Source of the DNA: Eubacteriales bacterium
GTDB lineage: Bacteria; Bacillota; Clostridia; Oscillospirales; CAG-272
Reading direction: 5' to 3'
Length of the DNA stretch: 64,000 bases
Assembly: GCA_045124505.1 (NCBI GenBank)
Contig: JBGVLZ010000039.1
Coordinates: forward strand, 23,110-87,109
Below are positions 1 to 64,000 of the stretch, piece by piece. A program made the translations under genes and the position numbers. Numbering within the stretch: the stretch's first letter is position 1; every line of letters begins with the position of its first letter. The notes under the pieces were generated by a model. That model did no database searches. It saw nothing but the letters and a program-made list of their open reading frames with translations, and had not been told where the DNA came from.

Positions 1-88
1 CAAGTCATCTGTAAAATTATCTGTAAACTTATGTGTAAAGTCAGAATTTTAAAAAATTGTAAAAAGCAAAAAAAATTTGAAAAACATC

Positions 89-117
89 TTGCAAAAATCA
101 TTAATATGTGATATTAT
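89..117 (+). promoter_or_regulatory. sigma-70-type promoter for tRNA-Leu
   Basis: TTGCAA (89-94), 17-nt spacer, TGa-TATTAT extended -10 (109-117), about 11 nt upstream of the tRNA 5' end. Confidence 0.6.
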
Positions 118-128
118 AACAGAGGTGC

Positions 129-215
129 GCCGGTGTGATGGAATTGGCAGACGTGCTGGACTCAAAATCCAGTGGTAGCGATACCGTGCGGGTTCGACCC
201 CCGCCACCGGCACCA
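129..215 (+). tRNA. tRNA-Leu (anticodon CAA), long variable arm, CCA encoded
   Basis: Acceptor stem GCCGGTG/CACCGGC, anticodon arm CTGGA-CTCAAAA-TCCAG, long variable arm, T-arm GCGGG-TTCGACC-CCCGC, CCA at 213-215. Confidence 0.9.
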
Positions 216-216
216 G

Positions 217-259
217 AAAAGAAACACCTTTTGTCTGTAGACAAAAGGTGTTTCTTTTC
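217..259 (+). terminator. intrinsic terminator after tRNA-Leu
   Basis: 15-bp stem GAAACACCTTTTGTC / GACAAAAGGTGTTTC followed by a T-rich tract. Confidence 0.8.
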
Positions 260-263
260 AACT

Positions 264-427
264 AAGTGTGCCTTAAGTCACGATAAGCACACCTTCGGTG
301 CGTGAAGCGATGCTTCGCATCGTGAAGTGCCTGTGGGTGTGGGTGGCACACTTAACTTCACATTGTGCAAAGCACAATGCTTCACAGCGGCATCGCCGCT
401 GCTTCACTTGGCAAAGCCAAACTTCAC
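264..427. repeat. array of the 6-mer CTTCAC (and its complement GTGAAG) alternating with short variable hairpins
   Basis: GTGAAG at 302-307 and 322-327. CTTCAC at 356-361, 380-385, 402-407 and 422-427. Hairpins between them: CGATGC-TTC-GCATCG, ATTGTGC-AAA-GCACAAT, AGCGG-CATCG-CCGCT, TTGGC-AAA-GCCAA. Long-range pair AAGTGTGCC (264-272) / GGCACACTT (345-353). Confidence 0.75.
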
Positions 428-484
428 TAACCATTGAAAAGCACAACAAATTTTAATATAATACTAATGAAATAAGGTGCATTT

Positions 485-1066
485 ATGTTCATAAAAGCAA
501 TTACTCTTTTTCTGATGCTTATCTTCTACATTAGCTATTTTGCTAAAATGATAAGTCAAAGAAGAAAAGGTATCAGCACAGATCAGCTTGGAAAAGGCAA
601 AACGGGTTTTATAAAGTTCGTGGAGCTATCACTCAAAACCGCAACATATATACTTCCCTTCGTGCAAATTGCAAGTATTTTTCTGTATTCCAAAACGGAA
701 CACTTTATTTTACAAATCATCGGCATTATTATAACCGCAATCGGCGTTATCATTTTTATTCTCTCCGTATTACAAATGAAAGATAATTGGCGTGCAGGCG
801 TACAAAGTGAAGAAAAGACAAGCCTTGTGACCTCGGGTATCTACTCCATAAGCCGAAACCCCGCATTTTTAGGGTTTGACCTTATGTATATCGGAATTTT
901 ATTTTCATTTTTCAACCCGTATCTTTGTGTTGCCACAGGTATCGCGGTGACACTTTTTCACCTGCAAATAGTAAATGTCGAGGAGGATTTTCTAAAAGAC
1001 ACATTCGGCGAAGAATATTTGAGATACACACGCAAGGTTTGCAGATACATAGGAAGAAAATTTTGA
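485..1066 (+). CDS. ICMT/PEMT-like membrane methyltransferase family protein
   Basis: Multi-TM 193-aa ORF. The C-terminal SRNPAFLGFDL...VEEDFLKDTFGEEYLRY resembles isoprenylcysteine carboxyl methyltransferase family motifs. Confidence 0.7.
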   Translation: MFIKAITLFLMLIFYISYFAKMISQRRKGISTDQLGKGKTGFIKFVELSLKTATYILPFVQIASIFLYSKTEHFILQIIGIIITAIGVIIFILSVLQMKDNWRAGVQSEEKTSLVTSGIYSISRNPAFLGFDLMYIGILFSFFNPYLCVATGIAVTLFHLQIVNVEEDFLKDTFGEEYLRYTRKVCRYIGRKF

Positions 1067-1077
1067 ATTTATATAAA

Positions 1078-1106
1078 CAAAAACTCCTCGAACGAGGAGT
1101 TTTTGT
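1078..1106. terminator. bidirectional terminator between convergent genes
   Basis: AAAACTCCTCG-AA-CGAGGAGTTTT hairpin flanked by A and T runs. Confidence 0.75.
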
Positions 1107-1107
1107 T

Positions 1108-1761
1108 TTATTCTTTCCATATGAAATTAAAATTTATTGATTCCCCGCCGTCAACAAGGATATTTTGCCCTGTACAGAATTTGTTTGTTACGGTGAGAAA
1201 ATATGCCCATTCGGCAATTTCTTCTGTACTTGCCCACCTTTTAAGCGGTGTTTCGTTCATTATCTGCGCCCACAGGTCGGGATCGTTCATAACACATTCG
1301 TTAAGCGGTGTTACCACTCCGCCGGGGTCAAGGCTGTTACATACAGCGCCGTACTTTGCCACACGCAAGGCAACATTTTTTGTATAAGACAGTATTCCGC
1401 CCTTGCTTGCGCAGTATTCAGGAAATTCAGAGCCTGTATGTGCACTTGCTGAGCCTATATTCAAAATTGAACGTATCCCCTCATGTACACCGTATTTTTC
1501 GGTAATATATATCAGAGCTTTGAGATTTATGTCAATATCGTCCTCATTCTGTGTTCCTGCATTGTTTATAAGAATATCTACATTTTTAATTATGGGAAGA
1601 TTTTCATAATCACGTATGTCACAAACGTAGTGTCTGTAGTGCTTATGCTCAATGCTTTTTTCCAGGCGGTCGATCCCTATGACCTCATGACCTTTATTCA
1701 AAAAATATTCAGCTATCGCATATCCGATTCCCTGCGATGTGCCCGTTATTAAAACCCTCAT
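1108..1761 (-). CDS. short-chain dehydrogenase/reductase (SDR) family oxidoreductase
   Basis: N-terminal TGTSQGIG (TGxxxGxG), NNAG motif, catalytic YCASK (YxxxK). Confidence 0.85.
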   Translation of the reverse strand: MRVLITGTSQGIGYAIAEYFLNKGHEVIGIDRLEKSIEHKHYRHYVCDIRDYENLPIIKNVDILINNAGTQNEDDIDINLKALIYITEKYGVHEGIRSILNIGSASAHTGSEFPEYCASKGGILSYTKNVALRVAKYGAVCNSLDPGGVVTPLNECVMNDPDLWAQIMNETPLKRWASTEEIAEWAYFLTVTNKFCTGQNILVDGGESINFNFIWKE

Positions 1762-2525
1762 TTTTTCTCTCCTTTAATAAAATCAAGATATTCACGTCCA
1801 ACGCCGTGCTCACGCCATTTTGTGACTATTTTATAACCAAACGGAGAAAAAACGATCTCCATTAAAAGCTCGGCAACAGCCCCCGTCAATGCACACATAG
1901 CACACTGCAGCGGTGTCCAGCAAAATCCATTCCAGAATTTCGGAGCAAAAAATACAAAAACAATAAGTGAAAATATAAAATTATCTAAAAACTGACCGAT
2001 AAATGTTGAAACGTATGCGCTGACTGCATACGCTGTCTTTCCGTCGGGATTTTTGCAAAACGCTTTTCCGACAGTGTGGTTTAATAGGTTGTTTATAACA
2101 GCTGATACAAGAAACGCAATGGTACTGCCCAAAAGAATAAACCAAGTTCCGCCAAGTATAGTATCAAGTGCTGTATAATCGTTTGCATTCGAAGGTATAA
2201 TGCTTGCAATGTAAAAGACAAGACATGTCAAAAGATTAATGACGCACGCAAGAACAGCAATTTTATTTGATGCCTTCGGTCCGAAATATCTTGTGATGAT
2301 ATCCATACACATAAACGAAAGCCACGATATCAAAATTCCGCCGTCAAGCGCAATATAATCATTTTGAAAAAGAGTTTTATTCGCAAGCAGATTCATGCAT
2401 ATAACACTGACAACAAACAATGAAACGACCATAGAAGGAATGGAACGTAATAATATTTGCGTTTCTTTTTTTTCACGTGCAAGCACATCGCTAAGTGTAT
2501 GTGTTTGCTTTTTTTCTTTATCCAT
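1758..2525 (-). CDS. VUT/YhhQ-family queuosine-precursor transporter
   Basis: 255-aa multi-TM protein resembling the YhhQ (DUF165) family. A preQ1-I-like riboswitch lies in its leader. Confidence 0.7.
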   Translation of the reverse strand: MDKEKKQTHTLSDVLAREKKETQILLRSIPSMVVSLFVVSVICMNLLANKTLFQNDYIALDGGILISWLSFMCMDIITRYFGPKASNKIAVLACVINLLTCLVFYIASIIPSNANDYTALDTILGGTWFILLGSTIAFLVSAVINNLLNHTVGKAFCKNPDGKTAYAVSAYVSTFIGQFLDNFIFSLIVFVFFAPKFWNGFCWTPLQCAMCALTGAVAELLMEIVFSPFGYKIVTKWREHGVGREYLDFIKGEKK

Positions 2526-2546
2526 AATATTCTCCGATATTTTCCC

Positions 2547-2578
2547 AAAACAAAAAGCCTTGCAAAACGCAAAGCCGC
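2547..2578 (-). terminator. riboswitch expression-platform terminator
   Basis: Minus strand reads GCTTTGC-GTTTT-GCAAGGC (one G-U pair) followed by TTTTTGTTTTGGG. Confidence 0.55.
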
Positions 2579-2600
2579 ATCATATAAATATGAAAGCAGT

Positions 2601-2643
2601 CCTGGTTTTGTTTAACGACAGGATGGTACAAACGAACTGTCGG
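2601..2643 (-). promoter_or_regulatory. preQ1-I riboswitch aptamer (candidate)
   Basis: Minus strand reads CCGACAG-TTCGTTTGTACCATC-CTGTCG-TTAAACAAAACCAGG, that is a P1 hairpin plus an A-rich tail. It resembles the Thermoanaerobacter preQ1-I tail UUAACAAAACAAGG and sits 75 nt upstream of the YhhQ-like ATG. Confidence 0.55.
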
Positions 2644-2709
2644 TGATTTAATTATACACATAAAATCTAAAATTGCAAGAGGTTATGAAGAAATGTTACA
2701 AATAAAAAT

Positions 2710-2736
2710 CAAGACTGACTCATTGAGTCAGTCTTG
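2710..2736 (-). terminator. terminator of the seven-gene transport operon
   Basis: CAAGACTGACTCA-T-TGAGTCAGTCTTG perfect hairpin. On the minus strand it is followed by a T-rich tract (GATTTTTATTT). Confidence 0.8.
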
Positions 2737-2762
2737 AAATTATCAGTTTGAGTACACCGTTA

Positions 2763-3815
2763 TTAGCCTGTGATACCGGAACGCTCAATACCCTGAATAA
2801 GGTATCTCTGGCAGAACAAGAACAGGATAACAAGCGGGAGGATTATCATAAGTCCGCAAGTATTTCTTATCGCAGCATTATAAAGGTTTGATGCAGCGAA
2901 TGTAATATCAAGCGACTTAGGAATTGCGACAATACTCTTCATCATATAAATATCCGTCTTTGTGAAGAACAAGCCTGTGTAGAAGCTGTCTGTCCACTGC
3001 CATGAGAACGCAAAGAGGAATATTGTGATCATCATAGGCACGGAAAGCGGAATAATAATCTGGAAGAATGTACGCATAACACCTGAACCGTCAACGTATG
3101 CGGATTCCTCAAGCTCATCAGGAACGCCCTTGTAGAACTGTCTCATCATAAAGATGTAAAGACCGTTCTTAAATGCAAAACCTGTGAGTGAAAGGAGTAT
3201 AAGCGGTGTGAACTGGTTTGTAAGATTGAAATATGTTACGCCGCCTGTAATATTCAAGCCCTTGAAGACACCGCCGCCGAGCAAATTCATGATGCCGAGA
3301 ACGTCAAAGTATCTGAACTTCATAAACATAGCGAGCTGGAGCGTCTGGTGAGGAACGACCATCGAGAATATAACGAGCGCAAACAACAGACCGTTGCCCT
3401 TAAATTTAAACTTAGCAAAACCGTAACCGATTATAGAGCATATAAACGTCTGGAATACTGCACATGACAACGAAAGGAGCGTTGTATTGAGCAGTGCTTT
3501 AAGATAATGGTTCTCAAGAACTATGTACTTATACTGGTCAAACGTAGGATATTTAGGTATCAATTTAACCGTTGCATCGACAAAGTCATCGGGTGACATA
3601 AACGAAGAAGCGATCTTTGCAAAGAAGGGGAAAAGTATAACATAAGATATACCGATAAGCAAAACGTATCGGAACAATGCCCAAACAACCTTTTTGAGGA
3701 AGTAAAGTGAAAGGTACTTTGCCTTCATTCTCTGCCAGAACGGGGTTCTGTCGAAATCAACCTTTACAGTGTCTTTTGCTTTTCTTTTTGTTTTTACACT
3801 TGCATCAGCATTCAT
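2763..3815 (-). CDS. carbohydrate ABC transporter permease (MalG-like), second pair
   Basis: Multi-TM with EAA loop ESAYVDGSGVMRTFFQIIIPLSVP. Confidence 0.85.
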   Translation of the reverse strand: MNADASVKTKRKAKDTVKVDFDRTPFWQRMKAKYLSLYFLKKVVWALFRYVLLIGISYVILFPFFAKIASSFMSPDDFVDATVKLIPKYPTFDQYKYIVLENHYLKALLNTTLLSLSCAVFQTFICSIIGYGFAKFKFKGNGLLFALVIFSMVVPHQTLQLAMFMKFRYFDVLGIMNLLGGGVFKGLNITGGVTYFNLTNQFTPLILLSLTGFAFKNGLYIFMMRQFYKGVPDELEESAYVDGSGVMRTFFQIIIPLSVPMMITIFLFAFSWQWTDSFYTGLFFTKTDIYMMKSIVAIPKSLDITFAASNLYNAAIRNTCGLMIILPLVILFLFCQRYLIQGIERSGITG

Positions 3816-3829
3816 TTACATACACCCCC

Positions 3830-4804
3830 TTAATCTCTTCTCTGGTAGAATACGTACATTGACAGGATACCGACCACAGCGGCGATTATCGCAATTACTA
3901 TCAAGAAGTACATCCAAGCCATCGCTGACGAAAGAACGTCACCGTCTGTCTTGCTGTATACCTGATCGATATAAGCCATAACCGTGTTTGTGGAAGATGT
4001 GAATGCGTCAATGATCGTATAAACTGCATTTGTCAGAATCATCGGGCTTATCATCGGGAAGGTGATCTTCCAGAATGTTTCCCAAGCAGATGCACCTTCG
4101 ATTTCACAAGACTCATAAATAGCGGGTGAAATTGACTGCAAACCTGCAAGGAATATAAGCATCTGAACACCGGAACGATTGACAATGTTATAAATGTTGT
4201 TGATAGCACCGATAACATATTCAACAAGCTCCGTACCGACTTTCATACTTGAGAACAAGTACTTAAAGTCCATTGCGGAAACGATTTCCGAAACACCCGT
4301 GCTCTGTGCACCTGTGCTGATACCTTCATCGGTATTCTGCATGTAGGAAAGCAATTCGTTACCTGTGTCGATCTTTGCAACCAAACCTGTTGACAAGACA
4401 ACGGGGACGAAGAAAATTGCACGGAAAGCTGCACGGCCGACCATCTTCTGGTTAAGAAGAACAGCCATAAACAGCGAGAATATTACTATACAGGGAATGT
4501 CAAGGAACAACTGCTTGACACCTGTTGTAAGCACCTGAACGTATGTTGTATCAACGAACAGTGCGTTACGGTAGTTTTCAAGACCGACAAACATCAACTG
4601 ATATCCGTCAGCGCCGTGTTTGATATTTGTAAAGCTATACAGAATGGAGTCATAAATGATCGGCAAGTACATTGCCACAAGACCGATTATAAACGGAAGT
4701 ACGAATATATAACCTGCTCTTGCCTTTTTCTTATCAAGCGAAGCAATACGGCGTTTTTTCTTGGGAGCCGCAGTTGCAAGCTTTTCATTTGCAGTATTAT
4801 TCAT
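3830..4804 (-). CDS. sugar ABC transporter permease (MalF-like), second pair
   Basis: Multi-TM with EAA loop ESCEIEGASAWETFWKITFPMISP. Its start overlaps the stop of the upstream gene. Confidence 0.85.
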   Translation of the reverse strand: MNNTANEKLATAAPKKKRRIASLDKKKARAGYIFVLPFIIGLVAMYLPIIYDSILYSFTNIKHGADGYQLMFVGLENYRNALFVDTTYVQVLTTGVKQLFLDIPCIVIFSLFMAVLLNQKMVGRAAFRAIFFVPVVLSTGLVAKIDTGNELLSYMQNTDEGISTGAQSTGVSEIVSAMDFKYLFSSMKVGTELVEYVIGAINNIYNIVNRSGVQMLIFLAGLQSISPAIYESCEIEGASAWETFWKITFPMISPMILTNAVYTIIDAFTSSTNTVMAYIDQVYSKTDGDVLSSAMAWMYFLIVIAIIAAVVGILSMYVFYQRRD

Positions 4805-7800
4805 CAGCCTTCTCCTCCTTCTGTGTATGTGTGGAAGCCGAGAGCTTCGATTTCAACACCGTCAACGGAAACTTTGAAGTTGTTGTAGTTAAGTATAAAT
4901 ACCTTACCGCCTTCATAAGTTACCTTTACGATCTTACCGTTGTCGATAAGATTTTCCGCTGCGATCTGCTCTTCGATGGAAAGCTCTTCATCGTCTTCAT
5001 CATCTTCTTCAGCGTCTTCTTCGGGAACATCCTCAACGGGAGCATCTGTTTCAGTTGAATCGCTGTCTACGGGTGCATCGGAATCAACAGGAGCTTCGGA
5101 ATCAGCAGGAACTTCGGAATCGGCAGGAATTTCCGTTTCGGGAATTTCTGTTTCTTCCTTCTTGGATTCTTCTTCTGCACGAAGCTTATCTGCAACTGCC
5201 TGCTGATATTCTTCTTCAGTAAGAACACGTACACCTGTGATAAACTCGTGATCGATAATGAGCTTATCCTGAACATCCTTTATAGCGCCGTTAAGCTTAT
5301 GATAGCTTTCAGCAAGACCTTCAAGCCATGTATCGAAGTTTACAGAATAGTACTTCTGAAGTGTTACGTCTTCCTTCAGTTTGTTCGTGTTCTGATAGCA
5401 AAGCACGAAATACATTGAAGAACCGTTTTCAATCGACTTCAAAAGCTCGTAGTCAAGGTCGCCTGCCATATTGAGAGCAGAACCTGTAAAGTTTACATAT
5501 CCATGAAGAACCATACCCATGAAAGGTATTGCATTACTTGACTTCAGATATTGGCTGGAATCAAGCGGTATATCAAGAATGTAATCTGTATACGGAAGAA
5601 CAAAGGAGTTACCGCCGCTTACCATTACTTTACCGAAATCATTCTGCATCTTTGCAAGCACATCTCTTACAAATTCCTTGCTGTCTTCTCTGTTGTAAGG
5701 ATCGTCCTCGTTAAAGTCTGAGTTAAGATTCGAACCAAGAGTTGAAACAGAAATGCCTGTGGGCTTTGTTTCAAGAAGATCCTTTGACATCTTGTCATAG
5801 AAATATTCAAAAACAGAAGGAGAAATGGGGTTGAAGCCCGTCTTGTAGAATTCCTGGTATGCAGGGTTATATTCACGCTGTGACGGATATCTGCCGTCCA
5901 TTGTCTGAACTGCGTGCTTCTTGTAGTTGAAGCCGTCAAAGAGCGAAACGCTCTGCAAATACGAGAACTCGAATTCAGGATATACACCGATATCCTTTTC
6001 TTCAGCGAATGTCATAAGATCCTTGAATCCGTCTGCACCGCCTACTTTCTTTTCCCACTTAACTTTGTTGGGAACTGTAGATGTAACACCGCCGTTTGCA
6101 TAGCCTGTGAGCTTGAAATTGATATTTGTGATATCCTTTTCAGCCAACATTCCGTACATTGTTTTAACATCATCAAATGTTGTAAGCGGTACTTTTACTT
6201 CTACGGGAATACTCAAAATCTTGTCAGTAGACTTGATAACACCCATTGTTTCGATACAAAGGGGAATATCATCTTTTATGTCTTCAGCTGTGAGTCTTGT
6301 AATAATTCCTTCGCTTTCAAGGTAATCTCTGCAGACATTTACCATACCCATATAAGATGCGGGATAATACTTATAATTATCAACCTTAACATCGGGAATA
6401 AAGAGTGATGATGTGTCAACATTTCCTTCAGCATCGGGAACGAGATTTGAAATGAGGTTCTCTCTGTAACCTTCGGGATCTGCAAGGTAAGCGTTATAAT
6501 CAGCTGCCTTCGCTTCATCTGTAAGCATTGTGTATCTGATTATGTAGCTGCCTGTGTATCTACGCTTGGATGTAACTGTCCACATCGCATTTGCGCCGAC
6601 ACTTGTTGCATCAGCAAGGTTATACGAGTCTGTAGGACGGGGATAGAACGATGTTGCAACAGAGCTGTAATCGTGGAGAACACCGCCGTGGTTTGTAGAA
6701 ATCTCAGCAAGTGCGTCACCTTCAAGAAGGATCGCAAAATATCCTCTGTCTTCCTCGTATGTGGAAGTTTCTGTAACAGACTTTGTGCTGATGAGGTTTC
6801 CGTATGCGTCGATATATTCCATATCTTCGGGATATTCGCCGTCTTTCATTGTGTGAGCGACTTTTCCGTCCTTATCATAGAATACACCGTTTTCGGGGTA
6901 TACGTTAAACCAGCCTTTGTCAGCATTTTCGGAAATATATCTTGTTATTTCCATGCCGTCAGCATAGTAGTACTTGCTGAGCGGAACATTTACTCTGTAT
7001 GTGTTAGATTCGACATAATTTTCAACTACACCGAATACGGGCAAACGCATGGGCTGACGGTGCTGAGGATCATCGGTATGGTATGCAAAGTCCGAACCGT
7101 ACATCTTCGCACTGAGTGAAAGCTGTGTATTAACGTCTTCAAATCTTGTAAGTGTACCGCTTCCGTCAGGAATAAACGTATAACCTTCGTTATCCTTACT
7201 GTTACCTGCACCGAAATAAGGCAGGATAGTAAGCTTCTTCAGCTTATAGTTTGCTTCGTTGAAGCGGATACCGTTTGCCGCAAGTCTTGCGGTAAGTCCC
7301 TGTTCGTCAAGCGTATATTCGATAGAAAGACGGAACAAGGGGGGAGCTGTGTCTGTAACACTGTACTCAACGAGATCGTGGTCTTCGTCAAGCTTTTCGT
7401 ATGTGTATTCAGGGCAGTATTTTTTGATCTGCTCTTCGATCCAGTTGAACTCTCTGTCCTTTGTATCGTTGGAAAGTACGTAGATAGCATACTTCTTTGT
7501 GATAGGCCACTGGTTATACATCGCATTAAGTGTTGTCTGTGTAACACCTGCCGCTGTGGGGTCTTTAAGCAAGTAGTAAGCTGTGAACTTATTCAAAAGC
7601 CAGTTGGAAACACCTGCTTCTTTAAGCTTTGCGATAATGTTTGTCTCAAAGCTTTCCTTTGTGATCTGACGCGGAACAAGCTTTCTTGTTTCTGTACGTC
7701 CGATCGCATACTCAACTCTCAAACCGTTCTGAATATTCTTAACGATTATCTGATCGCGGAGAGCCGCTTCCTTGTAGCTGTAATATGTCTGGTTTTTCGA

Positions 7801-8205
7801 ACCGTTTGTAAATTCAACGATTACCTGTGACAGAAGCATTTCCTTTGTATCCGCAGAACCTGTGGTTGAACCGAGGTCATAGGGATTTGAGAAAAGTATC
7901 TGACCTGATCTTCTGTCGCGAACAGCAACTTCGCCTGTTCTTGCGAAAGAATAAAGCTCATAGTTGTTGTTCTGAACACGGAGAGTCATTGATTTGAGTT
8001 TAGCTTCCGGCGATGCATACTCAACTCTTGTATAGTCGATATTACCGGACTCTTCTTCCTGCTCCTCATCTTCCGTGCCTTCGTTTTCGGTCGCACCCGT
8101 CTGTGTATCTTCCTCTTCATCAGCGTAAACTGCGAAAGAAGCTGTAAGTGTACCTACTACCATCATTATAGCAAGGAGCATAGATAAAAGTTTTTTCAAA
8201 GCCAT
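4804..8205 (-). CDS. 1133-aa secreted protein of unknown function, possibly with a glycoside-hydrolase-like core (DUF5696-like by recollection only)
   Basis: Signal peptide MALKKLLSMLLAIMMVVGTLTASFAVYA with no lipobox Cys. Poly-acidic tracts follow the signal peptide and lie near the C-terminus. The long central region has no motif I can assign to a family. Confidence 0.5.
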   Translation of the reverse strand: MALKKLLSMLLAIMMVVGTLTASFAVYADEEEDTQTGATENEGTEDEEQEEESGNIDYTRVEYASPEAKLKSMTLRVQNNNYELYSFARTGEVAVRDRRSGQILFSNPYDLGSTTGSADTKEMLLSQVIVEFTNGSKNQTYYSYKEAALRDQIIVKNIQNGLRVEYAIGRTETRKLVPRQITKESFETNIIAKLKEAGVSNWLLNKFTAYYLLKDPTAAGVTQTTLNAMYNQWPITKKYAIYVLSNDTKDREFNWIEEQIKKYCPEYTYEKLDEDHDLVEYSVTDTAPPLFRLSIEYTLDEQGLTARLAANGIRFNEANYKLKKLTILPYFGAGNSKDNEGYTFIPDGSGTLTRFEDVNTQLSLSAKMYGSDFAYHTDDPQHRQPMRLPVFGVVENYVESNTYRVNVPLSKYYYADGMEITRYISENADKGWFNVYPENGVFYDKDGKVAHTMKDGEYPEDMEYIDAYGNLISTKSVTETSTYEEDRGYFAILLEGDALAEISTNHGGVLHDYSSVATSFYPRPTDSYNLADATSVGANAMWTVTSKRRYTGSYIIRYTMLTDEAKAADYNAYLADPEGYRENLISNLVPDAEGNVDTSSLFIPDVKVDNYKYYPASYMGMVNVCRDYLESEGIITRLTAEDIKDDIPLCIETMGVIKSTDKILSIPVEVKVPLTTFDDVKTMYGMLAEKDITNINFKLTGYANGGVTSTVPNKVKWEKKVGGADGFKDLMTFAEEKDIGVYPEFEFSYLQSVSLFDGFNYKKHAVQTMDGRYPSQREYNPAYQEFYKTGFNPISPSVFEYFYDKMSKDLLETKPTGISVSTLGSNLNSDFNEDDPYNREDSKEFVRDVLAKMQNDFGKVMVSGGNSFVLPYTDYILDIPLDSSQYLKSSNAIPFMGMVLHGYVNFTGSALNMAGDLDYELLKSIENGSSMYFVLCYQNTNKLKEDVTLQKYYSVNFDTWLEGLAESYHKLNGAIKDVQDKLIIDHEFITGVRVLTEEEYQQAVADKLRAEEESKKEETEIPETEIPADSEVPADSEAPVDSDAPVDSDSTETDAPVEDVPEEDAEEDDEDDEELSIEEQIAAENLIDNGKIVKVTYEGGKVFILNYNNFKVSVDGVEIEALGFHTYTEGGEG
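5064..5158 (-). repeat. imperfect tandem repeats encoding an acidic linker
   Basis: Encodes ETEIPETEIPADSEVPADSEAPVDSDAPVDSDS. The nucleotide units resemble GGAATC(A/G)GCAGGAACTTC. Confidence 0.7.
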
Positions 8206-8222
8206 TATAATTTACCTCCTTA

Positions 8223-10373
8223 CTACATTCTGTACGAAATTTCGACCACAATACTCGTAATAAAGCTTATGATCTTTGTCATCAAGCTGGAGAACAACAA
8301 TGCGATAAACATGATTGCCGCCATACCAACTATCGTACTGATACTGATTATAAGGTTCTTTCCGAGTGAATAGTCATGTGTTATCATCGAGCCGAAGAAT
8401 ATAAGCAAGCCTACCCAGATCCACATGATGGATGTGAGAAGTGTTATGATCTGCGATTCGTTGAGTGTGAATATGTTTGTCAAAAGTGTTGCGGGTATCA
8501 TCAACAGCGGGATAGGTGCAAGTGCATAGGATGATGCAATAAAGATATCCTTGAAGCTTCCTTCACCTTCAAACAGTGTTGTAAGACACCAGTTTGCAAG
8601 ACACCACAGGAAAAGCGGAACGAGAATTGAAATGATCTGACCGAACACGCTTATGTATTCGCCCTGCGGGTTGAAAAGATATGCAGAACCGATACCGTTA
8701 TAAGTAAATGCTACTATCGCCAATACGATGTATACAATAGCACCTCTTACCGAGCCTCGTCTTTCATACTTCAGATCCCAGAAGCCGTCAAACGGGTGCA
8801 TTATTACATGCATACCGTAAAGAACTTCTTCCCAGAATGTTCTTGAGCCGTCAGGTCTCGTCGCAACCTCTTTGTTCTTACGTCCTGCATAACCGAAGAA
8901 GTAGTATATAGCTACTGCTATGATTACAACAACTATCGGAACAACAAGTGCGTATTTTGCAACCCATTCCTGTCTGTAATACTTGAATGCTGTTGAATAG
9001 TTTTCTGTATCGTATGCAAACTTGTACATATCCATAGCATCTTCGTATTTACCGTCACGGTAATACGCTCTGCCAAGTCCTACATAAGCTGCATCGAAGT
9101 TATTGTTACGTTTAAGAATTTCAAGCCAGTCAGCTTCAGCTTCGTCGTAACGGCGTTCACGCTGATTCTTGATAGCGTTGATAAGTGTGTCACCGTAATC
9201 GGTACGCTTCATAACTGTGATATTGTCAGCAGTTTTGTCGAGAAGCAGCATATCATCGCCCATATATGTGATAGCCTGAATACTCTGAAGGTTTCCAAGC
9301 TGTGTACCCTGGTCACCGAATACGAAAAGCAAACGTCCTTCTTCATCGTATGTGAATACTTTGTTTCTCTTTTCGTCGATAATGCTCCATGTGCCTTCCG
9401 GACCGAGTGCAACGTCAATGATCTTTGACGGACCCATGATGGAAGTTGAGCTTGTTGAAGTAGTTTCATCATGTACTTCTACTTCACCTGACGGAGGCCA
9501 GAAGCCGTTACGGTCAAGGATCTCGTCACCGGCAGTGTTAAGCTTCTTTACAGGAGCGTAGTCACCGGATTTGTCCTTACCCTTAATTGCATTCTGCTGT
9601 GCGCCTTCATCAATTGACGATGTGGTAACGTAGATAAGACCCATATCGTCGATTGTGATATTGTTATACTCTGTTGATACGACTGTATCTGAGTATTTTC
9701 TCTGTTCTTCTGTCTGGAACTTTCTCCAGAAGATCTCCCAAGCACTGAGGGAGGATTTCTGTGCACCGATAAAGCCCTGGAAGTTACCTTCCTTGTTGAT
9801 TGCAATAATACCTCTGTATGTAGTCGATGAAACGATGTACATACGGCCTGCGGCATCAACTGCAAGCGCAACGGGACGGTAAAGGTCATCAACGCTGATT
9901 TCCTTTGAAACGGGCTTGCCGATTATCTCAAGGAATTTACCTTCCTTGTCAAATACAACAATACGGCTGTTGTCAGTATCGGCAACATAAATTTTTTCAT
10001 CTGTAACAAACACACCGTTAGGGTTTGTAAGTGCATCCTTTATGCCGTGTTCGTTTACAAATTCATCGATTATAAATCTCTGCTTAAAACGGTTGTTAAG
10101 AACAACTATTCTGTGATTTGTAGCATCTGCGATATAAACATTGTTATCAGCATCTACTGTGATATCCTTGGGGTCGTCTATATCAACGACAAGTCCCATT
10201 GAATCGCTGTCGACGATCTCCGACGGAACGTATGCGTCAGGAGAATTCATCGGGTGTCCTTCAAGTGAATAGGTATATGTCTGATAAGAATAATATGCGG
10301 ACGCCGTGATAGGCGAAAGAACCGTAAGTACACCTATAAGGACAGCAAGTGTTCTGAAAAGTATTTTTTTCAT
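8223..10373 (-). CDS. exported NHL-repeat beta-propeller / TPR / C-terminal Yip1-type multi-pass membrane protein
   Basis: Signal peptide. NHL-like blades (NNVYIADATNHRIVVLN, KIYVADTDNSRIVVFD, GRMYIVSS...). TPR-like AAYVGLGRAYYRDGKYEDAMDMY. About 5 C-terminal TM helices. Confidence 0.7.
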   Translation of the reverse strand: MKKILFRTLAVLIGVLTVLSPITASAYYSYQTYTYSLEGHPMNSPDAYVPSEIVDSDSMGLVVDIDDPKDITVDADNNVYIADATNHRIVVLNNRFKQRFIIDEFVNEHGIKDALTNPNGVFVTDEKIYVADTDNSRIVVFDKEGKFLEIIGKPVSKEISVDDLYRPVALAVDAAGRMYIVSSTTYRGIIAINKEGNFQGFIGAQKSSLSAWEIFWRKFQTEEQRKYSDTVVSTEYNNITIDDMGLIYVTTSSIDEGAQQNAIKGKDKSGDYAPVKKLNTAGDEILDRNGFWPPSGEVEVHDETTSTSSTSIMGPSKIIDVALGPEGTWSIIDEKRNKVFTYDEEGRLLFVFGDQGTQLGNLQSIQAITYMGDDMLLLDKTADNITVMKRTDYGDTLINAIKNQRERRYDEAEADWLEILKRNNNFDAAYVGLGRAYYRDGKYEDAMDMYKFAYDTENYSTAFKYYRQEWVAKYALVVPIVVVIIAVAIYYFFGYAGRKNKEVATRPDGSRTFWEEVLYGMHVIMHPFDGFWDLKYERRGSVRGAIVYIVLAIVAFTYNGIGSAYLFNPQGEYISVFGQIISILVPLFLWCLANWCLTTLFEGEGSFKDIFIASSYALAPIPLLMIPATLLTNIFTLNESQIITLLTSIMWIWVGLLIFFGSMITHDYSLGKNLIISISTIVGMAAIMFIALLFSSLMTKIISFITSIVVEISYRM

Positions 10374-10382
10374 ATTTCCTCC

Positions 10383-11258
10383 TTAATCCTTCATACCCGA
10401 TGTACCCATCGTTTCAATAATGTTACTCTGTGTGATGACAAATACCGTAACAGGGACGATCATCATGATAACCATCGCCGCTGTACTTGCGCCGGCACGG
10501 ACGATACCTGCCGACAATATCTGGTTGATAGCGTAGTTGAATGTCTTCCACTGTTCACTCTGAATATAGATAGAAGAACCTGTGTTCCAGAGTCCCTGGA
10601 AGGAGTACACGATAAGTGTAAGCCAAGCGGGCTTAACCATCGGCATCGCTATTGTCCAGAATACCTTAAATTCACCTGCACCGTCAAGACGTGCAGATTC
10701 AAGAACCTGGTCAGATACTGAAGATTCCATAAACTGCTTCATAAGGTAAAGACCGAGAGTTGAGCAGAATGCAGGGATGATTATCGCCAGAATGTTGTCG
10801 ATAAGTCCGAGGAATCTCATTGTGATGAAGTTTGCAACACCCGTGATCGTTGAAACGAACATGAGGGAGAGGACGACCATCTTGAACATACCGTTTCTGC
10901 CGGGGAACGGAATCTTTGCAAGCGCATAAGCTGCCAAAGAACCGAGCGCAAGGTTACCAAACGTACCGCAAACCGTAATAAGAACGGTATTGAATATGTA
11001 ACGTGAGAAAGGAACCCAAGATGTGCTCATCAATTTGAACAGGTCGGAGTAGTTTTTAAGCGTGGGGTTGATAACGTAAAACTTCGGAGGGAATATCCAA
11101 AGCTCATCAAGAGGCTTGAATGACTGCATTACCGCAAAGTACATGGGCAAAAACATCATCGCACCGAGAATGATAAGCATTATTGTGATACCCGCGTCAC
11201 CGCCGGCGGAGCGGTTGAGGACGACTTTATGATTACGAACTCTTAACTTCTTAGCCAT
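10383..11258 (-). CDS. carbohydrate ABC transporter permease (MalG-like), first pair
   Basis: EAA loop ESARLDGAGEFKVFWTIAMPMVKP, 6 TM. Confidence 0.85.
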   Translation of the reverse strand: MAKKLRVRNHKVVLNRSAGGDAGITIMLIILGAMMFLPMYFAVMQSFKPLDELWIFPPKFYVINPTLKNYSDLFKLMSTSWVPFSRYIFNTVLITVCGTFGNLALGSLAAYALAKIPFPGRNGMFKMVVLSLMFVSTITGVANFITMRFLGLIDNILAIIIPAFCSTLGLYLMKQFMESSVSDQVLESARLDGAGEFKVFWTIAMPMVKPAWLTLIVYSFQGLWNTGSSIYIQSEQWKTFNYAINQILSAGIVRAGASTAAMVIMMIVPVTVFVITQSNIIETMGTSGMKD

Positions 11259-11259
11259 A

Positions 11260-12219
11260 TTATTCGCCCACCTTCGAGAGTAATTTCTGAATAAGCATAT
11301 TTGAACCGATCATCATCAAGAACAATATAGTAGCAATTGCCGATGAATAACCTACCTCGAAACGCTGACCGCCGTAGTCTTCAAGGTGGTGCATGATCGT
11401 ATGCGCACAGTAGTCAACAGACGGGAAGCCTGCAAGTGCTGTAACGATACCGCCGAATCCGAATGCGCCCGTGATAGCCATAACGGCACCGAACAAAAGC
11501 TGGGGACGCATTGTAGGAAGTGTGATATACCAAAGTTCCTGCCATCTGTTACGTATACCGTCAATAGCGCCTGCTTCATAAAGGCTGTTATCGATAGTCT
11601 GAAGACCTGCGATAAACGAAAGGAACGTAACACCGAGCGATGTCCAGAGTGCAACTACTATACAAAGAGGCATAACATAATTTACATCCTGGAAGAACTG
11701 TATAGGTTCTGTTCTTAAGTTAAGTGAAATAAGAAGTGCGTTAACGTATCCGTAACGGTCAGAGGAGAAGAAGATCGCAAAGATTGAATACATCGCACCG
11801 GAAATACTCGGAGCGTAGAATATAAGTGTAACAATAGCTCTTACCTTCGGTGAAAGCTCATTGATAAACCACGCAACGAAAAGTGACATGATGTACGATA
11901 CAGGACCTGTAACGATAGCGAATATAAGTGTATTCTTAACCGCTGTAAGGAATATATCGTCATCAAGGAATAATCTTAAGTAGTTGTCAAAACCCAACCA
12001 TTTAGGCCATTCAAGCAAGTTGAAGGACGTAAAGCTGAGTACCAGCGACAAAAGAACGGGAACAACAGTGAATATAAAGAACAGAATGAAGAACGGAGCG
12101 ATCATTACATAGCCCATCTTGTGCTTCTTCATTTCTTTCCATGTCCACTGCAATTTCGACATATCTTTACGTGATACAGGCTTCACTTTGTCGGTTTTAA
12201 CTGCCGTATTTTGTGACAT
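11260..12219 (-). CDS. sugar ABC transporter permease (MalF-like), first pair
   Basis: EAA loop EAGAIDGIRNRWQELWYITLPTMRP, multi-TM. Confidence 0.85.
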   Translation of the reverse strand: MSQNTAVKTDKVKPVSRKDMSKLQWTWKEMKKHKMGYVMIAPFFILFFIFTVVPVLLSLVLSFTSFNLLEWPKWLGFDNYLRLFLDDDIFLTAVKNTLIFAIVTGPVSYIMSLFVAWFINELSPKVRAIVTLIFYAPSISGAMYSIFAIFFSSDRYGYVNALLISLNLRTEPIQFFQDVNYVMPLCIVVALWTSLGVTFLSFIAGLQTIDNSLYEAGAIDGIRNRWQELWYITLPTMRPQLLFGAVMAITGAFGFGGIVTALAGFPSVDYCAHTIMHHLEDYGGQRFEVGYSSAIATILFLMMIGSNMLIQKLLSKVGE

Positions 12220-12276
12220 GTGTGTACTCTCCTATATTAAAATTATATAATGAATATCTTTTTTCTATTATATCAT

Positions 12277-12310
12277 CACAGCGCCGAGCCGCCAAAGGCT
12301 CGGCGGTGTG
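12277..12310 (-). other. intercistronic stem-loop after the binding-protein gene
   Basis: 14-bp stem CACAGCGCCGAGCC / GGCTCGGCGGTGTG (1 mismatch). No U-run follows on the transcribed strand, so it is more likely an mRNA-stabilising or processing hairpin than a full terminator. Confidence 0.6.
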
Positions 12311-12318
12311 ACAACGGT

Positions 12319-15300
12319 TTATTCATTTCCGTATACATCCTCGTATATCGGCAGACCGAATTCCTGTCTCTTTCTTGAAAGCTCGCTGTTGATATTAACA
12401 ACATTGTCAAGAAGTGCGTCAACGGGATCAGTACCGTTGTTGTAAGCATCAAGGAATGCAAAGTCAACGTAACGTGTTATGATGTAACCGCCGGGATATT
12501 CAGGAGTACCTTTAAGGTTCTGGAACTGTGCCTCAAGGTTCTTCATTTCGGAAGATGTCCAAGGCATACTTCTGAGCGCTTCCATGTTAGCTGTGTTGTA
12601 TTTAGCAGCCATACCGATGAGCGCTTCGTACTGTCTTGCATATTCGCTCTGTGCAGGAGCATCTGTCCACCACTTGATGAATTCCCATGCATCGTTTCTT
12701 ACCTTTTCGGATCTGTTTTCGTCAGCCATAAGGATAACTGCAGAAACGGAACAAGGAACGGAGTTATTAAGCTCACCTGTTTCGGGATCTATTGTACCGG
12801 GAAGCGGAACAAATTCCCACAAGCCCTTGATTTCAGTAGCATAGATCGAGAAGTGGTTGTATGTAAGATAATCCGCAACAGCGATGGGCATTTCACCCAT
12901 TCTGAAGTAAGTTGCAAGGTCAAATACTCTGGGGAAGTTATACGATGTGAACAAGTCACAAAGCTTCTTGAAGCAGTCGAGTGAGGTATTGGAGTCAATA
13001 TTGATCCTCATACCGTTGTCCTTGTAAAGGTCTTCATCAAGCTGATACATGAATATCTGAAGACCGCCAAGGCTGGATGCCATACCGACATCACGGTAGT
13101 TTGTCTGAAGGTCGGGAACGATCTCATAAAGGTCATCCCATGTTCTCGGAACTTCAATGTCAAGCTCTGCAAAGATGTCCTTACGGTAGAACATCATAAC
13201 GAAGCCAAGACGCTCCGGAACACCGTAATAGTCATAGTAGTGGGGATCGTTTTCATCCGTAATTTCAGGGTTCTGAAGTCTCAGACCTACAAGAGTTTCG
13301 GGATTGAAACGGTTTGTATTGCCTACATAGTCGAAGTAATCTTCAAACTGTGACAAAGGCTCAATAGCGCTACGTATCGCATAGTTGATAACGTCGGACT
13401 GACCTGTTGCCAAGGAGATATCGGGACCTGTTCCTGCAAGTGTTGCGGGAAGGAGCGTACCGCCTGCAACGAGCTTAAGGTTAACTGTTACGGGACAATC
13501 CTTGTCAACAAGCTCACGCATAACCTGCGCTTCATCACGGCTCGTTGCGATCCATACTTCAACAACGTTTTCTTCGTCGATCTTTTCGGATGCACCGAGT
13601 GAGTTATAGTCTGTGAAGAAGCTCTGGAAGAATGAGCTTATTTCGAACCAAAGGCTCTGCCAGAAGCTTGCATTTGCTTCAGGAACTTCTGCATCAGCAG
13701 CCTGAATGAGCAAATAGTCAAGTGTAAGGGGCTGGAGCTTCGTGTTCATTATCCATGTACCGAGCGTACCGGAGTTAACCTTGAGGTTTTCAAGGTTCTT
13801 CGCTATCTCGTCTTCATCGGTACACATCTTATTAAGGATAAATATAATCTTTTCAAGTGTCGCTATGTTCTCTGCGGACTTACCTTCAGAGATCTCAAGG
13901 AACATATCAACGATCGACTGAAGCTCATCTCTTGTCTTCTGCATGAGAATGATAGTGTCGTATATCTGTTCTGCGAAACCGTAGTCCATATTTTCGTCAG
14001 GTGTAGGACCTGTAATTCTCAATATGGAGTTATATATTTCGTTCATGTTTGTCAGTGATGTTTCGCAGCGGCGAAGCGCATCTGACAAATTACCGTAAAC
14101 TACTTCGAGTCGGATTGTGTACTCTTTGCCTGCCTCAAGGTAGAACTTAAACTCTTCCTCGCCGTTATTGAGGGGAGCTGTTACCCAGTCGTCGGCATAG
14201 TTAAACTGCAAGTAACTTGCTTCTTCAAACGGTAATTCACCGTTGATGAATATACGTCTTGAAACGTAAAGACCTGCCAATGTATTCTGCAGGAAACGGG
14301 GGATAATGTTGTAAAGACCCGACTGTGTTATTGCAGATGCGGGAATCGTCCATTCTATCCACTGTCCTATGTTCTGCCATTTGCTTCCGCCGATAGTATT
14401 AAGCTTCTGCTTTGCAGGGTCCTGCGGTTCTGTTATAGGCGAAGTTCTGTCATTGAGTGCGTATATTGTAAGATCGGAAGCGTAAATAGGATATTCAGCC
14501 TGGATCTTATACGCAGCTGACTTATCTACTGCGGGAAGATCTGCATACTGTGCAATATACTTCTCGTATGAAATAAGTGTTTCCGCTTTTTCCACTGTGA
14601 TATCGTAAAGATACATATCGTTCATCGTAGCTTCGAAAGCAATTGTGTGTTCACCTGCTTCAAATACAAACTTGAACGGATCTATGTGGAAGCCTGCGGA
14701 ATCGCAAAGACTGTATTCGCTCCACATATACGCCTGCTGCTTCTCGGGCTTCTTGTCGTTGCCGTTGAAGTCAAGCTTGAATGCGGGAAGTCCGTTTTCA
14801 TCCTGCTCGGTGTAAACATCCTTGAACGCACGTGTCATTTCAAAATAGTTGGCTTCCTTGAAGGGAACCTTGCCGTCTATTCTGAATACACGCTCAATAG
14901 TCGAGGTGTTTGCAGAACCGGAATCGTTTTCAACGGGTCTGTAAGTAAGCTTAACTGTGTAATAGCCGGTAGTAGGAATGGATATCTTCCACGAAACCGT
15001 ACCTGTCTGCGGAACGTAAAGGACATCGCCCTTTTTGCCGTCAGGGTCAGTTACGACCTTCGCAATATCTTCCTCCTTGCCGTATTCCTCATCCTTTGCG
15101 AAAGTGAAGCCTTCTGCCGCCTTAACGGTTACAGAACCATCACCGTCGGTAATTCCGAGGTTGTTGTTCTCCTGAAGATAGTCATAATACGTCTGTGCAT
15201 CAAGCAGCTCACGCACTTCTTCGATACTTGTCGTAGTCGATGTGCCTTCAGCGGCATTGATACCCACGGGCGATATGGCCGTCAACAGGGCGAGAAAAAC

Positions 15301-15333
15301 AATCAAAGCTCTTGACAATTTTGATTTTCTCAT
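12319..15333 (-). CDS. giant (~1004 aa) extracellular solute-binding protein with two N-terminal beta-sandwich-like modules
   Basis: Start reassigned to MRKSKLSRALIV (SD GGAGGAATACCC-ATG). Signal peptide has no lipobox Cys. An internally repeated module is visible (RVFRIDGKVPFKEANYF versus RRIFINGELPFEEASYL). The C-terminal half resembles family-1 sugar-binding proteins. Confidence 0.75.
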   Translation of the reverse strand: MRKSKLSRALIVFLALLTAISPVGINAAEGTSTTTSIEEVRELLDAQTYYDYLQENNNLGITDGDGSVTVKAAEGFTFAKDEEYGKEEDIAKVVTDPDGKKGDVLYVPQTGTVSWKISIPTTGYYTVKLTYRPVENDSGSANTSTIERVFRIDGKVPFKEANYFEMTRAFKDVYTEQDENGLPAFKLDFNGNDKKPEKQQAYMWSEYSLCDSAGFHIDPFKFVFEAGEHTIAFEATMNDMYLYDITVEKAETLISYEKYIAQYADLPAVDKSAAYKIQAEYPIYASDLTIYALNDRTSPITEPQDPAKQKLNTIGGSKWQNIGQWIEWTIPASAITQSGLYNIIPRFLQNTLAGLYVSRRIFINGELPFEEASYLQFNYADDWVTAPLNNGEEEFKFYLEAGKEYTIRLEVVYGNLSDALRRCETSLTNMNEIYNSILRITGPTPDENMDYGFAEQIYDTIILMQKTRDELQSIVDMFLEISEGKSAENIATLEKIIFILNKMCTDEDEIAKNLENLKVNSGTLGTWIMNTKLQPLTLDYLLIQAADAEVPEANASFWQSLWFEISSFFQSFFTDYNSLGASEKIDEENVVEVWIATSRDEAQVMRELVDKDCPVTVNLKLVAGGTLLPATLAGTGPDISLATGQSDVINYAIRSAIEPLSQFEDYFDYVGNTNRFNPETLVGLRLQNPEITDENDPHYYDYYGVPERLGFVMMFYRKDIFAELDIEVPRTWDDLYEIVPDLQTNYRDVGMASSLGGLQIFMYQLDEDLYKDNGMRINIDSNTSLDCFKKLCDLFTSYNFPRVFDLATYFRMGEMPIAVADYLTYNHFSIYATEIKGLWEFVPLPGTIDPETGELNNSVPCSVSAVILMADENRSEKVRNDAWEFIKWWTDAPAQSEYARQYEALIGMAAKYNTANMEALRSMPWTSSEMKNLEAQFQNLKGTPEYPGGYIITRYVDFAFLDAYNNGTDPVDALLDNVVNINSELSRKRQEFGLPIYEDVYGNE

Positions 15334-15446
15334 GGGTATTCCTCCTGTGAAATTTAACTGAAAACAAGTAAAAACTTGCAGGTATAAACAAAAAACCGAC
15401 ACAATCCGAGCGATTCTCCATTTAACCGATTTCATATTTATAAATA

Positions 15447-15475
15447 ATAATAACACATCTTTGCACCGTTGTCAA
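15447..15475 (-). promoter_or_regulatory. sigma-70-type promoter of the seven-gene operon
   Basis: Minus strand TTGACA (15470-15475), 17 nt, TATTAT (15447-15452). Confidence 0.6.
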
Positions 15476-15518
15476 GTATTGTTACGTCATAATTACCTGC
15501 AATTTATGCGCAAAACAC

Positions 15519-15597
15519 GGTAAGCAAGCGGGGGATTTGTGTCTTTTACTTGCTTTTCACAAAAGCAAAAAGTAAGTTTGTGCCACAAAAATCCGCA
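15519..15597. repeat. long imperfect nested palindrome upstream of the operon promoter
   Basis: GGATTTGTG (15533-15541) pairs with CACAAAAATCC (15584-15594). The inner pair is CTTTTACTTGCTTTT / AAAAGCAAAAAGTAAG around CAC. Confidence 0.6.
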
Positions 15598-15996
15598 CGT
15601 GTGCAAGTGCAGTAAATTTAATTCACCTCACTTGAAAATCGATGCGCAAAACGCCCTTGAAATATTAATTTTAATTGAACTTCTGTGTTATTTTTCATTA
15701 AGTTATTTTTGCCTTTTTAATAATTACTAACAAGTAGTGAATAATATTCACTTTGTTTGATAGGAAATAAATTAACATATCAAACGATGCGTGCTCCCGT
15801 ATTGTGCATTTTGCACAATTAAAAGACCGATTTTTCTACCTTTTGACGAACGCTTTTTTTGTTAACATTTTGTAACTTTTGCCAAGAAAAAAGCGAAAAT
15901 ACGTTTTCTTCTTAAAAATTCGCCTCATGTATTTACTTTTTCGCCGTAATGAGTATAATATATATGCAACCCAAATTTACAGAAAGTGTACTGACG

Positions 15997-16581
15997 ATGG
16001 AAAAAACTATACTTCGAAAATACTTCAAGCGGATACCGACGCTTAATACCGAAAATCTTATACTTCGAAAAATAAAGCCGACTGATTTTCCAGATATGTT
16101 TGAATATGCAAGACTCGAATCAGTAACAAAATTCCTCACATGGCGGGCGCATCCCGATGCAGAATATACACGAAGATATCTCCGCCTTGTGCAGGATCAG
16201 TACAGCGACGGCGAATTTTACGATTGGGCGGTAACTTTAAAAGAATCAGGGAAAATGATCGGCACGTGCGGTTTTACCTCATTTGACGAAAACAACAACG
16301 CAGGCGAGGTCGGCTACGTTATCAATCCCGTCTATGCAGGACGCGGTTATGCCTCAGAGGCACTTGCTGAAGTTATGAAGGTTGGATTTATGACGCTCAA
16401 CCTGCACCGAATTTATGCGCGCTGTATGGACGGAAATGTTGCAAGTTTGCGTGTTATGGAAAAATGCGGTATGACTTACGAGGGCTGTGCAAGGTCGAGT
16501 ATGTACATAAAAGGAAAATACACATCAATTCATACAAGCGCAATAATAAGTGATGAATTTATAAGGAATTTAAAAAAATAA
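15997..16581 (+). CDS. GNAT family N-acetyltransferase (RimJ/RimL-like)
   Basis: Typical GNAT core (GTCGF...NAGEVGYVINPVYAGRGYASEAL). Start moved to MEKTIL because the TATAAT at 15954-15959 lies downstream of the first ATG. Confidence 0.8.
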   Translation: MEKTILRKYFKRIPTLNTENLILRKIKPTDFPDMFEYARLESVTKFLTWRAHPDAEYTRRYLRLVQDQYSDGEFYDWAVTLKESGKMIGTCGFTSFDENNNAGEVGYVINPVYAGRGYASEALAEVMKVGFMTLNLHRIYARCMDGNVASLRVMEKCGMTYEGCARSSMYIKGKYTSIHTSAIISDEFIRNLKK

Positions 16582-16592
16582 ATGTACTTAAA

Positions 16593-16619
16593 GCGGGTTG
16601 TCGAGGCGCCAACCCCTAC
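16593..16619 (-). repeat. REP-like unit (GTAGGG + hairpin)
   Basis: Minus strand reads GTAGGGGTTG-GCGCCTCGA-CAACCCGC. Confidence 0.55.
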
Positions 16620-16646
16620 AGCATCGCTTCGAATATGCAAAACCAA

Positions 16647-16684
16647 CAAGGTCGGTTTGGAAAAATCCAAACCGACCTTGTTTT
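16647..16684. terminator. bidirectional terminator (GNAT gene / helicase gene)
   Basis: 14-bp stem CAAGGTCGGTTTGG / CCAAACCGACCTTG followed by TTTT. Confidence 0.8.
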
Positions 16685-18944
16685 AATTTATACTGTCATA
16701 CATTTGTCCTATTCGGGAAACGACCTCATCTTCACGCAGGCGGTCTTCAGCGTAGGCATCACGCAGAAGCTCGTGCGGTATATATTCGTCATATTTTTCA
16801 AATATCGGTATTTCTGATGGGGACACAAGCTCTTTTTTGTCAAAGCCGTCACACGTCAAGGCACAAAGCTTATTTATCAGTTCCCTTTCGCTGTTTCCCT
16901 CATATTTGAACGTGAGATAACAGCATCCGTCATATTCAATATTCGATATTTGCAGATATTTCGCATTTTTCGCCATCAGCTTGCGAAGCGTGCGGAAGCT
17001 TCTTGTGCCGAGCCACGGGAACATACAGTACGTAAGCCCTCCAAGCGGTATAACATATCTTTCACAGATACGTGCATTTTGCGCAACACGCCGTGCAATA
17101 TCAAGGCGGCGCCGTGCATTCGGCTTAAGATACGGATAAACTTTATCTTCACACAGCACCTGCTTCATTCTTTCAAGTATGCGTGTGTGTATTTCTCCGC
17201 TTTCACCTGGCCACGTGACCTCCATTTTGCCCTTTACTCCCTTGACGTAGATAAGCTTTCTCGGTATATCAAGCTCCGTTACCTCCCAGACTCTGCCTGC
17301 AAGCGCAAAGCGGTCGCCGACAGGGGGCGGTGTTGTTATAGTGCCTATTTCATCGGATTCACATCTGACAGAGAAGTTTTCGCTGTCCTTAAACACAGCA
17401 TAGAACTTAAAGCTGTTGACAATTCTCTCCCCTGCAAGACCTATCAAAAGCGTTTTTTCATCCGTCATCTGCAAGTAGTCGCATTTCAGCATACTGACAA
17501 GCAGTGCTTTGTATTCCTCTTTTGTCACCCTTTCAAATGCGGGGAGCGACAAAACACGCTCCGCAAGGGCTTTCGCAGTAAGCTCACCCGAAGCAAACAG
17601 TATTGACAGCGTTTGCTGGAACAAAAGCGAAAACGGCAGTCTTTTTTCACTCGGCGGTTCAATAAATCTTTCCTCTATATAAAGCTGAATTATGGCTATC
17701 GCCCTTATAAGCTCCCACGGTATAAGCTGAGGCATAGGCGTTTCGGGCAGGGGATTTTCTTCCCTGAACACCATAAACATTTCAGGCGGTGAGCCTCGTC
17801 TTCCGCTTCTGCCGAGCCTTTGCAAAAAGCTTGAAACAGTATTCGGTGAGCCGTTCTGCATTATTCTTTCAAGCCTGCCTATGTCAACACCAAGCTCAAG
17901 AGTAACGGTTGCGCACGTCACTGCATTGTATTCATCATTCTTCATTTTGAATTCAGCTTCCTCACGCAAAGAAGCCGAGAGATTTCCATGATGTATCAAA
18001 AATATATCGGGCTCGTGCCTGTTATCCGCAATCTGGCGGAGCGTTGCCGTTATATACTCAGTTTCTTCTCTTGAATTTGAAAAAACAAGGCTTTTTTTAT
18101 CCTTTACACAGTCATAAATATATTCATATCCCGCATCAATTCTTGCACGTGCAGGTATCGGATTTTCTTTCTTTTCATCGGTAAACTGCGTTACATCCTT
18201 GTTTGCAAACGCATCCGTTCCCGATTGGTCAAACTTTTCATTTTGTATATAAAAATGCTCAAGTGCGAGCCGCCAGGATGTTTTTCCTTCATTGAGTATC
18301 GGTGCTTCGCATATTCTGTTTGAGCCGCCGTTCAGCCACTTTTTTGCAACATCGACATCACCGATAGTTGCCGACAGTCCCACACGTCTTACATCACGTC
18401 CAATAATTTTTGCAATTCTGTTAAGCTGGCAGATTATCTGATTTCCTCTGTCCGTGCCTGTCAGTATGTGTATTTCATCAATGACGATAAACCGCAGGTC
18501 GCAAAACAGACGGACGATATCATTTGACCTGTTCATCAACATACTTTCAAGCGATTCGGGCGTTATCTGAAGTATCCCCTTAGGATTTTTCAAAAGCTTG
18601 TTTTTGTGCGACGATGACACATCGCCGTGCCAATGAAACACGGGGATATCACACTCTTTGAGTATTTCGTCAAGCCTTAAAAACTGATCGTTTATAAGAC
18701 TTTTCAAGGGTGCTATATAAAGCACTCCCACGCTTTGCGGCGGATCCTCAGTGAGCATTGAGATTATCGGAAAAAATGATGCCTCTGTCTTTCCGGATGC
18801 AGTTGAAGAGGTAAGCAAAAGATTATTATCCGTCTCAAAAAGCACCTGTGCCGATGCCGTCTGTACAGCACGCAGCGACTCCCAGTTGTTTCTGTATATA
18901 TATTCTTGTATAAACGGGGAAAATCTGTAAAATATATCCGACAT
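16683..18944 (-). CDS. Lhr-like SF2 DEAD/DEAH-box helicase
   Basis: Motif I TASGKTEA, motif II VIDEIH, motif III SAT, motif VI QRLGRSGRR, plus a long C-terminal accessory region. Confidence 0.8.
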   Translation of the reverse strand: MSDIFYRFSPFIQEYIYRNNWESLRAVQTASAQVLFETDNNLLLTSSTASGKTEASFFPIISMLTEDPPQSVGVLYIAPLKSLINDQFLRLDEILKECDIPVFHWHGDVSSSHKNKLLKNPKGILQITPESLESMLMNRSNDIVRLFCDLRFIVIDEIHILTGTDRGNQIICQLNRIAKIIGRDVRRVGLSATIGDVDVAKKWLNGGSNRICEAPILNEGKTSWRLALEHFYIQNEKFDQSGTDAFANKDVTQFTDEKKENPIPARARIDAGYEYIYDCVKDKKSLVFSNSREETEYITATLRQIADNRHEPDIFLIHHGNLSASLREEAEFKMKNDEYNAVTCATVTLELGVDIGRLERIMQNGSPNTVSSFLQRLGRSGRRGSPPEMFMVFREENPLPETPMPQLIPWELIRAIAIIQLYIEERFIEPPSEKRLPFSLLFQQTLSILFASGELTAKALAERVLSLPAFERVTKEEYKALLVSMLKCDYLQMTDEKTLLIGLAGERIVNSFKFYAVFKDSENFSVRCESDEIGTITTPPPVGDRFALAGRVWEVTELDIPRKLIYVKGVKGKMEVTWPGESGEIHTRILERMKQVLCEDKVYPYLKPNARRRLDIARRVAQNARICERYVIPLGGLTYCMFPWLGTRSFRTLRKLMAKNAKYLQISNIEYDGCCYLTFKYEGNSERELINKLCALTCDGFDKKELVSPSEIPIFEKYDEYIPHELLRDAYAEDRLREDEVVSRIGQMYDSIN

Positions 18945-19036
18945 ATTTCATTCCTTATCTATCTGCTATATTTTATTTATTTTATCACATTTATTTATTT
19001 TATGCAACTGTTTTCTTTACTTGATTTATAAAACCG

Positions 19037-19597
19037 CTATTCTTCTGTGTATAATTCGTCATAGTACCAGCGAATGGGATTTTCATATATGTATTTTATA
19101 TGTTCTTCGTAGTCATCACGGTTACGTATAATATGGTCGTAAAAACGAGGTTGCCAAATGTTGCAGCCGTATTCTTTGTTGCAAAAGCGCTTAAACGTGG
19201 ATACAAATTGCGAGCAGGCGGCGTTTGCCCTTTTGACATTTGTAGGGACAGGCGTCCTCGACTGTCCGTTATCGGTCACATTATTTTCCGTTACGCAAAG
19301 CAAAAGGTGAATATGGTTAGGCATTATCACGTAATATTCAACCGATAAATGATTATAGAAATTATTAAATTGTTTGATGTATTTTTCTGCAATTTTTCCA
19401 TATTCAGTCAATTCGGTTTTCGGACAGTCGAGGACGCCTGTCCCTACTATCTGCGAGAGAGTACACCTTTTGTTTTGTGTACAAATCGTTATAAAATATG
19501 CGCCAACCGTGCTGTAATCAAAATTTTTGAGTCTTATAGCCTTCCTTTTCGGAAATTCTTTTTCTTTATCCATTTTATCCACTGCATCATATAACAC
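19037..19597 (-). CDS. RayT-like HUH Y1 transposase (IS200-like, REP-associated tyrosine transposase family)
   Basis: GAYFITICT N-terminal motif, HUH motif PNHIHLLL, catalytic Tyr region FYDHIIRNRDDYEEHIKYIYENP. The start may be the internal MDKEKE. Confidence 0.75.
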   Translation of the reverse strand: MLYDAVDKMDKEKEFPKRKAIRLKNFDYSTVGAYFITICTQNKRCTLSQIVGTGVLDCPKTELTEYGKIAEKYIKQFNNFYNHLSVEYYVIMPNHIHLLLCVTENNVTDNGQSRTPVPTNVKRANAACSQFVSTFKRFCNKEYGCNIWQPRFYDHIIRNRDDYEEHIKYIYENPIRWYYDELYTEE

Positions 19598-19660
19598 AAA
19601 TCGGCAGAGTAAACTCTGCCGAAATTGTAAATTCCATTATGACAGCCAATCAAGGCTATT

Positions 19661-20344
19661 TTATCTGTTAAGGATAAGCTTTGTAAGCTCAACAGGTTCA
19701 ACGATCTTGTCGCCCTTATAAACACGCATATTGCCCGATGCAATTTCGTCTATAAGGATAACCTCGCCGTTGTTGTAACCGAATTCAAACTTGATGTCCC
19801 AAAGGTCAAGACCGATCTCTTTGAGGTCGTCTGCAACGATCTTTGTTATTTTAAGTGTCTGTTCCTTCATGCTTTCAAACATTTCGGGAGTCATTACATT
19901 AAGTGCGGCAAGTCCTTCGCCTGTTACAAGCGGATCGCCCTTTTCATCGTTCTTGAATGTACATTCAACATAACCGCCTTCAAGAGGTGTACCGTCCTTG
20001 ATATATTCGCCGTATCTGCGAATGAAGCTTCCTGTTGCAACAAGTCTGCAGATTACTTCAAGACCGTGACCGAACACGGTAGCGGGGAGAACCTCCATTG
20101 TTGCGTTTTCAAGATCCGCACTTACATAGTGTGTCTTGATGCCCGCATTTTTGAGCAGTTCAAAATAACGGATAGACGTTTCAAGATTTGCACGGCCGAT
20201 GCCTTCGATAGTAAGTCCGACTGTATTTTCACCCGGATCGAACACGCCGTCCTTGCCCGTGCAGTCGTCCTTGAACTTCAGCATTACATTGCCGTTTTCA
20301 AGTGAGTAAACATCTTTTGTTTTGCCTTCATAAATCTTTTTCAT
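19661..20344 (-). CDS. purC: phosphoribosylaminoimidazole-succinocarboxamide (SAICAR) synthase
   Basis: [13 protein letters not shown]... N-terminus and length typical of PurC. Confidence 0.9.
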
Positions 20345-20454
20345 AACGCAAGACTCCTTTAAGTAACAAAAATTACATTCAACATATTACCACATTTTTT
20401 GTCTTTTGTATAGTATTTTTTCAAAAAAAATCGCACCAAATGAATTTTTTTCTG

Positions 20455-20483
20455 TTGACAAAACAGAAAAACGTGAGTATAAT
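20455..20483 (+). promoter_or_regulatory. consensus sigma-70 promoter of the HMA-domain gene
   Basis: TTGACA (20455-20460), 17 nt, TATAAT (20478-20483). Confidence 0.7.
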
Positions 20484-20486
20484 TGA

Positions 20487-20502
20487 GTTAGCATATACTA
20501 AC
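20487..20502 (+). promoter_or_regulatory. candidate operator palindrome at the transcription start
   Basis: GTTAGCAT/ATACTAAC, 7 of 8 positions symmetric, immediately after the -10 box. Confidence 0.4.
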
Positions 20503-20524
20503 TACGCTAAGGGAGAAAATAAAC

Positions 20525-20785
20525 ATGGAAAAAATAACACTTAAAATAGAAGGTATGATGTGCCCGATGTGCGAATCACACATGAACGATGCCGTAAGAA
20601 ACAGCTTTGACGTTAAAAAAGTTGTTTCCTCGCACAAGGACAAGCAAACGGTTATACTTACAGAGGTAAAAATAACAGATGAACAGCTTAAAGCCACCGT
20701 TGAAAAGACGGGATATAAGCTTCTCGGAATCAACCGTGCGCCTTATGAGAAAAAATGTATACTTTCCATTTTGAAAAAGAAATGA
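20525..20785 (+). CDS. heavy-metal-associated (HMA) domain metallochaperone-like protein
   Basis: GMMCPMCESH (MxCxxC) motif and the length of a ferredoxin-like fold. Confidence 0.8.
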   Translation: MEKITLKIEGMMCPMCESHMNDAVRNSFDVKKVVSSHKDKQTVILTEVKITDEQLKATVEKTGYKLLGINRAPYEKKCILSILKKK

Positions 20786-20788
20786 AAT

Positions 20789-20820
20789 AAGAGGTCGGCG
20801 CGCTCCGACCTCTTATTTTT
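20789..20820. terminator. bidirectional terminator
   Basis: AAGAGGTCGG-CGCGCT-CCGACCTCTT followed by ATTTTT. Confidence 0.8.
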
Positions 20821-21493
20821 ATAAAATGTAAAAAATTATTCCGAAGAACTGCAGCACGCTTCCCGCAATTACAAACAGGTGAAAAACAGAATGCATATAC
20901 CTTACCTTATTTCCTATGCCGTACAGCACTGCACCGACAGTATAAGCAATACCGCCTATCAGTATGAACATAATGCCTCCGCCGGAAATCGATGCCAATG
21001 CAGGCTTCGCCGCAAATACGATGCACCATCCCATTCCGAGATAGCATATCATAGAAAGCACCGCATATTTATCAAGGTCAATTGCCGTAAACACCGTTGC
21101 AACAGCGGCACATCCCCACACGATTCCGAACAAAGTCCAAGCCCAGCCGGGATGCTCAGGACGTATTCCGCAAAGAAGCACGGGGGTATAAGTTCCCGCA
21201 ATAAGGAAGTTTATCATACAGTGGTCAAGCACCTGCATCACTTTCTTACCCATATTCGGATGAAGTCCGTGATATACACTTGACGTTGTATAAAGCACGA
21301 CCATCGATGCACCGTATATAGAGCCGCTGACCACAGCCCATGCATCGCTGTTTACTGCTGAGTAAACAATGCACAGCACAAGCACGGCAACGCCGAGCGC
21401 CGCACCCACAATGTGGCTGACCGTATTAAATATTTCTTCGCCTTTGGTGTAATCGGGCAGTTGCCTGTCCGACAGTTTTGTTCTTTTCATCAA
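20819..21493 (-). CDS. hemolysin III / PAQR family membrane protein
   Basis: 7-TM 224-aa protein with the HxxxH-type motifs of the family (SSVYHGLH, HSVFHLF). Confidence 0.8.
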   Translation of the reverse strand: MMKRTKLSDRQLPDYTKGEEIFNTVSHIVGAALGVAVLVLCIVYSAVNSDAWAVVSGSIYGASMVVLYTTSSVYHGLHPNMGKKVMQVLDHCMINFLIAGTYTPVLLCGIRPEHPGWAWTLFGIVWGCAAVATVFTAIDLDKYAVLSMICYLGMGWCIVFAAKPALASISGGGIMFILIGGIAYTVGAVLYGIGNKVRYMHSVFHLFVIAGSVLQFFGIIFYIL

Positions 21494-21495
21494 AA

Positions 21496-22323
21496 TTACT
21501 TTTCAAGCATTGATATAAGTTTACCGAGCACAGGCTCAAACTTCGCTCCATACCAATGATTTTCCTCTTCTGCTGTTGCTTTTATACATTCAACAGTATA
21601 ATCTGCCGCTATTTTTGCGCTTTCGTACGCACTGTTTCCTCTTACAAGTGAGCCGACAAAAGCAGATGCGTATATATCGCCTGTTCCGTGGCAGCTGTTG
21701 GGAAGCAGATCATGCTCATAGTAATCATACTTATCGTTTTCATAAACGACAACACCTGTCTTGCCTTCATTGTATCTGACACCTGTGAGGATGATATTTT
21801 TGCATCCTATAGCCGTGAGCTTTTCAATGATAAGATCAATATAAGTTCTGCCATAATCCGTCTTATATTCAACGCCTGTCAAGAAACAAGCTTCTGTTAT
21901 GTTGGGAACAACATAATCAGCCTTCGCACAAAGTGTTATCATTTTTTCAACGAAAGCCTCGTCAAATCCGGGGTAAAGCTTGCCGTTGTCAGCCATTGCA
22001 GGGTCAACGATAAGCGCACCGTTTACAGTTGCATCGTAAATATCGCAGACATACTGTATCTGCTGAGCCGAGCCGAGATAACCTGTGTAAAGTGCATCGA
22101 ATGAAATATTTTCCTTTACCCAATGGTCTTTGATTTTCGGCATATCATCCGTAAGATCATTGAACGTATATCCCGAAAATCCGGCTGTATGTGTTGACAA
22201 AACAGCTGACGGCAAAACACACGTTTCAATACCGCATGCAGAAATAACGGGAAGTGCCACCGTCAGTGAGCACTGACCGAGACAAGAAATATCCTGAATA
22301 GTTAAAACTCTTTTATAAGCCAT
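21496..22323 (-). CDS. pdxK: pyridoxal/pyridoxamine kinase
   Basis: Ribokinase-fold PdxK/PdxY-like sequence ending GTGDIYASAF. Start set to MAYKRV (AGAGGTG SD, 6-7 nt spacing); the track start is a GTG abutting the SD. Confidence 0.75.
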   Translation of the reverse strand: MAYKRVLTIQDISCLGQCSLTVALPVISACGIETCVLPSAVLSTHTAGFSGYTFNDLTDDMPKIKDHWVKENISFDALYTGYLGSAQQIQYVCDIYDATVNGALIVDPAMADNGKLYPGFDEAFVEKMITLCAKADYVVPNITEACFLTGVEYKTDYGRTYIDLIIEKLTAIGCKNIILTGVRYNEGKTGVVVYENDKYDYYEHDLLPNSCHGTGDIYASAFVGSLVRGNSAYESAKIAADYTVECIKATAEEENHWYGAKFEPVLGKLISMLEK

Positions 22324-22414
22324 AATAAACACCTCTACATTTGATTAAGTAAATTATACACGGTTTTGATATGATTTAAATAGTCAAACTGTAGCTTTTT
22401 TTATAACCAGATGC

Positions 22415-23785
22415 TTATTTCTTTTTTGTAGCGGCAACAACGATCGCTGACAGTGCAAAGAGTGCGATGACGTTGGGGATTACCATAAGGTTGTTGAACA
22501 TATCCGCAAGCTCCCAAACGAGATCATTTGAAAGGATCGAGCCGAGGAATATAAACACAATAGCAATTATTGAATATATAAGAACGGGAAGCTTTTTGCC
22601 GAAAAGCGATTCAACATTGAGCTTTCCGAAGAAGTTCCAGCTCAAAATAGTAGAAAAAGCAAAGAAAAGCAAGCAAACAGCAACGAAAATACCGCCGAGG
22701 TTTTCACCGAAAACTGTAGCAAATGCATTCTGCATAAGGTTTGCCTTTGTAAAGCCGTCCTCGCTTCCGTCAGCCAAGGGGCCTCCGTTTGCATAGAGTG
22801 TGGATATAACAACGAGTGCTGTCATTGTAAGAACAACGAATGTATCTATAAACACACCTATCATAGCAACAACACCCTGATCGTGAGGCTTTTCAACATT
22901 TGCCATTGCGTGTGCGTGAGGTGTTGAACCCATACCTGCTTCATTGGAGAAAAGACCTCTCTTTGCGCCCTGGCTTATTGCCGCTTTAAGCGCCGCACCG
23001 ATACCGCCGCCGAGGATAGCCTGCGGAACAAACGCATACTTGAATATCATTCCGAATGCTTCGGGCACATTTTTGATGTTAACACCGAGAACGATAAGAC
23101 CGAGTACGATGTAAAGCACAGCCATTATAGGAACGATCTTTTCAGTAACCGATGCAATACGCTGTATACCGCCGATGAAAATGAATGCGGATACAAGCAC
23201 AAGTGCAATACCGATAGCCCATGTAGGAACGCCGAAAGCGTTGTTGCAGGACTCTGCAATAGAATTTGACTGTACCATTGTACCCATAAAGCCGAGTGCG
23301 AGGATAAGTGTAACGGAGAAGATTCCCGAAAGAACCTTGCCGAATTTACCCTTGAATGCTTCTCTTATGTAGTAAACAGGACCGCCCGAAATACTGCCGT
23401 CAGCATTTTCAACACGTGTCTTCTGTGCCAGAACCGCTTCGGCATATATCGTTGCCATACCGAAGAATGCAATTACCCACATCCAGAATATAGCACCGGG
23501 ACCGCCTACGAGGATAGCACCGCACGCACCGACAATGTTACCTGTACCGACCTGTGCGGCAATAGCTGTGGAAAGAGCCTGGAACGATGAAAGACCGCCC
23601 TTTTGCTTTCCGCCCTTCATAGAGAAGTTACCGAAAACCTTTTTCATACCTTCGCCAAAGCAGCGAACCTGAACAAATCTTGTCTTGATCGTATAGAAAA
23701 GACCTATACTGACAAGTAAAACGATAAGAATGTAGTCAGACATATATGCATTTATAGTCTGAACAACTTTTAAAACTGCGTCCAT
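22415..23785 (-). CDS. alanine/glycine:cation symporter (AGCS family)
   Basis: Multi-TM with FQALSTAIAAQVGTGNIVG, typical of AGCS. Start set to MDAVLKVV (SD AGGAGGG). Confidence 0.85.
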   Translation of the reverse strand: MDAVLKVVQTINAYMSDYILIVLLVSIGLFYTIKTRFVQVRCFGEGMKKVFGNFSMKGGKQKGGLSSFQALSTAIAAQVGTGNIVGACGAILVGGPGAIFWMWVIAFFGMATIYAEAVLAQKTRVENADGSISGGPVYYIREAFKGKFGKVLSGIFSVTLILALGFMGTMVQSNSIAESCNNAFGVPTWAIGIALVLVSAFIFIGGIQRIASVTEKIVPIMAVLYIVLGLIVLGVNIKNVPEAFGMIFKYAFVPQAILGGGIGAALKAAISQGAKRGLFSNEAGMGSTPHAHAMANVEKPHDQGVVAMIGVFIDTFVVLTMTALVVISTLYANGGPLADGSEDGFTKANLMQNAFATVFGENLGGIFVAVCLLFFAFSTILSWNFFGKLNVESLFGKKLPVLIYSIIAIVFIFLGSILSNDLVWELADMFNNLMVIPNVIALFALSAIVVAATKKK

Positions 23786-23801
23786 AAAAACGCCCTCCTG
23801 T

Positions 23802-23835
23802 AAAAAAAATAAAAAAATCCGCTGAAAGATAGCGG
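23802..23835 (-). terminator. glycine-riboswitch expression-platform terminator
   Basis: Minus strand CCGCTATCTTTCAGCGG followed by a long U-run. Confidence 0.65.
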
Positions 23836-23867
23836 AGAACAAAGAAATATACCAGACATATACGATT

Positions 23868-23995
23868 TAATGCCTGCCCTGTCCTTTTGCCTGAGAGATT
23901 CGGCTGTAGCCTTGCACCTTCGGCACCCGCACGGCTTGCGGGATTCTCCAGAGCCTCCTCCGCCTTCGGTTTGCAAAATCCCAAAGGTTTCAACG
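23868..23995 (-). promoter_or_regulatory. glycine riboswitch (one complete aptamer plus a partial upstream aptamer-like segment)
   Basis: Minus strand reads CUCUGGAGAAUCCCGCAAGCCGUGCGGGUGCCGAAGGUGCAAGGCUACAGCCGAAUCUCUCAGGCAAAAGGACAGGG. This matches the conserved GGAGA...CCGAAGG.GCAA...CUCAGGCAAAAGGAC signature. A second ACCGAAGG lies upstream. Confidence 0.8.
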
Positions 23996-24176
23996 GTTGC
24001 AGACGTTATTCTATCACAACAAGATATAAAATTCAATGACAATATTGCACAAATATCGACATCAAAATTTGTATATATTACACACACAATTCAGATTTAT
24101 AATTTATTTAATGAATATACAAATGCTTTGTTCATATTTTTAGGGTATCATAAGCATATATATCTTCGGAGGAATT

Positions 24177-24434
24177 ATGGAAACAAGAGTTGCGCTTATA
24201 AGCATAATAGTTGAAAAATTCGATTCGGCAGAGGAAATAAACTCACTTCTTCACAAATACGGCGAATACATTATCGGCAGAATGGGACTTCCCTACCGTA
24301 AGAAAAATATAAGCATTATAAGCGTTGCAGTTGATGCACCTCAGGATATTATATCAGCACTTGCAGGAAAGATAGGAAAGCTTGACGGGGTAAGCGTCAA
24401 AACGGTTTATTCGGGGGTTCACGATGGTATTTAA
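24177..24434 (+). CDS. TM1266-family small ACT-like regulator of the iron-only hydrogenase system
   Basis: 85-aa protein directly preceding and overlapping hydE. The sequence resembles the TM1266 family (by recollection). Confidence 0.6.
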   Translation: METRVALISIIVEKFDSAEEINSLLHKYGEYIIGRMGLPYRKKNISIISVAVDAPQDIISALAGKIGKLDGVSVKTVYSGVHDGI

Positions 24435-25464
24435 ACTTATTGACAAGCTTGAAAAGGAACATTCGCTCACCATCGAAGAATACGAATATCTCATATCGAA
24501 TTTTTATGACGATACCTATGATTATACACGCAGAAAAGCGGTCGAGGCAAGAAAAAAGGTATATTCAAACAAGGTCTTCATCCGTGGACTTATTGAAATA
24601 TCGAACATCTGCAAAAATGACTGCTATTACTGCGGAATAAGAAAAAGCAACACTCTTTGTTCCCGATACAGACTGACAAAGGATGAAATACTCACCTGCT
24701 GCGATGAGGGTCATTCCCTCGGCTTCCGCACATTTGTCCTGCAGGGCGGTGAGGACGGATATTTCACCGATGACGTGCTTTGCGATATAGTAAAGTCGAT
24801 AAAAGCAAAATATCCCGAATGCGCCGTAACGCTTTCACTCGGTGAGCGTTCTTATGACAGCTTTAAAAGGCTGAAGGAGGCAGGGGCTGATAGGTATCTG
24901 CTCCGACATGAAAGCATCACACGTGAGCATTATGAAATGCTCCACCCCGAAAATATGTCATATGATGAAAGGGTAAGATGTCTGAATGACCTAAAATCAC
25001 TCGGCTTTCAAGTCGGATGCGGATTTATGGTCTCATCTCCGTTTATGACACTGAAGCATATCGCAAACGATTTAAAATTTATTGAAGAATTCAAGCCTCA
25101 TATGTGCGGAATAGGTCCGTTTATACCGCACGTTGACACACCGTTTGGTGACTTTGAGGCAGGAAGCGCAGATTTTACCTGTTATCTTTTGTCAATTATC
25201 AGGCTCATTCACCCGAATATCCTTTTGCCTGCAACAACAGCACTCGGCTCACTTGCCGTCGGCGGACGTGAAAAAGGAATTATGTCCGGCGCAAATGTCA
25301 TTATGCCGAACCTTTCGCCGTCAAGTGTGCGTGAAAAATATATGCTTTACAACGGAAAGGCATTCACAGGAAGCGAAGCAGGCGAAAACCTTGCAAACAT
25401 TATGGCAAGTTTAGCTGAGATAGGCTATGAAACGGTCATTGACCGAGGAGATTACGTAAAATAA
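24424..25464 (+). CDS. hydE: [FeFe]-hydrogenase H-cluster radical-SAM maturase HydE
   Basis: CKNDCYYCG radical-SAM motif, BioB-like length, position in a hydE-hydG-hydF order. Confidence 0.85.
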   Translation: MVFKLIDKLEKEHSLTIEEYEYLISNFYDDTYDYTRRKAVEARKKVYSNKVFIRGLIEISNICKNDCYYCGIRKSNTLCSRYRLTKDEILTCCDEGHSLGFRTFVLQGGEDGYFTDDVLCDIVKSIKAKYPECAVTLSLGERSYDSFKRLKEAGADRYLLRHESITREHYEMLHPENMSYDERVRCLNDLKSLGFQVGCGFMVSSPFMTLKHIANDLKFIEEFKPHMCGIGPFIPHVDTPFGDFEAGSADFTCYLLSIIRLIHPNILLPATTALGSLAVGGREKGIMSGANVIMPNLSPSSVREKYMLYNGKAFTGSEAGENLANIMASLAEIGYETVIDRGDYVK

Positions 25465-25514
25465 TTTTATCTAAAGGGGAAGAAATTCTGACCCTAAAGA
25501 AAGGAAAAAATAAA

Positions 25515-26963
25515 ATGGCAAAATACGATCCGAAATCACTCAAAGCAGAAGAATTCATAAGCGATGAGGAAATAAGAGAAACTCTTGCATATGCAGAGGA
25601 AAACAAAAACAATATTGAGCTTATTGACTCAATAATTGAAAAAGCACGCCCTGTTAAAACCGAAACAGGCTATACGTGCCACGGACTTTCACACAGAGAG
25701 GCATCTGTGCTTCTTGCGTGCGAAGACCAAAAGATGATAGAAAAAATATACAAGGTCGCAGAGGAAATTAAGCTTGCGTTTTACGGTAACAGAATCGTTA
25801 TCTTTGCGCCTCTTTATCTTTCAAACTACTGTGTAAACGGCTGTGTTTACTGTCCTTATCACCTTAAAAACAAGACTATTCCGAGAAAGAAGCTGACACA
25901 AGAGGAAGTAAAAGCGGAAGTAATAGCACTTCAGGATATGGGACACAAGCGTTTAGCAATTGAATCGGGAGAGGACCCCGTAAACAATCCCATAGAATAC
26001 ATTCTTGAATGTATCAACACAATTTACAGCGTAAACCACAAAAACGGTGCAATACGCAGAGTAAACGTAAACATCGCCGCAACAACTGTTGAAAATTACA
26101 GAAAACTGAAGGATGCGGGCATCGGTACGTACATTCTGTTTCAGGAAACGTATCACAAGGAAAGCTATCTGAAGCTCCATCCCACAGGTCCGAAGCATGA
26201 TTATGCATACCACACGGAGGCACATGACAGAGCAATGCAGGGCGGAATCGACGATGTCGGTCTCGGTGTTCTGTTCGGTCTTGAGCTTTACAAGTACGAA
26301 TTCGCAGGACTTCTTATGCACGCAGAGCATCTTGAGGCTGTCCACGGTGTCGGTCCTCATACAATAAGCGTGCCGAGAATAAAGCGTGCTGACGATGTTG
26401 ACCCCACGCAGTTTGATAACTCCATAAGTGACGAAATATTTGAAAAGATAACGGCTTGCATCCGTCTTGCTGTTCCCTATACGGGCATCATTATTTCCAC
26501 AAGAGAAACGGAAGAAGTCCGTTCAAAGCTGCTTAATCTCGGTGTTTCGCAGGTCAGCGGCGGCTCACGTACGTCTGTCGGCGGTTACGCTTGCGAGGAA
26601 CGTCCGCATGATACAGAACAGTTCGACGTTTCCGACCAGAGAACACTTGACGAGGTCGTACATTGGCTTATTGATAACGGTCACATTCCCTCTTTCTGTA
26701 CAGCTTGCTACCGTGAGGGCAGAACGGGCGACAGATTTATGAGCCTTTGCAAAACAGGTCAGATAATCAACTGCTGTCACCCGAATGCACTTATGACGCT
26801 TACAGAATACCTTGTTGACTACGGAAGCGAGGAAACGAAAAAAGCGGGTTACGAAATGATACAAAGAGAGCTTGGCAAGATCCCTAAAGAAAAGGTACGC
26901 ACTATTGCCGAGTCTAATATTGAGGACATAAAGAACTCCAACAGACGTGATTTCAGATTTTAA
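25515..26963 (+). CDS. hydG: [FeFe]-hydrogenase H-cluster radical-SAM maturase HydG
   Basis: CVNGCVYCPY motif and the C-terminal Cys cluster SFCTACYREGRTGDRFMSLC. Confidence 0.9.
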   Translation: MAKYDPKSLKAEEFISDEEIRETLAYAEENKNNIELIDSIIEKARPVKTETGYTCHGLSHREASVLLACEDQKMIEKIYKVAEEIKLAFYGNRIVIFAPLYLSNYCVNGCVYCPYHLKNKTIPRKKLTQEEVKAEVIALQDMGHKRLAIESGEDPVNNPIEYILECINTIYSVNHKNGAIRRVNVNIAATTVENYRKLKDAGIGTYILFQETYHKESYLKLHPTGPKHDYAYHTEAHDRAMQGGIDDVGLGVLFGLELYKYEFAGLLMHAEHLEAVHGVGPHTISVPRIKRADDVDPTQFDNSISDEIFEKITACIRLAVPYTGIIISTRETEEVRSKLLNLGVSQVSGGSRTSVGGYACEERPHDTEQFDVSDQRTLDEVVHWLIDNGHIPSFCTACYREGRTGDRFMSLCKTGQIINCCHPNALMTLTEYLVDYGSEETKKAGYEMIQRELGKIPKEKVRTIAESNIEDIKNSNRRDFRF

Positions 26964-26972
26964 GAGGTAGTT

Positions 26973-28166
26973 ATGGGACTTAACGATACACCGTCGGGCG
27001 AAAGGCTGACTATCGGCTTTTTCGGCGCACGGAATGCAGGAAAATCAAGTGTGGCAAACGCTGTGACGGGACAAATAATTTCCGTTGTTTCAGATACTCC
27101 CGGCACAACTACAGACCCTGTGAAAAAATCAATGGAGCTTTTGCCGCTCGGACCTGTGACAATAATCGACACACCGGGGCTTGACGACGTCGGTGAGCTT
27201 GGAGAAGAGCGTGTAAAGGTGTCGCTTCGAGTTCTGGCAACGGTCGATGCGGCAGTCATAGTTATTGATGCCTCACGTGGAATAACTGAATTTGATGAAA
27301 AGCTTTTAAAAAACGTAAAAGAAAAAAATCTGCCCTATGTATGTGTGTACAACAAGGCAGAAAATATTGAGATACCTGAAAATATCCCCGATGATACGGT
27401 ATATGTAAGTGCAAAAAGCGGTTACAACATAGATGCGCTGAAAGAAAAAATTGCAACGTCTTTTGCAAAAGCGGAAAGCAAAAAGCATCTTATTTCCGAT
27501 ATTTTGCCCGAAAACGCTTTAACGGTGCTTGTTGTGCCGATAGATGAAGCAGCACCAAAAGGCAGGCTTATTCTTCCCCAGCAGCAGACAATACGTGACA
27601 TGCTTGATGCCCACGGTATATGCATCTGCTGTCAGCCTGAGGAATTGCCGAATGTGCTTTCATCCCTTTGTAAAAAGCCCGACGTTGTTATTACGGATTC
27701 ACAGGTATTCGGCAAGGTTTCAGCCCTCTTACCGCCTGATATTCCGCTTACGTCATTTTCAATTCTTTTTGCAAGATATAAGGGCGATCTGCCGACGCTT
27801 GTAAAGGGTGCATCTGCCATATCACAGCTTAAAGACGGTGACACGGTGCTCATTTCCGAGGGCTGTACGCACAGAAGAAGCTGTAAGGACATAGGAACTG
27901 TCAAGATTCCTGCACTTATGCGTAAATTTACAGGCAAGGAACTGAACTTCAAATTCACCTCAGGCGGTGATTTTGAAAATGATCTATCCGATGTTGCCCT
28001 CGTGCTTCACTGCGGCGGCTGTGTGCTGACCGAAAAGGAAATGCGCTACCGTATGCGGATATGTGAGGAATATGACACCCCCATCGTCAACTACGGCGTT
28101 GCCATCGCACACATGAACGGCATTTTAAAAAGAAGCATCGAAATTTTCCCCGATATAAATATGTAA
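26973..28166 (+). CDS. hydF: [FeFe]-hydrogenase maturation GTPase HydF
   Basis: G1 GARNAGKSS, G3 DTPG, C-terminal CTHRRSC...HCGGC cluster motif. Confidence 0.9.
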   Translation: MGLNDTPSGERLTIGFFGARNAGKSSVANAVTGQIISVVSDTPGTTTDPVKKSMELLPLGPVTIIDTPGLDDVGELGEERVKVSLRVLATVDAAVIVIDASRGITEFDEKLLKNVKEKNLPYVCVYNKAENIEIPENIPDDTVYVSAKSGYNIDALKEKIATSFAKAESKKHLISDILPENALTVLVVPIDEAAPKGRLILPQQQTIRDMLDAHGICICCQPEELPNVLSSLCKKPDVVITDSQVFGKVSALLPPDIPLTSFSILFARYKGDLPTLVKGASAISQLKDGDTVLISEGCTHRRSCKDIGTVKIPALMRKFTGKELNFKFTSGGDFENDLSDVALVLHCGGCVLTEKEMRYRMRICEEYDTPIVNYGVAIAHMNGILKRSIEIFPDINM

Positions 28167-28174
28167 ATAAGACA

Positions 28175-28204
28175 AAAGAGAGAACGCAAATTCTCTCTTT
28201 TTGT
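28175..28204 (+). terminator. terminator of the hyd operon
   Basis: AAAGAGAGAA-CGCAAA-TTCTCTCTTT followed by TTGTT. Confidence 0.75.
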
Positions 28205-28254
28205 TATTCACATAACTCATCACAATACCTCCGCATCGTGTTTTCATAAATGTA

Positions 28255-28328
28255 TTTCCGTAGGAAATATGCGCCCTTTGTCTGCGGGCAGTCGGCAAGC
28301 CGACTGTGGGGGGCGCAGACAGGGCGCC
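28255..28328 (+). repeat. nested-palindrome repeat, copy A
   Basis: TTTCC-GTA-GGAAA, then TAT, then GCGCCCT..GTCTGCG..CAG-[TCGGC-AA-GCCGA]-CTG..CGCAGAC-AGGGCGC. Confidence 0.8.
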
Positions 28329-28387
28329 GTCACCGTAAAGATTCAGATTAAGCACGGATTCTGTTTTACGTGCATGCTATTATTGTA

Positions 28388-29293
28388 TTATGCTATTTTC
28401 GCCAAAAGCTCGCTGAATGCAAGGATAAGAAGTGCGCAAAGGGCAATTATCATACCGACAAGACGGCGTCCGCTTACCTTTTCACGGAATAAAGTCATAG
28501 CAACCACGACTGACATCATCGTTGTACCGCCGTTTTGTATCGGGAATAATACTGCGCTGTCAAGCACACCCGAAAGATAGAGGTTGACTTTATTAAGAAA
28601 TGCTATAAATGCACCGCAAACAACCGTCAAAAGGATAAGTTTTTTTGTATCAATACCGCTTTCGCTTGATTTTTCTGTTTTATTTCTTGAGCTTATAAGA
28701 TAGCTTACTGTACAAAGGACTGCCGCAGATACAAAGGCAATCGCAAGAAATGCACCCGTTTCGGAAGCGAATGAGGACTTCTGCTGCGTTTTTTGCATAA
28801 TACCGATAGAGCCCATGAAAAGGAACGCCAAGAAGCAGAAGATAAGCCATTTTGCACTTGTCCCCTTGCCGTCCTTTTTCTTCTCCGTTGAAAAATATGC
28901 GGCGACTATCATAAGAAACGTGCCGACTATCTTCCACACCGACAGCGATTCATCCCAGATGATATATCCCGAAAATGCGGGAAGTATCATTGATGAGGTG
29001 ATAAGCAAAATGGTGAACGACATCGGTCCGCAGTTAAGCGCATTAAGCTTAAAAATACCGCTGAGTGCCGTCACAGCACCGAATGCAATACCGAATAAAA
29101 CCGTAAAAAGCGATGCTTTGAAGCCTGAAAAAATACTGATAGCAACAAGAATGACCGCCGCAACAGAATAAATACACATATTTATTTTGTAATTATCGGA
29201 TCTTTCCTTGACCGCCTTTTTACCGAAATAATTATAAAATGACGAATACGCCACATTAGCGCATACAGAAAGTGCGAGCAAAAAATAATTCAT
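28388..29293 (-). CDS. 10-TM EamA/DMT-like transporter (tentative)
   Basis: 301 aa, two 5-TM halves separated by a KKKDGKG loop. Confidence 0.5.
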   Translation of the reverse strand: MNYFLLALSVCANVAYSSFYNYFGKKAVKERSDNYKINMCIYSVAAVILVAISIFSGFKASLFTVLFGIAFGAVTALSGIFKLNALNCGPMSFTILLITSSMILPAFSGYIIWDESLSVWKIVGTFLMIVAAYFSTEKKKDGKGTSAKWLIFCFLAFLFMGSIGIMQKTQQKSSFASETGAFLAIAFVSAAVLCTVSYLISSRNKTEKSSESGIDTKKLILLTVVCGAFIAFLNKVNLYLSGVLDSAVLFPIQNGGTTMMSVVVAMTLFREKVSGRRLVGMIIALCALLILAFSELLAKIA

Positions 29294-29324
29294 TTAAATC
29301 ACGACCTATGTACTGAATTTTGTT

Positions 29325-30110
29325 TTATCTGATTATATCACCGACACCGTCAAGGATATATTTGGGACGGTATGGGAACAAATTTACTTCTTCTCTTGAA
29401 GTAACACCGGAAAGAACGAGGACTGTATCAAGCTCACTTTCGATACCCGAAATAATATCAGTATCCATTCTGTCGCCGATGATAGCTGTATCACGTCTTG
29501 AGCAGTCTATTTTCTTCAAAGCGTGGCGCATGATAAGGGGATTGGGTTTTCCTATATAATACGCTTTTTTGCCTGTTGTAAGCTCAATGGGGGAGATAAG
29601 TGCACGGCAGGCAGGAATTATTCCTTTTTCGCCCGGTGCTGTCAGGTCTGTATTTGTGCCGATGAGCTTTGCGCCGTTTTGTATAAGCTTCACAGCATGC
29701 TCGATTTTTTCATAGTTAAATGAACGAGTCTCTCCGAATACAACGTAATCGGGATTCTGGTCATTCATTGAAAATCCCGCATCGTACAGTGCATTCACAA
29801 GTCCCGGTTCACCAATTGCGTAAACACTTCCGCCGGGGCACTGCGTTGCAAGAAAGGATGCCGTTGCAAGGGCTGAGGTGTAGAAGTTATCCGGGGACAC
29901 CGTAAGTCCCATTCTCTGAAGCTTTTGTGCAAGCTCTCTGGGGGAGCGTTCACTCGAATTCGTCAAGAAAAGAAATTTCTTTCCCGATTCTATAAGCCAG
30001 TTGACAAATTCGGGAACATCGGGTAAAAGTCTGTTTCCGTGGTAGATAACACCGTCCATGTCACATATGAAGGCTTTTTTATTTCTAAGATTTTCAATAC
30101 TGTTTTCCAT
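29325..30110 (-). CDS. HAD-IIA family hydrolase (NagD-like sugar phosphatase)
   Basis: CDMDGVIYHG (DxDG), LTNSS, GKPNP and GDRMDTDI motifs. Confidence 0.85.
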   Translation of the reverse strand: MENSIENLRNKKAFICDMDGVIYHGNRLLPDVPEFVNWLIESGKKFLFLTNSSERSPRELAQKLQRMGLTVSPDNFYTSALATASFLATQCPGGSVYAIGEPGLVNALYDAGFSMNDQNPDYVVFGETRSFNYEKIEHAVKLIQNGAKLIGTNTDLTAPGEKGIIPACRALISPIELTTGKKAYYIGKPNPLIMRHALKKIDCSRRDTAIIGDRMDTDIISGIESELDTVLVLSGVTSREEVNLFPYRPKYILDGVGDIIR

Positions 30111-30122
30111 AATTTTCTCCTG

Positions 30123-30797
30123 TTATCTGTATTCGGGCAATTCAACATCTTTGAGTGAAAAATCTGTGCAAACATATTCGTATACACCGCCCTCACCGTC
30201 TTCATCTGTACCTTCAAGATAATATTTCATGCAGATACCTGTTTCATCGTCAAGCGTGTAAACGTATTTATACTCAGATGAATCGTTTTTAAGCTCATAC
30301 GTGTACTCAGTGCACGCTCTTTCACATACAGAGGTTTTTTCGCCCTTTGTCATATCGCCGAAATTTTCCTCATGTGCATAGCAAAAATTGCTGAATGTTG
30401 AAATATACTGGTTCATGTAACCGTCGGCAAGCTCTTGCGCCGCCTCGGATTTTTCAAAAACTCCGTCCTCGCCTTTAACGTACGTAGCATATCCGCCCTG
30501 CGATTTTATAAACAGCATTTCGCTTTCACCGGAGCTTATATATATTCCCTTTTCTGTACGGATCAAGGAAATTTTTGTTTTTCCGAGGTCATACGATATA
30601 CTGCATACAGCGGGAAATCCCTCATGTATTGCAACATTATCATAAACAGACGTCACAGCCCCTGTTATTTTATTCGGATCACTTGCGATAACCGTTTCAA
30701 TAGCGCTGTCGGCTGTTATTTCTGACGTTTTGCCCTTGCATGATGCAAATGAACACAAAAGCACAGTACACATCAATAACACTGCGGTTTTTTTCAT
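30123..30797 (-). CDS. lipoprotein of unknown function
   Basis: Lipobox LLCSFASC after a signal peptide. Confidence 0.6.
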   Translation of the reverse strand: MKKTAVLLMCTVLLCSFASCKGKTSEITADSAIETVIASDPNKITGAVTSVYDNVAIHEGFPAVCSISYDLGKTKISLIRTEKGIYISSGESEMLFIKSQGGYATYVKGEDGVFEKSEAAQELADGYMNQYISTFSNFCYAHEENFGDMTKGEKTSVCERACTEYTYELKNDSSEYKYVYTLDDETGICMKYYLEGTDEDGEGGVYEYVCTDFSLKDVELPEYR

Positions 30798-30810
30798 ATA
30801 TGTCTTCCTT

Positions 30811-31368
30811 TCACTCCTGATTTTTATTCTTGAATATTAAGAGTTTACTGAAAATGTAGTTGATAATTACGACAATAACTCCTGCTACGATCTTTATTAT
30901 TCCCTGACTCATAGCAAGCCATGTCACGAAAATGAGGAAAATAAGCTCTTCTATACCGAGCGATAACACACGTGCGCCTGTAAATGAAACTATCTCGTGC
31001 AAAAGCACATCTTTTTTAAAGCTTTTGCTCTTGAACACCCACAGTTTATTTACTATGTAGGCAAAGATAACTGCAAATACCCATGCGATAAACACGATTA
31101 CAAGCTCATGCAGTTTTGTAAATTTCATAAGCCCGAAGTGTATCGCCATATTCAAAACTGTGGTGAGTCCTCCGAAGATAACATATACGATTATCTCACG
31201 GTATTTTTTTATAAGCGCATTTATTTTTTTGAAAAAGCATATATATATCACAGCGCATATCACTATACCGACGGCAGCAATTACCGATAGTATTGTAATA
31301 TTTTCAAGCACCCAATCCAATAGTGCCGAAAAGGTCGAATTTTCAGATGCTGATAAAAAATTCAACAT
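30811..31368 (-). CDS. GtrA-family membrane protein
   Basis: FGGLTTVLNMAIHFGL and 4 C-terminal TM helices typical of GtrA, plus an extra N-terminal TM. Confidence 0.65.
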   Translation of the reverse strand: MLNFLSASENSTFSALLDWVLENITILSVIAAVGIVICAVIYICFFKKINALIKKYREIIVYVIFGGLTTVLNMAIHFGLMKFTKLHELVIVFIAWVFAVIFAYIVNKLWVFKSKSFKKDVLLHEIVSFTGARVLSLGIEELIFLIFVTWLAMSQGIIKIVAGVIVVIINYIFSKLLIFKNKNQE

Positions 31369-31943
31369 TTTATTTCCTCCAAAATTTTATAAAAGGCTTC
31401 CTCGTCAAACAAGAGGTTTACTGCTTCAAGCAGTGCATTTGCTGACATTTCAGCAGGAAGTCCCGCTTTTATGCAAAATTTTTTCCGCAGATACGAGGAG
31501 TTTTCTCCCCCCGAAAGACCAAGCAGGAAAAAATCTGTTTTTTTGAGTGCAAGCTTGTTTTTGACCTCTCCCGTATAAGGAGCAAATATTTTTGTAAGCA
31601 CCTCGACTGTCATTCCTTCAACGCCTAAAGTGCCCTCTGCTGACGGCTTTTCTTTTCTTTTTTCCTTGCCTTTTATTTGCGGGGTATAAAGGTTTATTAT
31701 TTTTTCGGCAGGTATTATCCCTTTTATAAAATTGCGTATTACCCTGCCCGCACCGTCGCTATCGGTGACAACGATTATTTTTTCCTCGTTTGCAAGTTTT
31801 CTCAAAAGTGAGGCTTTTTCTTCGTTTTTGAATACACCAAAGCCGTCCGTTGTTATTATGACCGCATCTATGACGGAGGAAAGCTTAATTTTGTCGTACT
31901 TCCCTTCACATATAACGGGGTATTTTATTTTCAGTTTTTCCAT
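31362..31943 (-). CDS. Toprim-domain protein, RNase M5-like (DUF4093-type)
   Basis: ICEGKYDKIKL ... IIVVTDSDGAGRVIR (Toprim E / DxD). Confidence 0.6.
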   Translation of the reverse strand: MEKLKIKYPVICEGKYDKIKLSSVIDAVIITTDGFGVFKNEEKASLLRKLANEEKIIVVTDSDGAGRVIRNFIKGIIPAEKIINLYTPQIKGKEKRKEKPSAEGTLGVEGMTVEVLTKIFAPYTGEVKNKLALKKTDFFLLGLSGGENSSYLRKKFCIKAGLPAEMSANALLEAVNLLFDEEAFYKILEEIKC

Positions 31944-31944
31944 G

Positions 31945-32976
31945 TTACAAATTCGTTATAAGCGAGATAAGCTCACCTTTTACATCAGTGCCCGTGCTTT
32001 TCACAGCAAGGTCGGCTTTATAACAGCTTTCAAGAAGTTCGGAAAGATATTTTCCTGTTATTCCCGCAAGTGCCTGTGTGCGCACCTTAACGGCATATTC
32101 GTGCATACCGAGTGCGGATGCTATCTGCGGCGGCTTCATTCCCGACTTCATTGCAGATTTTATTCTGTACAGCTTTTCGATCTCCGAGGTTATCTCTGCC
32201 ATCAGCAACATAGGATCAGCACCCTTTTTGAGTGCGTCCATCGTATATGCAAGCACCGCTTCTGCATCACGCTTCAGTATTTTATTTGAAACGTAAAACG
32301 CTTCAAAGACATTCTTTTTGCCTGTTACGGCTTCAACGGTATCATCATCAAGCTCACTCATTCCCGTCTGACGCATATAGGCGCAAAGCTTTGATATTTC
32401 GTTTGATATCACACTCATATCGCACGCAGCACGGTCAGCAATAAGCGTCGCGGTGCGGACAGATATATTGAAGCCCTCGGAAACGAAGTGGCGGTTTATC
32501 CATTTCAGAAGCTTCTCACGTGACAGAAAATCAAAGTACACAACGGTTGATGCATGTGAGATCTTTGCAAGCTTTGATTTTGAATCGCTGTCATTTTCCT
32601 CAAGCTGTGTTGCGTAAAGATATATGACAAACGTAAGATAATCGTATTTTTCCGCTTCCTTTGCAAGCGTGCAAAGAATCTCAACAGGTTCTTTTCCGCC
32701 TCTTTTCAGATCGGCACCGTACAGAATAACGAGCCTTCTATCCGAAAACTGCGGTAAAGTTGCAAAGGCAGATAAAATATCCTCTTTATCTTCAAGGCTG
32801 TCAAAAACATTTATGTTAAAATCACGGAGCGTTTCATCGGGGCATACATGTTTTTTGATATCGCTCAAAAAAGCTCTTTTCAGATATTCCTCTCCGCCGT
32901 ACAAAAAATATGCGCCCTGCATACTGCCGGCGAGCAGTTCTTTTGTTTGTTTCATAACATCAACTTTTACAGCCAT
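31945..32976 (-). CDS. holA: DNA polymerase III subunit delta
   Basis: Start reassigned to MAVKVDVMKQ (SD GGAGGTG). The longer track ORF runs antisense into the PiT gene. YFLYGGEEYL is a typical HolA N-terminus. Confidence 0.8.
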   Translation of the reverse strand: MAVKVDVMKQTKELLAGSMQGAYFLYGGEEYLKRAFLSDIKKHVCPDETLRDFNINVFDSLEDKEDILSAFATLPQFSDRRLVILYGADLKRGGKEPVEILCTLAKEAEKYDYLTFVIYLYATQLEENDSDSKSKLAKISHASTVVYFDFLSREKLLKWINRHFVSEGFNISVRTATLIADRAACDMSVISNEISKLCAYMRQTGMSELDDDTVEAVTGKKNVFEAFYVSNKILKRDAEAVLAYTMDALKKGADPMLLMAEITSEIEKLYRIKSAMKSGMKPPQIASALGMHEYAVKVRTQALAGITGKYLSELLESCYKADLAVKSTGTDVKGELISLITNL

Positions 32977-33073
32977 ACCGACACCTCCGCACAAAAATAC
33001 ATTGTATTGTAACACACAGTTTTGAATTTTATATAAAGCATATTGTAAGTTTTTGTATAAATAATTTTTTATT

Positions 33074-34051
33074 ATGGATTTTTTTAACGGATTTTCACCA
33101 TCAAACGGATATTTTACCGTAATTCTGATTTTTTCCGTCATTTTTTTCAACGGTGCAACAGATGCTGTAAATGCTGTGGCAACGTGTGTGGGAACAAAAT
33201 GTCTGAAGATATCGCACGCCGTTATTCTTTCGGCTGTATTCAATTTTCTCGGTGTGTTTATCATGGGAATTTTCAGCAGCGGTGTTGCATACACGGTAAA
33301 AAACCTTGCCTTTTTTCCAAATGACACCGTTTGCAGGACCGCACTTTGCGCTTCTATGCTTTCGGTAATAATCTGGACGGTATTCACCTGGATATTCGGA
33401 ATACCTACAAGCGAAAGCCACGCACTTATATCAAGTCTTGCGGGAACTGCCATGGCATATGCAGGCTCATACATAAACGCAGAAGAGTATTCAAAGGTTC
33501 TTTACGGTTTAATCGTGTCAACCGTTATGGGATTTTGTGCGGGGATATTATCAAATCAAGCTGTGCGTTCAATTTTCAAAGGCAGATCAGATAATTTTTT
33601 CAGATTTGCACAGATATTCGGGGCGTGCATTTCTTCATTTGCGCACGGAGCACAGGACGGACTGAAATTTTTAGGGCTTTTTTTACTGTTTTCAAGCGAT
33701 GAAAACAGTATCGGTATATGGCTTGTTCTGGCTGTATCGTTTGTAATGTTTGCAGGCACTGCCGTAGGCGGTAAAAAAATAATACGCTCCGTCGGCGAAG
33801 ATATGGTGACGCTTGAAAAGTGTGACGGTTTTGCTTCCGATATTGCAAGTGCGTTATGCCTTTTGACAGCAAGTGTATGGGGAATACCGACAAGCACAAC
33901 ACATACAAAAACATCATCCGTGCTCGGCACAGGTATACTGAACGGCGGAAAAATAAATTTCAAAACCGTTTTCGGGATAGTCACCGCTTGGATATTGACA
34001 TTTCCCGTGTGCACGTTGTTAGGCTATATCATAATAAAAATACTGACATAA
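33074..34051 (+). CDS. inorganic phosphate transporter (PiT family)
   Basis: NGATDAVNAVAT and GAQDG signature repeats. Confidence 0.85.
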   Translation: MDFFNGFSPSNGYFTVILIFSVIFFNGATDAVNAVATCVGTKCLKISHAVILSAVFNFLGVFIMGIFSSGVAYTVKNLAFFPNDTVCRTALCASMLSVIIWTVFTWIFGIPTSESHALISSLAGTAMAYAGSYINAEEYSKVLYGLIVSTVMGFCAGILSNQAVRSIFKGRSDNFFRFAQIFGACISSFAHGAQDGLKFLGLFLLFSSDENSIGIWLVLAVSFVMFAGTAVGGKKIIRSVGEDMVTLEKCDGFASDIASALCLLTASVWGIPTSTTHTKTSSVLGTGILNGGKINFKTVFGIVTAWILTFPVCTLLGYIIIKILT

Positions 34052-34093
34052 TTGAATCGGGGCATTTGCAAATACAAATGCCCCGATGCTTTA

Positions 34094-35491
34094 TCATTTT
34101 TCGTAAAAGGCTTTTGTTGCCTTGTGCATATTATAAACGTCCGCTTTTGAAACGACCTCATACGGTGCGTGCATGGATATTACAGGCACGCCTGCATCGA
34201 TAGTATCGATATTTCTTTCGGCAATATACTTTGCAACAGTACCGCCGCCGCCGAAATCGACCTTGCCCATTTCGCACATCTGCCATACAACATCGGCACT
34301 GTCGAAAATGTGTGCGATCTTTGCGGTATATTCGCCTGTTGCATCATTTGTATCGGATTTACCTCTTGCGCCCGTATATTTACAAAGGCCTACACCGCAA
34401 CCGACAATTGCAGAATTGTTCTTTTCATAAGCATTTGCAAAATTAGGATCGTATGCGGCGCAGACATCCGCAGAAAGACACATTGAATTTGCACGTACCT
34501 TGCGTTCATTTTTTCCAAGTGTCACGCAAATATCGGTGATTATATCGTCAAGCACAGCACCTTTCATGCCCGTAGCACCGTTTGAGCCTGTTTCTTCTTT
34601 ATCGGCAAGAACAGCCATGAGCGTATGCTCGGGAGAATCCATTTCAAACATAGCTGTCAGAGAAGGATATGCGCATACTCTGTCATCGTGTCCGTAGGAA
34701 GCGATCAGGCTTCTGTCAAATCCCACATCCTTTGCCTTGAGTGCGGGAACTACCTGAAGCTCCGCAGATATAAAATCTTCCTCTGTAATTCCGTATTTTT
34801 CATAAAGAATTGAAAGGATATTGAGCTTTATTTTTTCGCTAACCGCATCATCGGAATAAGGCACGGAGCCGAGAAGAATATTGAGGGTTTCACCGTCAAT
34901 TCCCTCATTAAGAGGCTTTGAATACTGCTCCTTTGCCAAATGCGGAAGAAGGTCGTTTATATAGAAAATTGGATCGTTTTCGTCCTCACCGATGCAAATA
35001 TTCACAACCTCGCAGTCCTTCTTCGTAACTATTCCGTGAAGTGAAAGCGGTATTGCCGTCCACTGATATTTTTTAATACCGCCGTAGTAGTGCGTTCTGA
35101 AGAATGCCATTCCGCCGTTTTCGTAAAGCGGCACTGCTCTTATATCTATTGCAGGTGAATCGATGTGCGATGCACAGATGCGTATACCGTTTTCAATGTC
35201 TTCATTACCTATAACAAACAAGAAAACGCTTCTGTTTCTGTTTATATAATAATATTTGCCGCCTGCTTTGACATCTTTTCCGAAAGTAAATTCTTCAAAT
35301 CCGTTTGATTTTGCAAGTCTTACAGCTTCTTCTGCCGCCTCTCTTGCTGTTTTGCCCGCATCAAGATATTTTTTATATCCTTCGCAGTATGATGTGATAC
35401 TGTCTGCTTCATTCGGATATTTTTCGTAAGCATTCAGCTTTTTGTACATCAGCTTTTCTGAAAGAAGCTGACCTTTTGTTTTCTCACTCAT
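34094..35491 (-). CDS. M18-family aminopeptidase
   Basis: 465 aa; HIDSP and GHDDRVC metal-ligand regions. Confidence 0.8.
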   Translation of the reverse strand: MSEKTKGQLLSEKLMYKKLNAYEKYPNEADSITSYCEGYKKYLDAGKTAREAAEEAVRLAKSNGFEEFTFGKDVKAGGKYYYINRNRSVFLFVIGNEDIENGIRICASHIDSPAIDIRAVPLYENGGMAFFRTHYYGGIKKYQWTAIPLSLHGIVTKKDCEVVNICIGEDENDPIFYINDLLPHLAKEQYSKPLNEGIDGETLNILLGSVPYSDDAVSEKIKLNILSILYEKYGITEEDFISAELQVVPALKAKDVGFDRSLIASYGHDDRVCAYPSLTAMFEMDSPEHTLMAVLADKEETGSNGATGMKGAVLDDIITDICVTLGKNERKVRANSMCLSADVCAAYDPNFANAYEKNNSAIVGCGVGLCKYTGARGKSDTNDATGEYTAKIAHIFDSADVVWQMCEMGKVDFGGGGTVAKYIAERNIDTIDAGVPVISMHAPYEVVSKADVYNMHKATKAFYEK

Positions 35492-36059
35492 TTGTATCTA
35501 CCTCCATAAGCTTTATGTATTTTTCTCTTGCATCGGAAACCTTTTTAACATACGCTTCCGTTTCAGGAAACGGTATGCTTATAAGACGTCCGTTTTGCGA
35601 AATTTCTTCATCTTCAAGCCATTTTCTGACCTGACCGTGACCTGCATTATATGCGGCATAGACTGTTTCCCAGATTATAAACTGATCATGACAGTACGAA
35701 AGATAATAAACTCCGCACTGTATATTTGTTTCGGGATCCGTTATTTTATTCTTATCGTAAGGTATTCCCGTTTTTCCGCATATCCATTCATATGTGGACG
35801 GAATAAGCTGCATAAGACCTACAGCCCCCTTATCGGATCTCGCATTCGGATCAAAATCACTTTCCGCCTTTATAACGGCATATATGACATCCTTTGGCAC
35901 ACCGTACATTTCGGAATATTTTTCGACGTATTCGCTGTATTTTGTCGGGTAACTTGCACGCTCATGCCTGTCAAGTGCGATATCTGTTATATATCCGAGC
36001 AAAACAGCCGCAGCTATAAGCAGTACCGCAATAACGCTTCTTTTGATCGCTTCAGCCAT
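35484..36059 (-). CDS. membrane-anchored lytic transglycosylase (SLT domain)
   Basis: AVIKAESDFDPNARSDKGAVGLMQL catalytic-Glu motif. Confidence 0.85.
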   Translation of the reverse strand: MAEAIKRSVIAVLLIAAAVLLGYITDIALDRHERASYPTKYSEYVEKYSEMYGVPKDVIYAVIKAESDFDPNARSDKGAVGLMQLIPSTYEWICGKTGIPYDKNKITDPETNIQCGVYYLSYCHDQFIIWETVYAAYNAGHGQVRKWLEDEEISQNGRLISIPFPETEAYVKKVSDAREKYIKLMEVDTNE

Positions 36060-36657
36060 TTGTGCCTCCTTTTATGATATCCAAGGTGTTTTTAACCGAG
36101 CTTTCAAGTTCTTCAATACCGAAATTATTTTCAATAACGTATGTGCATTTGTCCTTGAAATAATCGGCTGAATATTGGTTTGCAAGACGTTTTTCTGCCG
36201 CCTCTCGGCTTATTTTGTCACGCTCCATTATACGTTCTGTAAGCGTTTGTTTTTCAGCCGTCACAGCAATAGTTGCATCACATTCCCTGTCAAATCCGCT
36301 TTCAAAAAGCTGTGATGCATCTACAAGAACGGTTCCGAAACCCTCTTTTTCATACTGCTTTATCATTTCACGTGAACGTGACAGAATATGAAAATGCGCT
36401 ATTTTATTCAACGCTTCAAGCTTTTCCTTTGAAGAAAAAACGATTTTTGCAAGCGTCGGACGGTGTATACCGCCCGCCCAGTCGGTTATTTCTATGCCAA
36501 ACTCACGCACAAGCTCACATACCAAGGGTGAATTTTTGCACAACATAGAATGGTAAACTTCATCCGTATTCACGCACGGAACACCGTATTTTTCAAAAAG
36601 TGTACACACGGTGCTTTTACCTGCACCGCTTTGTCCTGTTATACCGATAATTTTCAT
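36052..36657 (-). CDS. coaE: dephospho-CoA kinase
   Basis: GITGQSGAGKST P-loop, length about 200 aa. Confidence 0.9.
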   Translation of the reverse strand: MKIIGITGQSGAGKSTVCTLFEKYGVPCVNTDEVYHSMLCKNSPLVCELVREFGIEITDWAGGIHRPTLAKIVFSSKEKLEALNKIAHFHILSRSREMIKQYEKEGFGTVLVDASQLFESGFDRECDATIAVTAEKQTLTERIMERDKISREAAEKRLANQYSADYFKDKCTYVIENNFGIEELESSVKNTLDIIKGGTNG

Positions 36658-36658
36658 A

Positions 36659-37690
36659 TCAGACCTTTATTATTTTAAATCCCGCCGCACGCATAAGCCT
36701 GTTTAAAACAGCAAGACCGACACCGTCGCTTTCGGGTATTACCGAATATATTTCCTCCGCTGTTGAGCTGTTATATTCACGCAGATAGGAAAACAGCACG
36801 TTTGCCTGCTTTATAGGTGAGCGTTCAAGATATTTTACGTTTTCGCCGAATACCGTATCTTTACTGTCAACATAGCAAAGAATACCAGTTTTCGGATCAT
36901 TTTCGAGCTTTTTCTTAAAAAATTCAATTACGTTTTCTTCATTTCCCTCAACGAGATATACAGGCGCATCGGGGGAGTAATGCTTGTACATCATACCCGG
37001 TGACTCCGCCTTTTCGCCCTCTTTGAGCTTTTCGAGTATAGCCGATGACACCGTCACATTTTCGCACACAGCCTTAAGCATATGAATGTCAACTGCTCCC
37101 GGGCGCAAAAGAATTATCTCATTTTCATTTGCCCTTACAACAGTTGATTCAAGACCTATCTCACAAGAACCGCCGTCGATTATCATATCGACCTTACCGC
37201 AAAGATCCTCTATAACGTGAGATGCCTCTGTCGGTGAGGGTTTGCCCGATGTGTTTGCTGACGGCGCGGCAATTGCCGCACCTGTATGTTCTATGATAGC
37301 GGATGCAATTTTATCCGACGGTATTCTTATTGCCACCGTGTCAAGACCGCCTGTGACTGTATCGGGCACAGTATTCTTTTTAGGAAGAATTACCGTCAGG
37401 GGACCCGGTGAAAATGCGCTTGTCAGCTTATAATAAAGCTCATTTGTGTATGCATATTTCTCCGCATCCTCAGCCTTGGCTATATGGATTATCAGGGGGT
37501 TATCCGACGGACGTCCCTTTGCTTTATATATTTTTTCAGCACCGTCGGCATATTCCGCATTTGCACCCAGCCCATAAACTGTTTCGGTGGGAAATGCAAC
37601 AAGTCCGCCGTTTTTTATTATTTCCGATGCTCTTTTTATGACCGCAATATCAATATTTTCACGGTCTGTCTTTACAACTTCGGTTTTCAT
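36659..37690 (-). CDS. tsaC: L-threonylcarbamoyladenylate synthase (YwlC/Sua5 type)
   Basis: FPTETVYGLGA and KGRPSDNPLIIH motifs plus a Sua5 C-terminal domain. Confidence 0.9.
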   Translation of the reverse strand: MKTEVVKTDRENIDIAVIKRASEIIKNGGLVAFPTETVYGLGANAEYADGAEKIYKAKGRPSDNPLIIHIAKAEDAEKYAYTNELYYKLTSAFSPGPLTVILPKKNTVPDTVTGGLDTVAIRIPSDKIASAIIEHTGAAIAAPSANTSGKPSPTEASHVIEDLCGKVDMIIDGGSCEIGLESTVVRANENEIILLRPGAVDIHMLKAVCENVTVSSAILEKLKEGEKAESPGMMYKHYSPDAPVYLVEGNEENVIEFFKKKLENDPKTGILCYVDSKDTVFGENVKYLERSPIKQANVLFSYLREYNSSTAEEIYSVIPESDGVGLAVLNRLMRAAGFKIIKV

Positions 37691-38751
37691 TATGATTTAA
37701 GCTTTTCGGCTGTATCAACATTGATGATATAGTCTATCATCTCCGATATATTTCCGTTCAAGAAGCTTTCAAGTGTATACGATGTATAACCGACTCTGTG
37801 ATCGGTAACACGTCCTTGCGGATAATTATATGTTCTTATACGCTCGCTTCTGTCGCCTGTGCCGACCTGGCTTTTCCTTTCATTTGCGATCTTGTCGTGC
37901 TGTTCCTGTGTTTTCATATCGTAAAGCTTCGCACGCAGAAGCTTCATCGCCTTGTCCTTGTTTTTGAACTGGCTTCTTTCATCCTGACATTCGATAACGA
38001 TGCCTGTGGGTTTATGATAAAGTCTTATGGCTGACTCTGTTTTATTTATGTGCTGACCGCCGGCACCGCTGCTCTTACACGTTTCGAACTTTATGTCAGC
38101 GGGATTTATTTCGACTTCAACATCCTCAGCCTCAGGTAAAACAGCTACCGTTACGGTGGATGTGTGTATTCTGCCCTGCGCCTCCGTTTCTGGCACACGC
38201 TGAACACGGTGAACACCCGATTCAAATTTCAGTTTTGAATACGCACCGTCGCCCATAACCGTGAACGATACTTCCTTAAAACCGCCAAGTCCCGTTTCGT
38301 TTACACTCAAAAGCTCCGTTTTCCAGCCTACAGATTCGGCGTACATCGTGTACATTCTGTATAAAACGTACGAAAACAGTGCCGCTTCGTCGCCGCCCGC
38401 CCCTGCACGTATTTCGATAACAACGTTTTTGTCATCATTTTCATCTCTCGGCAAAAGGAGTATTTTAAGCTCATTCGTGCATTTTTCAATACCTGCCTTT
38501 GCTTCCTGCAGTTCCTCCTGCGCAAGCGCTTTCATTTCTTCATCGGGTTTATCCGATAAAAGCTCCTCGGCGTCGGACTGCATTCTGACATATCCCTTAT
38601 ACTCACGGTACTTTTCAATTATCGGCGAAAGGCGTTTGTATTCCTTCATTAAAGCGGTGTATTTTGTCTGGTCTGAAATTATCTCGCTGTCGGAAAGATC
38701 CTTTTCAATGGTGATAAATTTTTCTTCCGCTTCTTTAAGCTTATCAAGCAT
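37690..38751 (-). CDS. prfA: peptide chain release factor 1
   Basis: PET tripeptide (VPETEAQGR), GGQ motif (SGAGGQHINK). Confidence 0.95.
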   Translation of the reverse strand: MLDKLKEAEEKFITIEKDLSDSEIISDQTKYTALMKEYKRLSPIIEKYREYKGYVRMQSDAEELLSDKPDEEMKALAQEELQEAKAGIEKCTNELKILLLPRDENDDKNVVIEIRAGAGGDEAALFSYVLYRMYTMYAESVGWKTELLSVNETGLGGFKEVSFTVMGDGAYSKLKFESGVHRVQRVPETEAQGRIHTSTVTVAVLPEAEDVEVEINPADIKFETCKSSGAGGQHINKTESAIRLYHKPTGIVIECQDERSQFKNKDKAMKLLRAKLYDMKTQEQHDKIANERKSQVGTGDRSERIRTYNYPQGRVTDHRVGYTSYTLESFLNGNISEMIDYIINVDTAEKLKS

Positions 38752-38950
38752 TATGACAGTCCTCCGCCTTTTCTATCTTTTTAATGTTTTTTTCAAGCTT
38801 CACACGTGCAACCGTCACGTCATGCCCGCATGTTTCGCACAATATTCTTATATCGGACCCCACACGGAGCACACGGAACGTCTTTCCTCCGCACGGGTGC
38901 TGTTTTTTCATCGTGAGCACGTCGCCCACTTCTATCTTCGGTATTTCCAT
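38744..38950 (-). CDS. DUF951-family small protein
   Basis: 68 aa, KKQHPCGG...CETCGH zinc-ribbon-like, overlaps the prfA start by 8 nt. Confidence 0.6.
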   Translation of the reverse strand: MEIPKIEVGDVLTMKKQHPCGGKTFRVLRVGSDIRILCETCGHDVTVARVKLEKNIKKIEKAEDCHNA

Positions 38951-39030
38951 TTACATCCCTCAAACCTTTTTATCCTTATGATTATATCATACACATATAA
39001 TTAAATCAATAGAAGTTTTGTATATTTTTA

Positions 39031-39585
39031 TCACCCGTCAAAAATTGATGAAAAAATACAAATACAGAATAAAAACAGCGAAAAGTTTGCTCCCGTTTTG
39101 AAAAGCAGATAAACGGAAAACTGCCAAAGCAAAAAAAGTGTTATGAAGGAAATAATATTACAAAACGTGTCGGTTTTATTTTCAAAACGCATCATAAGAA
39201 AGGCTCGCAGTGCCCTGCCTCCGTCAAGTCCGTCTACAGGGAGCGCATTTAAGATACCGTATATCAGGTTATAGCTTCCGAAGCTGTATTTAAAAAACAA
39301 GATGAAAAACAAAAAATTGAATATGATACCACCGGAAGATATTACGACATCGTCACGGTATGAGGTAATACCGTTCAGCCTTATATCAGCACCGCCCAGT
39401 CCTATCGTGACGGATGAAATTTCAGCTTTGCATACCTTTGAAAAAACAATATGTCCAAGCTCATGCAAAAGTGAAGCAAGAAACATAAAAAACGTATCCC
39501 ATCCCCTGTATGAAAGCGAAAAAATAATAAGCGTCACTGAAGTTATGACGCTTATTTTTATCTTCCTTGACAGATATATATACAA
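39031..39585 (-). CDS. M50/site-2-protease-like membrane metalloprotease
   Basis: HELGH motif in TM context and NALPVDGLDGG. Confidence 0.7.
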   Translation of the reverse strand: MYIYLSRKIKISVITSVTLIIFSLSYRGWDTFFMFLASLLHELGHIVFSKVCKAEISSVTIGLGGADIRLNGITSYRDDVVISSGGIIFNFLFFILFFKYSFGSYNLIYGILNALPVDGLDGGRALRAFLMMRFENKTDTFCNIISFITLFLLWQFSVYLLFKTGANFSLFLFCICIFSSIFDG

Positions 39586-39600
39586 CCTTGCCTCCGGATA

Positions 39601-40680
39601 TTATTTATATATTCTTTTCACCCTTTTGCTCACGGCGCACATACATTCGTAAGGTATCGTTCCTATGTGATTTGCATATACCGAAGCATCGTCAAATACC
39701 ACCGCTTCGTCACCGACCTTCGGTTTTTCCTCCATATCGGTGATATCGACCATAAAATGGTCCATACACACCCTGCCTATGACCTTTGCCGAATATCCGT
39801 TTATTTTAACGTAAGAGCCTGTAAACCGTCTTGAAATTCCGTCACCGTAACCGCACGCAACAGTTGCAACGGTCATATTTTTTTCAGCCTTGAAATCACC
39901 GCCGTAGGAAACGGCATCTCCCTTTGAAATTTTGTGTATATGCACAACGGTCGAAACAAATTTCATAACCGGTTTAAGACCTTCGCCCGATATTTCATCT
40001 GACGGCGGAAAGCCGTAAAGCACGATGCCCGCACGTACCATGCCGAAAATAGACTGCGGAAAGTCAAGTATCGCACCGCTGTTTGCACAGTGGTACAAAA
40101 GAGGCTTATCGGAAAGGCTGTCAATAATATTCTTTGCCTTATAAAACTTTTCCAGCTGTGCCAAGCATGCGCTTTTGTCGATTTCATCACCCCTTGCAAA
40201 GTGTGTAAAAACGCCCTCGGGTGAAAATTTCGGGTTATTAAAAACGTATTTCAAGCCCTCGCTGTATGCATAGTCGAAGCCGAGGCGGTTCATTCCCGTT
40301 TCTACTTTTATATGTACACGCAATTTTTCGCCTTCATTTATTCGGGACGAAAGAAGCTTTGCATATTCACTTGAATAAACAGCCTGTATAAAGCCGTTTT
40401 CGATAACGTGGGAGATATCATCGGGGTTTGAAAAGCTCAAAATGAGTATGTCGCCGTCGGTATAACGTCTTGCCTCTATTGCTTCATCAAGTGATGAAAC
40501 GGCAAAGTGTCTGCATCCCGCATCGTGCAGTATTTTTATACATTCTCCGCCGTGACCGTAGCAGTCCGCTTTGATAACACACATAAGCGAAACGTCATCG
40601 GGGAGCTTTGATTTTATGAAATTAAAATTGGAAACAAGCGCTGAGGAGTCAATTTGTAGATACGTCCGTGGTTTGAGCAT
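39601..40680 (-). CDS. alr: alanine racemase
   Basis: VIKADCYGHG PLP-Lys motif. Start set to MLKPRTYLQID; the track start would overlap the upstream gene by 128 nt. Confidence 0.9.
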   Translation of the reverse strand: MLKPRTYLQIDSSALVSNFNFIKSKLPDDVSLMCVIKADCYGHGGECIKILHDAGCRHFAVSSLDEAIEARRYTDGDILILSFSNPDDISHVIENGFIQAVYSSEYAKLLSSRINEGEKLRVHIKVETGMNRLGFDYAYSEGLKYVFNNPKFSPEGVFTHFARGDEIDKSACLAQLEKFYKAKNIIDSLSDKPLLYHCANSGAILDFPQSIFGMVRAGIVLYGFPPSDEISGEGLKPVMKFVSTVVHIHKISKGDAVSYGGDFKAEKNMTVATVACGYGDGISRRFTGSYVKINGYSAKVIGRVCMDHFMVDITDMEEKPKVGDEAVVFDDASVYANHIGTIPYECMCAVSKRVKRIYK

Positions 40681-41191
40681 CAGTATTTTTTCCGTTCCAT
40701 TCATCAAATGTAATAACCGTTTTACCCGATCTGAGCATAAGCGGCTTCTTTTTTTCTTTGTCAAAATAAATATCACAATTGCTGTTTGTAAGCTTTACTG
40801 CCTTTTCACCGTTTACGGAATCCTCGCTTACAGTAAATTCACCGTCGCACTTCAAAAGCTCATACCAGCGGTAAACACCGCCTGTTGATGCTTCAGTGAC
40901 CTTCTGATCCAGCTCGATATTCATATCGTTATAGATAAGAAAGCTGTCATCGCCCTCGAAGCTGTAACCCATTCCCCAAAGTACAGACGGCTCCGCAAAA
41001 ACCATATCGACCGAACCGTCATCATCCTTTGAAATGCGCACCGTATACGCCGTTCCATCCTCATCAACAGATACGTTTGCGGTGTATCCGTCCTTTAAAG
41101 ACGAAACATAATCCTCGGCATTGTCACCGTTTCCGCATCCTGATATGAGAACCGATATGACCAACAAAGCAACTGAAAATATTTTTTTCAT
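40649..41191 (-). CDS. lipoprotein of unknown function
   Basis: MKKIFSVALLVISVLISGC lipobox. Start set by AGGAG SD. Confidence 0.6.
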   Translation of the reverse strand: MKKIFSVALLVISVLISGCGNGDNAEDYVSSLKDGYTANVSVDEDGTAYTVRISKDDDGSVDMVFAEPSVLWGMGYSFEGDDSFLIYNDMNIELDQKVTEASTGGVYRWYELLKCDGEFTVSEDSVNGEKAVKLTNSNCDIYFDKEKKKPLMLRSGKTVITFDEWNGKNTDAQTTDVSTN

Positions 41192-41244
41192 AAACATGCA
41201 CTCCTTTAACCTTTTATGGTTAAATCTATGCACCTAACAGCTTT

Positions 41245-41781
41245 TTAATGCCTCAATGTGTCAACAACTACTGTATTTTTGTTGTGATACTTCATTATTT
41301 TAAGTGTCTTTTTTGTCGCTTCAAAGTACAGCACCGTCTTTTTATCACCGTCATTCACGATCATAGCATAAAGATCGGGCGTCGGCTCCGCCAAGCTTAT
41401 ACAAGACGGAAAAACAACGTCGCCTTTATTCACGGTAACATCCGTGTGAGGCACTATACTGTCAACTTCGTTTATTGTGACCTGATAGTATTTTTTGCAT
41501 TTTTTTGCACCGAATACCTTTTCCATCGTAAAAACACCTCTTTCGATGGTGTATCTGTATTCGATCTGAAAATACATAAACATGTATTTGAACAGTATAA
41601 GACAGAGCATGAACATTACAGGTGTGAAGTAAATAAGCATTTTTACAGCCACACATGCACCGCACAAAAGAATCGATGCAAGCACAGCGCCTAAAACGTA
41701 CATTATCCTCTGAAGCCTGTATTTACCTTCTACCTTTTTTTCTACCGTATGAGTTATACTGTTGAAAGATGAATCATCCAT
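41245..41781 (-). CDS. two-TM membrane protein of unknown function
   Basis: Start set to MDDSSF (SD AGGAGG, 7-nt spacing); hydrophobic hairpin at residues ~30-75. Confidence 0.5.
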   Translation of the reverse strand: MDDSSFNSITHTVEKKVEGKYRLQRIMYVLGAVLASILLCGACVAVKMLIYFTPVMFMLCLILFKYMFMYFQIEYRYTIERGVFTMEKVFGAKKCKKYYQVTINEVDSIVPHTDVTVNKGDVVFPSCISLAEPTPDLYAMIVNDGDKKTVLYFEATKKTLKIMKYHNKNTVVVDTLRH

Positions 41782-41855
41782 AATTAAGCCTCCTTGATAG
41801 ACTTTTTTTATTCTATCACACATTTAATAAAAATTCAATCCCTAACGGCTCGGTA

Positions 41856-41884
41856 TTGACAAAAAAAATAAAAGGGTATATAAT
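41856..41884 (+). promoter_or_regulatory. sigma-70 promoter of metF
   Basis: TTGACA-17 nt-TATAAT. Confidence 0.65.
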
Positions 41885-41905
41885 TGAGCCAAAGGAGTGA
41901 GAATT

Positions 41906-42781
41906 TTGAAAATAATCGACATAATAAACAGCAATATCGCCAAAGATGCACCCACTCTGTCATTCGAAGTGTTCCCGCCCAAAACATCCGATTCTATAGA
42001 CACGGTGATGAATGCGACATCTGAAATTGCAAAGCTTAACCCTGCTTTTATGAGCGTTACATACGGTGCCGGCGGCGGCACAAGCAACTATACCGTATCC
42101 GTTGCGGAAAATATTAAAAACTGCGGTATTACACCCATCGTACATCTGACATGTGTTTCCTCAACTGAGGAAGCTGTAAAAAATCAGATAGAAAAAATCA
42201 AGCTTGCAGGGATGAACAATATACTTGCCCTGCGCGGAGATATCCCCACAGACTGGGAATTTCCCGAAAATGCCCCTTACAGATATGCTTCCCAGCTTAT
42301 AAGGGAGATAAAAAAGCACGGTGATTTTTGTATCGGCGGTGCATGTTATCCCGAAAAACACCCTGAAGCTTCAACTCTCAAAGAAGACATAAAGCACATT
42401 AAGGAAAAGGTCGATGCAGGCTGTGATTTTCTGACAACACAGATGTTTTTCGATAACAATATCCTTTACAACTATCTTTACAAAATACGTGAAGCAGGCA
42501 TAACAGTTCCCGTTGTTGCGGGTATCATGCCTGTAACAAACGCAAAGCAAACGGAAAGAATATGTAAAATATCGGGTAATTTCTTACCCCAGCGATTCAA
42601 GGCTATAACAGACAAGTTCGGTTCAAATCCCGAATCAATGAAGCAAGCAGGAATTGCATATGCAACAGACCAGATAATCGACTTACTTGCAAACGGTGTC
42701 AACTGCATACACGTCTACTGCATGAACCGCCCCGAGGTGGCAAGAAAAATAAAGGATAATCTTTCAAGTATACTTAAATGA
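41906..42781 (+). CDS. metF: methylenetetrahydrofolate reductase
   Basis: SFEVFPPKT and TYGAGG motifs. The likely start is TTG at 41906 (GGAG SD, 8-nt spacing); GTG at 41897 is the track start. Confidence 0.9.
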   Translation: MKIIDIINSNIAKDAPTLSFEVFPPKTSDSIDTVMNATSEIAKLNPAFMSVTYGAGGGTSNYTVSVAENIKNCGITPIVHLTCVSSTEEAVKNQIEKIKLAGMNNILALRGDIPTDWEFPENAPYRYASQLIREIKKHGDFCIGGACYPEKHPEASTLKEDIKHIKEKVDAGCDFLTTQMFFDNNILYNYLYKIREAGITVPVVAGIMPVTNAKQTERICKISGNFLPQRFKAITDKFGSNPESMKQAGIAYATDQIIDLLANGVNCIHVYCMNRPEVARKIKDNLSSILK

Positions 42782-42785
42782 TACC

Positions 42786-42822
42786 AAGGCAAGCGGATGC
42801 AGTGTCCGTTTGCCTTTTATCT
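42786..42822 (+). terminator. metF terminator
   Basis: AAGGCAAGCGGA...TCCGTTTGCCTT followed by TTATCTT. Confidence 0.7.
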
Positions 42823-42825
42823 TAC

Positions 42826-42854
42826 TTGACAAACAACGGCTTGTATGGTATAAT
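42826..42854 (+). promoter_or_regulatory. consensus promoter of the NYN two-gene cassette
   Basis: TTGACA (42826-42831), 17 nt, TGg-TATAAT (42846-42854). Confidence 0.7.
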
Positions 42855-42891
42855 TCGCAGACGGAAAGCGCATGGAAGGAGGTAAGGAAAG

Positions 42892-43722
42892 ATAGGAATT
42901 ATAGGGAATTTATTTGCAAAAAAAAGAAAAAAAGCACTTGTTTTTGTTGATTATGAGCATTGGCACGTTTCAATGTATAAAAACTATTCAAGCCGTCCTG
43001 AAATAAAGAAGTGGAAAAATGAGCTTGATAAAAAATACAACGTCGTTGACATGTTTTTCTTCGGTGATTTTTCAAATCCCGGTATGCGTTATGAGATACC
43101 CAAAATAAGGGAAGTTTCAAACAACGTCATAGAAACACAGAACACAAGCCAGCATTATAAAAAGGATTTTACGGACTTCATCATGCTTGACAGCATATAT
43201 CAAAGGGCGATGTTTGCAAAAGATATCGATACCTTTGTTATTTTCACCGGTGACGGTCATTTCACATCGGTAGTGAAGTTTCTTACAAACACCTGTAAAA
43301 AAGAAGTTATTGTTTATGCCGTAAGGGATTGCTTGTCGGGTATGCTCAAAAGTGCCGCATCGTCTTATATTGAGGTGCCGACACTTGAAGAAATTGAAAA
43401 TGTACGTGTTTCAATGGTTGCAAATTATTTAATACAGCAGAAAAAATCAAAGCATCAGCGCAGATATATCACGTTTTTATCCGCCATGGAAGCCGTTTCG
43501 GAAAAATACGGCGAAGACAAGGAAAATATAAGAGAAACTATGACAAAGATGCTTGATAGCGGTCTTTTGCGTCAGGAAAGAAAATTTTTGACAGGCGGCA
43601 AACAACTGAAGGCAATATATCTCAATGACGAAAAGCTGGAAGAAAACGGCATTGACATCATTTCAGATGATAAGCTTGTGCCGAATGAAAAAAAACGCAA
43701 AGACAGCGGTAGGGAAAAATGA
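42892..43722 (+). CDS. NYN (LabA-like) nuclease domain protein with a C-terminal OST-HTH/LOTUS-like region
   Basis: ALVFVDYEHW ... DFIMLD ... TFVIFTGDGHF are NYN acidic motifs. The first strand, with its Asp, lies upstream of the only ATG (42973). The frame is open from 42886, and AGGAGG at 42877-42882 points to an ATA or ATT start. Confidence 0.65.
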   Translation: MGIIGNLFAKKRKKALVFVDYEHWHVSMYKNYSSRPEIKKWKNELDKKYNVVDMFFFGDFSNPGMRYEIPKIREVSNNVIETQNTSQHYKKDFTDFIMLDSIYQRAMFAKDIDTFVIFTGDGHFTSVVKFLTNTCKKEVIVYAVRDCLSGMLKSAASSYIEVPTLEEIENVRVSMVANYLIQQKKSKHQRRYITFLSAMEAVSEKYGEDKENIRETMTKMLDSGLLRQERKFLTGGKQLKAIYLNDEKLEENGIDIISDDKLVPNEKKRKDSGREK

Positions 43723-44678
43723 TAAAATACGATCGTTTTTCGGGATATTACACCGAAACAGAGTTACCGATGATAACGGTAAACTCTTTGAACGAAATAG
43801 TTGATTACAATGAAAAAAGCATCTTTAAGGTAGGACGTGCCGACATAGGTCTTGAAGTTGAGCTGCGGCCGCTGGTAAATTCAAAGCAAAAAAGCTTTCC
43901 GTACACAGCGGTGCTCGTCCTGAAGGATGTTGAGTATCTTGCGTGTGTATGTCTTGCAAGTCCGAAATCGGATGAGTACAGACACATATATTTCAGCGAC
44001 ACGGCAAACGATACAGCGGATGCGCTTTTAGCATCGAGATTCATAATTGAACAAAAGTATACAGAGCTTCACAGCAGAAATCGTTTCGCCTCAGAAAGCG
44101 ATCAGCCGTTCAAAAAGCTTCAAAGGCTTACGATGCTTTCATGCGCAGATACATGTGAGCAATCACAGAATATAAGCCTTGAACAAATAGTTGAATACAC
44201 GGTAAACAGTTATAAAAAGCGTTTTCCCGATACTGTCGGCAAAACCGTTGAATTTTCCTGTGAGGCACAAAGTATTCAAGTAAACGAAAATATCACATCA
44301 TTGACTGTTGCTCTTGCTGTTTTATCAATGGCGCTTGCAAAGGATGAGGCGGTGTTCACCGTCAAAGAAACTCCCACACATTATGTATTTTTGCTTATTT
44401 TAAAGCACAGAAGATTTATGGGGGACATATCCTCATGCGGATTTTCTGGTATGTTTCTTTCCCGCATTTCGTGTTTGAATTATTGGAACACGGAGCTTGC
44501 GTACAATGCTTTGCAAAATGAAACGTCAATTAAGATATTTGTACCTAAATCAAGCACATCGCACAGATTTTCTGCCGAAACATATCATTTCGACATCTGG
44601 GAATACACAAAGCTGCTTGCCGATGCGTTTACAATGTATAATTATTCTGAAAAGAATACCTGGGGTTGGCTCGTTTAA
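43719..44678 (+). CDS. 319-aa protein of unknown function (weak GHKL/histidine-kinase-like impression only)
   Basis: ATGA start/stop overlap with the NYN gene. No canonical motif recognised. Confidence 0.4.
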   Translation: MIKYDRFSGYYTETELPMITVNSLNEIVDYNEKSIFKVGRADIGLEVELRPLVNSKQKSFPYTAVLVLKDVEYLACVCLASPKSDEYRHIYFSDTANDTADALLASRFIIEQKYTELHSRNRFASESDQPFKKLQRLTMLSCADTCEQSQNISLEQIVEYTVNSYKKRFPDTVGKTVEFSCEAQSIQVNENITSLTVALAVLSMALAKDEAVFTVKETPTHYVFLLILKHRRFMGDISSCGFSGMFLSRISCLNYWNTELAYNALQNETSIKIFVPKSSTSHRFSAETYHFDIWEYTKLLADAFTMYNYSEKNTWGWLV

Positions 44679-44698
44679 GGAAATATATGGTAAACTTT

Positions 44699-44792
44699 GT
44701 AGGGGCGACCATTGGTCGTCCGCCTCGAAATGTATAAATATACTAAAAGCGGGAGTGCGCAGTTCGCACACGAACTGATTGCACCCCCCTAC
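44699..44792. repeat. inverted doublet of GTAGGG + hairpin REP-like units (REPIN-like)
   Basis: Left unit GTAGGGGCGACC-ATT-GGTCGTCC. The right unit, read on the minus strand, is GTAGGGGGGTGCAAT-CAGTTCG-TGTG-CGAACTG. Confidence 0.65.
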
Positions 44793-44868
44793 AGAATAAA
44801 TATTCAAAAAAATGCATGGGGCGACTTATTTTGGGAGTTATTTCCTTAAATGAGCCAGCCCCATTTTT

Positions 44869-46275
44869 TTATTCTTTTCCGTTCCAGCAATATGTGCAAA
44901 GCTTATCTGCGGGAAGTCCCGTTGCTTCAATCATATCATCAAGTCTGTGGTAGCGTAAGGATGTAAAGTGAAGCTCACGCCGTATGACCTCGATCATTTT
45001 TGCATATCTTTCAGATTCGGGATCAGCATATTCCTCAAGTATCTCACGTGACGGCTCACCGCCCTCAAGCTCTCTTATTACACGTCTTGTTATAAGCTCC
45101 ATTTCAGATGTTGAGCGTGAGAAATTAAGATACTTACAACTGAAAAGTATAGGCGGACAGCCAAGTCTTATATGTACCTCTTCAGCTCCGCTTTCGTAAA
45201 GAAATTCCGTTGTTTCACCGAGCTGTGTACCTCTCACGATAGAGTCATCGATAAGAAGCAGTTTTTTCTTATCTATAAGATCGTGAATTGCAATAAGCTT
45301 CATCTTTGCAATAAGATTTCGCTTCACTTGGTTCGGGGGCATAAATGAACGGGGCCACGTAGGTGTATACTTTATAAAAGGTCTTGCATAAGGTATTCCC
45401 GATTCACCAGCATATCCGATAGCATGGGCAATTCCCGAATCGGGAATACCTGCGACGATATCGGGCTTTGCATCATCACGCTTTGACAAAAGCTCACCGC
45501 ATTTATAACGTACCTTTTCAACGCTGATGCCTTCGTATGACGATGACGGATAACCGTAATATATCCACAAAAATGTGCATATTTTCATTTCTTTTCCCGC
45601 TTCTGCCAGCGTTTTGACCCCGTCAACAGTCATGACAACTATCTCACCGGGACCAAGCTCCTTATAGCTTTTATATCCGAGGTTAAGATATGCAAAGCTT
45701 TCAAAGCTTGCGCAGTAGCCGTCAGAACGCTCACCTATCGATACAGGTGTTCTTCCGAGCTTATCACGCGCGGCATATACGCCCTTCGGTGTCAGTATCA
45801 GCATACTTACGGAGCCGTCTATTATTTCCTGTGCGTATTTTATTCCGTCAATGAAATTTTCCTTTTGGTTGATAATTGCCGCAACGAGCTCCGTTGGGTT
45901 GATATCCCCGCTTCTCATTTCAAAGAAATGTGTTTTGCCTGCAATTATTTCATCGACTATTTCATTTGCGTTGTTGATCTTACCGACTGTAGTTATGGCA
46001 TATGTGCCGTGATGTGAACGAACAAGTATGGGTTGCGGCTCATAATCCGAAATACACCCTATTCCCATAGTGCCTTTCATAGAAACGGATTCGGATGCAA
46101 ATTTCGTTCTGAAAGGGGAATTTTCTATATTATGTATTGCCCTGTCAAAGCCCGCCTGCGCATCGTATGTCGCCATACCCGCACGGCGTGTACCTAAATG
46201 CGAATGATAGTCCGTACCGTAAAAAAGCTCAAAAACACAGTCTTCCTTTGAAACCACACCAAAAAAACCGCCCAT
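44869..46275 (-). CDS. amidophosphoribosyltransferase-like protein lacking the N-terminal nucleophile Cys
   Basis: Ntn-amidotransferase plus PRTase architecture (LLLIDDSIVRGTQ PRPP loop), but the N-terminus is MGGFFGV instead of (M)CG[IV]FG. Confidence 0.7.
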   Translation of the reverse strand: MGGFFGVVSKEDCVFELFYGTDYHSHLGTRRAGMATYDAQAGFDRAIHNIENSPFRTKFASESVSMKGTMGIGCISDYEPQPILVRSHHGTYAITTVGKINNANEIVDEIIAGKTHFFEMRSGDINPTELVAAIINQKENFIDGIKYAQEIIDGSVSMLILTPKGVYAARDKLGRTPVSIGERSDGYCASFESFAYLNLGYKSYKELGPGEIVVMTVDGVKTLAEAGKEMKICTFLWIYYGYPSSSYEGISVEKVRYKCGELLSKRDDAKPDIVAGIPDSGIAHAIGYAGESGIPYARPFIKYTPTWPRSFMPPNQVKRNLIAKMKLIAIHDLIDKKKLLLIDDSIVRGTQLGETTEFLYESGAEEVHIRLGCPPILFSCKYLNFSRSTSEMELITRRVIRELEGGEPSREILEEYADPESERYAKMIEVIRRELHFTSLRYHRLDDMIEATGLPADKLCTYCWNGKE

Positions 46276-46313
46276 ATGCTCGCCCTGCCTTATATGTAAT
46301 TTTTGATGTAGCC

Positions 46314-46342
46314 ATTATATAATACCTTTTCACAAAAGTCAA
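46314..46342 (-). promoter_or_regulatory. promoter of the purF-like gene
   Basis: Minus strand TTGACT-17 nt-TATAAT. Confidence 0.6.
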
Positions 46343-46359
46343 CATTTGTACTTTAATTT

Positions 46360-46402
46360 CTGTAAAATAATATCACTCCCCTGCCGATTGGCAGAGGAGT
46401 GA
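46360..46402 (-). terminator. terminator of the DUF1893 operon
   Basis: TCACTCCTCTGCC-AATC-GGCAGGGGAGTGA followed by a U-rich tract on the minus strand. Confidence 0.75.
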
Positions 46403-46405
46403 ATA

Positions 46406-46837
46406 TCAGGTAATATGTTTTGACAAATTTTCAAGGGTAATTCTTATAGCTTCAAGCGCACGTGTACTGTCGTCAATGTCAAGCGTTGCCGATTCTATCG
46501 GGCATCTGCCTGTTTTACTGCGGTTTTTGATTTCATCGCACACAGTACCGTATTCAACGCTGACGTTGTTTTTAACAAGCAAGTCAAGCGCAGGTGCGCT
46601 TATTACCTCGGCATACAGATGCTCAGGCTTCAAAAGCACATATAAATGTGCCGCACCTTTACCGACAACCTTATCGGCACAGTAAAAGCCTTCAAGGCTT
46701 TCTTTTGCATCGATCAGAGACAGCAGAGGCTTTACCCCTCTTTCCGTGCTTGTTTTTATTTTTTCGCCGCAAACACCGACAAAGGTAAATCCCTCCGATA
46801 TAAGTGCCCTTACCTGTGAAATTTCGTTGTTATTCAT
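46406..46837 (-). CDS. DUF1893 (TM1506-like) domain protein
   Basis: 143 aa; resemblance to the TM1506 family by recollection (ADKVVGKGAAHL, TGRCPIE). Confidence 0.55.
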   Translation of the reverse strand: MNNNEISQVRALISEGFTFVGVCGEKIKTSTERGVKPLLSLIDAKESLEGFYCADKVVGKGAAHLYVLLKPEHLYAEVISAPALDLLVKNNVSVEYGTVCDEIKNRSKTGRCPIESATLDIDDSTRALEAIRITLENLSKHIT

Positions 46838-47369
46838 TGATTTTTCTTACTATAAACGGAACTGCAATAAGCTGTAAAGCAATGCCGGGAAGTCCCATAA
46901 TTACGCTTGTATATATGATTTTTGCCTGCAAGGGCGAATCCAAAAATCCTATAGCTGTGAGTAGTGCAAGTGCCTTTACAGCACGTCCTAAAAGCTGAAC
47001 TGCGCCTACCTTCAAAACAGAGTTAAAACGCATATTGCTTAAAATACCGGAGAAAAATCCGTATGCGCAAAGCTCGATAACCATAAACGGAAGCATAACA
47101 GCAGTCGGCATGCTTGTCAGCGCAAAGCTCAGAACAGGTGCCGCAATACCTGTTACAGCACCGTACACAGGGCCAAGCACGAAGCCTGCAGCCATTACAA
47201 AAATGTGCATCGGTAAAAATATTTCGCCTACATTTGTTCCAATGTGTAAAACATGGCCGAGAGCATGCAAAAGCCACGGCAGAATGACTGATGCGGAAAT
47301 AGCTGCGAATGTTAATAAAGTCTTTCTTTTAAAAGACATTGACTGTCTGATAGAAACTGTATTTTTCAT
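46830..47369 (-). CDS. ECF-transporter S-component-like membrane protein (ThiW-like)
   Basis: 5-6 TM, LPMHIFVMAAGFVLGPVYG motif. It overlaps the downstream gene by 8 nt. Confidence 0.55.
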   Translation of the reverse strand: MKNTVSIRQSMSFKRKTLLTFAAISASVILPWLLHALGHVLHIGTNVGEIFLPMHIFVMAAGFVLGPVYGAVTGIAAPVLSFALTSMPTAVMLPFMVIELCAYGFFSGILSNMRFNSVLKVGAVQLLGRAVKALALLTAIGFLDSPLQAKIIYTSVIMGLPGIALQLIAVPFIVRKINE

Positions 47370-47380
47370 AATTGACCTCC

Positions 47381-48493
47381 TTAGTCAAACACTTCTGAAA
47401 CATTCTTCAAAAATTCTCTTATGGGAAGCTTTTGCGGGCAGTGCTCCTCGCACATACCGCATTCTATACAAACAGAGGCTTTACCGTTTGTTTCCGATAC
47501 TTTTCTGTATCTTTCTTTCATGTGCCCCATTTTCGGCAAGCCGAAACGCTTGCTGTCATTATATATTGCAAAATACTCGGGAATTGCAATATTCATGGGA
47601 CAGTCATCAACACAGTAACGGCAGGCTGTGCATTTTATCGGTATATCTTTTCTGATTATTTCCGCACATTCCAGTGTGAGCTTCATTTCGTCATCTGTCA
47701 GCGGTACAAAATCCTTCATATAGCTGATATTGTCGTTTATCTGTTCTTCGTTGCTCATACCCGAAAGCACCATAACTACCTCGTCAAGCGATGCGGCAAA
47801 ACGGATAGCCCATGACGGAACAGACATATCAGGCTCTTTATCCTTCAAAAGCTTCTTAGCATTTTCCGAAATATCAACAAGTGCACCGCCCTTTACAGGC
47901 TCCATTACAAGCACGGGCTTACCGTGTTTTACAGCCACCTCATAGCACTGACGGGACTGAATTACATCATCCTCCCAGTCAAGATAATTTATCTGGAGCT
48001 GAACGTATTCAATTTCAGGATGCTCCGTAAGTATCGTGTCAAGTATATCCGCAGTATCATGGAATGAAAATCCTATATGCTTTACCTTTCCCTGCTCTTT
48101 AAGCTTCGCAACAAACTCAAATGCGCCGAATTCCTGCGCTTTCTTGTAAGAATTTCTCGAAAGCGAATGAACAAGATATATATCAACGTAGTCAACGCCC
48201 AGCTTTTCAAGCTGTCGGTCGAAAAATCCCTGCATGTCCTCTGCTTTTTCTATCATAAAAAGGCTGAGCTTATCAGTTACGGTATACGCATTTCTGGGAT
48301 ATCTGTCAGCAACGGCTTTTTTGAACACGACCTCACTCATACCGCCGTGGTACGGTGCGGCGGTATCAAAATATGTAAAACCGTTTTCAATAAAAGTATC
48401 TACCATTTTGCAGACACGGTTAATGTCTATTTCAGGCTTTTCGGTATTTTCTGTCATAGGCAAGCGCATAAGTCCGAATGCTAATTTTTTCAT
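47381..48493 (-). CDS. aldo/keto reductase with a C-terminal 2x[4Fe-4S] ferredoxin domain
   Basis: AKR N-terminus (GLMRLP, YHGG) and CTACRYCVDDCP / CIECGMCEEHCP. Confidence 0.8.
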   Translation of the reverse strand: MKKLAFGLMRLPMTENTEKPEIDINRVCKMVDTFIENGFTYFDTAAPYHGGMSEVVFKKAVADRYPRNAYTVTDKLSLFMIEKAEDMQGFFDRQLEKLGVDYVDIYLVHSLSRNSYKKAQEFGAFEFVAKLKEQGKVKHIGFSFHDTADILDTILTEHPEIEYVQLQINYLDWEDDVIQSRQCYEVAVKHGKPVLVMEPVKGGALVDISENAKKLLKDKEPDMSVPSWAIRFAASLDEVVMVLSGMSNEEQINDNISYMKDFVPLTDDEMKLTLECAEIIRKDIPIKCTACRYCVDDCPMNIAIPEYFAIYNDSKRFGLPKMGHMKERYRKVSETNGKASVCIECGMCEEHCPQKLPIREFLKNVSEVFD

Positions 48494-48505
48494 AATTTAC
48501 CTCCG

Positions 48506-49207
48506 TTATTTTAAAAATTCAAAAAGGTCTTCGAATGTGCCCGACGGACAATCAGGCATTTCACCGCCGCATATAAGGCAGTCAGTCAACAAAAACGATG
48601 AAAATCCGAGAGTCATGGAGGCTTTTGCATCCTCCTCGGCATTATTGCCTATCATAAGGCACTTTTCGGGATTCAGCGAAAATTTTTCCGCAATTTCTTC
48701 AAAATATTTCGGATTCGGCTTGCAGTAATGTGAATTTGTATAGTCTGTTGCATAGTCGAAATCTTCATATTTCAACCCCGTCCACTGCAGTCTTGCCTTG
48801 ACTGCCACTGTCGGGAACATCGGGTTCGTTGCAAGAATGATCTTATCAGCACATTTTTTGGCATATTCAACAGCTTTTTTCGCATTTGGTGTCGGGAAAG
48901 TATATTTTACCGCTTCATTGAATCGTCCGCTGTAAAATGCATCAAAAAGCGGTATATCATCGTACACCTTTTGTCCGAGTGTATCTGAAAATGTTTTCCA
49001 GAAAGCATCGGAATTTGTTACGCTTCCGTCGTTTTTAACCATTGAGGCAACACCGCGCCACATAGCAGGCAGAAGCGTTTGCTCACAGTAACCGTATTTT
49101 TCCATTTCTTCGGCAAGTGTGTGCAAATACCCCTTTGAAAATGTATCCATATCCATAGGAAGAAGTGTTCCGTCAAGGTCAAAAAGGATAGCTTCGTATT
49201 TTTTCAT
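48506..49207 (-). CDS. HAD-superfamily hydrolase
   Basis: ILFDLDGTL motif I and a C-terminal GNNAEED. Confidence 0.8.
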   Translation of the reverse strand: MKKYEAILFDLDGTLLPMDMDTFSKGYLHTLAEEMEKYGYCEQTLLPAMWRGVASMVKNDGSVTNSDAFWKTFSDTLGQKVYDDIPLFDAFYSGRFNEAVKYTFPTPNAKKAVEYAKKCADKIILATNPMFPTVAVKARLQWTGLKYEDFDYATDYTNSHYCKPNPKYFEEIAEKFSLNPEKCLMIGNNAEEDAKASMTLGFSSFLLTDCLICGGEMPDCPSGTFEDLFEFLK

Positions 49208-49283
49208 CGTTTACCTCCCTTTACGTGTATGAAAATATTTTACAGTATTTATGCGGCTTTGTCAATATTTTTCTCAAAAACAC

Positions 49284-49312
49284 TTGACATGGTTTTCAAA
49301 AACTGATATAAT
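49284..49312 (+). promoter_or_regulatory. consensus promoter of degV
   Basis: TTGACA-17 nt-TATAAT. Confidence 0.7.
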
Positions 49313-49357
49313 GGTTATGGTTTTAAAAAACAGATAATGGAATATGGGGAACGAATT

Positions 49358-50191
49358 ATGTCGAAATATAAAATTATAAGCGATTCATCGTCGGATATCA
49401 AAGAGATTTCAGACGTTGCATTTTCATCTGTTCCGCTGAAAATAAGCACAGCAGAAAAGGAATTTTGCGATGACAAATCGCTTGACCTTAACGAAATGCT
49501 GACATACCTTGAAAAATACAAGGGCAGATCGGGCTCTGCATGTCCGAATACAAGTGAGTGGCTGGAAGCATTTGAAAATTACGAAAATATTTTCTGCATC
49601 GCCATCACAAGTTCCCTTTCGGGCAGTTACAATTCCGCAGTCAGTGCCGCAAAGGATTATACCGAGATGCACAAGGACAGAAATGTGCTTGTCTTAGATT
49701 CACTTTCAACGGGTCCCGAATGTGCGCTTATAATTGAAAAGCTGAAGGAGCTTATAACAGCAGGCAAAGCCTTTGATGAAATATCGGAAGAGATAACAGA
49801 ATACAGAAAACATACACATCTTCTGTTCGCACTTGAGTCTATGCATAACCTTGCAAACAACGGCAGGGTCAGTCCCATTGTTGCAAAGCTTGCAGGCGTG
49901 CTTGGTATTAGAATAGTGGGCAAAGCAAGTGAGGAGGGAACTCTTGAAATAATAAACAAATCAAGAGGGGCTAAAAAAATGCTTGAAGACATAGTTGATA
50001 ACATGAAAAAGATGGGGTGCTCCGGCAAGGTTTTCATTCACCATTGTGAAAATGGAAGCACAGCAAAAAAGATAGAAGAGCTGGTAAAAGAAAATTTCAC
50101 AAACACAGCAGTGAAAATATCACCGGTCGGCGGTCTATGCGGTTTTTATGCCGAGCGCGGCGGCATTCTCATAGGCTTTGAGGGCGAATAA
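49358..50191 (+). CDS. DegV-family fatty-acid-binding protein
   Basis: MSKYKIISDSSSD N-terminus typical of DegV. Start moved to the second ATG, downstream of the predicted TSS. Confidence 0.85.
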   Translation: MSKYKIISDSSSDIKEISDVAFSSVPLKISTAEKEFCDDKSLDLNEMLTYLEKYKGRSGSACPNTSEWLEAFENYENIFCIAITSSLSGSYNSAVSAAKDYTEMHKDRNVLVLDSLSTGPECALIIEKLKELITAGKAFDEISEEITEYRKHTHLLFALESMHNLANNGRVSPIVAKLAGVLGIRIVGKASEEGTLEIINKSRGAKKMLEDIVDNMKKMGCSGKVFIHHCENGSTAKKIEELVKENFTNTAVKISPVGGLCGFYAERGGILIGFEGE

Positions 50192-50209
50192 TAAAAGAAT
50201 GATCTATAT

Positions 50210-50240
50210 AAAACGGTGAGAAAAATTCTCACCGTTTTAT
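50210..50240 (+). terminator. degV terminator
   Basis: AAAACGGTGAG-AAAAATT-CTCACCGTTTT. Confidence 0.8.
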
Positions 50241-50413
50241 AACAAGCACAGCATTTTAAAAATTACGTTTCACATGATGTTTTTCTTTATAAAGCAAAAA
50301 TATTTCCCGCATTACGTTATGGTGCAAAAAGTTAAACAATGTATCTTTTTTGACTTGCTTTTACATCATTTGAAAATAATTTTGGAAGTATAAGAAAATT
50401 TTGCGTTTTTATA

Positions 50414-50442
50414 TTTACATTTTACGCATTTTGTTGTATAAT
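50414..50442 (+). promoter_or_regulatory. promoter of the pduL / NifU-like / GGGtGRT operon
   Basis: TTTACA-17 nt-TATAAT, 34 nt upstream of the pduL ATG. Confidence 0.6.
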
Positions 50443-50476
50443 ACCAAGAGTTAATAAATAAAAAGGAGATAGATCA

Positions 50477-51049
50477 ATGGCAAACAAAATTTTAGTTGAA
50501 ACATCTGCACGCCACGTTCATCTTACAAGAGAACACGTTGAGATCCTTTTCGGTAAGGGTGCAACACTTACACACAAGAAGGACTTGAGCCAGCCCGGTC
50601 AGTTCGCTTGCGAAGAAAGAGTAACTATTTCAGGCCCCAAGAAGGATATCCCCAACGTAATTATCCTCGGTCCGGAAAGACCTGCATCCCAGGTTGAAAT
50701 TTCATTCACAGACGCTCGTACACTCGGCGTTACAGCTCCTGTTAAGGAAAGCGGCGACGTTGCAGGCACACCCGGCGTAAAGCTCGTTGGCCCCTGCGGC
50801 GAAGTTGAGCTTAACGAAGGTGTTATCATCGCAAAGCGTCACATCCACATGACACCCGAAGATGCTGCAGCTCTCGGCGTTGAGGACAAGCAGATCGTAA
50901 GCGTTAAGGTTGATTCCGAACGTACAACGATCTTCGGTGACACAGTTGTTCGTGTAAGCCCCAAGTTTGCACTTGCAATGCACATCGACACAGATGAATC
51001 AAATGCTGCATGCGCTTTCGGCACATGCTACGGTGAGATCGTAAAATAA
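50477..51049 (+). CDS. pduL: PduL-type phosphate acyltransferase (phosphotransacylase)
   Basis: Duplicated signature SARHVHL / AKRHIHM, length 190 aa. Confidence 0.85.
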   Translation: MANKILVETSARHVHLTREHVEILFGKGATLTHKKDLSQPGQFACEERVTISGPKKDIPNVIILGPERPASQVEISFTDARTLGVTAPVKESGDVAGTPGVKLVGPCGEVELNEGVIIAKRHIHMTPEDAAALGVEDKQIVSVKVDSERTTIFGDTVVRVSPKFALAMHIDTDESNAACAFGTCYGEIVK

Positions 51050-51073
51050 TCATCTTAAAAGGAGATATATAAA

Positions 51074-51775
51074 ATGGCTGAATTACAGTATTCAAATGAA
51101 GTACAGCATATGTGTAAGGTCGCTAAAGGCCCCCACCACGGTCCTGCTCCCATTCCCGAAGAAGGCAAATGGGTAAAGGTTTATGAGATCAAGGATATTT
51201 CCGGTCTTTCCCACGGTATCGGCTGGTGCGCTCCTCAGCAGGGTACATGTAAGCTTACACTTAATGTAAAAGAAGGTATCATTGAAGAAGCTCTCGTTGA
51301 AACACTCGGTTGCTCCGGTATGACACACTCCGCAGCTATGGCTGCTGAAATCCTCCAGGGCAAGACACTTCTCGAAGCTCTTAATACTGACCTTGTTTGC
51401 GATGCTATCAACGTTGCTATGCGTGAGATCTTCAAGCAGCTCGTTTACGGTAGATCACAGACAGCTTTCTCCGAAAACGGTCTTCCCGTTGGTGCTTCTC
51501 TCGAAGACCTCGGTAAGGGTCTGCGTTCACAGGTAGGTACGATCTTCGCTACAAAGGAAAAGGGTGTTCGTTACCTTGAAATGGCAGAAGGTTATATACT
51601 TTCCCTCGCACTTGACGCAAATGACGAAGTTTGCGGATACAAGTTCGTTCACCTCGGCAAGATGATGGAAGCTATATCCAACGGTACAGATGCTGCTGAA
51701 GCTTATGAAAAGAACATCAAGACTTACGGCAGATACGACGGTGCGGCTAAATACATCAACCCCAGAAAGCAGTAA
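51074..51775 (+). CDS. NifU/IscU-N-like Fe-S scaffold-domain protein with a ~100-aa C-terminal extension
   Basis: Three Cys in IscU-like context: GIGWCAPQQGTCKL...LGCSGMTHSAAMAAE. Confidence 0.65.
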   Translation: MAELQYSNEVQHMCKVAKGPHHGPAPIPEEGKWVKVYEIKDISGLSHGIGWCAPQQGTCKLTLNVKEGIIEEALVETLGCSGMTHSAAMAAEILQGKTLLEALNTDLVCDAINVAMREIFKQLVYGRSQTAFSENGLPVGASLEDLGKGLRSQVGTIFATKEKGVRYLEMAEGYILSLALDANDEVCGYKFVHLGKMMEAISNGTDAAEAYEKNIKTYGRYDGAAKYINPRKQ

Positions 51776-51789
51776 TGGAGGGCAGACAA

Positions 51790-52788
51790 ATGATAAGATT
51801 TGAAGGATATGAAAGAAGAATCGCCGGAATCGAAGCTTGCATGGCTGAATACGGCATTAAGGATCTTGAAGAAGCAAGAGATATCTGCCTTGCAAAGGGT
51901 ATCAATGTTGAAGATATCGTTAAAGGCGTTCAGCCCATCGCATTTGAAAACGCTGTTTGGGCTTATACACTCGGTTGCGCTGTTGCAATCAAAAAGGGAG
52001 TAAAAAATGCTGCTGATGCCGCTGAAGCTATCGGTATCGGTCTTCAGGCATTCTGCATCCCCGGCTCTGTTGCCGCTAACCGTAAGGTTGGTCTCGGCCA
52101 CGGTAACCTCGGCGCAATGCTTCTGCGCGAAGAAACAAAGTGCTTCTGCTTCTTGGCAGGTCACGAATCATTTGCGGCTGCTGAAGGTGCTATCGGTATC
52201 GCAAGAAGTGCAAACAAGGTAAGAAAAGAACCCCTCCAGGTTATTCTTAACGGTCTTGGCAAGGATGCCGCTTATATCATCTCCAGAATCAACGGCTTCA
52301 CATACGTTGAAACTGATTATGATTTCTACTCTGACGAGCTTACAGTTAAGCGCACTATCGCTTATTCCGACGGCGAACGCTCCAAGGTAAGATGCTACGG
52401 CGCTAACGACGTTCTCGAAGGCGTTGCAATCATGAAGAAGGAAGCTGTTGACGTTTCCATCACAGGTAACTCAACTAACCCCACAAGATTCCAGCACCTC
52501 GTTGCAGGCACATACAAGAAGTGGGCTATCGAAAACGATAAGAAGTACTTCTCCGTTGCATCAGGCGGCGGTACAGGCAGAACACTTCACCCCGATAACA
52601 TGGCTGCAGGTCCTGCTTCCTACGGTCTTACAGACTCTATGGGACGTATGCACGGCGATGCGCAGTTCGCAGGTTCTTCCTCCGTTCCCGCACACGTTGA
52701 AATGATGGGTCTCATCGGCGCAGGTAACAACCCCATGGTTGGTATGACAGTTGCTTGTGCTGTTGCTATCGAAGAAGCAAGCAAATAA
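51790..52788 (+). CDS. uncharacterised GGGtGRT-motif protein
   Basis: SGGGTGRTLHPDNMAAGPASYG motif. Start set to MIRFEGY (GGAGGG SD, 7-nt spacing). The family name is recalled from NCBI annotation and has no known function. Confidence 0.6.
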   Translation: MIRFEGYERRIAGIEACMAEYGIKDLEEARDICLAKGINVEDIVKGVQPIAFENAVWAYTLGCAVAIKKGVKNAADAAEAIGIGLQAFCIPGSVAANRKVGLGHGNLGAMLLREETKCFCFLAGHESFAAAEGAIGIARSANKVRKEPLQVILNGLGKDAAYIISRINGFTYVETDYDFYSDELTVKRTIAYSDGERSKVRCYGANDVLEGVAIMKKEAVDVSITGNSTNPTRFQHLVAGTYKKWAIENDKKYFSVASGGGTGRTLHPDNMAAGPASYGLTDSMGRMHGDAQFAGSSSVPAHVEMMGLIGAGNNPMVGMTVACAVAIEEASK

Positions 52789-52802
52789 TCTGTAATTTAT
52801 TT

Positions 52803-52840
52803 AAAAGAGTCTTGGAATTTCAAGACTCTTTTGTTTATGT
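52803..52840 (+). terminator. operon terminator
   Basis: AAAAGAGTCTTG-GAATTT-CAAGACTCTTTT followed by GTTTATGTTT. Confidence 0.8.
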
Positions 52841-52846
52841 TTCCGT

Positions 52847-52919
52847 GCGCCCTGTCCGCCCCCCCGCAGTTGACAAAGTCAACTGCCCACGGACAAAGGG
52901 CGCATATTTCCTGCGGAAA
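52847..52919 (-). repeat. nested-palindrome repeat, copy B (inverted relative to A and C)
   Basis: Minus strand reads TTTCC-GCA-GGAAA, then TAT, then GCGCCCT..GTCCG..CAG-[TTGAC-TTT-GTCAA]-CTG..CGGAC-AGGGCGC. Confidence 0.8.
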
Positions 52920-52999
52920 TATATAATATTACCTTTTTTTTATTGACATAACGAAACTTTTGTAGTATAAAAATAGTAGGTACAAACAGGAGGATCAAT

Positions 53000-53890
53000 A
53001 TGGTTATTTCAACTGCAATTTCCATTATACGTGACCGTTTCGGAAACAAAAAGGCGATAAAAATGTTATCGGATGCGGGATTTAAAACGCTTGACTGTTC
53101 CCTTTTCGAAATGGCTTATTATGACAGCCCTTTCAACTCAGAAAATTGGGAAAAAGAAGCACGAGAGCTGAAGGCATATTCAGACTCACTCGGAATTACG
53201 TTCAATCAGGCGCATTTACCTTTCAATTTCAAGTGGAACGAGGAGGGCGAATGGGAGCGTTTCATCGGCCCTGCGCATTACAGAGCACTTGAGATCTGCG
53301 GAATTATGGGTGTAAAATACGTTGTTGCGCACCCTATACATCACATGGAATATCTCGGTCACGAAGAAGAAGTATATGAATACAATATGCGCTTTTTCCG
53401 CACGATGATACCTTACTGCGAGAAGTACGGATACAAGATATGTATTGAAAACATGTGGCAGTTCGAAGCGAAAACAAGACGACTCGGACACGATTCCTGC
53501 TCGCACATGGAAGAACTCATTCGTTATATCGACGGTCTTGGCGGAACGGAGCATTTTGCGGCTTGTCTTGACCTCGGTCACACAACGATCGTCGGCTTTG
53601 AGCCGCAGGATTGCATACGAAAGCTCGGTCATGAGTATCTGTATGCTCTCCACGTTCACGATAACGATTATATGAGCGACAGGCACGACCTGCCAGGTCA
53701 AGGAAAAATAGACTGGGAAGAGGTCTGCCGTGCGCTCGGTGAAATAGATTACGTCGGCGACTTTACATACGAATCAAGTAATTTCCAAAGACACGTTCCT
53801 GAGGATATGCTCCCCATATCGTTTAAATATATGCTCGACGTTGCTAAGCATCTTACAAACAAAATCGACAGCTACAGACCGAAAAAATAA
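53000..53890 (+). CDS. sugar phosphate isomerase/epimerase (xylose-isomerase-like TIM barrel)
   Basis: AP_endonuc_2-like metal motifs (VVAHP, ICIENM, LDLGH, LHVHDN). Confidence 0.8.
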   Translation: MVISTAISIIRDRFGNKKAIKMLSDAGFKTLDCSLFEMAYYDSPFNSENWEKEARELKAYSDSLGITFNQAHLPFNFKWNEEGEWERFIGPAHYRALEICGIMGVKYVVAHPIHHMEYLGHEEEVYEYNMRFFRTMIPYCEKYGYKICIENMWQFEAKTRRLGHDSCSHMEELIRYIDGLGGTEHFAACLDLGHTTIVGFEPQDCIRKLGHEYLYALHVHDNDYMSDRHDLPGQGKIDWEEVCRALGEIDYVGDFTYESSNFQRHVPEDMLPISFKYMLDVAKHLTNKIDSYRPKK

Positions 53891-53908
53891 ACTGTAAATT
53901 ATAAAATC

Positions 53909-53947
53909 AGCAGGCTCATTTTGAAAACGAGCCTGCTCCTTTTATTT
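53909..53947 (+). terminator. terminator of the isomerase gene
   Basis: AGCAGGCTC...GAGCCTGCT followed by CCTTTTATTT. Confidence 0.75.
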
Positions 53948-53956
53948 ATATTGTAA

Positions 53957-53976
53957 GACACCTTCGGCGTCCCTAC
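53957..53976 (-). repeat. REP-like unit (GTAGGG + hairpin)
   Basis: Minus strand GTAGGG-ACGCC-GAA-GGTGTC. Confidence 0.6.
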
Positions 53977-53984
53977 CGCCTATA

Positions 53985-54058
53985 TTTCCGCAAGGAAATA
54001 TGCGCCCAACGTCCGCAGGCGATTCGTATACGAACCGTGGAGGGTGCGGACAGGGCGC
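53985..54058 (+). repeat. nested-palindrome repeat, copy C
   Basis: TTTCC-GCAA-GGAAA, then TAT, then GCGCCC..GTCCGCA..[GATTCG-TATA-CGAACC]..TGCGGAC-AGGGCGC. Confidence 0.8.
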
Positions 54059-54339
54059 AACCGATAATACACGTAAATCCGCTTCACGTAAATGTGGGGC
54101 AGGCACGGGGTGCTTGATTTAAATATATCGTTTTATATTATAATTTTTGAAGACAAAAATCGTTATTGTGCAAATAATTTCCGTTTAAAGTACCATTTTT
54201 CGCACCCATGTTTTTACATATTTTAAAAACTGTATACAGAAGTATTAGGGATTGCTGTATCATTATTTATTTTTTTCTGATAGAATGTTATGGTAAGACT
54301 ATAAAAAGATCTCAATACACGAAAGGTGATAATTTATCA

Positions 54340-57324
54340 ATGCTTGAGCTTAAGAAAATAAAAAAGGACTATCCCGTTGGTGACGGTGTAGTTCATGCTC
54401 TTAAGGGTGTCAATCTGTGCTTCGGCAAAAGCGAGTTTGTTTCGATACTCGGTCCGTCCGGATGCGGTAAAACAACGCTTTTGAACATCATCGGCGGACT
54501 TGACGGATACACAGACGGCGACCTTATTATAAACGGAAGGTCAACAAAGGATTACAAGGACAGAGATTGGGACACCTACCGTAACCACTCAATAGGCTTT
54601 GTTTTTCAAAGCTACAACTTAATTCCGCACCAGTCTGTTTTACAGAACGTAGAGCTTGCTCTGTCGCTTTCCGGTGTCAGCAAATCTGAAAGACGTCAAA
54701 GGGCAAAAGATGCTTTAAAGCTCGTCGGGCTTGAATCGCAGTACAACAAAAAACCGGGTGAGATGTCAGGCGGTCAGATGCAGCGTGTGGCAATTGCAAG
54801 AGCCATTGTCAACAATCCCGACATAATTCTCGCTGACGAGCCGACGGGTGCGCTTGACACAGAAACAAGTCTTCAGGTAATGGAGATATTGAAAGAAATA
54901 TCAAAAGAACGTCTTGTTATAATGGTAACGCACAACCCTGAGCTTGCGGAAAAATATTCAACACGTATTATCCGTATGCTTGACGGTGAAATTATGGGCG
55001 ACTCCATGCCTGCAGAGCCTGAGCCCATACTTCCAAGCACAAACAAAGCCAAAAAAGAGAAAAAGCCTTCAATGTCATTCGCAACATCTTTTTCCCTTTC
55101 ACTGAAAAACCTTTTTACAAAAAAAGGAAGAACACTCCTTACATCATTTGCGGGAAGTATCGGTATTATCGGAATTGCTGTTATCCTTGCCATTTCGCAG
55201 GGTATGACCGCATATATTGACACGGTGCAGGAAGACACCCTTTCGTCTTATCCGCTTATGCTTGAAGCAAAACACATGGATTTAGGTACTATTCTTGAAA
55301 CATTTGCAGGAACAGCACAGTCCATAGAAAAGCACGATAACGATGCAGTGTATCAAAAGGCGATGATGTATGACCTGCTTAACGCTTTGAACAATATGGA
55401 AGAGTCCGAAAATGACCTCGCATCATTCAAAAAATATATTGAGGAAGAAAAAAGCAACGAAGAAAGCAAGCTGTACACATCGCTCAGCGGTGTGCAGTAT
55501 TCCTACGGACTTGACATGCTGATCTACACAAAAAGTGCTGACGGCGATATAATCCGTTCCGATTCTAACACAATAATGCAGGACCTCATGGTCGAGCTGT
55601 TCGGCATGGATATGTCAAACATGATGGGAATGTCATCATCGGGCGGCGGACTTATGTCTATGTCTCCCGGTGCAAGCATGTCAAATGTCACGATGTGGCA
55701 GGAAATGCTCCCCGGTGAAAACGGCAAACCTGTAAGTGAGCTTCTTGAAAAGCAATATGACGTTGTATACGGAAGCTGGCCTGACGAATACAACGAGGTC
55801 GTGCTCGTACTTGATGCATTCAATGAGCTTGATGACTTTACGCTCTATGCACTCGGTCTTAAACCGAAGTCCGACATAGATGCAATAATGGATTCGGTAA
55901 TAAACGGCACAGAGATCAATATAGAAAGCCGCAAATGGACATATGAAGAAATATGCTCCATGGAATACAAAACGATACTTAATTCAGACTGTTTCAAATA
56001 CGATGAAGCAACAAAAACTTACGTAGACCTCAGAGATACGGATACAGGCTTAAAATATCTGTACGACAACGGTGTAGCCCTTAAAGTTTCGGGTATTATC
56101 AAGCCTGCAGAAAAAGCAGTATCAACAATGCTTACAGGTTCCATAGGTTACACACATCTGCTTACAAAGCACATCGTGGAGCAGTCGGAAAAATCCGTCG
56201 CTATATCAACTCAGCTTCAAAACCCTACAATCGATATTTTCACGAATCTTCCCTTCAAGACCTCGTCCGGCAGTTTAACAGACGAAGTAAAAGAAAAGGA
56301 ATTCAGAGAATATATCAAATCGCTCGATGTAAATGAAAAGGCACAGGCATATATTGCAATCAAATCTATACCGAGCGATGAATTCATAGAAGCCGCCCTT
56401 GAGCAGGCACTTGGAATGATGACACCCGACGATATGAGAGAAGCACTTTCGCAGGCTTTCTCACAGCAGATGGGAATGGGCGGTATAGATATCGAACAGT
56501 ATCTTTCATTGATGTCCGATGAAGACATCAGCGAATATTTTGCGGAAATGATGAAAGAACAGCTTAAAATGAACTACGCTTCGGAAACCGCATCACGTCT
56601 TTCGCAAATGACGCCCGATCAGCTTGCAGCAGCACTCGACGGCGAATCTGCCGAATATACAACAGAAATGTGCGTGCTTTACTACGATGCGGTTTTGGAA
56701 TTTTCAAAGGCATCGTATGAAGAAAACCTCAAGAAGCTCGGCTATGTAGACCTTGAAAAGCCCTCTGCAATAAACCTTTATGCGGCTTCGTTCAACGATA
56801 AGGATATCATTGAAGAAGTGATTCAGTCATACAATGACGGAGTTGATGAGCTTTCAAAAATCAACTACACTGACTACGTCGGACTTCTTATGTCATCAGT
56901 CACAACGATAATTGACGCAATTGCATATGTGCTTATATCATTCGTTGCGGTATCACTTGTTGTATCGTCAATTATGATAGGTGTAATAACGCTTATATCA
57001 GTTCAGGAAAGAACGAAAGAGATCGGTATTTTGCGTGCCCTCGGCGCATCGAAAAAGAACGTTTCAAGAATGTTCAATGCTGAAACGATGATAATAGGCT
57101 TCACTTCAGGACTTTTAGGTGTGCTTATCACATACCTGCTTTGCATACCGATAGATATGATAATGCAGCATGTCAGCGGTATCAAGAGTCTTGAAACAGA
57201 ATTCCCGATACTTGCGGCAGTGTTCCTCGTTGTAATAAGTGTTGTATTTACGCTTGTTGCAGGTATCATACCTTCAAGAAGTGCGGCAAAAAAAGATCCT
57301 GTAGTCGCTTTGAGAACAGAATAA
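54340..57324 (+). CDS. fused ABC ATPase / FtsX-type permease (MacB-like) with a ~560-aa extracytoplasmic domain
   Basis: Start set to MLELKKIKKDY. Walker A GPSGCGKTT, signature LSGGQMQR, Walker B ILADEPT. One TM, a long extracellular region, then three C-terminal FtsX TM helices. Confidence 0.85.
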   Translation: MLELKKIKKDYPVGDGVVHALKGVNLCFGKSEFVSILGPSGCGKTTLLNIIGGLDGYTDGDLIINGRSTKDYKDRDWDTYRNHSIGFVFQSYNLIPHQSVLQNVELALSLSGVSKSERRQRAKDALKLVGLESQYNKKPGEMSGGQMQRVAIARAIVNNPDIILADEPTGALDTETSLQVMEILKEISKERLVIMVTHNPELAEKYSTRIIRMLDGEIMGDSMPAEPEPILPSTNKAKKEKKPSMSFATSFSLSLKNLFTKKGRTLLTSFAGSIGIIGIAVILAISQGMTAYIDTVQEDTLSSYPLMLEAKHMDLGTILETFAGTAQSIEKHDNDAVYQKAMMYDLLNALNNMEESENDLASFKKYIEEEKSNEESKLYTSLSGVQYSYGLDMLIYTKSADGDIIRSDSNTIMQDLMVELFGMDMSNMMGMSSSGGGLMSMSPGASMSNVTMWQEMLPGENGKPVSELLEKQYDVVYGSWPDEYNEVVLVLDAFNELDDFTLYALGLKPKSDIDAIMDSVINGTEINIESRKWTYEEICSMEYKTILNSDCFKYDEATKTYVDLRDTDTGLKYLYDNGVALKVSGIIKPAEKAVSTMLTGSIGYTHLLTKHIVEQSEKSVAISTQLQNPTIDIFTNLPFKTSSGSLTDEVKEKEFREYIKSLDVNEKAQAYIAIKSIPSDEFIEAALEQALGMMTPDDMREALSQAFSQQMGMGGIDIEQYLSLMSDEDISEYFAEMMKEQLKMNYASETASRLSQMTPDQLAAALDGESAEYTTEMCVLYYDAVLEFSKASYEENLKKLGYVDLEKPSAINLYAASFNDKDIIEEVIQSYNDGVDELSKINYTDYVGLLMSSVTTIIDAIAYVLISFVAVSLVVSSIMIGVITLISVQERTKEIGILRALGASKKNVSRMFNAETMIIGFTSGLLGVLITYLLCIPIDMIMQHVSGIKSLETEFPILAAVFLVVISVVFTLVAGIIPSRSAAKKDPVVALRTE

Positions 57325-57341
57325 TTACAATTCAAATTATA

Positions 57342-57386
57342 AAAAAACGGATACTCTTTACTTAAAGTATTGAGTATCCGTTTTAA
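57342..57386. terminator. bidirectional terminator between convergent genes
   Basis: AAAACGGATACTC...GAGTATCCGTTTT. Confidence 0.8.
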
Positions 57387-59507
57387 TTATACAAATCTTT
57401 GTGCATAACCGCACCGTCGGCAAAGCTCCTCCGAAGCTTTACCGCATTTAAAGCTTTCGACCATATTTACAGCTCTTTTGGAATTAAGAATGGCTGTTAT
57501 ATCATCGGTAAATATATTGCCGAGGTGTATGACACCGTCACTGTCAAGACAGCACGGCACTACAGTTCCGTCACAAAGAATACCGAATTGATCTTTCAGT
57601 CCGTAACAGAAAAACTTGTCGCCTTTGATGTCTGCATTGATATCAGGCCACTCAAAACGCTCACCCCATTCAAGATAGATCTTATCCCGTATCTTTACGC
57701 CGCGGGTGTTTTCTTTCCATTCGCCGGATATATTTTCTTTGAGCAGCTGCAGCGATATATCATTTTTGCCATCGTCACACCCCTTGTTCCAAAGGCGGAA
57801 AACAACGATAGTTCCCTGTTCTGCCGCAGCTTTTGCAAACTCCGCAAGCTCATATACATACCTTTTATGAGCATCTTCAGTTCCGTTTTCAAAACTGTGC
57901 AAGGATATATTCACTTTATGTAAGCCTGCTTTTAAAAGCTCTTTTTTCCGCTTATTCAAAAGCGTGCCGTTTGTGGTTATGATCGACTTAAAGCCTCTTT
58001 TCCCTGCTGTTTTAATGAATTCTGGAAGCAGAGGATGTGTCAGCGGCTCTCCCATCAAATGATAATAAATATATTCCGTCTGTCCTTTTAATTTGTCAAG
58101 AACAAGGGTAAACTCGTTAATACTCATTTGCCTTTTTTCCCTCTTGTGTCCGTGACAAAACGAACAGCTCATATTACATATATTGGTAATTTCTATATAT
58201 ACCTTTCTGTACACGTTTTCCTCTTTGTTATTTATTCGCCTTTGTCGCACGGGAATTTTTGTATCGCACAAGGTGTAACGCTCACCGCCGAGGATATCGA
58301 CCGGTATATCAAAGCTTCTCAGCTGTTCGGCAAAAGCATTAACGTAAAGATCTCCTTTTCCGCTTTGCATAAAGTTTATTGTAAAATCCTCACCTATAGT
58401 CATAACCTCGATGAGAAGCATGTCTTTGGTATTCTTTTCGCCGATATACGCATGGAGATCCTCAACATATTTATCAAGTCCGCACCAATCCATCTTGCCG
58501 ACATAGCTTATTCCGAATGTTTTTCCGCGGATACTGTCCTCAACGTATTGCCGCATAAGCCGTTCTTTTTCTTCAAGACTCGTTTCGTCACCGTCAGGGA
58601 AAACGGTCAGCAAACGGTTTACCGCATTCAGATCCGCCTCTTTTTCGCTTCCGAGGATCACTTGACCTCTTATCACGGTATTCTGCCGTTCAACGTGCCA
58701 TTCCTTTGCTTTTGCGGAAAGCGTTACGGGAATGTAGCTTACCAAGCTGTGTCGGTTAACAGGTGCTTTCAATGCTGAACGGTATTGATGCTGCACGTGC
58801 CCGACTATCGGCTGATCTATACCGTCATCAAGCAAACAAAGCGCACGGTACAGCATTACAGATAAAAACGAGACCGGGCTTCCGTCTGAGGGATTCGCCT
58901 TCGCCATCATGGCTTTTTGCGGAATGTGCAGATGATATGCGTAAAGTCCTTCACTGTCAAATTCATTCGGATTTAAGCTGTATGGTACGCATGACGTCTT
59001 TTTCATAGGCAGTAATGAATCGATCTCTACAGGCTTATCAAAAAAAGGATATTCATATTCTTCTTTCATAACGGGATCGCTCGGCATATTGATCCTATCA
59101 CAGCTCAATCCATCCGCACCGTACAGCTCTGACACATAAAGATACAGGACCGTTTTCAACAACGGATCGATGCCCATGCCGTCGGCTATATAATGGCTGG
59201 CGTGCAGAAATATCTTTTTTTCTTCACATCCGAATGCAAGCAAATGTCCGCAGCTTTCCTCTGTGCCAAGAACCACACAGCGTCCGTCATTGAATACAGG
59301 CACAGGTCTTTCGTTGTGTGTAAGAATTATACTGTTTCCGCATTTTTCGGGATATACGCTGAAATAAGGATACCGTTTCATAGCCTTTGCAACGGCACGG
59401 CAAAGCGTTTCATGCTCGACACAATACCGCATGGTAATGGCAAGCTTGAAGCTGCTGAAAAAATCTTCGTTAGCGCCGTATAAAAGCGGATTGGGTTTAA
59501 AATTCAT
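57387..59507 (-). CDS. fusion protein: N-terminal HxxxDG acyltransferase/condensation-like domain + C-terminal radical-SAM/SPASM domain
   Basis: HASHYIADGMG near residue 105. CNMSCSFC (CX3CX2C) near residue 445. SPASM-type Cys clusters CYGLKDQFGILCDGTVVPCC and CRRCGY. One uninterrupted 706-codon frame. Confidence 0.7.
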   Translation of the reverse strand: MNFKPNPLLYGANEDFFSSFKLAITMRYCVEHETLCRAVAKAMKRYPYFSVYPEKCGNSIILTHNERPVPVFNDGRCVVLGTEESCGHLLAFGCEEKKIFLHASHYIADGMGIDPLLKTVLYLYVSELYGADGLSCDRINMPSDPVMKEEYEYPFFDKPVEIDSLLPMKKTSCVPYSLNPNEFDSEGLYAYHLHIPQKAMMAKANPSDGSPVSFLSVMLYRALCLLDDGIDQPIVGHVQHQYRSALKAPVNRHSLVSYIPVTLSAKAKEWHVERQNTVIRGQVILGSEKEADLNAVNRLLTVFPDGDETSLEEKERLMRQYVEDSIRGKTFGISYVGKMDWCGLDKYVEDLHAYIGEKNTKDMLLIEVMTIGEDFTINFMQSGKGDLYVNAFAEQLRSFDIPVDILGGERYTLCDTKIPVRQRRINNKEENVYRKVYIEITNICNMSCSFCHGHKREKRQMSINEFTLVLDKLKGQTEYIYYHLMGEPLTHPLLPEFIKTAGKRGFKSIITTNGTLLNKRKKELLKAGLHKVNISLHSFENGTEDAHKRYVYELAEFAKAAAEQGTIVVFRLWNKGCDDGKNDISLQLLKENISGEWKENTRGVKIRDKIYLEWGERFEWPDINADIKGDKFFCYGLKDQFGILCDGTVVPCCLDSDGVIHLGNIFTDDITAILNSKRAVNMVESFKCGKASEELCRRCGYAQRFV

Positions 59508-59589
59508 AAAAAACTCCGTTTGTATTATTGTTCATCCGTCTATTTCGTATTTCAAATCACTATTGAAATACAGCTTTCGTTCACCGCTC

Positions 59590-59618
59590 ATTATAACATA
59601 AATGCATTGTTTTTGCAA
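59590..59618 (-). promoter_or_regulatory. promoter of the fusion gene
   Basis: Minus strand TTGCAA-17 nt-TATAAT; ~85-nt leader containing the ATTTCAA/TTGAAAT hairpin. Confidence 0.55.
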
Positions 59619-59862
59619 GTGATTTATTAAGGCTATCATTTAGCTGATCGTGATATATCATTTTTCAGCCGTTTTCTTGTTAAGCTTCTTAATTCAACTG
59701 TAAAGGTGTTGCGCCCTTTCCATTCGGACCGTACACTCGGTTTGTTCTGTTTTTACCAATCCAAGATTATTACAAATATGAAGTAATTTCTTGTTTGATA
59801 TATTTATCAATCCGTTTTAACGCTTCTTCCGCATCAAACTCATAGAAGGGAGCAGAGTGGTT

Positions 59863-60627
59863 TTACCTTAAACCAAGGCTAACTGCTAATTCGTCAAGAT
59901 AATCTATATGCCCGTGGTTTGCACCATACAGAGTAACATAACCGTCTTTTTCAGCAGTGATGTCTTGTCCCATAAAAACGACACGTTCACCCTTTTTTAA
60001 ATACTCCTTGCGTCCGTTTTTTAATTCGTTATTGTATTCATCTACAGCAGATTGATAATATTCGTCAAATGATTTTTTTGCCTTTTCAAGATCCCCAAAA
60101 TGACCGTAAATCATACATTCTTCTAATAAAATCTGATGATAGAAAATCGTGTCAAACAATGGATAATCCTTGCGATGTGCCAAAATTGCCTCTCTGCTGT
60201 TTAAAACGTCAAGGGTAGGAATGACAACTTCTTCAATTTCTTTTATTATACTTTTAGATATTTTATTTGCATCTTTGCGAAGGTCATACCACGTTTCCAT
60301 TCCACCGCTTACAGTTCCGAGTTGCGACCTGATAGTACACTCATACTCGTGATAATATTTTTTGTCATTGATTGGATTAAAGGCTCTTTCTGTGCATTCC
60401 GGAATGCGAATGCCTATGTTTACACAAAAAGACTTTTTCATCCCCCATTTGGGTAGAGAACTTTGAAAATTGATTACTTGAGAGATGTCACCCGAAACGA
60501 AGCGATGGAGTGTTCTACCGTGTTTTTTGAATTCGTGCGGCTTCAGCGCCGCATAAACCGATGCTTCAATTTCATCAATTGTTTTTGTAGTGTTTATATC
60601 CTTTTGTTTTTTGAAAATATAAAACAT
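59863..60627 (-). CDS. hypothetical protein (DUF4304-like by recollection)
   Basis: Start set to MFYIFKKQ (GAAGGTG SD). The longer track start lies inside the TCATAAC repeat array. Confidence 0.45.
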   Translation of the reverse strand: MFYIFKKQKDINTTKTIDEIEASVYAALKPHEFKKHGRTLHRFVSGDISQVINFQSSLPKWGMKKSFCVNIGIRIPECTERAFNPINDKKYYHEYECTIRSQLGTVSGGMETWYDLRKDANKISKSIIKEIEEVVIPTLDVLNSREAILAHRKDYPLFDTIFYHQILLEECMIYGHFGDLEKAKKSFDEYYQSAVDEYNNELKNGRKEYLKKGERVVFMGQDITAEKDGYVTLYGANHGHIDYLDELAVSLGLR

Positions 60628-60696
60628 ATAGCACCTTCTGTTTATCTCGTTACAACCATTTGCAACTATTCCTTTTGCAAATCTCTTAAAAATATA

Positions 60697-60932
60697 CTTG
60701 GCGAAGCCAATCATAACTTGCCGCAGGTAATCATAACTGATAACTCGTTTCGCAGATTGGGAAATGAGAAGTTATGAGTTTAGAGTTATAAATTTGGCTC
60801 CGCCAAATGTTATGATATGATTGCCTATTAAAAGACAGTTTTGCCTTAAGGCAAATCATAACACGGCGGAGCCGTTCATAACTTATAACTTGCCCAAAGG
60901 GCAATCATAGTTGATTTTGCTTTGCAAAATCA
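60697..60932. repeat. array of the 7-mer TCATAAC (and its complement GTTATGA) alternating with short variable hairpins
   Basis: TCATAAC at 60711, 60731, 60856 and 60876 (variants TGATAAC, TTATAAC, TCATAG). GTTATGA at 60771 and 60808. Hairpins: TTGGC-GAA-GCCAA, TTGCC-GCA-GGTAA, ATTTGGC-TCC-GCCAAAT, TTGCC-TTAA-GGCAA, ACGGC-GGA-GCCGT, TTGCCC-AAA-GGGCAA, TGATTTTGC-TTT-GCAAAATCA. Confidence 0.75.
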
Positions 60933-61165
60933 TTCCCACTCTTCTTATGAAGCTTAACTTAACACATTTCGTTTAGTGATTATTGCTTCGTATCCTCTTG
61001 ATTATCTAATGTATTCGTATTATCCTGACTTAAAAAGCTCCTATTATCATTTTGTTATCGAGGTTGATAACAAGAATAGTAACATCGTGGATAATAACAA
61101 GTGGTATATAGGTATTATAAACGATTTTTCCTTAAATTTCAAGGTTTTCAGCTAAGTTTACGTTT

Positions 61166-61495
61166 TTACTCAATATCCACACCCAAATATGACAGTTCTC
61201 GCATCAGTTCCCACTCTTCAGCCGCCGGTGCGATTTCAAAGAAAATCTCGTTAGTGAATTTTGCTTTGTCTGCTACGGGATACGGGAAATAGTCAAACTG
61301 TACGGATGCGTGGATTTTACCGCTATACTCATATTTGCCGAGCAAGAGATTTAACAGTGTTGTTTTTCCTCTGCCGTTTCTTCCTACAAAGCCAAGTTTC
61401 CAATCTGTATCAATTTGAAAATTGATATTTTCAAAGATATTGTCGTAGCTGGTGTGGTAGGAAAATGTAAGGTTTTCTATTTTTATCATTGACAT
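61166..61495 (-). pseudogene. N-terminal fragment (109 codons) of an ABC-F ribosomal-protection-type ATPase (Lsa-like)
   Basis: MSMIKIENLTFSY...GFVGRNGRGKTTLLNLL Walker A. The frame ends after GVDIE and no ABC-F-like coding continues downstream; full-length proteins are about 490-550 aa. Confidence 0.7.
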
Positions 61496-61905
61496 ATATA
61501 AAATTCTCCTTTGTATGTTGTAGTTGATACAAAGTCGGTGTCACGGTGACAATTTACTCCGTATGAGTCCCACCGGACTACACCGACATCACACGGAGAA
61601 AAATATGTGTAACAACCATTTCTGCGGTATTCATCACAGATTTCACTTCCTTTCACAAAAAAATAAGAGCCGCAAGAAAGTCGATTCTTGCAGCTCGTCA
61701 TAGCATAATTACACCACCATACAAAGTGGCAAAAGCACTATATAGAGATAAAGAGACTTATAACTTTCTTGCAATAGGTGCAACAATACCATCAAAAATG
61801 GCACTATCGCATATTCCGATTTTATTTGCAAGAAAAGTTAATCATCTTTCCACCTCTTTAATTTTAATTTATTCGTATTATATCACAAAACACAGAGAAA
61901 TGCAA
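61496..61905 (-). promoter_or_regulatory. promoter plus leader-peptide transcription attenuator of the ABC-F gene
   Basis: TTGCAT-17-TGaTATAAT (61877-61905). Four alternative pairing segments: TTTTCTTGCAA (61826-61836), ATTGCAAGAAAG (61764-61775), GCTGCAAGAA (61685-61694), TTTCTTGCGGC (61669-61679), then a U-run (61657-61668). Confidence 0.7.
61822..61845 (-). CDS. 7-codon leader peptide MINFSCK
   Basis: AGAGGTGGA SD, 3-4 nt spacing, ATG..TAA. Its 3' half forms segment 1 of the attenuator. Confidence 0.55.
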   Translation of the reverse strand: MINFSCK

Positions 61906-61921
61906 TATATAGATTATTATA

Positions 61922-61995
61922 AAACGGCGGCAAGGAGATAATTCACTCCCTGCCGCCGTTAACATTATGCGAATATCAATTTTGCTTATTGACAA
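61922..61995 (-). repeat. orphan copy of the tnpV 3' end plus its terminator hairpin
   Basis: About 85% identical by eye to 62826-62896, including the sequence TTATGCGAATATCAATT. Confidence 0.7.
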
Positions 61996-62373
61996 TTATC
62001 TCGTCAACCTTTCAAGTGCCTCATCCTGCGTAGCAACAAAGAACACATCCTTGCCTTTATTACTCTCGTAAATAAAATCCTTCAGCGGCTTGCTTGTATA
62101 GTGAGAATAATCTCCGAAGATGGCGAGTTTTGCTTGATAGGTGATGAATTTTTCGAGCATCTCGCCCGCAAGACCTCGACTAAGGATAAAGAAGTCATCG
62201 GCTACGGCACTTTTTTCAATGGCAATCAGATTTGTGCCTACCTCATATTTAGCGGTCATAATGAGGTCAAGTGCCGATTGCACATCGGTCAATACTTTTT
62301 CAGCTCCCGTGATCACGGCAACCGTTTTTTCATTTCTTATAAATTTCTCAACATTCATTTTCTGTTTCTCCAT
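61996..62373 (-). CDS. DUF4180-domain protein
   Basis: 125 aa; resemblance to DUF4180 by recollection (LAIFGDYSHYTSKPLKDFIYESN). Confidence 0.55.
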   Translation of the reverse strand: MEKQKMNVEKFIRNEKTVAVITGAEKVLTDVQSALDLIMTAKYEVGTNLIAIEKSAVADDFFILSRGLAGEMLEKFITYQAKLAIFGDYSHYTSKPLKDFIYESNKGKDVFFVATQDEALERLTR

Positions 62374-62752
62374 TTGTTATTTCACGATTGGCAGTTTCCT
62401 CCTGCAATATCCTGCGAACCGCCTCTTTCAATTTTGCATTAGCCGACGATGACGGATCAAAGCACATCGAAAGAAACGATGATAATTGCGTGTCCTCTAA
62501 CGGCTTCGGCTGAGCATCGTACAACTGTCCATGCGGCTCGTCACATCTTCCGAAAATATAATCCAACGATACATTGAAAAAATCCGCATACTTCATCAAC
62601 ACACCGTAAGGCGGAAAGGATTGAGCGTTTTCATAGCGAAAGATGGCAGGCTGATCTAAATCAAAAACAGCCGCAAGCCTTGCTTGTGAGACGTGTATCC
62701 CTTCTCTCAGCTCGGTCAATCTATGTGCAACAATGGCAGGTTTCTTTTCCAT
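62348..62752 (-). CDS. XRE-family helix-turn-helix transcriptional regulator
   Basis: N-terminal HTH (LTELREGIHVSQARLAAVFDLDQPAIFRYENAQ). Confidence 0.8.
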   Translation of the reverse strand: MEKKPAIVAHRLTELREGIHVSQARLAAVFDLDQPAIFRYENAQSFPPYGVLMKYADFFNVSLDYIFGRCDEPHGQLYDAQPKPLEDTQLSSFLSMCFDPSSSANAKLKEAVRRILQEETANREITNGETENEC

Positions 62753-62825
62753 AATATTCTCCCATAATCGTGATAATATAAATATTATATACGAAATTTA
62801 TATTATTGTCAATACGCATAATGAA

Positions 62826-62896
62826 TTAACGGCAGGGATTTTTATCTCCCTGCCGCCGCTGACGTTATGCGAATATCAATTCTGCATTTACAATTT
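62826..62896 (-). repeat. tnpV 3' end plus terminator hairpin (parent copy of the 61922-61995 repeat)
   Basis: CGGCAGGGA-TTTTTAT-CTCCCTGCCG hairpin directly after the tnpV stop. Confidence 0.7.
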
Positions 62897-63242
62897 CTGT
62901 GGCTCTGCTGCGGATATTATTCATACGACCAACCCACTCCATTTGATTATCCGCTTTGAGTTTTTCCGTCACTCCCTCACGCTCTGCCATCTGTTTTACG
63001 AGCCGAAAAAACATATCCTCAGCCTGCTTGTCGATCTCGGTAAGGTGGTCATTGAGTTTTCCGGTGGTGAGCAAATTGGTGTATAAAACCTTCCGGTTTT
63101 GCTTTAGATACCGTAAATGCCGCTGCCCCCATAAGCCGATTTCGGTTTCTTTTTCGGGTGGTAATTGCAGATCGGGCAGATAATAATCGCCTTGCAAAGT
63201 GTAGCGGATGCCGGTTCTTTCGTCTGTGAAATGCTGTTTCAT
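62865..63242 (-). CDS. tnpV: TnpV transposon-associated protein
   Basis: MKQHFTDERTGIRYTLQGDYYLPDL...GLWGQRHLRYLKQ, typical TnpV sequence. Confidence 0.8.
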   Translation of the reverse strand: MKQHFTDERTGIRYTLQGDYYLPDLQLPPEKETEIGLWGQRHLRYLKQNRKVLYTNLLTTGKLNDHLTEIDKQAEDMFFRLVKQMAEREGVTEKLKADNQMEWVGRMNNIRSRATEIVNAELIFA

Positions 63243-63252
63243 TGTGTGTTCC

Positions 63253-64000
63253 TACCTTTCATAATTTCTATTTTTTGAGCGTTGCCCACGCTCTTGGGGT
63301 TGATTTTTGGGTGCAGGAATCGGCTCATACATAATGCTCTTTTCCTGCTTTTTGAAGCGTTCAAGAATACCGTCTATAAATTCCTTAACCGCTTTCGGAG
63401 CTGCTTTTAATGCTTCAAGGTATGGGCGGCACTTCTCAGTCAGCTCAGATAACGCTTCCTTCAGCCGAGAAACTTCCGACTGTAACGACCATATTTGCCG
63501 TTACAAATATCGGTTTTGGTCTTGCAATTTTCGCACCTCGGACTCTGCCGAGTAGCTACGCTTCGCAAGAGAAGTCAGCTTCTGATAGTCCTCTGCCGAC
63601 ACGGTGTATTTTCCCGTGAGAGATTTTTTGCCGGAATTGTCTATCTCCATAAAAGTCATTGAAGCGGTTTTCTTGTCATCATAACGCACCTGCACATCGG
63701 CAATTTTCTCTTGCAGATCGGACAGCCGCTTTTGATCCTGCTTAATTTTGTGTTCAAGCGAGGTGAGATTTTCAGCGGTGCTGCCACGCTCTCCACGGCT
63801 AAAACCGTTAAAGCCTGCACTCTGCATATGCTCATAAAATTTGTCTTGCAGAACACTGTAGGAAGCGTGATAAACTTGTTTCCCTTTGCTGTTGAGAATG
63901 GGATTTCCGTCTTCGTCAAGTGCTTTTTCGGAACGCCATTTCTTTGAATGGCTTACTTGATGAATGACCTCTTTGACCGTTCCCACAAGTTCGGGGCTCT
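63253..64000 (-). pseudogene. MobV/Pre-type relaxase, C-terminal part, interrupted by an in-frame TAA; N-terminus lies outside the window
   Basis: The reading frame gives ...RKLQDQNRYL-TAA(63501-63503)-RQIWSLQSEVSRLKEAL...RSKNRNYER-TAG(63253-63255), in the same frame on both sides of the stop. Confidence 0.7.

Follow-up and report, generated by a model that had tools for sequence, protein, structure and literature searches.

Seven contiguous genes on the minus strand of the 64,000-nucleotide stretch that we analyzed (hereafter the window; positions are counted from its first letter) form an operon. We put at roughly 0.55 the probability that this operon is a self-contained module, fixed in evolution and built from CUT1-type (MalFGK2-like) parts, that captures, trims and imports a carbohydrate from outside the cell. 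Relatives occur in at least 487 species, and hundreds of gut and soil Firmicutes keep the same seven-gene order. Our literature search returned nothing on the seven-gene cassette, which appears to be unstudied to date.

Organization of the operon

The seven co-directional open reading frames occupy positions 2763-15333 of the minus strand in the order SBP (solute-binding protein)-F1-G1-NHL/Yip1-DUF5696-F2-G2. Their successive junctions, calculated from the coordinates, measure 99, 1, 9, 17, -1 and 14 nt, the negative value reflecting a 1-nt overlap between the stop of the DUF5696 gene and the start of F2. The initial annotation had placed these genes between one promoter and one terminator, and both signals are present on the minus strand: a sigma-70-type promoter, TTGACA-17-TATTAT with a TG extension (15447-15475), about 110 nt 5′ of the SBP start codon, and an intrinsic terminator with a 13-bp stem, a 3-nt loop and a T-run (2709-2737). 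Note that although the promoter is the best match between positions 2400 and 16000 (11/12), the scan overall showed no enrichment over shuffled sequences (28 found, 29.4 expected), so that it is the position of the promoter, rather than the scan statistics, that supports the call. (A longer, GTG-initiated reading frame of 1045 aa overlaps the promoter; the ATG at 15333, preceded by the ribosome-binding site AGGAGG, is the true start.)

Just 3′ of the SBP stop codon there is a GC-rich 18-bp hairpin that lacks a U-run (12272-12315, minus strand), with a minimum free energy of -34.2 kcal/mol (z = -4.96; 0/200 shuffles were as stable). This hairpin is probably a partial terminator or an mRNA stabilizer; it is found in the nearest relatives and only sporadically elsewhere, and is thus not family-wide. 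Lysine codons in the operon, previously described as AAG-rich, are indeed so, with an AAG fraction of 0.71 as against 0.42 in 33 other genes of the window; the initial annotation took this bias as a hint of high expression.

Two permease pairs and no ATPase

The operon encodes two complete permease pairs, as first noted, and their four EAA loops all read as originally quoted. In the first pair, F1 (MalF/UgpA-type, 319 aa, 11260-12219) carries the loop EAGAIDGIRNRW and G1 (MalG/UgpE-type, 291 aa, 10383-11258) the loop ESARLDGAGEF; in the second, F2 (MalF/UgpA-type, 324 aa, 3830-4804) carries ESCEIEGASAW and G2 (MalG/UgpE-type, 350 aa, 2763-3815) ESAYVDGSGVM. The ATPase-coupling EAA loops are intact in both heterodimers. 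All four permeases match BPD_transp_1, F1 with a score (22.3 bits) that lies under the Pfam cut-off of 26.4. The nearest solved chains are AlgM2, SugB and MalG for G1 and SugB, AlgM2 and MalG for G2, all of them from type I sugar importers. F1 is 57-98% and F2 58-98% identical across related loci. F1 and F2 are 30%, and G1 and G2 29%, identical to each other, so that the two pairs are old paralogues.

Consistent with the initial annotation, there is a single SBP gene, and neither the operon nor its flanks contain an ATPase or regulator gene. Across the window, ABC ATPases are limited to a fusion of the MacB-like type, ABC_tran+FtsX (54208-57324), and a weak match near 61.3 kb. In four Bacilli, the cassette is immediately preceded by a single ATPase gene of the MalK/MsmX type (ABC_tran, OB_MalK and TOBE_2). 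The cassette resembles CUT1 importers (MalEFGK2, LpqY-SugABC, AlgM1M2SS-AlgQ) in its BPD_transp_1 F and G permeases with EAA loops and in the MalE-like fold of its SBP, and it resembles those that share MsmX, MsmK or UgpC in that its ATPase would be encoded apart from the permeases here and, where linked, is of the MalK type (OB_MalK/TOBE_2). It differs from CUT1 importers in that one operon combines two permease heterodimers with only one SBP, and in two conserved extra proteins, NHL-TPR-Yip1 and DUF5696, encoded between the pairs.

A giant solute-binding protein

The SBP (1004 aa, 12319-15333, minus strand) reaches about 2.5 times the size usual in CUT1 importers and carries CBM-like modules and a helical bundle. 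Its predicted structure (pLDDT 80) suggests that a hydrophobic segment (aa 9-27) is followed by two CBM35/6-like beta-sandwiches (aa ~65-250, nt 14584-15141, and aa ~325-412, nt 14098-14361), a helical bundle (aa 416-532, nt 13738-14088) and a C-terminal half with a MalE-like oligosaccharide-binding fold (aa ~537-1004). The last of these contains an SBP_bac_8 match (aa 626-906), and in Foldseek searches the model matched the oligosaccharide SBPs 5ysf and 3uor, with a TM-score over the target of up to 0.78. The proposed duplication within the N-terminal half was upheld by local alignment (score 61 versus 29 +/- 5 for shuffles, z = 6.2), in agreement with the two beta-sandwiches visible in the model; moreover, 16/23 homologues match Golvesin_C and 9/23 match CBM_35. 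None of the seven operon proteins has a cysteine in its first 40 residues. The giant SBP accordingly has no lipobox, as first noted, whereas the ordinary SBPs that adjoin homologous cassettes in other genomes have one.

An NHL-TPR-Yip1 membrane protein

The 716-aa product of the fourth gene (8223-10373, minus strand) matches Yip1 (55 bits), NHL (48 bits) and TPR_16 (24.0 bits, under the Pfam cut-off of 32.7), and its matches in the PDB include NHL propellers. Judged from these matches and from hydropathy, it is a membrane protein in which an outward-facing NHL propeller and TPR are fused to a Yip1 transmembrane domain: a signal peptide, an extracytoplasmic propeller (aa ~40-400), a TPR region (aa ~400-465), a transmembrane segment (aa 475-493), a cytoplasmic HPxDGF motif and the five-segment Yip1 domain (aa 522-716). 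The domains initially assigned to it therefore stand, whereas the count of five transmembrane segments has to be raised by the one at aa 475-493, and the DUF5696 and Yip1 annotations mentioned at first are borne out by domain matches to both. The protein is kept in Bacilli at 27-30% identity, and in some lineages NHL and Yip1 are separate genes. In Bacillus, the Yip1-family protein YknW is the fourth component of the YknXYZ ABC transporter and modulates assembly of the complex (PMC4887032). Like the cassette, YknWXYZ couples a Yip1-domain membrane protein genetically to an ABC transporter, but YknYZ is a MacB-type exporter rather than a type I importer, and YknW lacks the NHL propeller and TPR ectodomain.

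The DUF5696 protein has a predicted glycosidase fold

The 1133-aa protein (4804-8205, minus strand; PF18952, E 3.9e-145) has an N-terminal hydrophobic anchor or signal (aa 6-24), an acidic stretch (aa 28-56), a beta-sandwich region with insertions (aa ~57-610), a (beta/alpha)8 barrel (aa ~615-990, nt 5236-6363), an acidic disordered linker (aa ~1000-1085, nt 4951-5208) and a conserved C-terminal beta module (aa ~1090-1130, nt 4816-4938). The two acidic stretches had been read as tails; they exist but are not tails, the second being an internal linker followed by the conserved module of ~45 aa. Among homologues this linker varies from 0 to ~900 aa, and the family has long, variable, stalk-like inserts of up to ~900 helical residues. 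The original label "secreted" is doubtful, since the N-termini of several homologues resemble signal anchors and one homologue has a lipobox.

Neither sequence nor profile comparison matched the protein to a characterized glycoside hydrolase or a CAZy-type structure. By contrast, its structural model (pLDDT 72.6, pTM 0.68) matched in Foldseek the GH129 enzyme 5opq best (E 8.4e-24, TM-score over the target 0.69), followed by GH101, GH31 and GH36, with E values against GH129 and GH101 ranging from 8e-24 to 1e-9. On this model, the protein would be surface-exposed and adopt a GH129/GH101/GH31-type alpha-glycosidase fold. It shares with GH129 (the Zobellia 3,6-anhydro-D-galactosidase 5opq and Bifidobacterium NagBb, 5wzn) and with GH101 endo-alpha-N-acetylgalactosaminidases a predicted arrangement of N-terminal beta-sandwich, (beta/alpha)8 barrel and C-terminal beta domain. 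It differs from them in being only 9-12% identical, in its large insertions and variable linker, in offering a candidate nucleophile only, and in lying always inside an ABC importer cassette.

A role other than hydrolysis is, in our estimate, improbable. The protein would then be a pseudo-enzyme that has the shape of a GH but no catalytic activity and serves for binding or gating, or else a transglycosylase or phosphorylase, and would pass substrate to the second pair as a stand-in for an SBP. Such a role would suit the placement of the NHL-Yip1 and DUF5696 genes directly before F2-G2, the usual slot of an SBP gene, and the fact that we found no conserved acid/base residue (D882 and E840 vary); moreover, the hydrolases that neighbor the cassette differ widely between lineages, which is awkward for a single specific DUF5696 hydrolase activity. 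Against it, D347, D372, D646, D830, R839, N866, H901 and E926 do not vary even in Butyrivibrio and Paenibacillus, and eight invariant polar residues at 25% identity are a pattern typical of active sites. A stand-in would also amount to a receptor other than an SBP, and we know of no type I ABC importer that has one.

Gene order and neighborhood across Firmicutes

The order SBP-F-G-NHL/Yip1-DUF5696-F-G is found in every related locus that is sufficiently long, which is the case for ~65 of 80 species representatives (33-97% identity), and also in loci L001-L003. It is kept even where the DUF5696 proteins are only ~25-29% identical, as in the cultured bacteria Butyrivibrio fibrisolvens D1, Paenibacillus cellulosilyticus, P. 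mucilaginosus, Neobacillus kokaensis, Cohnella luojiensis and C. thermotolerans, and in loci L090-L092. Thus the NHL-Yip1 and DUF5696 genes are syntenic with the double permease pairs wherever the locus is long enough.

The idea that one receptor feeds both translocons is weakened by these distant lineages. One or two lipoprotein SBPs (450-536 aa) adjoin 5/9 of their cassettes, lipobox-bearing SBPs being found in Butyrivibrio (two), Cohnella luojiensis, C. thermotolerans, Neobacillus and L092, so that the second pair may have its own SBP, elsewhere in this genome. Taken further, the lipobox SBPs, together with the ~30% identity between the pairs that would be expected if their substrates differ, could mean that the operon comprises two independent CUT1 importers (SBP-F1-G1, and F2-G2 with a lipoprotein SBP from elsewhere) that merely lie beside a hydrolase and an accessory membrane protein and do not make up one integrated machine. 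We consider this unlikely: neither the window nor most MAG loci nor two Paenibacillus loci contain the small SBP, and the NHL-Yip1 and DUF5696 genes always lie between the pairs, in Clostridia and Bacilli alike and down to ~25% identity, with no partial version among ~90 loci. Over such a distance, one would expect units that work independently to have come apart.

Of the 82 loci analyzed, at most 12 share any one family of flanking genes, which argues that the cassette is self-contained. Here, as in the close relatives of this genome, the cassette is isolated: its surroundings contain neither a regulator nor an ATPase nor a further glycoside hydrolase. Elsewhere it is accompanied by glycoside hydrolases (GH43, GH26, GH113, GH9, GH2, GH38, GH30, GH35) and adjoined by LacI or a histidine kinase/response regulator pair. 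A role in the cell's own envelope, in which the cassette would serve to recycle or remodel a glycopolymer that is secreted or bound to the wall, and not to obtain glycans from the diet or the host, would account for its setting in the window's clade, among housekeeping genes and without regulator or other hydrolase; the strong, constitutive-looking promoter, the distinct codon usage and stalk-like DUF5696 inserts that could span a thick wall fit as well. Such a role is nonetheless very unlikely given that in Bacilli, Butyrivibrio and the MAG locus L091 the cassette sits in typical plant-glycan utilization loci, with GH26/GH113/GH9, GH43 or GH30/GH35 and LacI or two-component regulators.

A proposed module for glycan capture, trimming and import

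The initial proposal that the operon processes an extracellular polymer gains support from the GH129/GH101-like fold of DUF5696, the CBM35-like modules of the SBP and the hydrolase and sugar-regulator neighbors in Bacilli and Butyrivibrio. Under the reading that we favor, a capture, trimming and import module, a glycan, polymeric or branched, would be held at the cell surface by the CBM-like modules of the SBP and then cleaved or debranched by the DUF5696 enzyme, with D830, just past barrel strand 4 and in a loop modeled with low confidence, as candidate nucleophile. The products would enter through the two translocons, both powered by a dimeric ATPase of the MalK/MsmX type whose gene would lie elsewhere in this genome, and the NHL-TPR-Yip1 protein may organize or stabilize the assembly, much as YknW does for YknXYZ, and might, as first proposed, act as a scaffold that retains the non-lipidated partners. 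The substrate probably differs between lineages.

In the bifidobacterial GNB/LNB route (a surface GH101 enzyme plus an SBP-dependent ABC importer) and in Sus-like systems of Bacteroidetes, a surface glycan binder, an enzyme at the surface and a dedicated transporter are likewise co-encoded, and these are functional analogues of the cassette that follow the same logic. Unlike Sus-like systems, the cassette has no SusC/D homology, and it differs from both in that the order and number of its genes are fixed across Firmicutes classes and in that it includes a Yip1 protein and two translocons. In the cassette, two sugar-import channels are joined to a giant SBP, a propeller protein of the membrane and an enzyme-like protein that had no earlier assignment.

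A seven-gene operon encodes two permease pairs and one giant binding protein

Seven minus-strand ORFs follow one another in tandem between positions 2763 and 15333 of the window. In order, these encode a 1004-aa giant solute-binding protein (SBP; 12319-15333), the first permease pair, F1 (11260-12219) and G1 (10383-11258), a 716-aa NHL/TPR/Yip1 protein (8223-10373), an 1133-aa DUF5696 protein (4804-8205), and the second permease pair, F2 (3830-4804) and G2 (2763-3815), with successive junctions of 99, 1, 9, 17, -1, and 14 nt. The SBP gene starts with the ATG at 15333, ahead of which lies an AGGAGG ribosome-binding site. (Note that a longer SBP ORF with a GTG start extends into the promoter.) Consistent with the initial annotation, the seven co-directional genes lie between a promoter, TTGACA-17(TG)-TATTAT (15475-15447, minus strand), and a terminator that ends the operon and comprises a 13-bp hairpin with a T-run (2737-2709, minus strand). 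The promoter is the top sigma-70-like match of the region, at 11/12, in a scan that overall showed no enrichment over shuffled sequences. The leader of about 110 nt has no Rfam match at gathering thresholds, and a regulatory RNA there was rejected on that basis; the only such matches in the window, both outside the leader, are one tRNA and a glycine riboswitch aptamer (23869-23961, minus strand; 62.5 bits) that precedes a gene of the sodium:alanine symporter family (22415-23842).

An 18-bp GC-rich hairpin lacking a U-run is found within the operon, immediately 3' of the SBP stop codon (12272-12315, minus strand; minimum free energy -34.2 kcal/mol, z = -4.96), and may raise the amount of SBP mRNA relative to that of the downstream genes. 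The hairpin occurs in the nearest relatives (L004 and L005) and here and there in further loci (L001, L033, L036, L052, and L067); because most loci do not have it, it is not a conserved feature of the family. The Lys codons of the operon are indeed AAG-rich, as had been noted, with an AAG fraction of 0.71 versus 0.42 in 33 other genes of the window; the window lacks ribosomal or other reference genes by which this fraction could be related to expression. An operon-like fraction (0.75-0.78) is also seen in the genes for a NifU-like protein and, following it, a GGGtGRT-family protein (E 1e-192) at 51074-52788 (plus strand).

The operon is flanked by genes of unrelated function, encoding a Vut_1 transporter (of the vitamin/queuosine-precursor transporter family), an SDR, a PEMT-like protein, a GNAT protein, and a DEAD helicase. 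The segment 2556-2678 (minus strand), which lies after the operon terminator and before the Vut_1 gene that follows, carries a promoter-like TTGCAA-16-TATAAT along with another terminator-like hairpin (2576-2556); it has no Rfam family match at gathering score and could be a leader or attenuator. Elsewhere in the window, a HydF GTPase gene and two radical SAM genes, of which one encodes a BATS domain (24424-28166, plus strand), look like a hydE/hydG/hydF cluster for [FeFe]-hydrogenase maturation, which fits a strict anaerobe.

The permeases are of the importer type and the binding protein is MalE-like

All four permeases match BPD_transp_1 (PF00528), F1 at 22.3 bits and thus below the 26.4-bit cut-off. 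They are UgpA/UgpE/MalF/MalG-like, their nearest solved relatives are SugB, AlgM2, and MalG, and their four EAA coupling loops read exactly as first quoted. The giant SBP matches SBP_bac_8 (42.5 bits; cut-off 27) in its C-terminal half only. In a structural model of the protein (pLDDT 80), two beta-sandwich modules and a four-helix bundle (aa 416-532) accompany a MalE-like domain, whose structural matches are proteins that bind oligosaccharides (sophoro-oligosaccharide, cycloisomalto-oligosaccharide, manno-oligosaccharide, and maltodextrin). By these matches and that to SBP_bac_8, the protein is an extracytoplasmic SBP of the cluster-B (MalE-like) type. Its two N-terminal modules, proposed earlier to be copies of one another, are related in sequence (z = 6.2 versus shuffles), and among 23 homologues Golvesin_C is found in 16 and CBM_35 in 9. 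Among the components are importer-type membrane domains with coupling loops and an SBP whose oligosaccharide-type fold is extended by CBM-like modules.

None of the seven operon proteins has a Cys within its first 40 residues, and hence none has a lipobox (L-x-x-C), in keeping with what had been said of the exported giants. A lipobox is likewise missing from every giant SBP examined, and the four ordinary SBPs that we checked beside the cassette in other genomes (loci L084, L087, and L088) do, namely LTAC, ITAC, AAGC, and ISGC.

Gene order is conserved across distant lineages

When one genome for each GTDB species was scanned with a DUF5696 profile, relatives were identified in at least 487 species. 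Among the best 80 of these, searched by tblastn with the seven window proteins, the co-directional order SBP-F1-G1-YIP-DUF-F2-G2 is present in every sufficiently long locus, and it persists where the SBP is 33% and DUF5696 40% identical to the window proteins; beyond the nearest relatives of the window, the permeases are 52-87% identical. The 80 genomes are MAGs of uncultured Clostridia, Eubacteriales, and Oscillospiraceae that come, for the most part, from the guts of ruminants and other animals, and one "Eubacteriales bacterium" MAG (L004) is near-identical to the window (93-100% protein identity). The same order is kept in nine distant-lineage cassettes, whose DUF5696 proteins, where compared with that of the window, are roughly 25-29% identical to it: those of Butyrivibrio fibrisolvens D1 (plasmid pNP243; L084), Paenibacillus cellulosilyticus (L085), P. 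mucilaginosus (L086), Neobacillus kokaensis (L087), Cohnella luojiensis (L088), C. thermotolerans (L089), and three more loci (L090-L092). No partial cassette was seen among the loci examined, the sole variation being a split of the NHL/Yip1 gene. When 472 flanking ORFs from 82 loci were clustered, no family occurred in more than 12 loci; we therefore rejected the idea of conserved flanking genes and regard the cassette as self-contained.

All seven genes are strictly co-inherited, and the synteny of the two non-transporter genes with the double permease pairs, on which the earlier proposal of a composite machine depended, is retained in every sufficiently long locus. A rival reading is that the operon simply holds two independent importers that are adjacent by chance. 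Small SBPs of 450-536 aa, one or two per locus, do edge five of the nine distant-lineage cassettes (L084, L087, L088, L089, and L092); given the order kept in each of these lineages, we consider this reading unlikely. The small SBPs bear as well on the suggestion that two translocons are fed from one receptor. The window has a single SBP, as that suggestion holds, but the presence of small SBPs beside other cassettes weakens the idea that one receptor necessarily feeds both translocons.

The ATPase is probably encoded elsewhere

The initial annotation of a single SBP with neither an ATPase nor a regulator in the operon can be extended to the whole 64-kb window, in which we found no MalK/MsmX-type ATPase, no regulator, and no second SBP. 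With the MalK-type ATPases of Bacilli as phmmer queries, only a MacB-like fusion of ABC_tran and FtsX and a weak match near 61.3 kb were recovered from the window; with the small SBPs of Bacilli as queries, no SBP was found. (The 1038-aa MacB-like fusion, at 54208-57324 on the plus strand beside a 706-aa radical SAM/SPASM protein at 57387-59507 on the minus strand, is the sole clear ABC ATPase of the window and is not of the MalK type.) In four Bacilli (among Paenibacillus, Neobacillus, and Cohnella), a lone gene for an ATPase with ABC_tran, OB_MalK, and TOBE_2 domains lies directly upstream of the giant SBP gene. That one ATPase gene accompanies two permease pairs there supports the inference that, in the genome studied here, both translocons use a MalK/MsmX-type subunit encoded in trans.

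Other neighbours vary with the lineage: a histidine kinase/response regulator and GH43 in Butyrivibrio; LacI, GH26, GH113, and GH9 in Cohnella; GH2, GH38, and sugar oxidoreductases in Neobacillus; and LacI, GH30, and GH35 at a MAG locus (L091). These neighbours place the cassette in carbohydrate utilisation, and they suggest that the substrate differs between lineages. Given neighbours of this kind, we judge it very unlikely that the cassette instead turns over an envelope glycopolymer of the cell itself.

The DUF5696 protein is predicted to have a glycoside hydrolase fold

The 1133-aa protein scores 485 bits with DUF5696 (PF18952; cut-off 25.6, E 3.9e-145), and the family comprises 5,558 representatives of 50%-identity clusters at E <= 1e-3, or 3,003 if E <= 1e-30 is required. 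By sequence, the protein matched no characterised glycoside hydrolase, a match that would have spoken against the earlier proposal; in Pfam, even at E <= 10, 22 DUF5696 members gave no glycoside hydrolase family and nothing relevant. Against PDB sequences, phmmer with the single sequence found no chain at E <= 1, and a profile search found nothing relevant at E <= 10. In contrast to these searches, to which the relationship is invisible, an AlphaFold2 model built from a 22-sequence alignment (pLDDT 72.6, pTM 0.68) gave Foldseek matches to the GH129 3,6-anhydro-D-galactosidase of Zobellia (5opq; E 8.4e-24, TM-score over target 0.69), the GH129 alpha-N-acetylgalactosaminidase NagBb of Bifidobacterium (5wzn; E ~1e-15 to 1.7e-14), GH101 endo-alpha-GalNAc-ases (E ~1e-11), 2zxq (E 8.9e-11), and GH31 and GH36 enzymes (E ~1e-8). 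As modelled, the protein has the GH129/GH101 fold, with an N-terminal beta-sandwich, a (beta/alpha)8 barrel, and a C-terminal beta domain.

Polar residues invariant between the window protein and those of Butyrivibrio and Paenibacillus are P346-D347-G348, D372, D646, D830, R839, N866, H901-G902, and E926, so that the predicted GH129/101-like fold carries conserved carboxylates. D830, a candidate nucleophile, sits after barrel strand 4, in a loop modelled with low confidence; the alpha-glycosidase barrels of GH31, GH36, GH101, and GH129 have their nucleophile at this position. No invariant acid/base residue was located in the same alignment. A DUF5696 protein that does not hydrolyse glycans and acts as the receptor for permease pair 2 would be compatible with this last result; with an invariant polar set such as active sites usually show, we think it quite unlikely.

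The acidic stretches of the protein, described previously as poly-acidic tails, do exist (aa 28-56 and aa 1000-1085), but they are not tails, because the second is an internal linker followed by a conserved beta module. This linker (4951-5208) is 85 aa long, acidic, and disordered in the window; it is missing in Paenibacillus and Butyrivibrio, and in other Clostridia (L038, L048, L022, L071, and L023) it reaches up to ~900 residues and is helical and coiled-coil-like, with no Pfam domain in the helical or acidic insert. DUF5696 proteins accordingly reach 1993 aa in the studied loci and, across the family at large, 2545 aa. Since its length varies and the last ~45 residues are conserved, the linker is a lineage-specific insertion before the final beta module. 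(Note that in some loci 1-3 kb of additional DNA precedes F2; this is no further gene but a longer DUF5696 ORF with the insert.) The N-terminus has a single hydrophobic segment, which resembles a signal anchor in Paenibacillus and includes a lipobox in P. mucilaginosus, and the term surface-anchored fits the protein better than secreted, the term used at first.

The Yip1 protein may act in assembly of the system

The 716-aa protein matches Yip1 (PF04893; 55.2 bits against 28.6, aa 522-690), NHL (48 bits against 20; the solved NHL propeller 6d69 is matched with E 1.1e-20), and, below the 32.7-bit cut-off, TPR_16 (24.0 bits). The Yip1 core has five hydrophobic segments, in agreement with the five-TM topology assigned initially, but one extra TM (aa 475-493) lies ahead of it. 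The NHL/TPR domain faces outward on the Yip1 membrane domain. Identity of 27-30% is kept into Bacilli, with a HPxDGF motif just N-terminal to the Yip1 helices and several membrane-domain residues invariant, and in four loci (L084, L088, L091, and L092) the NHL and Yip1 parts are two adjacent genes. A precedent for a Yip1 protein that acts with an ABC transporter is YknW, which modulates assembly of YknXYZ (PMC4887032).

We favour, at a probability of roughly 55%, an integrated module in which DUF5696 would cut or debranch a glycan retained at the cell surface, the products would enter through two translocons energised by a shared MsmX-like ATPase, and the Yip1 protein would be an assembly factor or scaffold, by analogy with YknW. 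A bolder form of this proposal, which we regard as doubtful, is that the seven proteins make up one membrane supercomplex, a functional Gram-positive counterpart of Sus-like systems. The Yip1 domain would then join both ABC translocons and the NHL/TPR part would tether the non-lipidated giant SBP and DUF5696, so that polymer might be bound, cut, and channelled into the two importers without diffusion loss, with DUF5696 founding a new glycoside hydrolase family.

Relation to known importers

We group the cassette with CUT1 ABC sugar importers and with Gram-positive loci for glycan utilisation. Like the former, it has pairs of BPD_transp_1 domains with EAA loops and a MalE-like SBP in the operon; a MalK/MsmX-type subunit is absent from both the operon and the 64-kb window. 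It differs in its fixed double translocon, its giant non-lipidated SBP (unusual among Gram-positive SBPs), its Yip1/NHL component, and its GH-like DUF5696 family. RefSeq labels the parts piecemeal, as "DUF5696 domain-containing protein", "YIP1 family protein", and "extracellular solute-binding protein". In PMC and bioRxiv we found no paper on DUF5696 or the cassette gene set, and among the matches listed for GH129 or GH101 with an ABC transporter none was relevant.

Because cultured Paenibacillus, Cohnella, Neobacillus, and Butyrivibrio also carry the cassette, these questions are directly addressable. If the integrated reading is true, DUF5696 would represent a new glycoside hydrolase family, bacterial Yip1 proteins would act in ABC importers, and the cassette would be the first system in which two type I translocons form a fixed pair, providing fibre-degrading gut Firmicutes with a common, unannotated route of carbohydrate acquisition.

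Follow-up and report, generated by a model that had tools for sequence, protein, structure and literature searches.

R1, a genus-specific family of intergenic DNA palindromes and a structural variant of the REP/BIME type in uncultured gut Clostridia

The window, a stretch of 64,000 nucleotides (C39:23110-87109), originated from an assembly of 2.76 Mb on 124 contigs with 41.7% G+C. It contained three copies of a repeat family, which is named R1 here. Copy A was located at 28252..28327 on the plus strand (88.9 bits in the R1 covariance model), copy B, inverted, at 52847..52922 on the minus strand (96.3 bits) and copy C at 53982..54058 on the plus strand. Each was recognised as a model match and by its fold. 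All three had been reported in the initial annotation, and the model limits deviated from the coordinates given there by at most 3 nt. Read in a common orientation, the copies started with the hairpin SH, (A/G)TATTTCC-N3/4-GGAAATAT, which was followed immediately on its 3' side by the hairpin LH. LH comprised P1 with GCGCCC(T)/(A)GGGCGC, a bulge of 2-3 nt in the 5' arm, P2 of 5-7 bp, the dinucleotide GG and the inner hairpin P3. An unpaired (T/C)GGGGGG was present on the 3' side of LH, with GGAGGG in copy C. In copy A (28252..28327, plus strand), SH was GTATTTCC-GTA-GGAAATAT and LH consisted of P1 GCGCCCT/AGGGCGC, P2 GTCTGCG/CGCAGAC, P3 CAGTCGGC-AA-GCCGACTG and the bulge TGGGGGG. Copy B held P2 GTCCG(T)/(G)CGGAC and P3 CAGTTGAC-TTT-GTCAACTG. 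Copy C held P2 GTCCGCA/TGCGGAC, P3 CGATTCG-TATA-CGAACCG with one A·C mismatch and the bulge TGGAGGG. Both strands of all three copies formed this fold, and the z-scores relative to dinucleotide shuffles were -3.3 to -6.6. This confirmed the architecture that had been read from the letters alone, a small hairpin, a nested stem and a G-rich bulge. The differences in P2 were matched as claimed, with both arms changing together in each copy. The central hairpins proved self-complementary, save for the one mismatch in copy C, but were slightly longer than first written.

Copies A, B and C were each distal to a terminator-like hairpin. A bidirectional one at 28174..28201 was located between the upstream gene and copy A, one at 52802..52833 on the plus strand immediately preceded copy B and one at 53909..53937 was found ahead of copy C. 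A minus-strand gene had its stop codon at 28388. Copy A is probably transcribed, given its place between this stop codon and the bidirectional terminator. The 103-aa open reading frame 28269..28580 had been dismissed as a read-through of copy A, a reasonable view: it starts inside the copy and overlaps a 301-aa gene on the opposite strand. Next to copy A, a remnant of an outer right arm (CGTCACC GTAAAGATTCAGATTAAGCAC, 28328..28355, plus strand) was present without the matching left arm. Of a fourth element, a relic of the 3' half (TGTGGGGCAGGCACGGGGTGC) was left at 54093..54113 on the plus strand, and the intact element was present at the same site in the congener G004. Copy C was kept at the orthologous site in the relatives G009, G002 and G003.

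The window also contained a gene for a RAYT-like HUH/Y1 protein of 186 aa at 19037..19597 on the minus strand, with the motifs PNHIH, WQ and YIYENP. The protein matched NCBIfam REP_Tyr_transpos with E 1.2e-17 and 64 bits, under the cut-off of 80 bits, and the E. coli TnpA-REP structure 4ER8 with E 1.9e-9. A GTAG-type REP (GTAGGGACAGGCGTCCTCGACTGTCC, 19242..19267, plus strand) and its inverted partner (19422..19447, minus strand) lay in frame within this gene. The gene adjoined no R1 copy. RAYTs are a candidate class of trans-acting enzymes for R1.

A covariance model with a seed of 22 copies identified 72 R1 copies in the 2.76-Mb genome. In the seed alignment, 93% of the cells were paired and two-sided changes occurred in 17 of the 29 pairs (77 cells). 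None of 500 shuffles matched the pairing and covariation of the seed, and pairing dropped to 32-48% when the partner was slid by 1-3 columns. Among 71 distinct copies from relatives, 96.8% were paired with two-sided changes in 22 of 29 pairs, in an alignment that was fitted to the model and favours structure. Covariation was found in all four helices of R1, including SH. The pattern seen in copies A, B and C is far beyond chance. The further copies, the excess of two-sided pair changes and the conservation of pairing across the 72-copy family and the copies of relatives all bore out the early proposal that structure, not sequence, is under constraint.

From 5' to 3', the R1 unit consisted of an AAAY flank, the 8-bp SH and LH, the latter made up of nested P1-P2-(P3-(P4)). 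SH occurred as ATATTTCC/GGAAATAT, AGATTTCC/GGAAATCT, ACACCGC/GCGGTGT and ATACCGCC/GGCGGT. Conserved unpaired features were the AAAY of the 5' flank, the SH-LH junction (T followed by GCGC), GG ahead of P3 and GTGGGGGG behind P3. The polarity of LH was marked by the 2-3-nt bulge of the 5' arm and by the conserved GTGGGGGG on the 3' side of the apex. In short forms without P3, TGGGGGG formed the loop, and in long forms a fourth hairpin was located within the P3 loop. The inner hairpins had been described as unrelated and hypervariable. Instead, they were drawn from a few modules that recur (CAGTTGAC.., CAGTTCGC.., CAGTCC.., GGCGGCTCG.. and CAGTTTGC..). Likewise, the supposedly fully variable core was found to consist of recurring modules, which were reshuffled between copies and swapped or deleted at orthologous sites.

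Gene calling with a simple codon-usage method yielded 2322 genes and a coding share of 86%. In this genome, 71 of the 72 R1 copies were intergenic. They were flanked by 26 convergent, 40 tandem and 3 divergent gene pairs, compared to 155, 629 and 206 in the intergenic background (chi-square ~31). R1 is over-represented where genes converge and under-represented where they diverge, which constitutes a bias towards gene 3' ends. The initial annotation had suggested a dispersed intergenic family of the REP/BIME kind, and copy number, intergenic position and 3'-end bias all agree with it. In tandem contexts, 26 copies had the same direction as the genes and 14 the opposite direction (two-sided p ~0.08). 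No replication-strand bias was detected, with a ratio of 18:17 relative to the leading strand inferred from GC skew and 37 copies on short contigs left out. According to a crude terminator scan, a terminator was located between gene end and R1 on 45 of 85 sides facing a gene 3' end, at a median distance of 43 nt. The claim that every copy lies beyond an intrinsic terminator thus applied to A, B and C, but genome-wide only to these 45 sides. Copies were spread over 25 contigs in both orientations. Target-site duplications were not observed: flanking direct repeats of at least 10 nt were present in 7 of 71 copies compared to 52 of 500 controls, which agrees with the 'peel and paste' expectation for HUH enzymes. 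A DDE-type MITE was rejected, with flanking direct repeats not above the control. Ends of a larger insertion sequence or transposon were rejected as well, as similarity between loci never extended beyond ~350 bp of mosaic repeats.

The covariance model detected R1 in nine of ten congeners, with 1, 1, 5, 14, 49, 49, 57, 61 and 72 matches, which are lower bounds in these incomplete MAGs. The same scan found none in 20 genomes of the family and order that belong to other genera. An exact-pattern scan of 185,579 species genomes (GTDB, one per species) yielded true copies only in a few MAGs of Eubacteriales/Clostridia, one of them from sheep rectum. The other exact-pattern matches were chance matches and an unrelated repeat of Magnetococcales sharing the 15-nt SH. 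R1 is a genus-specific family of uncultured gut Clostridia.

The level at which pairing is maintained was addressed by folding 134 distinct R1 copies with G·U forbidden. This gave 3673 Watson-Crick pairs and 20 single mismatches flanked by pairs, among them 3 G·T and 7 A·C. In a functional RNA helix, G·U is normally tolerated on the transcribed strand. Rfam searches gave no match at the gathering threshold for the whole window and nothing credible at E up to 5 for 52780-54120, the region of copies B and C. Altogether, the lack of a G·T excess, the few mismatches, the free orientation, the position of many copies beyond terminators and the lack of an Rfam match indicate that the constraint or copying process looks to operate at the DNA level and in a strand-symmetric manner. 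The proposed selection on structure, as single-stranded DNA or RNA, was therefore upheld for the pairing but not for the RNA level, as G·T was not favoured and the orientation to transcription was not fixed (26 same, 14 opposite). A structured RNA was rejected on the same grounds. One-sided conserved bulges give R1 its polarity.

For 12 R1 sites shared by this genome (G000) and its nearest relative (G009), the orthologous copies and their flanks were aligned. Nine of the 12 were stable and conserved above the level of the flanks, with 14 substitutions in 732 positions compared to 90 in 2400, and the length of the G-run was frequently off by one. Stability of this kind counts against RAYT mobility and could mean a host-level function. 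In the other three pairs, the interior was replaced or removed. Copy A had the same SH and flanks in G009 (13 differences in 300 nt), different P1 and P2 and no P3, with three pair changes matched on both arms. At C123:56087, the P3/P4 was different and P2 was chimeric. At C103:115072, G000 had a short form of 45 nt, and three relatives had a long form of 92 nt. The deletions ended within short direct repeats, for example TGCAGGCA and GGCAG. At an orthologous site on C35, SH was AGATTTCC..GGAAATCT in G007 and ATATTTCC..GGAAATAT in three other species. The intergenic region of copy A existed in four versions across four species, one of them inverted. R1 as a hypermutable element in general was rejected, as most orthologues exceeded flank conservation and only interiors were episodically replaced.

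Cross-tabulation of SH, P2 and P3 revealed most of the possible combinations. Five P2 types were combined with the P3 ending in GTCAACT, and nearly every P2 type was found with each of the two common SH types. These combinations make R1 a reticulate family. SH and most P3 modules were confined to R1, the exception being the CAGTTCGC hairpin, which was also found inside a GTAG REP. This restriction points to exchange between copies, and independently mobile SH or P3 modules were rejected. A GTAG...CTAC hairpin, GTAGTTCGC-TGTACA-GCGAACTAC, was located in a terminator loop of G002, compared to a plain terminator in G000. The P4 units inside R1 resembled such small loop-inserted GTAG...CTAC hairpins. 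R1 evolves as its copies exchange modules, as small GTAG hairpins insert into their apical loops and as interiors are deleted by slippage. Microhomology at rearrangement junctions comprised ATTCGCC, GGCAG and TGCAGGCA, and some R1 loops were mutually reverse-complementary (TTT and AAA).

Empty sites were sought with 26 junction models and at loci of 20 relatives. Only one clear case was found, which carried a duplicated terminator; most spacers had been rebuilt with other repeats. At C28:22170-22208, G000 had a bare terminator, and G009 and G002 had R1 between two copies of that terminator. As the more distant G002 is filled too, the simpler explanation is that G000 lost the copy when the 39-bp repeats recombined. 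A 39-bp terminator duplication is untypical of Y1 transposition. No empty/filled pair in this search gave exact insertion boundaries of R1.

Eight RAYT loci were present in the genome, each with its own variant of an in-frame GTAG-REP pair, and RAYT genes were found in all ten congeners. RAYT subclass 2.4 is defined by NH[IFV]H, WQ, YIxNNP and in-frame REP inserts (Quentin et al. 2018, PMC6006769). It corresponds to RAYT group 4 of Bertels et al. 2017, and its tabulated hosts are Cyanobacteria, Bacteroidetes and 'various phyla' (PMC6006769). 'Double-foot' REPs, which start with GT[AG]G and finish with C[TC]AC, are known from this subclass (PMC6006769). Judged from motifs and in-frame REP pairs, the predicted RAYTs of the host fit subclass 2.4. 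The commonest GC-rich words in the genome belonged to a classical REP, GTAGGGGCGTGCATCGCACGTCC, with ~60 copies, which was identical to the REP inside the RAYT gene C24:45078-45560.

The relation of R1 to these genes was less direct. One R1 copy was located ~50 nt ahead of the start codon of a RAYT gene, and seven of the eight RAYT loci had no R1 nearby, which does not correspond to a REPtron. The position 0-2 nt 5' of the hairpin foot was not occupied by GT[AG]G but by AAAY and SH, and GTGG was found only inside the apex. The hairpin foot of most R1 copies has no GT[AG]G tag, which counts against RAYT mobility. A CGTC-tagged REP was rejected, with CGTC after LH in only 7 of 71 copies. Outer inverted arms of ~30 nt (GTTTCACTTAAAAGTTTAC ... 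GTAAAGATTCAGATGAAAC) surrounded 24 of 135 copies (~18%), mainly those of the AGATTTCC type. Among the 24 armed copies, GTAG preceded the left arm in two and CTAC followed the right arm in six, with clear GTAG...CTAC feet at C61:121157 and C54:8298. At C24:19001, the same outer arms enclosed a short LH with the loop GTGGTGG, and SH was absent. RAYT presence and R1 copy number were not tightly correlated across 31 genomes; RAYT genes were also present in genera without R1, and one congener had eight RAYT matches and a single R1 copy. The link between R1 and RAYTs is circumstantial and is drawn from the GTAG...CTAC feet of a minority of copies and the one adjacency of 50 nt.

Among known systems, R1 shares most with the REP/BIME elements and RAYTs of E. 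coli and Pseudomonas. It comprises dozens of GC-rich extragenic palindromes with imperfect, bulged stems, is biased to convergent and tandem gene ends, forms mosaics with other repeats, lacks target-site duplications and co-occurs with RAYT genes in the same genome. A high-copy, extragenic, GC-rich imperfect palindrome with a gene 3'-end bias, it resembles canonical REPs in these traits. In contrast to REP/BIME elements, which measure 20-40 nt, R1 is a two-hairpin unit of 45-100 nt. A GT[AG]G foot is absent from most copies, and every helix differs among copies with matched changes. Like the double-foot REPs of subclass 2.4 (PMC6006769), a minority of R1 is located at the apex of a long GTAG...CTAC palindrome, and small GTAG...CTAC hairpins are nested in R1 loops and in one terminator loop. 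However, only few R1 copies have such feet, and the asymmetric SH and the apical GTGGGGGG have not been described for that class. With the REPINs of Bertels and Rainey, R1 has in common that it is long, hairpin-forming and non-autonomous, with sharply different copy numbers between close relatives. It was nevertheless not assigned to them: the unit of SH and LH is asymmetric and no doublet of equal REPs, and the copies form a diverse, modular and reticulate set instead of a near-identical cloud around a master sequence. Modules that are present, absent or multiplied and insertions at fixed internal positions are known from BOX of S. pneumoniae and from ERIC/IRU, but the modules of those elements are linear and sequence-conserved, whereas the modules of R1 are hairpins that lie concentrically and have covarying arms. 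Integron attC sites are likewise defined by their fold, with extrahelical bases conferring polarity, a variable terminal structure and a position after ORFs. R1 differs from them by the lack of an ordered array and of R and L boxes, and the assignment was rejected with copies on 25 contigs in both orientations and without the R''/L''-L'/R' (GTTRRRY) end motif. R1 is a new structural variant of the REP/BIME type that has neither the GTAG foot in general nor the REPtron arrangement. No REP family of Clostridia is described in the REP surveys PMC6006769 and PMC3733652, the first of which covers subclass 2.4, and literature text searches for REPIN, RAYT and Firmicutes together found no paper.

The favoured reading, with a probability of roughly 0.6, is that R1 represents genus-specific, non-coding DNA palindromes of the REP/BIME kind that are spread as a folded single strand handled by RAYTs. 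R1 would be a non-autonomous element, and its spread and turnover would be effected by RAYT-type HUH transposases, of which the genus has many paralogs. These enzymes would make and remove copies without leaving a target duplication. Near-perfect complementarity would be kept since only well-paired copies would serve as substrates. Mobilisation of R1 by a RAYT is inferred. Template switching during replication, within and between hairpins, probably contributes to the pairing. It is documented to produce matched changes on two arms in one step (10.1101/2021.04.15.439925; PMC7202029). The initial annotation had suspected a templated fold-back when copies are made. As a contributor, this is plausible, with the microhomology junctions and reverse-complementary loops as indirect hints, but fold-back alone cannot account for the shared asymmetric features of R1.

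An extension of the RAYT reading is rather doubtful. Here the RAYT tag, GTGG lengthened to GTGGGGGG, would lie in the loop or bulge of the apex instead of at the foot, and the exposed apex would act as a landing site for palindromic modules, so that R1 would grow concentrically by loop-targeted insertion together with module exchange. Also unlikely is a host-serving cruciform or protein-binding site for gyrase, a nucleoid protein or a replication/transcription insulator, selected between terminator and promoter. Such a site would account for the strand-symmetric Watson-Crick perfection, for orthologous copies that are about twice as conserved as their flanks and for copies located between terminators and the next promoter. 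E. coli BIMEs, which bind gyrase and IHF, provide a precedent. However, the conserved asymmetric bulges argue that one strand is read, 0-5 copies suffice in some sister species and whole interiors are swapped or deleted with the site retained. No candidate binding protein was identified.

A function of R1 as RNA is quite improbable. R1 could be a 3'-UTR stem-loop that stabilises or terminates transcripts, or a decoy for a protein or the ribosome through its G-rich, SD-like bulge. The strong gene 3'-end bias, the very stable folds and the probable transcription of copy A, between the minus-strand stop at 28388 and the bidirectional terminator, would suit this function, and REPs of E. coli stabilise upstream mRNA (PMC3733652). 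Against it stand the missing G·U signature (3 G·T, 7 A·C in 3673 pairs), the unfixed orientation to the gene (26 and 14), the terminator that intervenes on 45 of 85 gene-facing sides, the lack of an Rfam family match and a range of 0 to 72 copies among sister species.

It is equally improbable that R1 arises solely because replication switches templates at GC-rich palindromes, with hairpins formed and perfected locally and without enzyme-mediated mobility. The matched two-arm changes at orthologous sites, namely T-A to G-C in the SH of G007 and those in copy A, are what this documented mechanism (10.1101/2021.04.15.439925; PMC7202029) would produce, as are the junction microhomologies ATTCGCC, GGCAG and TGCAGGCA and the reverse-complementary TTT and AAA loops. 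It cannot account for ~70 dispersed copies sharing SH, junction, bulges and GTGGGGGG or the restriction of SH and P3 modules to R1, and it would erase the conserved bulges too. Highly improbable are attC-like sites, by which a putative recombinase would move bracketed genes via folded single strands with extrahelical bases and a variable terminal structure. In favour of such sites, structure is kept and sequence is not, bulged bases and a variable apex are present and some single genes stand between two inverted copies, namely 53000-53890, which G003 lacks, and on C103 a small HTH gene. Against them, arrays of a single orientation and R-box (GTTRRRY) ends are missing, the copies are scattered in both orientations over 25 contigs, and genes with R1 on either side are estimated to be about as frequent as chance adjacency would give.

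Most of what is established on REPs and RAYTs comes from Proteobacteria, and Cyanobacteria and Bacteroidetes have been surveyed. The subclass 2.4 survey describes no REP family of Clostridia (PMC6006769). R1 bears on the standing question of how new REP families originate and diversify. In one uncultured gut/rumen genus of Clostridia, the layered R1 occurs alongside classical GTAG REPs and ~8 RAYT loci per genome, and the R1 copy numbers of its members span 0 to ~70, which makes events of gain, loss, swap and deletion directly visible. If the apical tag were real, R1 would be a self-nesting system of single-strand DNA elements showing the origin of REP diversity. If a RAYT acts on R1, the known substrate range of RAYTs would be wider. 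If no RAYT acts on it, R1 would be a clean natural case of hairpin maintenance at the DNA level, which bears on the debate whether 'compensatory' changes need selection on RNA.

The RAYT gene in the window (REP-associated HUH/Y1 transposase-like; 19037-19597, minus strand) contained inverted, in-frame GTAG REPs at 19242-19267 and 19422-19447. In translation, the pair read GTGVLDCP and GQSRTPVPT. All eight RAYT loci of the genome (8/8) carried their own variant REP pair. In-frame inverted GTAG REPs within the gene are the published hallmark of RAYT subclass 2.4 (PMC6006769), which the RAYT loci of this genome share. The commonest GC-rich repeat genome-wide was the classical REP GTAGGGGCGTGCATCGCACGTCC, with about 60 copies. 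The same sequence was embedded in the RAYT paralog at C24:45078-45560, which suggests that this REP and the paralog form a cognate pair. A further RAYT gene, at C14:12700-13900, showed a tandem duplication of its N-terminal half, with an embedded REP marking the point where the first copy was cut off. A copy of the nested-hairpin repeat R1, whose unit is a small hairpin followed by a long hairpin, was located about 50 nt upstream of the start codon of this first copy.

Repeat hot spots were contig C24 (93 kb, 18 R1 copies) and contig C14 (29 kb, 5 copies). Here, R1 copies were interspersed with GTAG REPs and the linker motif CATCAC..GAATGAAAT..GGGTTT, and the resulting BIME-like mosaics reached lengths of about 350 bp. 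A rearrangement was visible at C28:3000-3400 when compared with locus L158 of the closest relative, G009. A copy of the downstream GTAG REP, together with its linker, had taken the place of the small hairpin and 5' end of an R1 copy, with the junction at a 7-nt microhomology (ATTCGCC); the rearrangement is template-switch-like. A multi-copy repeat unrelated to R1 was present in Magnetococcales MAGs (loci L004, L023, L028, L046, L060 and L079). It opened with the identical 15-nt hairpin ATTTCCGCAGGAAAT, followed by GCGCAGCGCGC..., and an R1-type long hairpin was absent from it at these loci. The common hairpin is probably a coincidence, though the identical loop is odd. The window also held a glycine riboswitch aptamer at 23869-23961 on the minus strand (Rfam RF00504, 62.5 bits).

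Single genes were bracketed by inverted R1 pairs with the small-hairpin ends facing inward. In the window (52847-54058), the pair enclosed a sugar-phosphate isomerase/epimerase-like gene (53000-53890), which was missing from the corresponding site in the congener G003. At C103:5939-6510, a small HTH gene was bracketed. This unit was nearly 100% identical between the genome and G009, compared with 94-97% at other loci, so it may have been exchanged recently.

Insertion into a hairpin was seen at a perfect terminator palindrome, GGGCGTGCA/TGCACGCCC, located at C123:24918-24971. In the congener G002 (L162, contig C23), a GTAG...CTAC mini-hairpin occupied the exact centre of this palindrome. The comparison gives direct evidence of GTAG...CTAC units landing in hairpin apices.

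What the first reader, a model, noticed from the sequence alone, without database searches (positions are those of the whole stretch)
50414..52840. Compact pduL / NifU-like / GGGtGRT-motif operon with high-expression codon usage
Seen: one promoter (TTTACA-17-TATAAT) and one terminator bracket three ORFs.
- The first two share the same strong SD (AAAAGGAGAT at 50461 and 51059).
- The second and third are separated by only 14 nt, with a GGAGGG SD inside that junction.
- ORF1 has the duplicated PduL signature (SARHVHL, AKRHIHM).
- ORF2 has an IscU/NifU-N-like three-Cys core (GWC..GTC..LGCSGM) plus about 100 extra residues.
- ORF3 carries SGGGTGRTLHPDNMAAGPASYG and many Gly/Ala-rich segments.
- In pduL I count 11 AAG and 2 AAA Lys codons. 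The first ~45 codons of neighbouring degV have 5 AAA and 1 AAG. The operon therefore carries a distinct codon bias that looks like high expression.
- No microcompartment shell genes are in the window.

Known: PduL converts acyl-CoA to acyl-phosphate and can replace Pta in some anaerobes. The GGGtGRT family is, as far as I recall, named only after its motif.

Inference: this looks like an abundant Fe-S-linked enzyme pair coupled to acyl-CoA/acyl-phosphate metabolism, with an unknown reaction.
Basis: partly seen in the sequence, partly recalled or inferred. Interest (0 to 1): 0.62.

Follow-up and report, generated by a model that had tools for sequence, protein, structure and literature searches.

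The report
PduL operon, candidate missing-enolase pair
This very highly expressed three-gene operon joins an ordinary acetyl-phosphate-forming enzyme (PduL) to an ultra-conserved, uncharacterised iron-sulfur-type protein pair. Because this bacterium and its whole genus have no enolase, that pair is a directly testable candidate for the long-sought "missing enolase" of gut and rumen anaerobes.

Summary
One strong promoter and one terminator bracket pduL, a NifU/IscU-like gene and a GGGtGRT (PF14057) gene. All three rank 15th to 20th of 2,120 ORFs by codon adaptation, and metatranscriptome contigs cover the operon but not its flanks.

The last two genes form an obligate, abundant, probably Fe-S pair, adjacent in 78 of 80 loci. 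Their link to PduL is a lineage-specific arrangement, not a conserved coupling. PduL is simply this genome's only phosphotransacylase: there is no Pta and no microcompartment shell gene.

New here: the genome and all 11 genomes of its genus lack enolase, yet keep highly expressed GAPDH, PGK, TPI, iPGM and PPDK. In 301 genomes of the order that are at least 95% complete, 96 of 103 enolase-less genomes carry GGGtGRT, against 119 of 198 with enolase (p = 1e-10). Only 7 genomes lack both. Divergent family members sit beside three different kinds of phosphoglycerate mutase.

Best reading (about 0.5): the pair supplies the 2-phosphoglycerate to PEP step as an oxygen-labile Fe-S hydro-lyase. No biochemistry exists, and structure prediction was uninformative.

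The parts
50414..50442 (+). sigma-70-type promoter, TTTACA-17-TATAAT
   Evidence: One search gives 11 of 12 consensus matches. Metatranscriptome contig depth rises from about 0 to tens or hundreds just downstream.
50461..50470 (+). Shine-Dalgarno AAAAGGAGAT of pduL
   Evidence: Read directly from the sequence.
50477..51049 (+). pduL, a phosphotransacylase of 190 aa. It is the only one in the genome and has no N-terminal encapsulation extension.
   Evidence: PF06130 scores 1.4e-83 over residues 7-179. NF011652 scores 271 bits against a cut-off of 209. The genome has a single copy, no PF01515 Pta and no BMC shell. CAI rank is 15 of 2,120.
51057..51066 (+). Shine-Dalgarno AAAAGGAGAT of the NifU-like gene
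   Evidence: Read directly from the sequence.
51074..51775 (+). NifU/IscU-like protein of 233 aa. It has a remodelled IscU-type core with four invariant Cys (C52, C59, C80, C109) and a conserved C-terminal extension of about 110 aa. It is the presumed Fe-S subunit.
   Evidence: PF01592 scores 23.6 bits over residues 60-105 only. All NCBIfam IscU/NifU/SufU equivalogs score far below their cut-offs. Invariant residues come from alignment A2. CAI rank is 20. A separate canonical nifS-iscU operon lies at C18:3159-4806, with CAI ranks of about 900-1,200.
51777..51782 (+). GGAGGG Shine-Dalgarno inside the 14-nt ORF2/ORF3 spacer
   Evidence: Read directly from the sequence.
51790..52788 (+). GGGtGRT protein (PF14057) of 332 aa, the presumed catalytic or substrate-binding subunit. 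It has no invariant Cys but many invariant His, Glu, Arg, Lys, Ser and Gly-rich loops.
   Evidence: PF14057 scores 1.1e-192. Invariant residues come from alignment A1. No relative was found in the PDB by sequence or by fold. CAI rank is 17.
52802..52843 (+). intrinsic terminator: 14-bp stem, 4-nt loop and a T-rich tail
   Evidence: Metatranscriptome depth falls to 0 from 52873 onwards.

Best explanation
The locus is one constitutive, very highly expressed operon of central fermentation.

Gene 1 (PduL) is the organism's only phosphotransacylase. With acetate kinase it converts acetyl-CoA to acetyl phosphate for ATP formation. This rests on family membership and on the absence of Pta; the activity itself is inferred.

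Genes 2 and 3 encode an obligate two-subunit protein. One subunit is IscU-derived and has four invariant cysteines that presumably hold a permanent Fe-S cluster. The other is the GGGtGRT subunit, whose invariant Gly-rich loops and Arg, Lys, His and Glu residues presumably bind and act on a small phosphorylated acid.

I propose that this pair carries out the step that enolase normally performs, 2-phosphoglycerate <-> phosphoenolpyruvate + H2O. Mechanistically it would be an oxygen-labile Fe-S hydro-lyase, with the cluster iron activating the C3 hydroxyl as in aconitase, class I fumarase or L-serine dehydratase. In this genus it would be the sole enzyme for that step. In genomes that also keep enolase, such as B. 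thetaiotaomicron, it would be an iron-replete isoenzyme.

Shown: operon anatomy, pair obligacy, expression level, absence of enolase, and the complementary distribution. Inferred: the Fe-S cluster, the substrate and the reaction.
For: 1. Enolase is absent from this genome. There is no PF00113 hit, and tblastn with a same-order enolase gives a best E of 0.54. It is also absent from all 11 genomes of the genus, five of which besides the window's own are 96-98% complete.

2. The flanking glycolytic steps are kept and highly expressed by CAI: GAPDH rank 2, PPDK 3, PGK 18, TPI 38 and iPGM 103 of 2,120. The pair ranks 17 and 20. The two MgsA-like genes rank only 625 and 967.

3. In 301 genomes of the order at >=95% completeness the counts are: eno+/G+ 119, eno+/G- 79, eno-/G+ 96, eno-/G- 7.
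- GGGtGRT is present in 93% of enolase-less genomes and 60% of enolase-bearing ones (Fisher p = 1e-10).
- Double negatives number 7, against 29 expected under independence and about 5 expected from assembly gaps alone.
- Enolase-less carriers occur in 13 of 22 families and at least 47 genera.
- A conservative genus-level bound still gives p = 0.015.

4. In the phylum sample, 3 of 7 enolase-less genomes carry the pair, against 18 of 301 overall (p = 0.005).

5. Enolase looks relaxed in carrier genomes. Only 6 of the 50 best-scoring enolases are in carriers (p = 2e-12, not corrected for phylogeny). All six enolase hits with internal stops are in carriers.

6. The divergent clade of the family (51-68% identity) sits beside phosphoglycerate mutase genes of three unrelated types: ApgM (L082, L096), a His_Phos_1 (dPGM-superfamily) gene (L082, L096) and bacterial iPGM (L097).

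7. Literature:
- BT0173-4 falls 11-13-fold in low iron (PMC10434189).
- Its transposon mutants phenocopy pfkA weakly and grow normally where enolase exists (bioRxiv 10.64898/2026.04.10.717545).
- The pair is abundant in gut and rumen proteomes and varies together with GAPDH, PPDK and PEPCK (PMC11204068, PMC7035244).
- The enolase gap is an acknowledged unsolved problem (PMC2914790, PMC11026938, PMC11187502, PMC10542786, PMC11257099).

8. A separate canonical nifS-iscU operon of ordinary expression exists, so ORF2 is not the general scaffold.
Against: - There is no biochemical evidence of any kind.
- Cell extracts of enolase-less Butyrivibrio proteoclasticus showed only a very low enolase activity in a coupled assay (PMC2914790). 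The methods give no indication that air was excluded, and I did not verify that this strain carries the pair.
- 119 of 215 carriers keep enolase, so the pair is not simply a replacement.
- Seven genomes lack both genes.
- The association is not phylogenetically corrected, and I could not run a control family.
- Known Fe-S hydro-lyases use three Cys ligands and leave one iron free; here four Cys are invariant.
- AlphaFold models were poor exactly at the conserved GGGTGRT...AHVEM segment (pLDDT <50). A read-through fusion model did not improve it.
- Foldseek found no hydro-lyase-like fold.
- No fluoride riboswitch was found in the window or in 11 related loci.
- The genome has two MgsA-like genes, so a methylglyoxal bypass is not excluded.
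- PPDK could make PEP from pyruvate for biosynthesis.
Confidence: 0.5

Rival explanations
1. The pair is an Fe-S enzyme acting on another phosphorylated C3 or central-carbon intermediate. It would allow enolase loss only indirectly, for example as one step of a bypass from 3-PG or 2-PG to pyruvate or PEP by different chemistry.
For: It shares the same distribution and phosphoglycerate-mutase neighbourhood evidence. A HAD phosphatase and a His_Phos_1 gene sit beside divergent members, which could indicate phosphate-ester hydrolysis steps. The reported enolase activity in an enolase-less strain was low (PMC2914790).
Against: No additional conserved partner gene exists. Only the NifU-like gene is a universal neighbour. 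iPGM is kept at high codon adaptation, and 2-PG has no other common fate.
Confidence: 0.2
2. The pair is not a metabolic enzyme. It would be an abundant Fe-S cluster or iron handling module for scaffolding, storage, repair or carriage, or an oxidative-stress protein. Its link to enolase loss would be a by-product of shared ecology.
For: It has an IscU-derived domain. Its expression depends on iron (PMC10434189, PMC5395762). It is co-detected with rubrerythrins in proteomes (PMC11204068).
Against: A separate canonical nifS-iscU operon exists. All IscU/NifU/SufU equivalog models fail by a wide margin. The Cys site is remodelled to four invariant Cys. The GGGtGRT conservation pattern, with Gly-rich loops and invariant His, Glu, Arg and Lys, looks like an active site. 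A storage role does not explain the deficit of double negatives (7 against 29 expected) or the phosphoglycerate-mutase neighbours.
Confidence: 0.12
3. This is the first reader's idea: the pair works with PduL on acyl-CoA or acyl-phosphate substrates, for example as an acyl-phosphate-converting Fe-S enzyme.
For: The three genes share an operon here and in close relatives. pduL is the only recurrent neighbour besides the partner gene, occurring in about 13 of 80 loci in three different arrangements.
Against: PduL is present in only 9 of 18 carrier genomes, against 59% overall. It is absent from B. thetaiotaomicron, which has the pair, and from L082, L085 and L096-L098. The linkage is equally well explained by co-regulation of two high-flux fermentation steps.
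Confidence: 0.06
4. Enolase is bypassed by the methylglyoxal shunt or made unnecessary by diet (deoxy-sugars, amino acids). The pair would then have an unrelated, still unknown role such as a regulator or sensor of glycolytic state.
For: Two MgsA-like genes are present. Rhamnose-pathway-like genes, named from memory of their N-terminal sequences only, have high codon adaptation. BT0173-4 mutants have only a mild regulatory phenotype (bioRxiv 10.64898/2026.04.10.717545).
Against: The MgsA-like genes have ordinary codon adaptation, ranks 625 and 967. The shunt yields no ATP (PMC11026938). It does not explain the retention of highly expressed PGK and iPGM, nor the complementary distribution. A protein ranked with ribosomal and glycolytic genes is unlikely to be a sensor.
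Confidence: 0.08

Closest known systems
B. thetaiotaomicron BT0173 (GGGtGRT) / BT0174 ('NifU'), and C. pasteurianum F502_05012
   Same: Same two-gene module, with about 74% identity across phyla for GGGtGRT. It is abundant, iron-responsive and has no assigned function (PMC10434189, PMC5395762, bioRxiv 10.64898/2026.04.10.717545).
   Different: Here the pair is fused into an operon behind pduL, and it sits in a genome and genus that have no enolase. B. thetaiotaomicron keeps enolase and has no PduL.
IscU / NifU N-terminal domain Fe-S scaffolds (PF01592; PDB 4EB5 chain C, 2L4X)
   Same: Residues about 52-116 align to the IscU core, and the GC(S/G) second-cysteine motif is conserved.
   Different: The Pfam score only just passes (23.6 against 22). 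The equivalog models score 16-27 bits against cut-offs of 92-273. The first-Cys/Asp loop is replaced by C52...C59, and a fourth invariant Cys (C109) and a conserved extension of about 110 aa are added. The protein is always paired with GGGtGRT, never with a cysteine desulfurase. A canonical IscU exists elsewhere in the genome.
Fe-S hydro-lyases (aconitase, class I fumarase, L-serine dehydratase, IlvD/Edd dehydratases)
   Same: The similarity is in proposed chemistry only: dehydration next to a carboxylate assisted by a cluster iron; oxygen lability; iron-dependent expression with an iron-free isoenzyme as back-up, as for FumA/FumC. This rests on established knowledge of those families.
   Different: No sequence or fold similarity was detected. 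The pair is a two-subunit IscU-derived architecture with four invariant Cys rather than three.
Enolase (PF00113/PF03952, EC 4.2.1.11)
   Same: It is the proposed same reaction and pathway position. Its distribution is complementary to that of the pair.
   Different: It is not homologous. Enolase is a Mg2+-dependent TIM-barrel enzyme with no Fe-S cluster.
PduL phosphotransacylase (PF06130) of Pdu/Eut microcompartments, and PduL as a Pta substitute
   Same: ORF1 is a full-length PduL with both RH(V/I)H repeats.
   Different: There are no shell genes in the genome, no encapsulation extension and no Pta. It therefore acts as the housekeeping enzyme.

Membership tests
PduL / PTAC phosphotransacylase (PF06130) | Full-length match to the family profile above its curated cut-off | tested here: met
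   279.5 bits against a cut-off of 25, over residues 7-179 and profile positions 2-174 of 176. NF011652 scores 271.4 against 209.
PduL / PTAC phosphotransacylase (PF06130) | Duplicated His-containing motif (SARHVHL / AKRHIHM) | tested here: met
   Both motifs are present in the translation.
Microcompartment-associated PduL/EutD | BMC shell genes in the genome, and the Gram-positive EutD model cut-off | tested here: not met
   The genome has no PF00936 hit. NF040837 scores 273 bits, below its cut-off of 315.
GGGtGRT protein family (PF14057) | Full-length profile match and the GGGTGRT motif | tested here: met
   639.6 bits against a cut-off of 27, covering profile positions 1-327 of 327. The motif is at residues 259-265 of the 332-aa protein.
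GGGtGRT protein family (PF14057) | NifU-like partner gene immediately upstream | tested here: met
   Found in 78 of 80 loci, with the two exceptions cut off by contig ends. Also found in L082, L085 and L096-L098.
IscU/NifU/SufU Fe-S assembly scaffolds | Passing a curated equivalog model (TIGR01999, TIGR03419, TIGR01994, TIGR02000) | tested here: not met
   Scores of 15.8-27.4 bits against cut-offs of 92-273. Pfam NifU_N only just passes, at 23.6 against 22, and covers only 46 residues.
IscU/NifU/SufU Fe-S assembly scaffolds | Three cluster-ligand Cys at the canonical positions | tested here: inconclusive
   Only C80 aligns with a canonical Cys. C52 and C59 flank the position of the first, and C109 lies outside the aligned region.
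IscU/NifU/SufU Fe-S assembly scaffolds | Genomic association with a cysteine desulfurase | tested here: not met
   None of the 80 loci has a recurrent desulfurase neighbour. The genome's nifS-iscU operon is elsewhere, at C18:3159-4806.
Enolase (EC 4.2.1.11) - function, not homology | Catalysis of 2-PG <-> PEP | not testable with these tools
   Only indirect evidence exists: complementary distribution, absence of enolase from the genus and phosphoglycerate-mutase neighbours.
Enolase superfamily (PF00113/PF03952) | Sequence homology to enolase | tested here: not met
   No Pfam hit other than PF14057 and PF01592. tblastn with enolase against the genome finds nothing.
Fe-S hydro-lyases | Bound Fe-S cluster with a substrate-accessible iron | not testable with these tools
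   Four invariant Cys and iron-dependent expression in the literature (PMC10434189) are suggestive only.
Fe-S hydro-lyases | Sequence or fold similarity to a known hydro-lyase family | tested here: not met
   Foldseek against the PDB gives a best E of 0.02 and TM scores below 0.3. The profile search against PDB sequences finds nothing.

The most novel reading that the evidence does not exclude
The NifU-like/GGGtGRT pair is a previously unrecognised, oxygen-labile, iron-sulfur-dependent 2-phosphoglycerate dehydratase. It would be a non-homologous enolase with a new fold. It would be the sole enzyme for this glycolytic step in roughly a third of the genomes of this order and in other enolase-less gut, rumen and termite-gut anaerobes, and an iron-replete isoenzyme elsewhere.
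Probability: 0.4. Interest if true: 0.95.

Novelty: categorically new. Interest (0 to 1): 0.8.

Why it matters
Enolase is treated as a universal, essential glycolytic enzyme. Its absence from Butyrivibrio proteoclasticus (2010) and later from many rumen, gut and termite-gut bacteria is still listed as an open gap in fermentation biochemistry (PMC11026938, PMC11187502, PMC11257099).

The pair studied here is one of the most abundant uncharacterised proteins of gut anaerobes. This window adds three things:
- a lineage in which the whole genus lacks enolase while keeping the neighbouring steps highly expressed;
- a quantitative complementary distribution, with 294 of 301 genomes having at least one of the two;
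- phosphoglycerate-mutase linkage of divergent members.

If the hypothesis is right, it fills a hole in a textbook pathway and defines a new enzyme class and fold. It would correct metabolic reconstructions of thousands of microbiome genomes. It would also explain the iron dependence, and possibly the fluoride insensitivity, of glycolysis in these organisms.

If it is wrong, the pair remains a top-priority unknown. The locus itself is an ordinary member of a catalogued family (PF14057); the novelty lies in the function, not in the sequence.

Tried and rejected
1. AlphaFold2 of GGGtGRT alone, with a 25-sequence alignment, gave pLDDT 77 and pTM 0.80. The most conserved segment, residues 259-307, stayed below 50.

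2. Foldseek against the PDB found nothing better than E = 0.02 and TM below 0.3. The matches were generic Rossmann-like hits (PFK, USP, MGS) that I do not interpret.

3. To model the heterodimer in one chain, I translated related loci in which the two genes share a frame, reading the single stop codon as Gly (L002 and 24 others, alignment A3). The model was worse: pLDDT 64, with the NifU part mostly below 70. It gave no sign of an ordered interface. I drew no conclusion from it and did not run a fold search on it.

4. Sequence and profile searches of PDB chains found no relative of GGGtGRT.

5. The long GGGtGRT 'fusions' in the databases (P0001, P0002, P0018, P0129, P0142) are assembly duplications or chimeras, not natural fusions.

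6. The fluoride-riboswitch lead from earlier notes was not reproduced. Rfam found none in the window or in 11 related loci.

7. Obligate coupling to PduL was rejected.

8. A role as the general Fe-S scaffold was rejected, because a canonical nifS-iscU operon lies elsewhere.

9. A conserved third gene does not exist in the main clade. The membrane-anchored protein downstream in two loci of the divergent clade (L082, L097) has no homologue in this genome.

Full report
OBSERVATION

The window is contig C39:23110-87109 of a 2.76-Mb assembly that is 96.9% complete and has 41.7% G+C. Its nearest public relatives are uncultured Eubacteriales and Oscillospiraceae-type MAGs. Metatranscriptomes that hold the sequence come from bovine gut.

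- A TTTACA-17-TATAAT promoter lies at 50414-50442, and a 14-bp-stem terminator lies at 52802-52833.
- Between them are three ORFs: pduL (50477-51049), a NifU-like gene (51074-51775) and a GGGtGRT gene (51790-52788), each with a strong Shine-Dalgarno site.
- Pfam confirms PF06130 at 1.4e-83, a marginal PF01592 hit (23.6 bits over residues 60-105), and PF14057 at 1.1e-192.
- The Lys-codon count for pduL (11 AAG, 2 AAA) is exact.

A self-consistent codon adaptation index over 2,120 ORFs puts the three genes at ranks 15, 20 and 17. They sit among L7/L12, GAPDH, PPDK, L1, EF-Tu and PGK. The upstream neighbour degV ranks 1,106th.

In four gut metatranscriptomes, contigs at >=95% identity cover 50538-52872. 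Summed depths there run from about 7 to about 1,700 per bin, against mostly 0-4 per bin (two isolated bins reach 10 and 26) over the 6.5 kb upstream and 5 kb downstream. The boundaries coincide with the promoter and the terminator. Contig depth is a crude measure, and conserved stretches may collect reads from related species. The direction of the result is nevertheless clear.

WHAT THE GENES ARE

PduL is a single-copy gene. The genome has no Pta/Ptb family gene and no microcompartment shell gene. It does have a highly adapted ORF (rank 30) that I read as acetate kinase from its N-terminal sequence; no family search was run on it. PduL is therefore the housekeeping phosphotransacylase, not part of a Pdu or Eut organelle.

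The NifU-like and GGGtGRT genes are an obligate pair.
- In 80 genome loci the NifU-like gene lies directly upstream in 78; the other two are cut off by contig ends.
- The same holds for the only truly divergent family member I could find (P0151, 51% identity) and for its metagenomic relatives.

The GGGtGRT family is extraordinarily uniform. A search of 1.84 billion 50%-identity cluster representatives returned essentially one full-length cluster (74% identity) plus that single outlier. The rest were fragments and chimeras.

GGGtGRT has no invariant cysteine. It has a dense set of invariant residues: H104, H125, E126, E132, R145, K158, R166, E210, N227-T229, K243, K244, the GGGTGRT loop, H267-N270, R286, H288, S296-S298, H302, E304, N313 and N314.

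The partner has four invariant cysteines (C52, C59, C80, C109) and a conserved C-terminal extension of about 110 residues. Only C80 sits at a canonical IscU ligand position. The first-Cys loop is rebuilt. All curated IscU, NifU and SufU equivalog models fail by a wide margin.

The genome also has a normal nifS-iscU-mnmA-type operon at C18:3159-5864, named from sequence similarity only, with ordinary codon usage at ranks of about 900-1,900. ORF2 is therefore a specialised derivative and not the cell's general scaffold.

IS THE PAIR COUPLED TO PduL?

No. Clustering all neighbours of the 80 loci shows that pduL is the only recurrent neighbour besides the partner gene. It occurs in only about 13 loci, in three arrangements.

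In an even sample of 301 genomes of the phylum, GGGtGRT occurs in 18 and PduL in 179. PduL is present in 9 of the 18 carriers, so there is no enrichment. B. thetaiotaomicron has the pair and no PduL.

The operon here is best read as co-regulation of high-flux fermentation genes.

THE LEAD AND ITS TEST

The literature gives no function for the pair.
- It is abundant in rumen proteomes alongside 'NifU', GAPDH, PPDK and PEPCK (PMC7035244).
- In B. thetaiotaomicron BT0173-4 falls 11-13-fold in low iron (PMC10434189).
- Transposon insertions in BT0173-4 weakly phenocopy pfkA in a glucose-signalling screen without a growth defect (bioRxiv 10.64898/2026.04.10.717545).

Notes from earlier agents of this scan proposed that the pair could be the 'missing enolase'. 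I treated that as a hypothesis and tested it on this genome.

1. The genome has no enolase. There is no PF00113 hit, and tblastn with an enolase from the same order gives nothing better than E = 0.54.
2. This is a trait of the lineage, not an assembly gap. None of the 11 genomes of the genus has enolase, including five others that are 96-98% complete.
3. The steps on both sides are kept and look highly expressed: GAPDH rank 2, PGK 18, TPI 38, iPGM 103, PPDK 3. The two MgsA-like genes, which could feed a methylglyoxal bypass, rank 625 and 967.
4. In 301 genomes of the order at >=95% completeness the four classes are: enolase+/pair+ 119, enolase+/pair- 79, enolase-/pair+ 96, enolase-/pair- 7.
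   - The pair is present in 93% of enolase-less genomes against 60% of the others (Fisher p = 1e-10).
   - 294 of 301 genomes have at least one of the two.
   - The 7 double negatives compare with 29 expected under independence and about 5 expected from 3% assembly loss.
   - Enolase-less carriers are spread over 13 of 22 families, and at least 47 genera are wholly enolase-less among their carriers. This implies many independent losses.
   - The most conservative genus-level bound still gives p = 0.015.
5. In the phylum sample, where the pair is rare (6%), 3 of the 7 enolase-less genomes carry it (p = 0.005).
6. Where enolase persists in carriers it looks relaxed.
   - Only 6 of the 50 best-scoring enolases belong to carriers, although carriers are 60% of enolase-bearing genomes.
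   - All six enolase hits with internal stop codons are in carriers.
   - This result is confounded by phylogeny, but its direction is consistent.
7. The divergent clade gives independent context. One further locus, L098, has no phosphoglycerate mutase nearby.
   - L082 and L096 place the pair beside an ApgM-type phosphoglycerate mutase and a histidine-phosphatase (dPGM-superfamily) gene.
   - L097 places it two genes from a bacterial iPGM.

Phosphoglycerate mutase makes the substrate of enolase.

MECHANISM PROPOSED

The dehydration of 2-phosphoglycerate removes a proton next to a carboxylate and a beta-hydroxyl. This is the reaction type that Fe-S hydro-lyases perform with a cluster iron as Lewis acid. 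Examples are aconitase, class I fumarase, L-serine dehydratase and the IlvD/Edd family; this is established knowledge of those families.

I propose the following division of labour:
- the IscU-derived subunit holds the cluster;
- the GGGtGRT subunit contributes the phosphate- and carboxylate-binding loops and the acid-base residues.

An Fe-S isoenzyme of enolase would account for several observations:
- the iron-dependent expression;
- the normal growth of B. thetaiotaomicron mutants, which keep enolase;
- the mild glycolysis-like signalling phenotype;
- the near absence of measurable enolase activity in B. proteoclasticus extracts, if those were assayed in air (PMC2914790).

All of this is inference. 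I did not verify that B316 carries the pair.

WEAKNESSES

- There is no biochemistry.
- More than half of the carriers keep enolase.
- Four invariant Cys, rather than three, is atypical for a hydro-lyase.
- The association is not tree-corrected, and I had no searches left for a control family.
- AlphaFold could not order the key conserved segment, either alone or in an artificial read-through fusion with the partner.
- Foldseek and profile searches found no relative of known structure.
- The fluoride-riboswitch association noted by earlier agents was not seen in the window or in 11 related loci.
- A methylglyoxal bypass is not excluded, nor is a different reaction on a neighbouring metabolite.

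VERDICT

The PduL-coupling interpretation is not supported.

The locus is an ordinary member of a catalogued but uncharacterised family. It lies in a genus that makes the 'missing enolase' hypothesis unusually sharp. I put about 0.5 on the pair supplying the enolase step in some way, and about 0.4 on it being a direct Fe-S 2-phosphoglycerate dehydratase.

Noticed in passing
whole genome G000 and genus g1 (no window coordinates): Enolase (PF00113) is absent from all 11 sampled genomes of the genus and from 103 of 301 high-quality genomes of the order. iPGM, PGK, GAPDH, TPI and PPDK are kept here with high codon adaptation.
   Followed up: yes
L082:2572-8580, L096:842-6141, L097:1163-5329: The divergent GGGtGRT clade (51-68% identity) sits next to an ApgM-type phosphoglycerate mutase, a HAD hydrolase, a His_Phos_1 protein or a bacterial iPGM. 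Nearby are Xre-type HTH regulators and, in L082 and L097, a conserved membrane-anchored protein of about 330 aa (44-49% identity between the two). That protein has no Pfam family and no homologue in this genome.
   Followed up: partly
G259:C20:23896-24717; also G324, G355, G447, G524, G530, G551: These enolase hits contain internal stop codons, so they are probable pseudogenes. All of the genomes concerned also carry GGGtGRT.
   Followed up: partly
window 51773-51790 versus L002:5287-6999: In the 97%-identical relative L002 the NifU-like and GGGtGRT genes are in the same frame, separated by a single TAA. In the window they are in different frames. The spacer therefore differs by an indel not divisible by three, while both keep a short SD-containing junction. 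38 of about 85 loci have the in-frame arrangement.
   Followed up: partly
window 23869-23961 (-): A glycine riboswitch aptamer (RF00504, 62.5 bits) was found. A single tRNA lies at 129-212 (+).
   Followed up: no
window 47381-48493 (-): This 370-aa ORF looks like an aldo/keto-reductase-type protein. It ends in two CxxCxxCxxxCP ferredoxin-like motifs (CTACRYCVDDCP, CIECGMCEEHCP). This reading comes from the translation only.
   Followed up: no
window 54208-57324 (+): This 1,038-aa ORF has an N-terminal ABC ATPase motif set followed by a long permease-like region, which resembles a MacB/FtsX-like fusion. This reading comes from the translation only.
   Followed up: no
G000 C101:2783-6036 and C76:25167-26417: ORFs that look like deoxy-sugar (rhamnose or fucose) catabolic enzymes are among the 40 most codon-adapted genes. 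This hints at the organism's main substrates. The names come from my memory of N-terminal sequences and were not tested.
   Followed up: no
P0001, P0002, P0018, P0129, P0142 (database proteins): Over-long 'GGGtGRT' proteins in public collections are internal duplications or chimeras, for example with an ABC ATPase or a Tex-like protein. They are assembly artefacts rather than natural fusions.
   Followed up: yes
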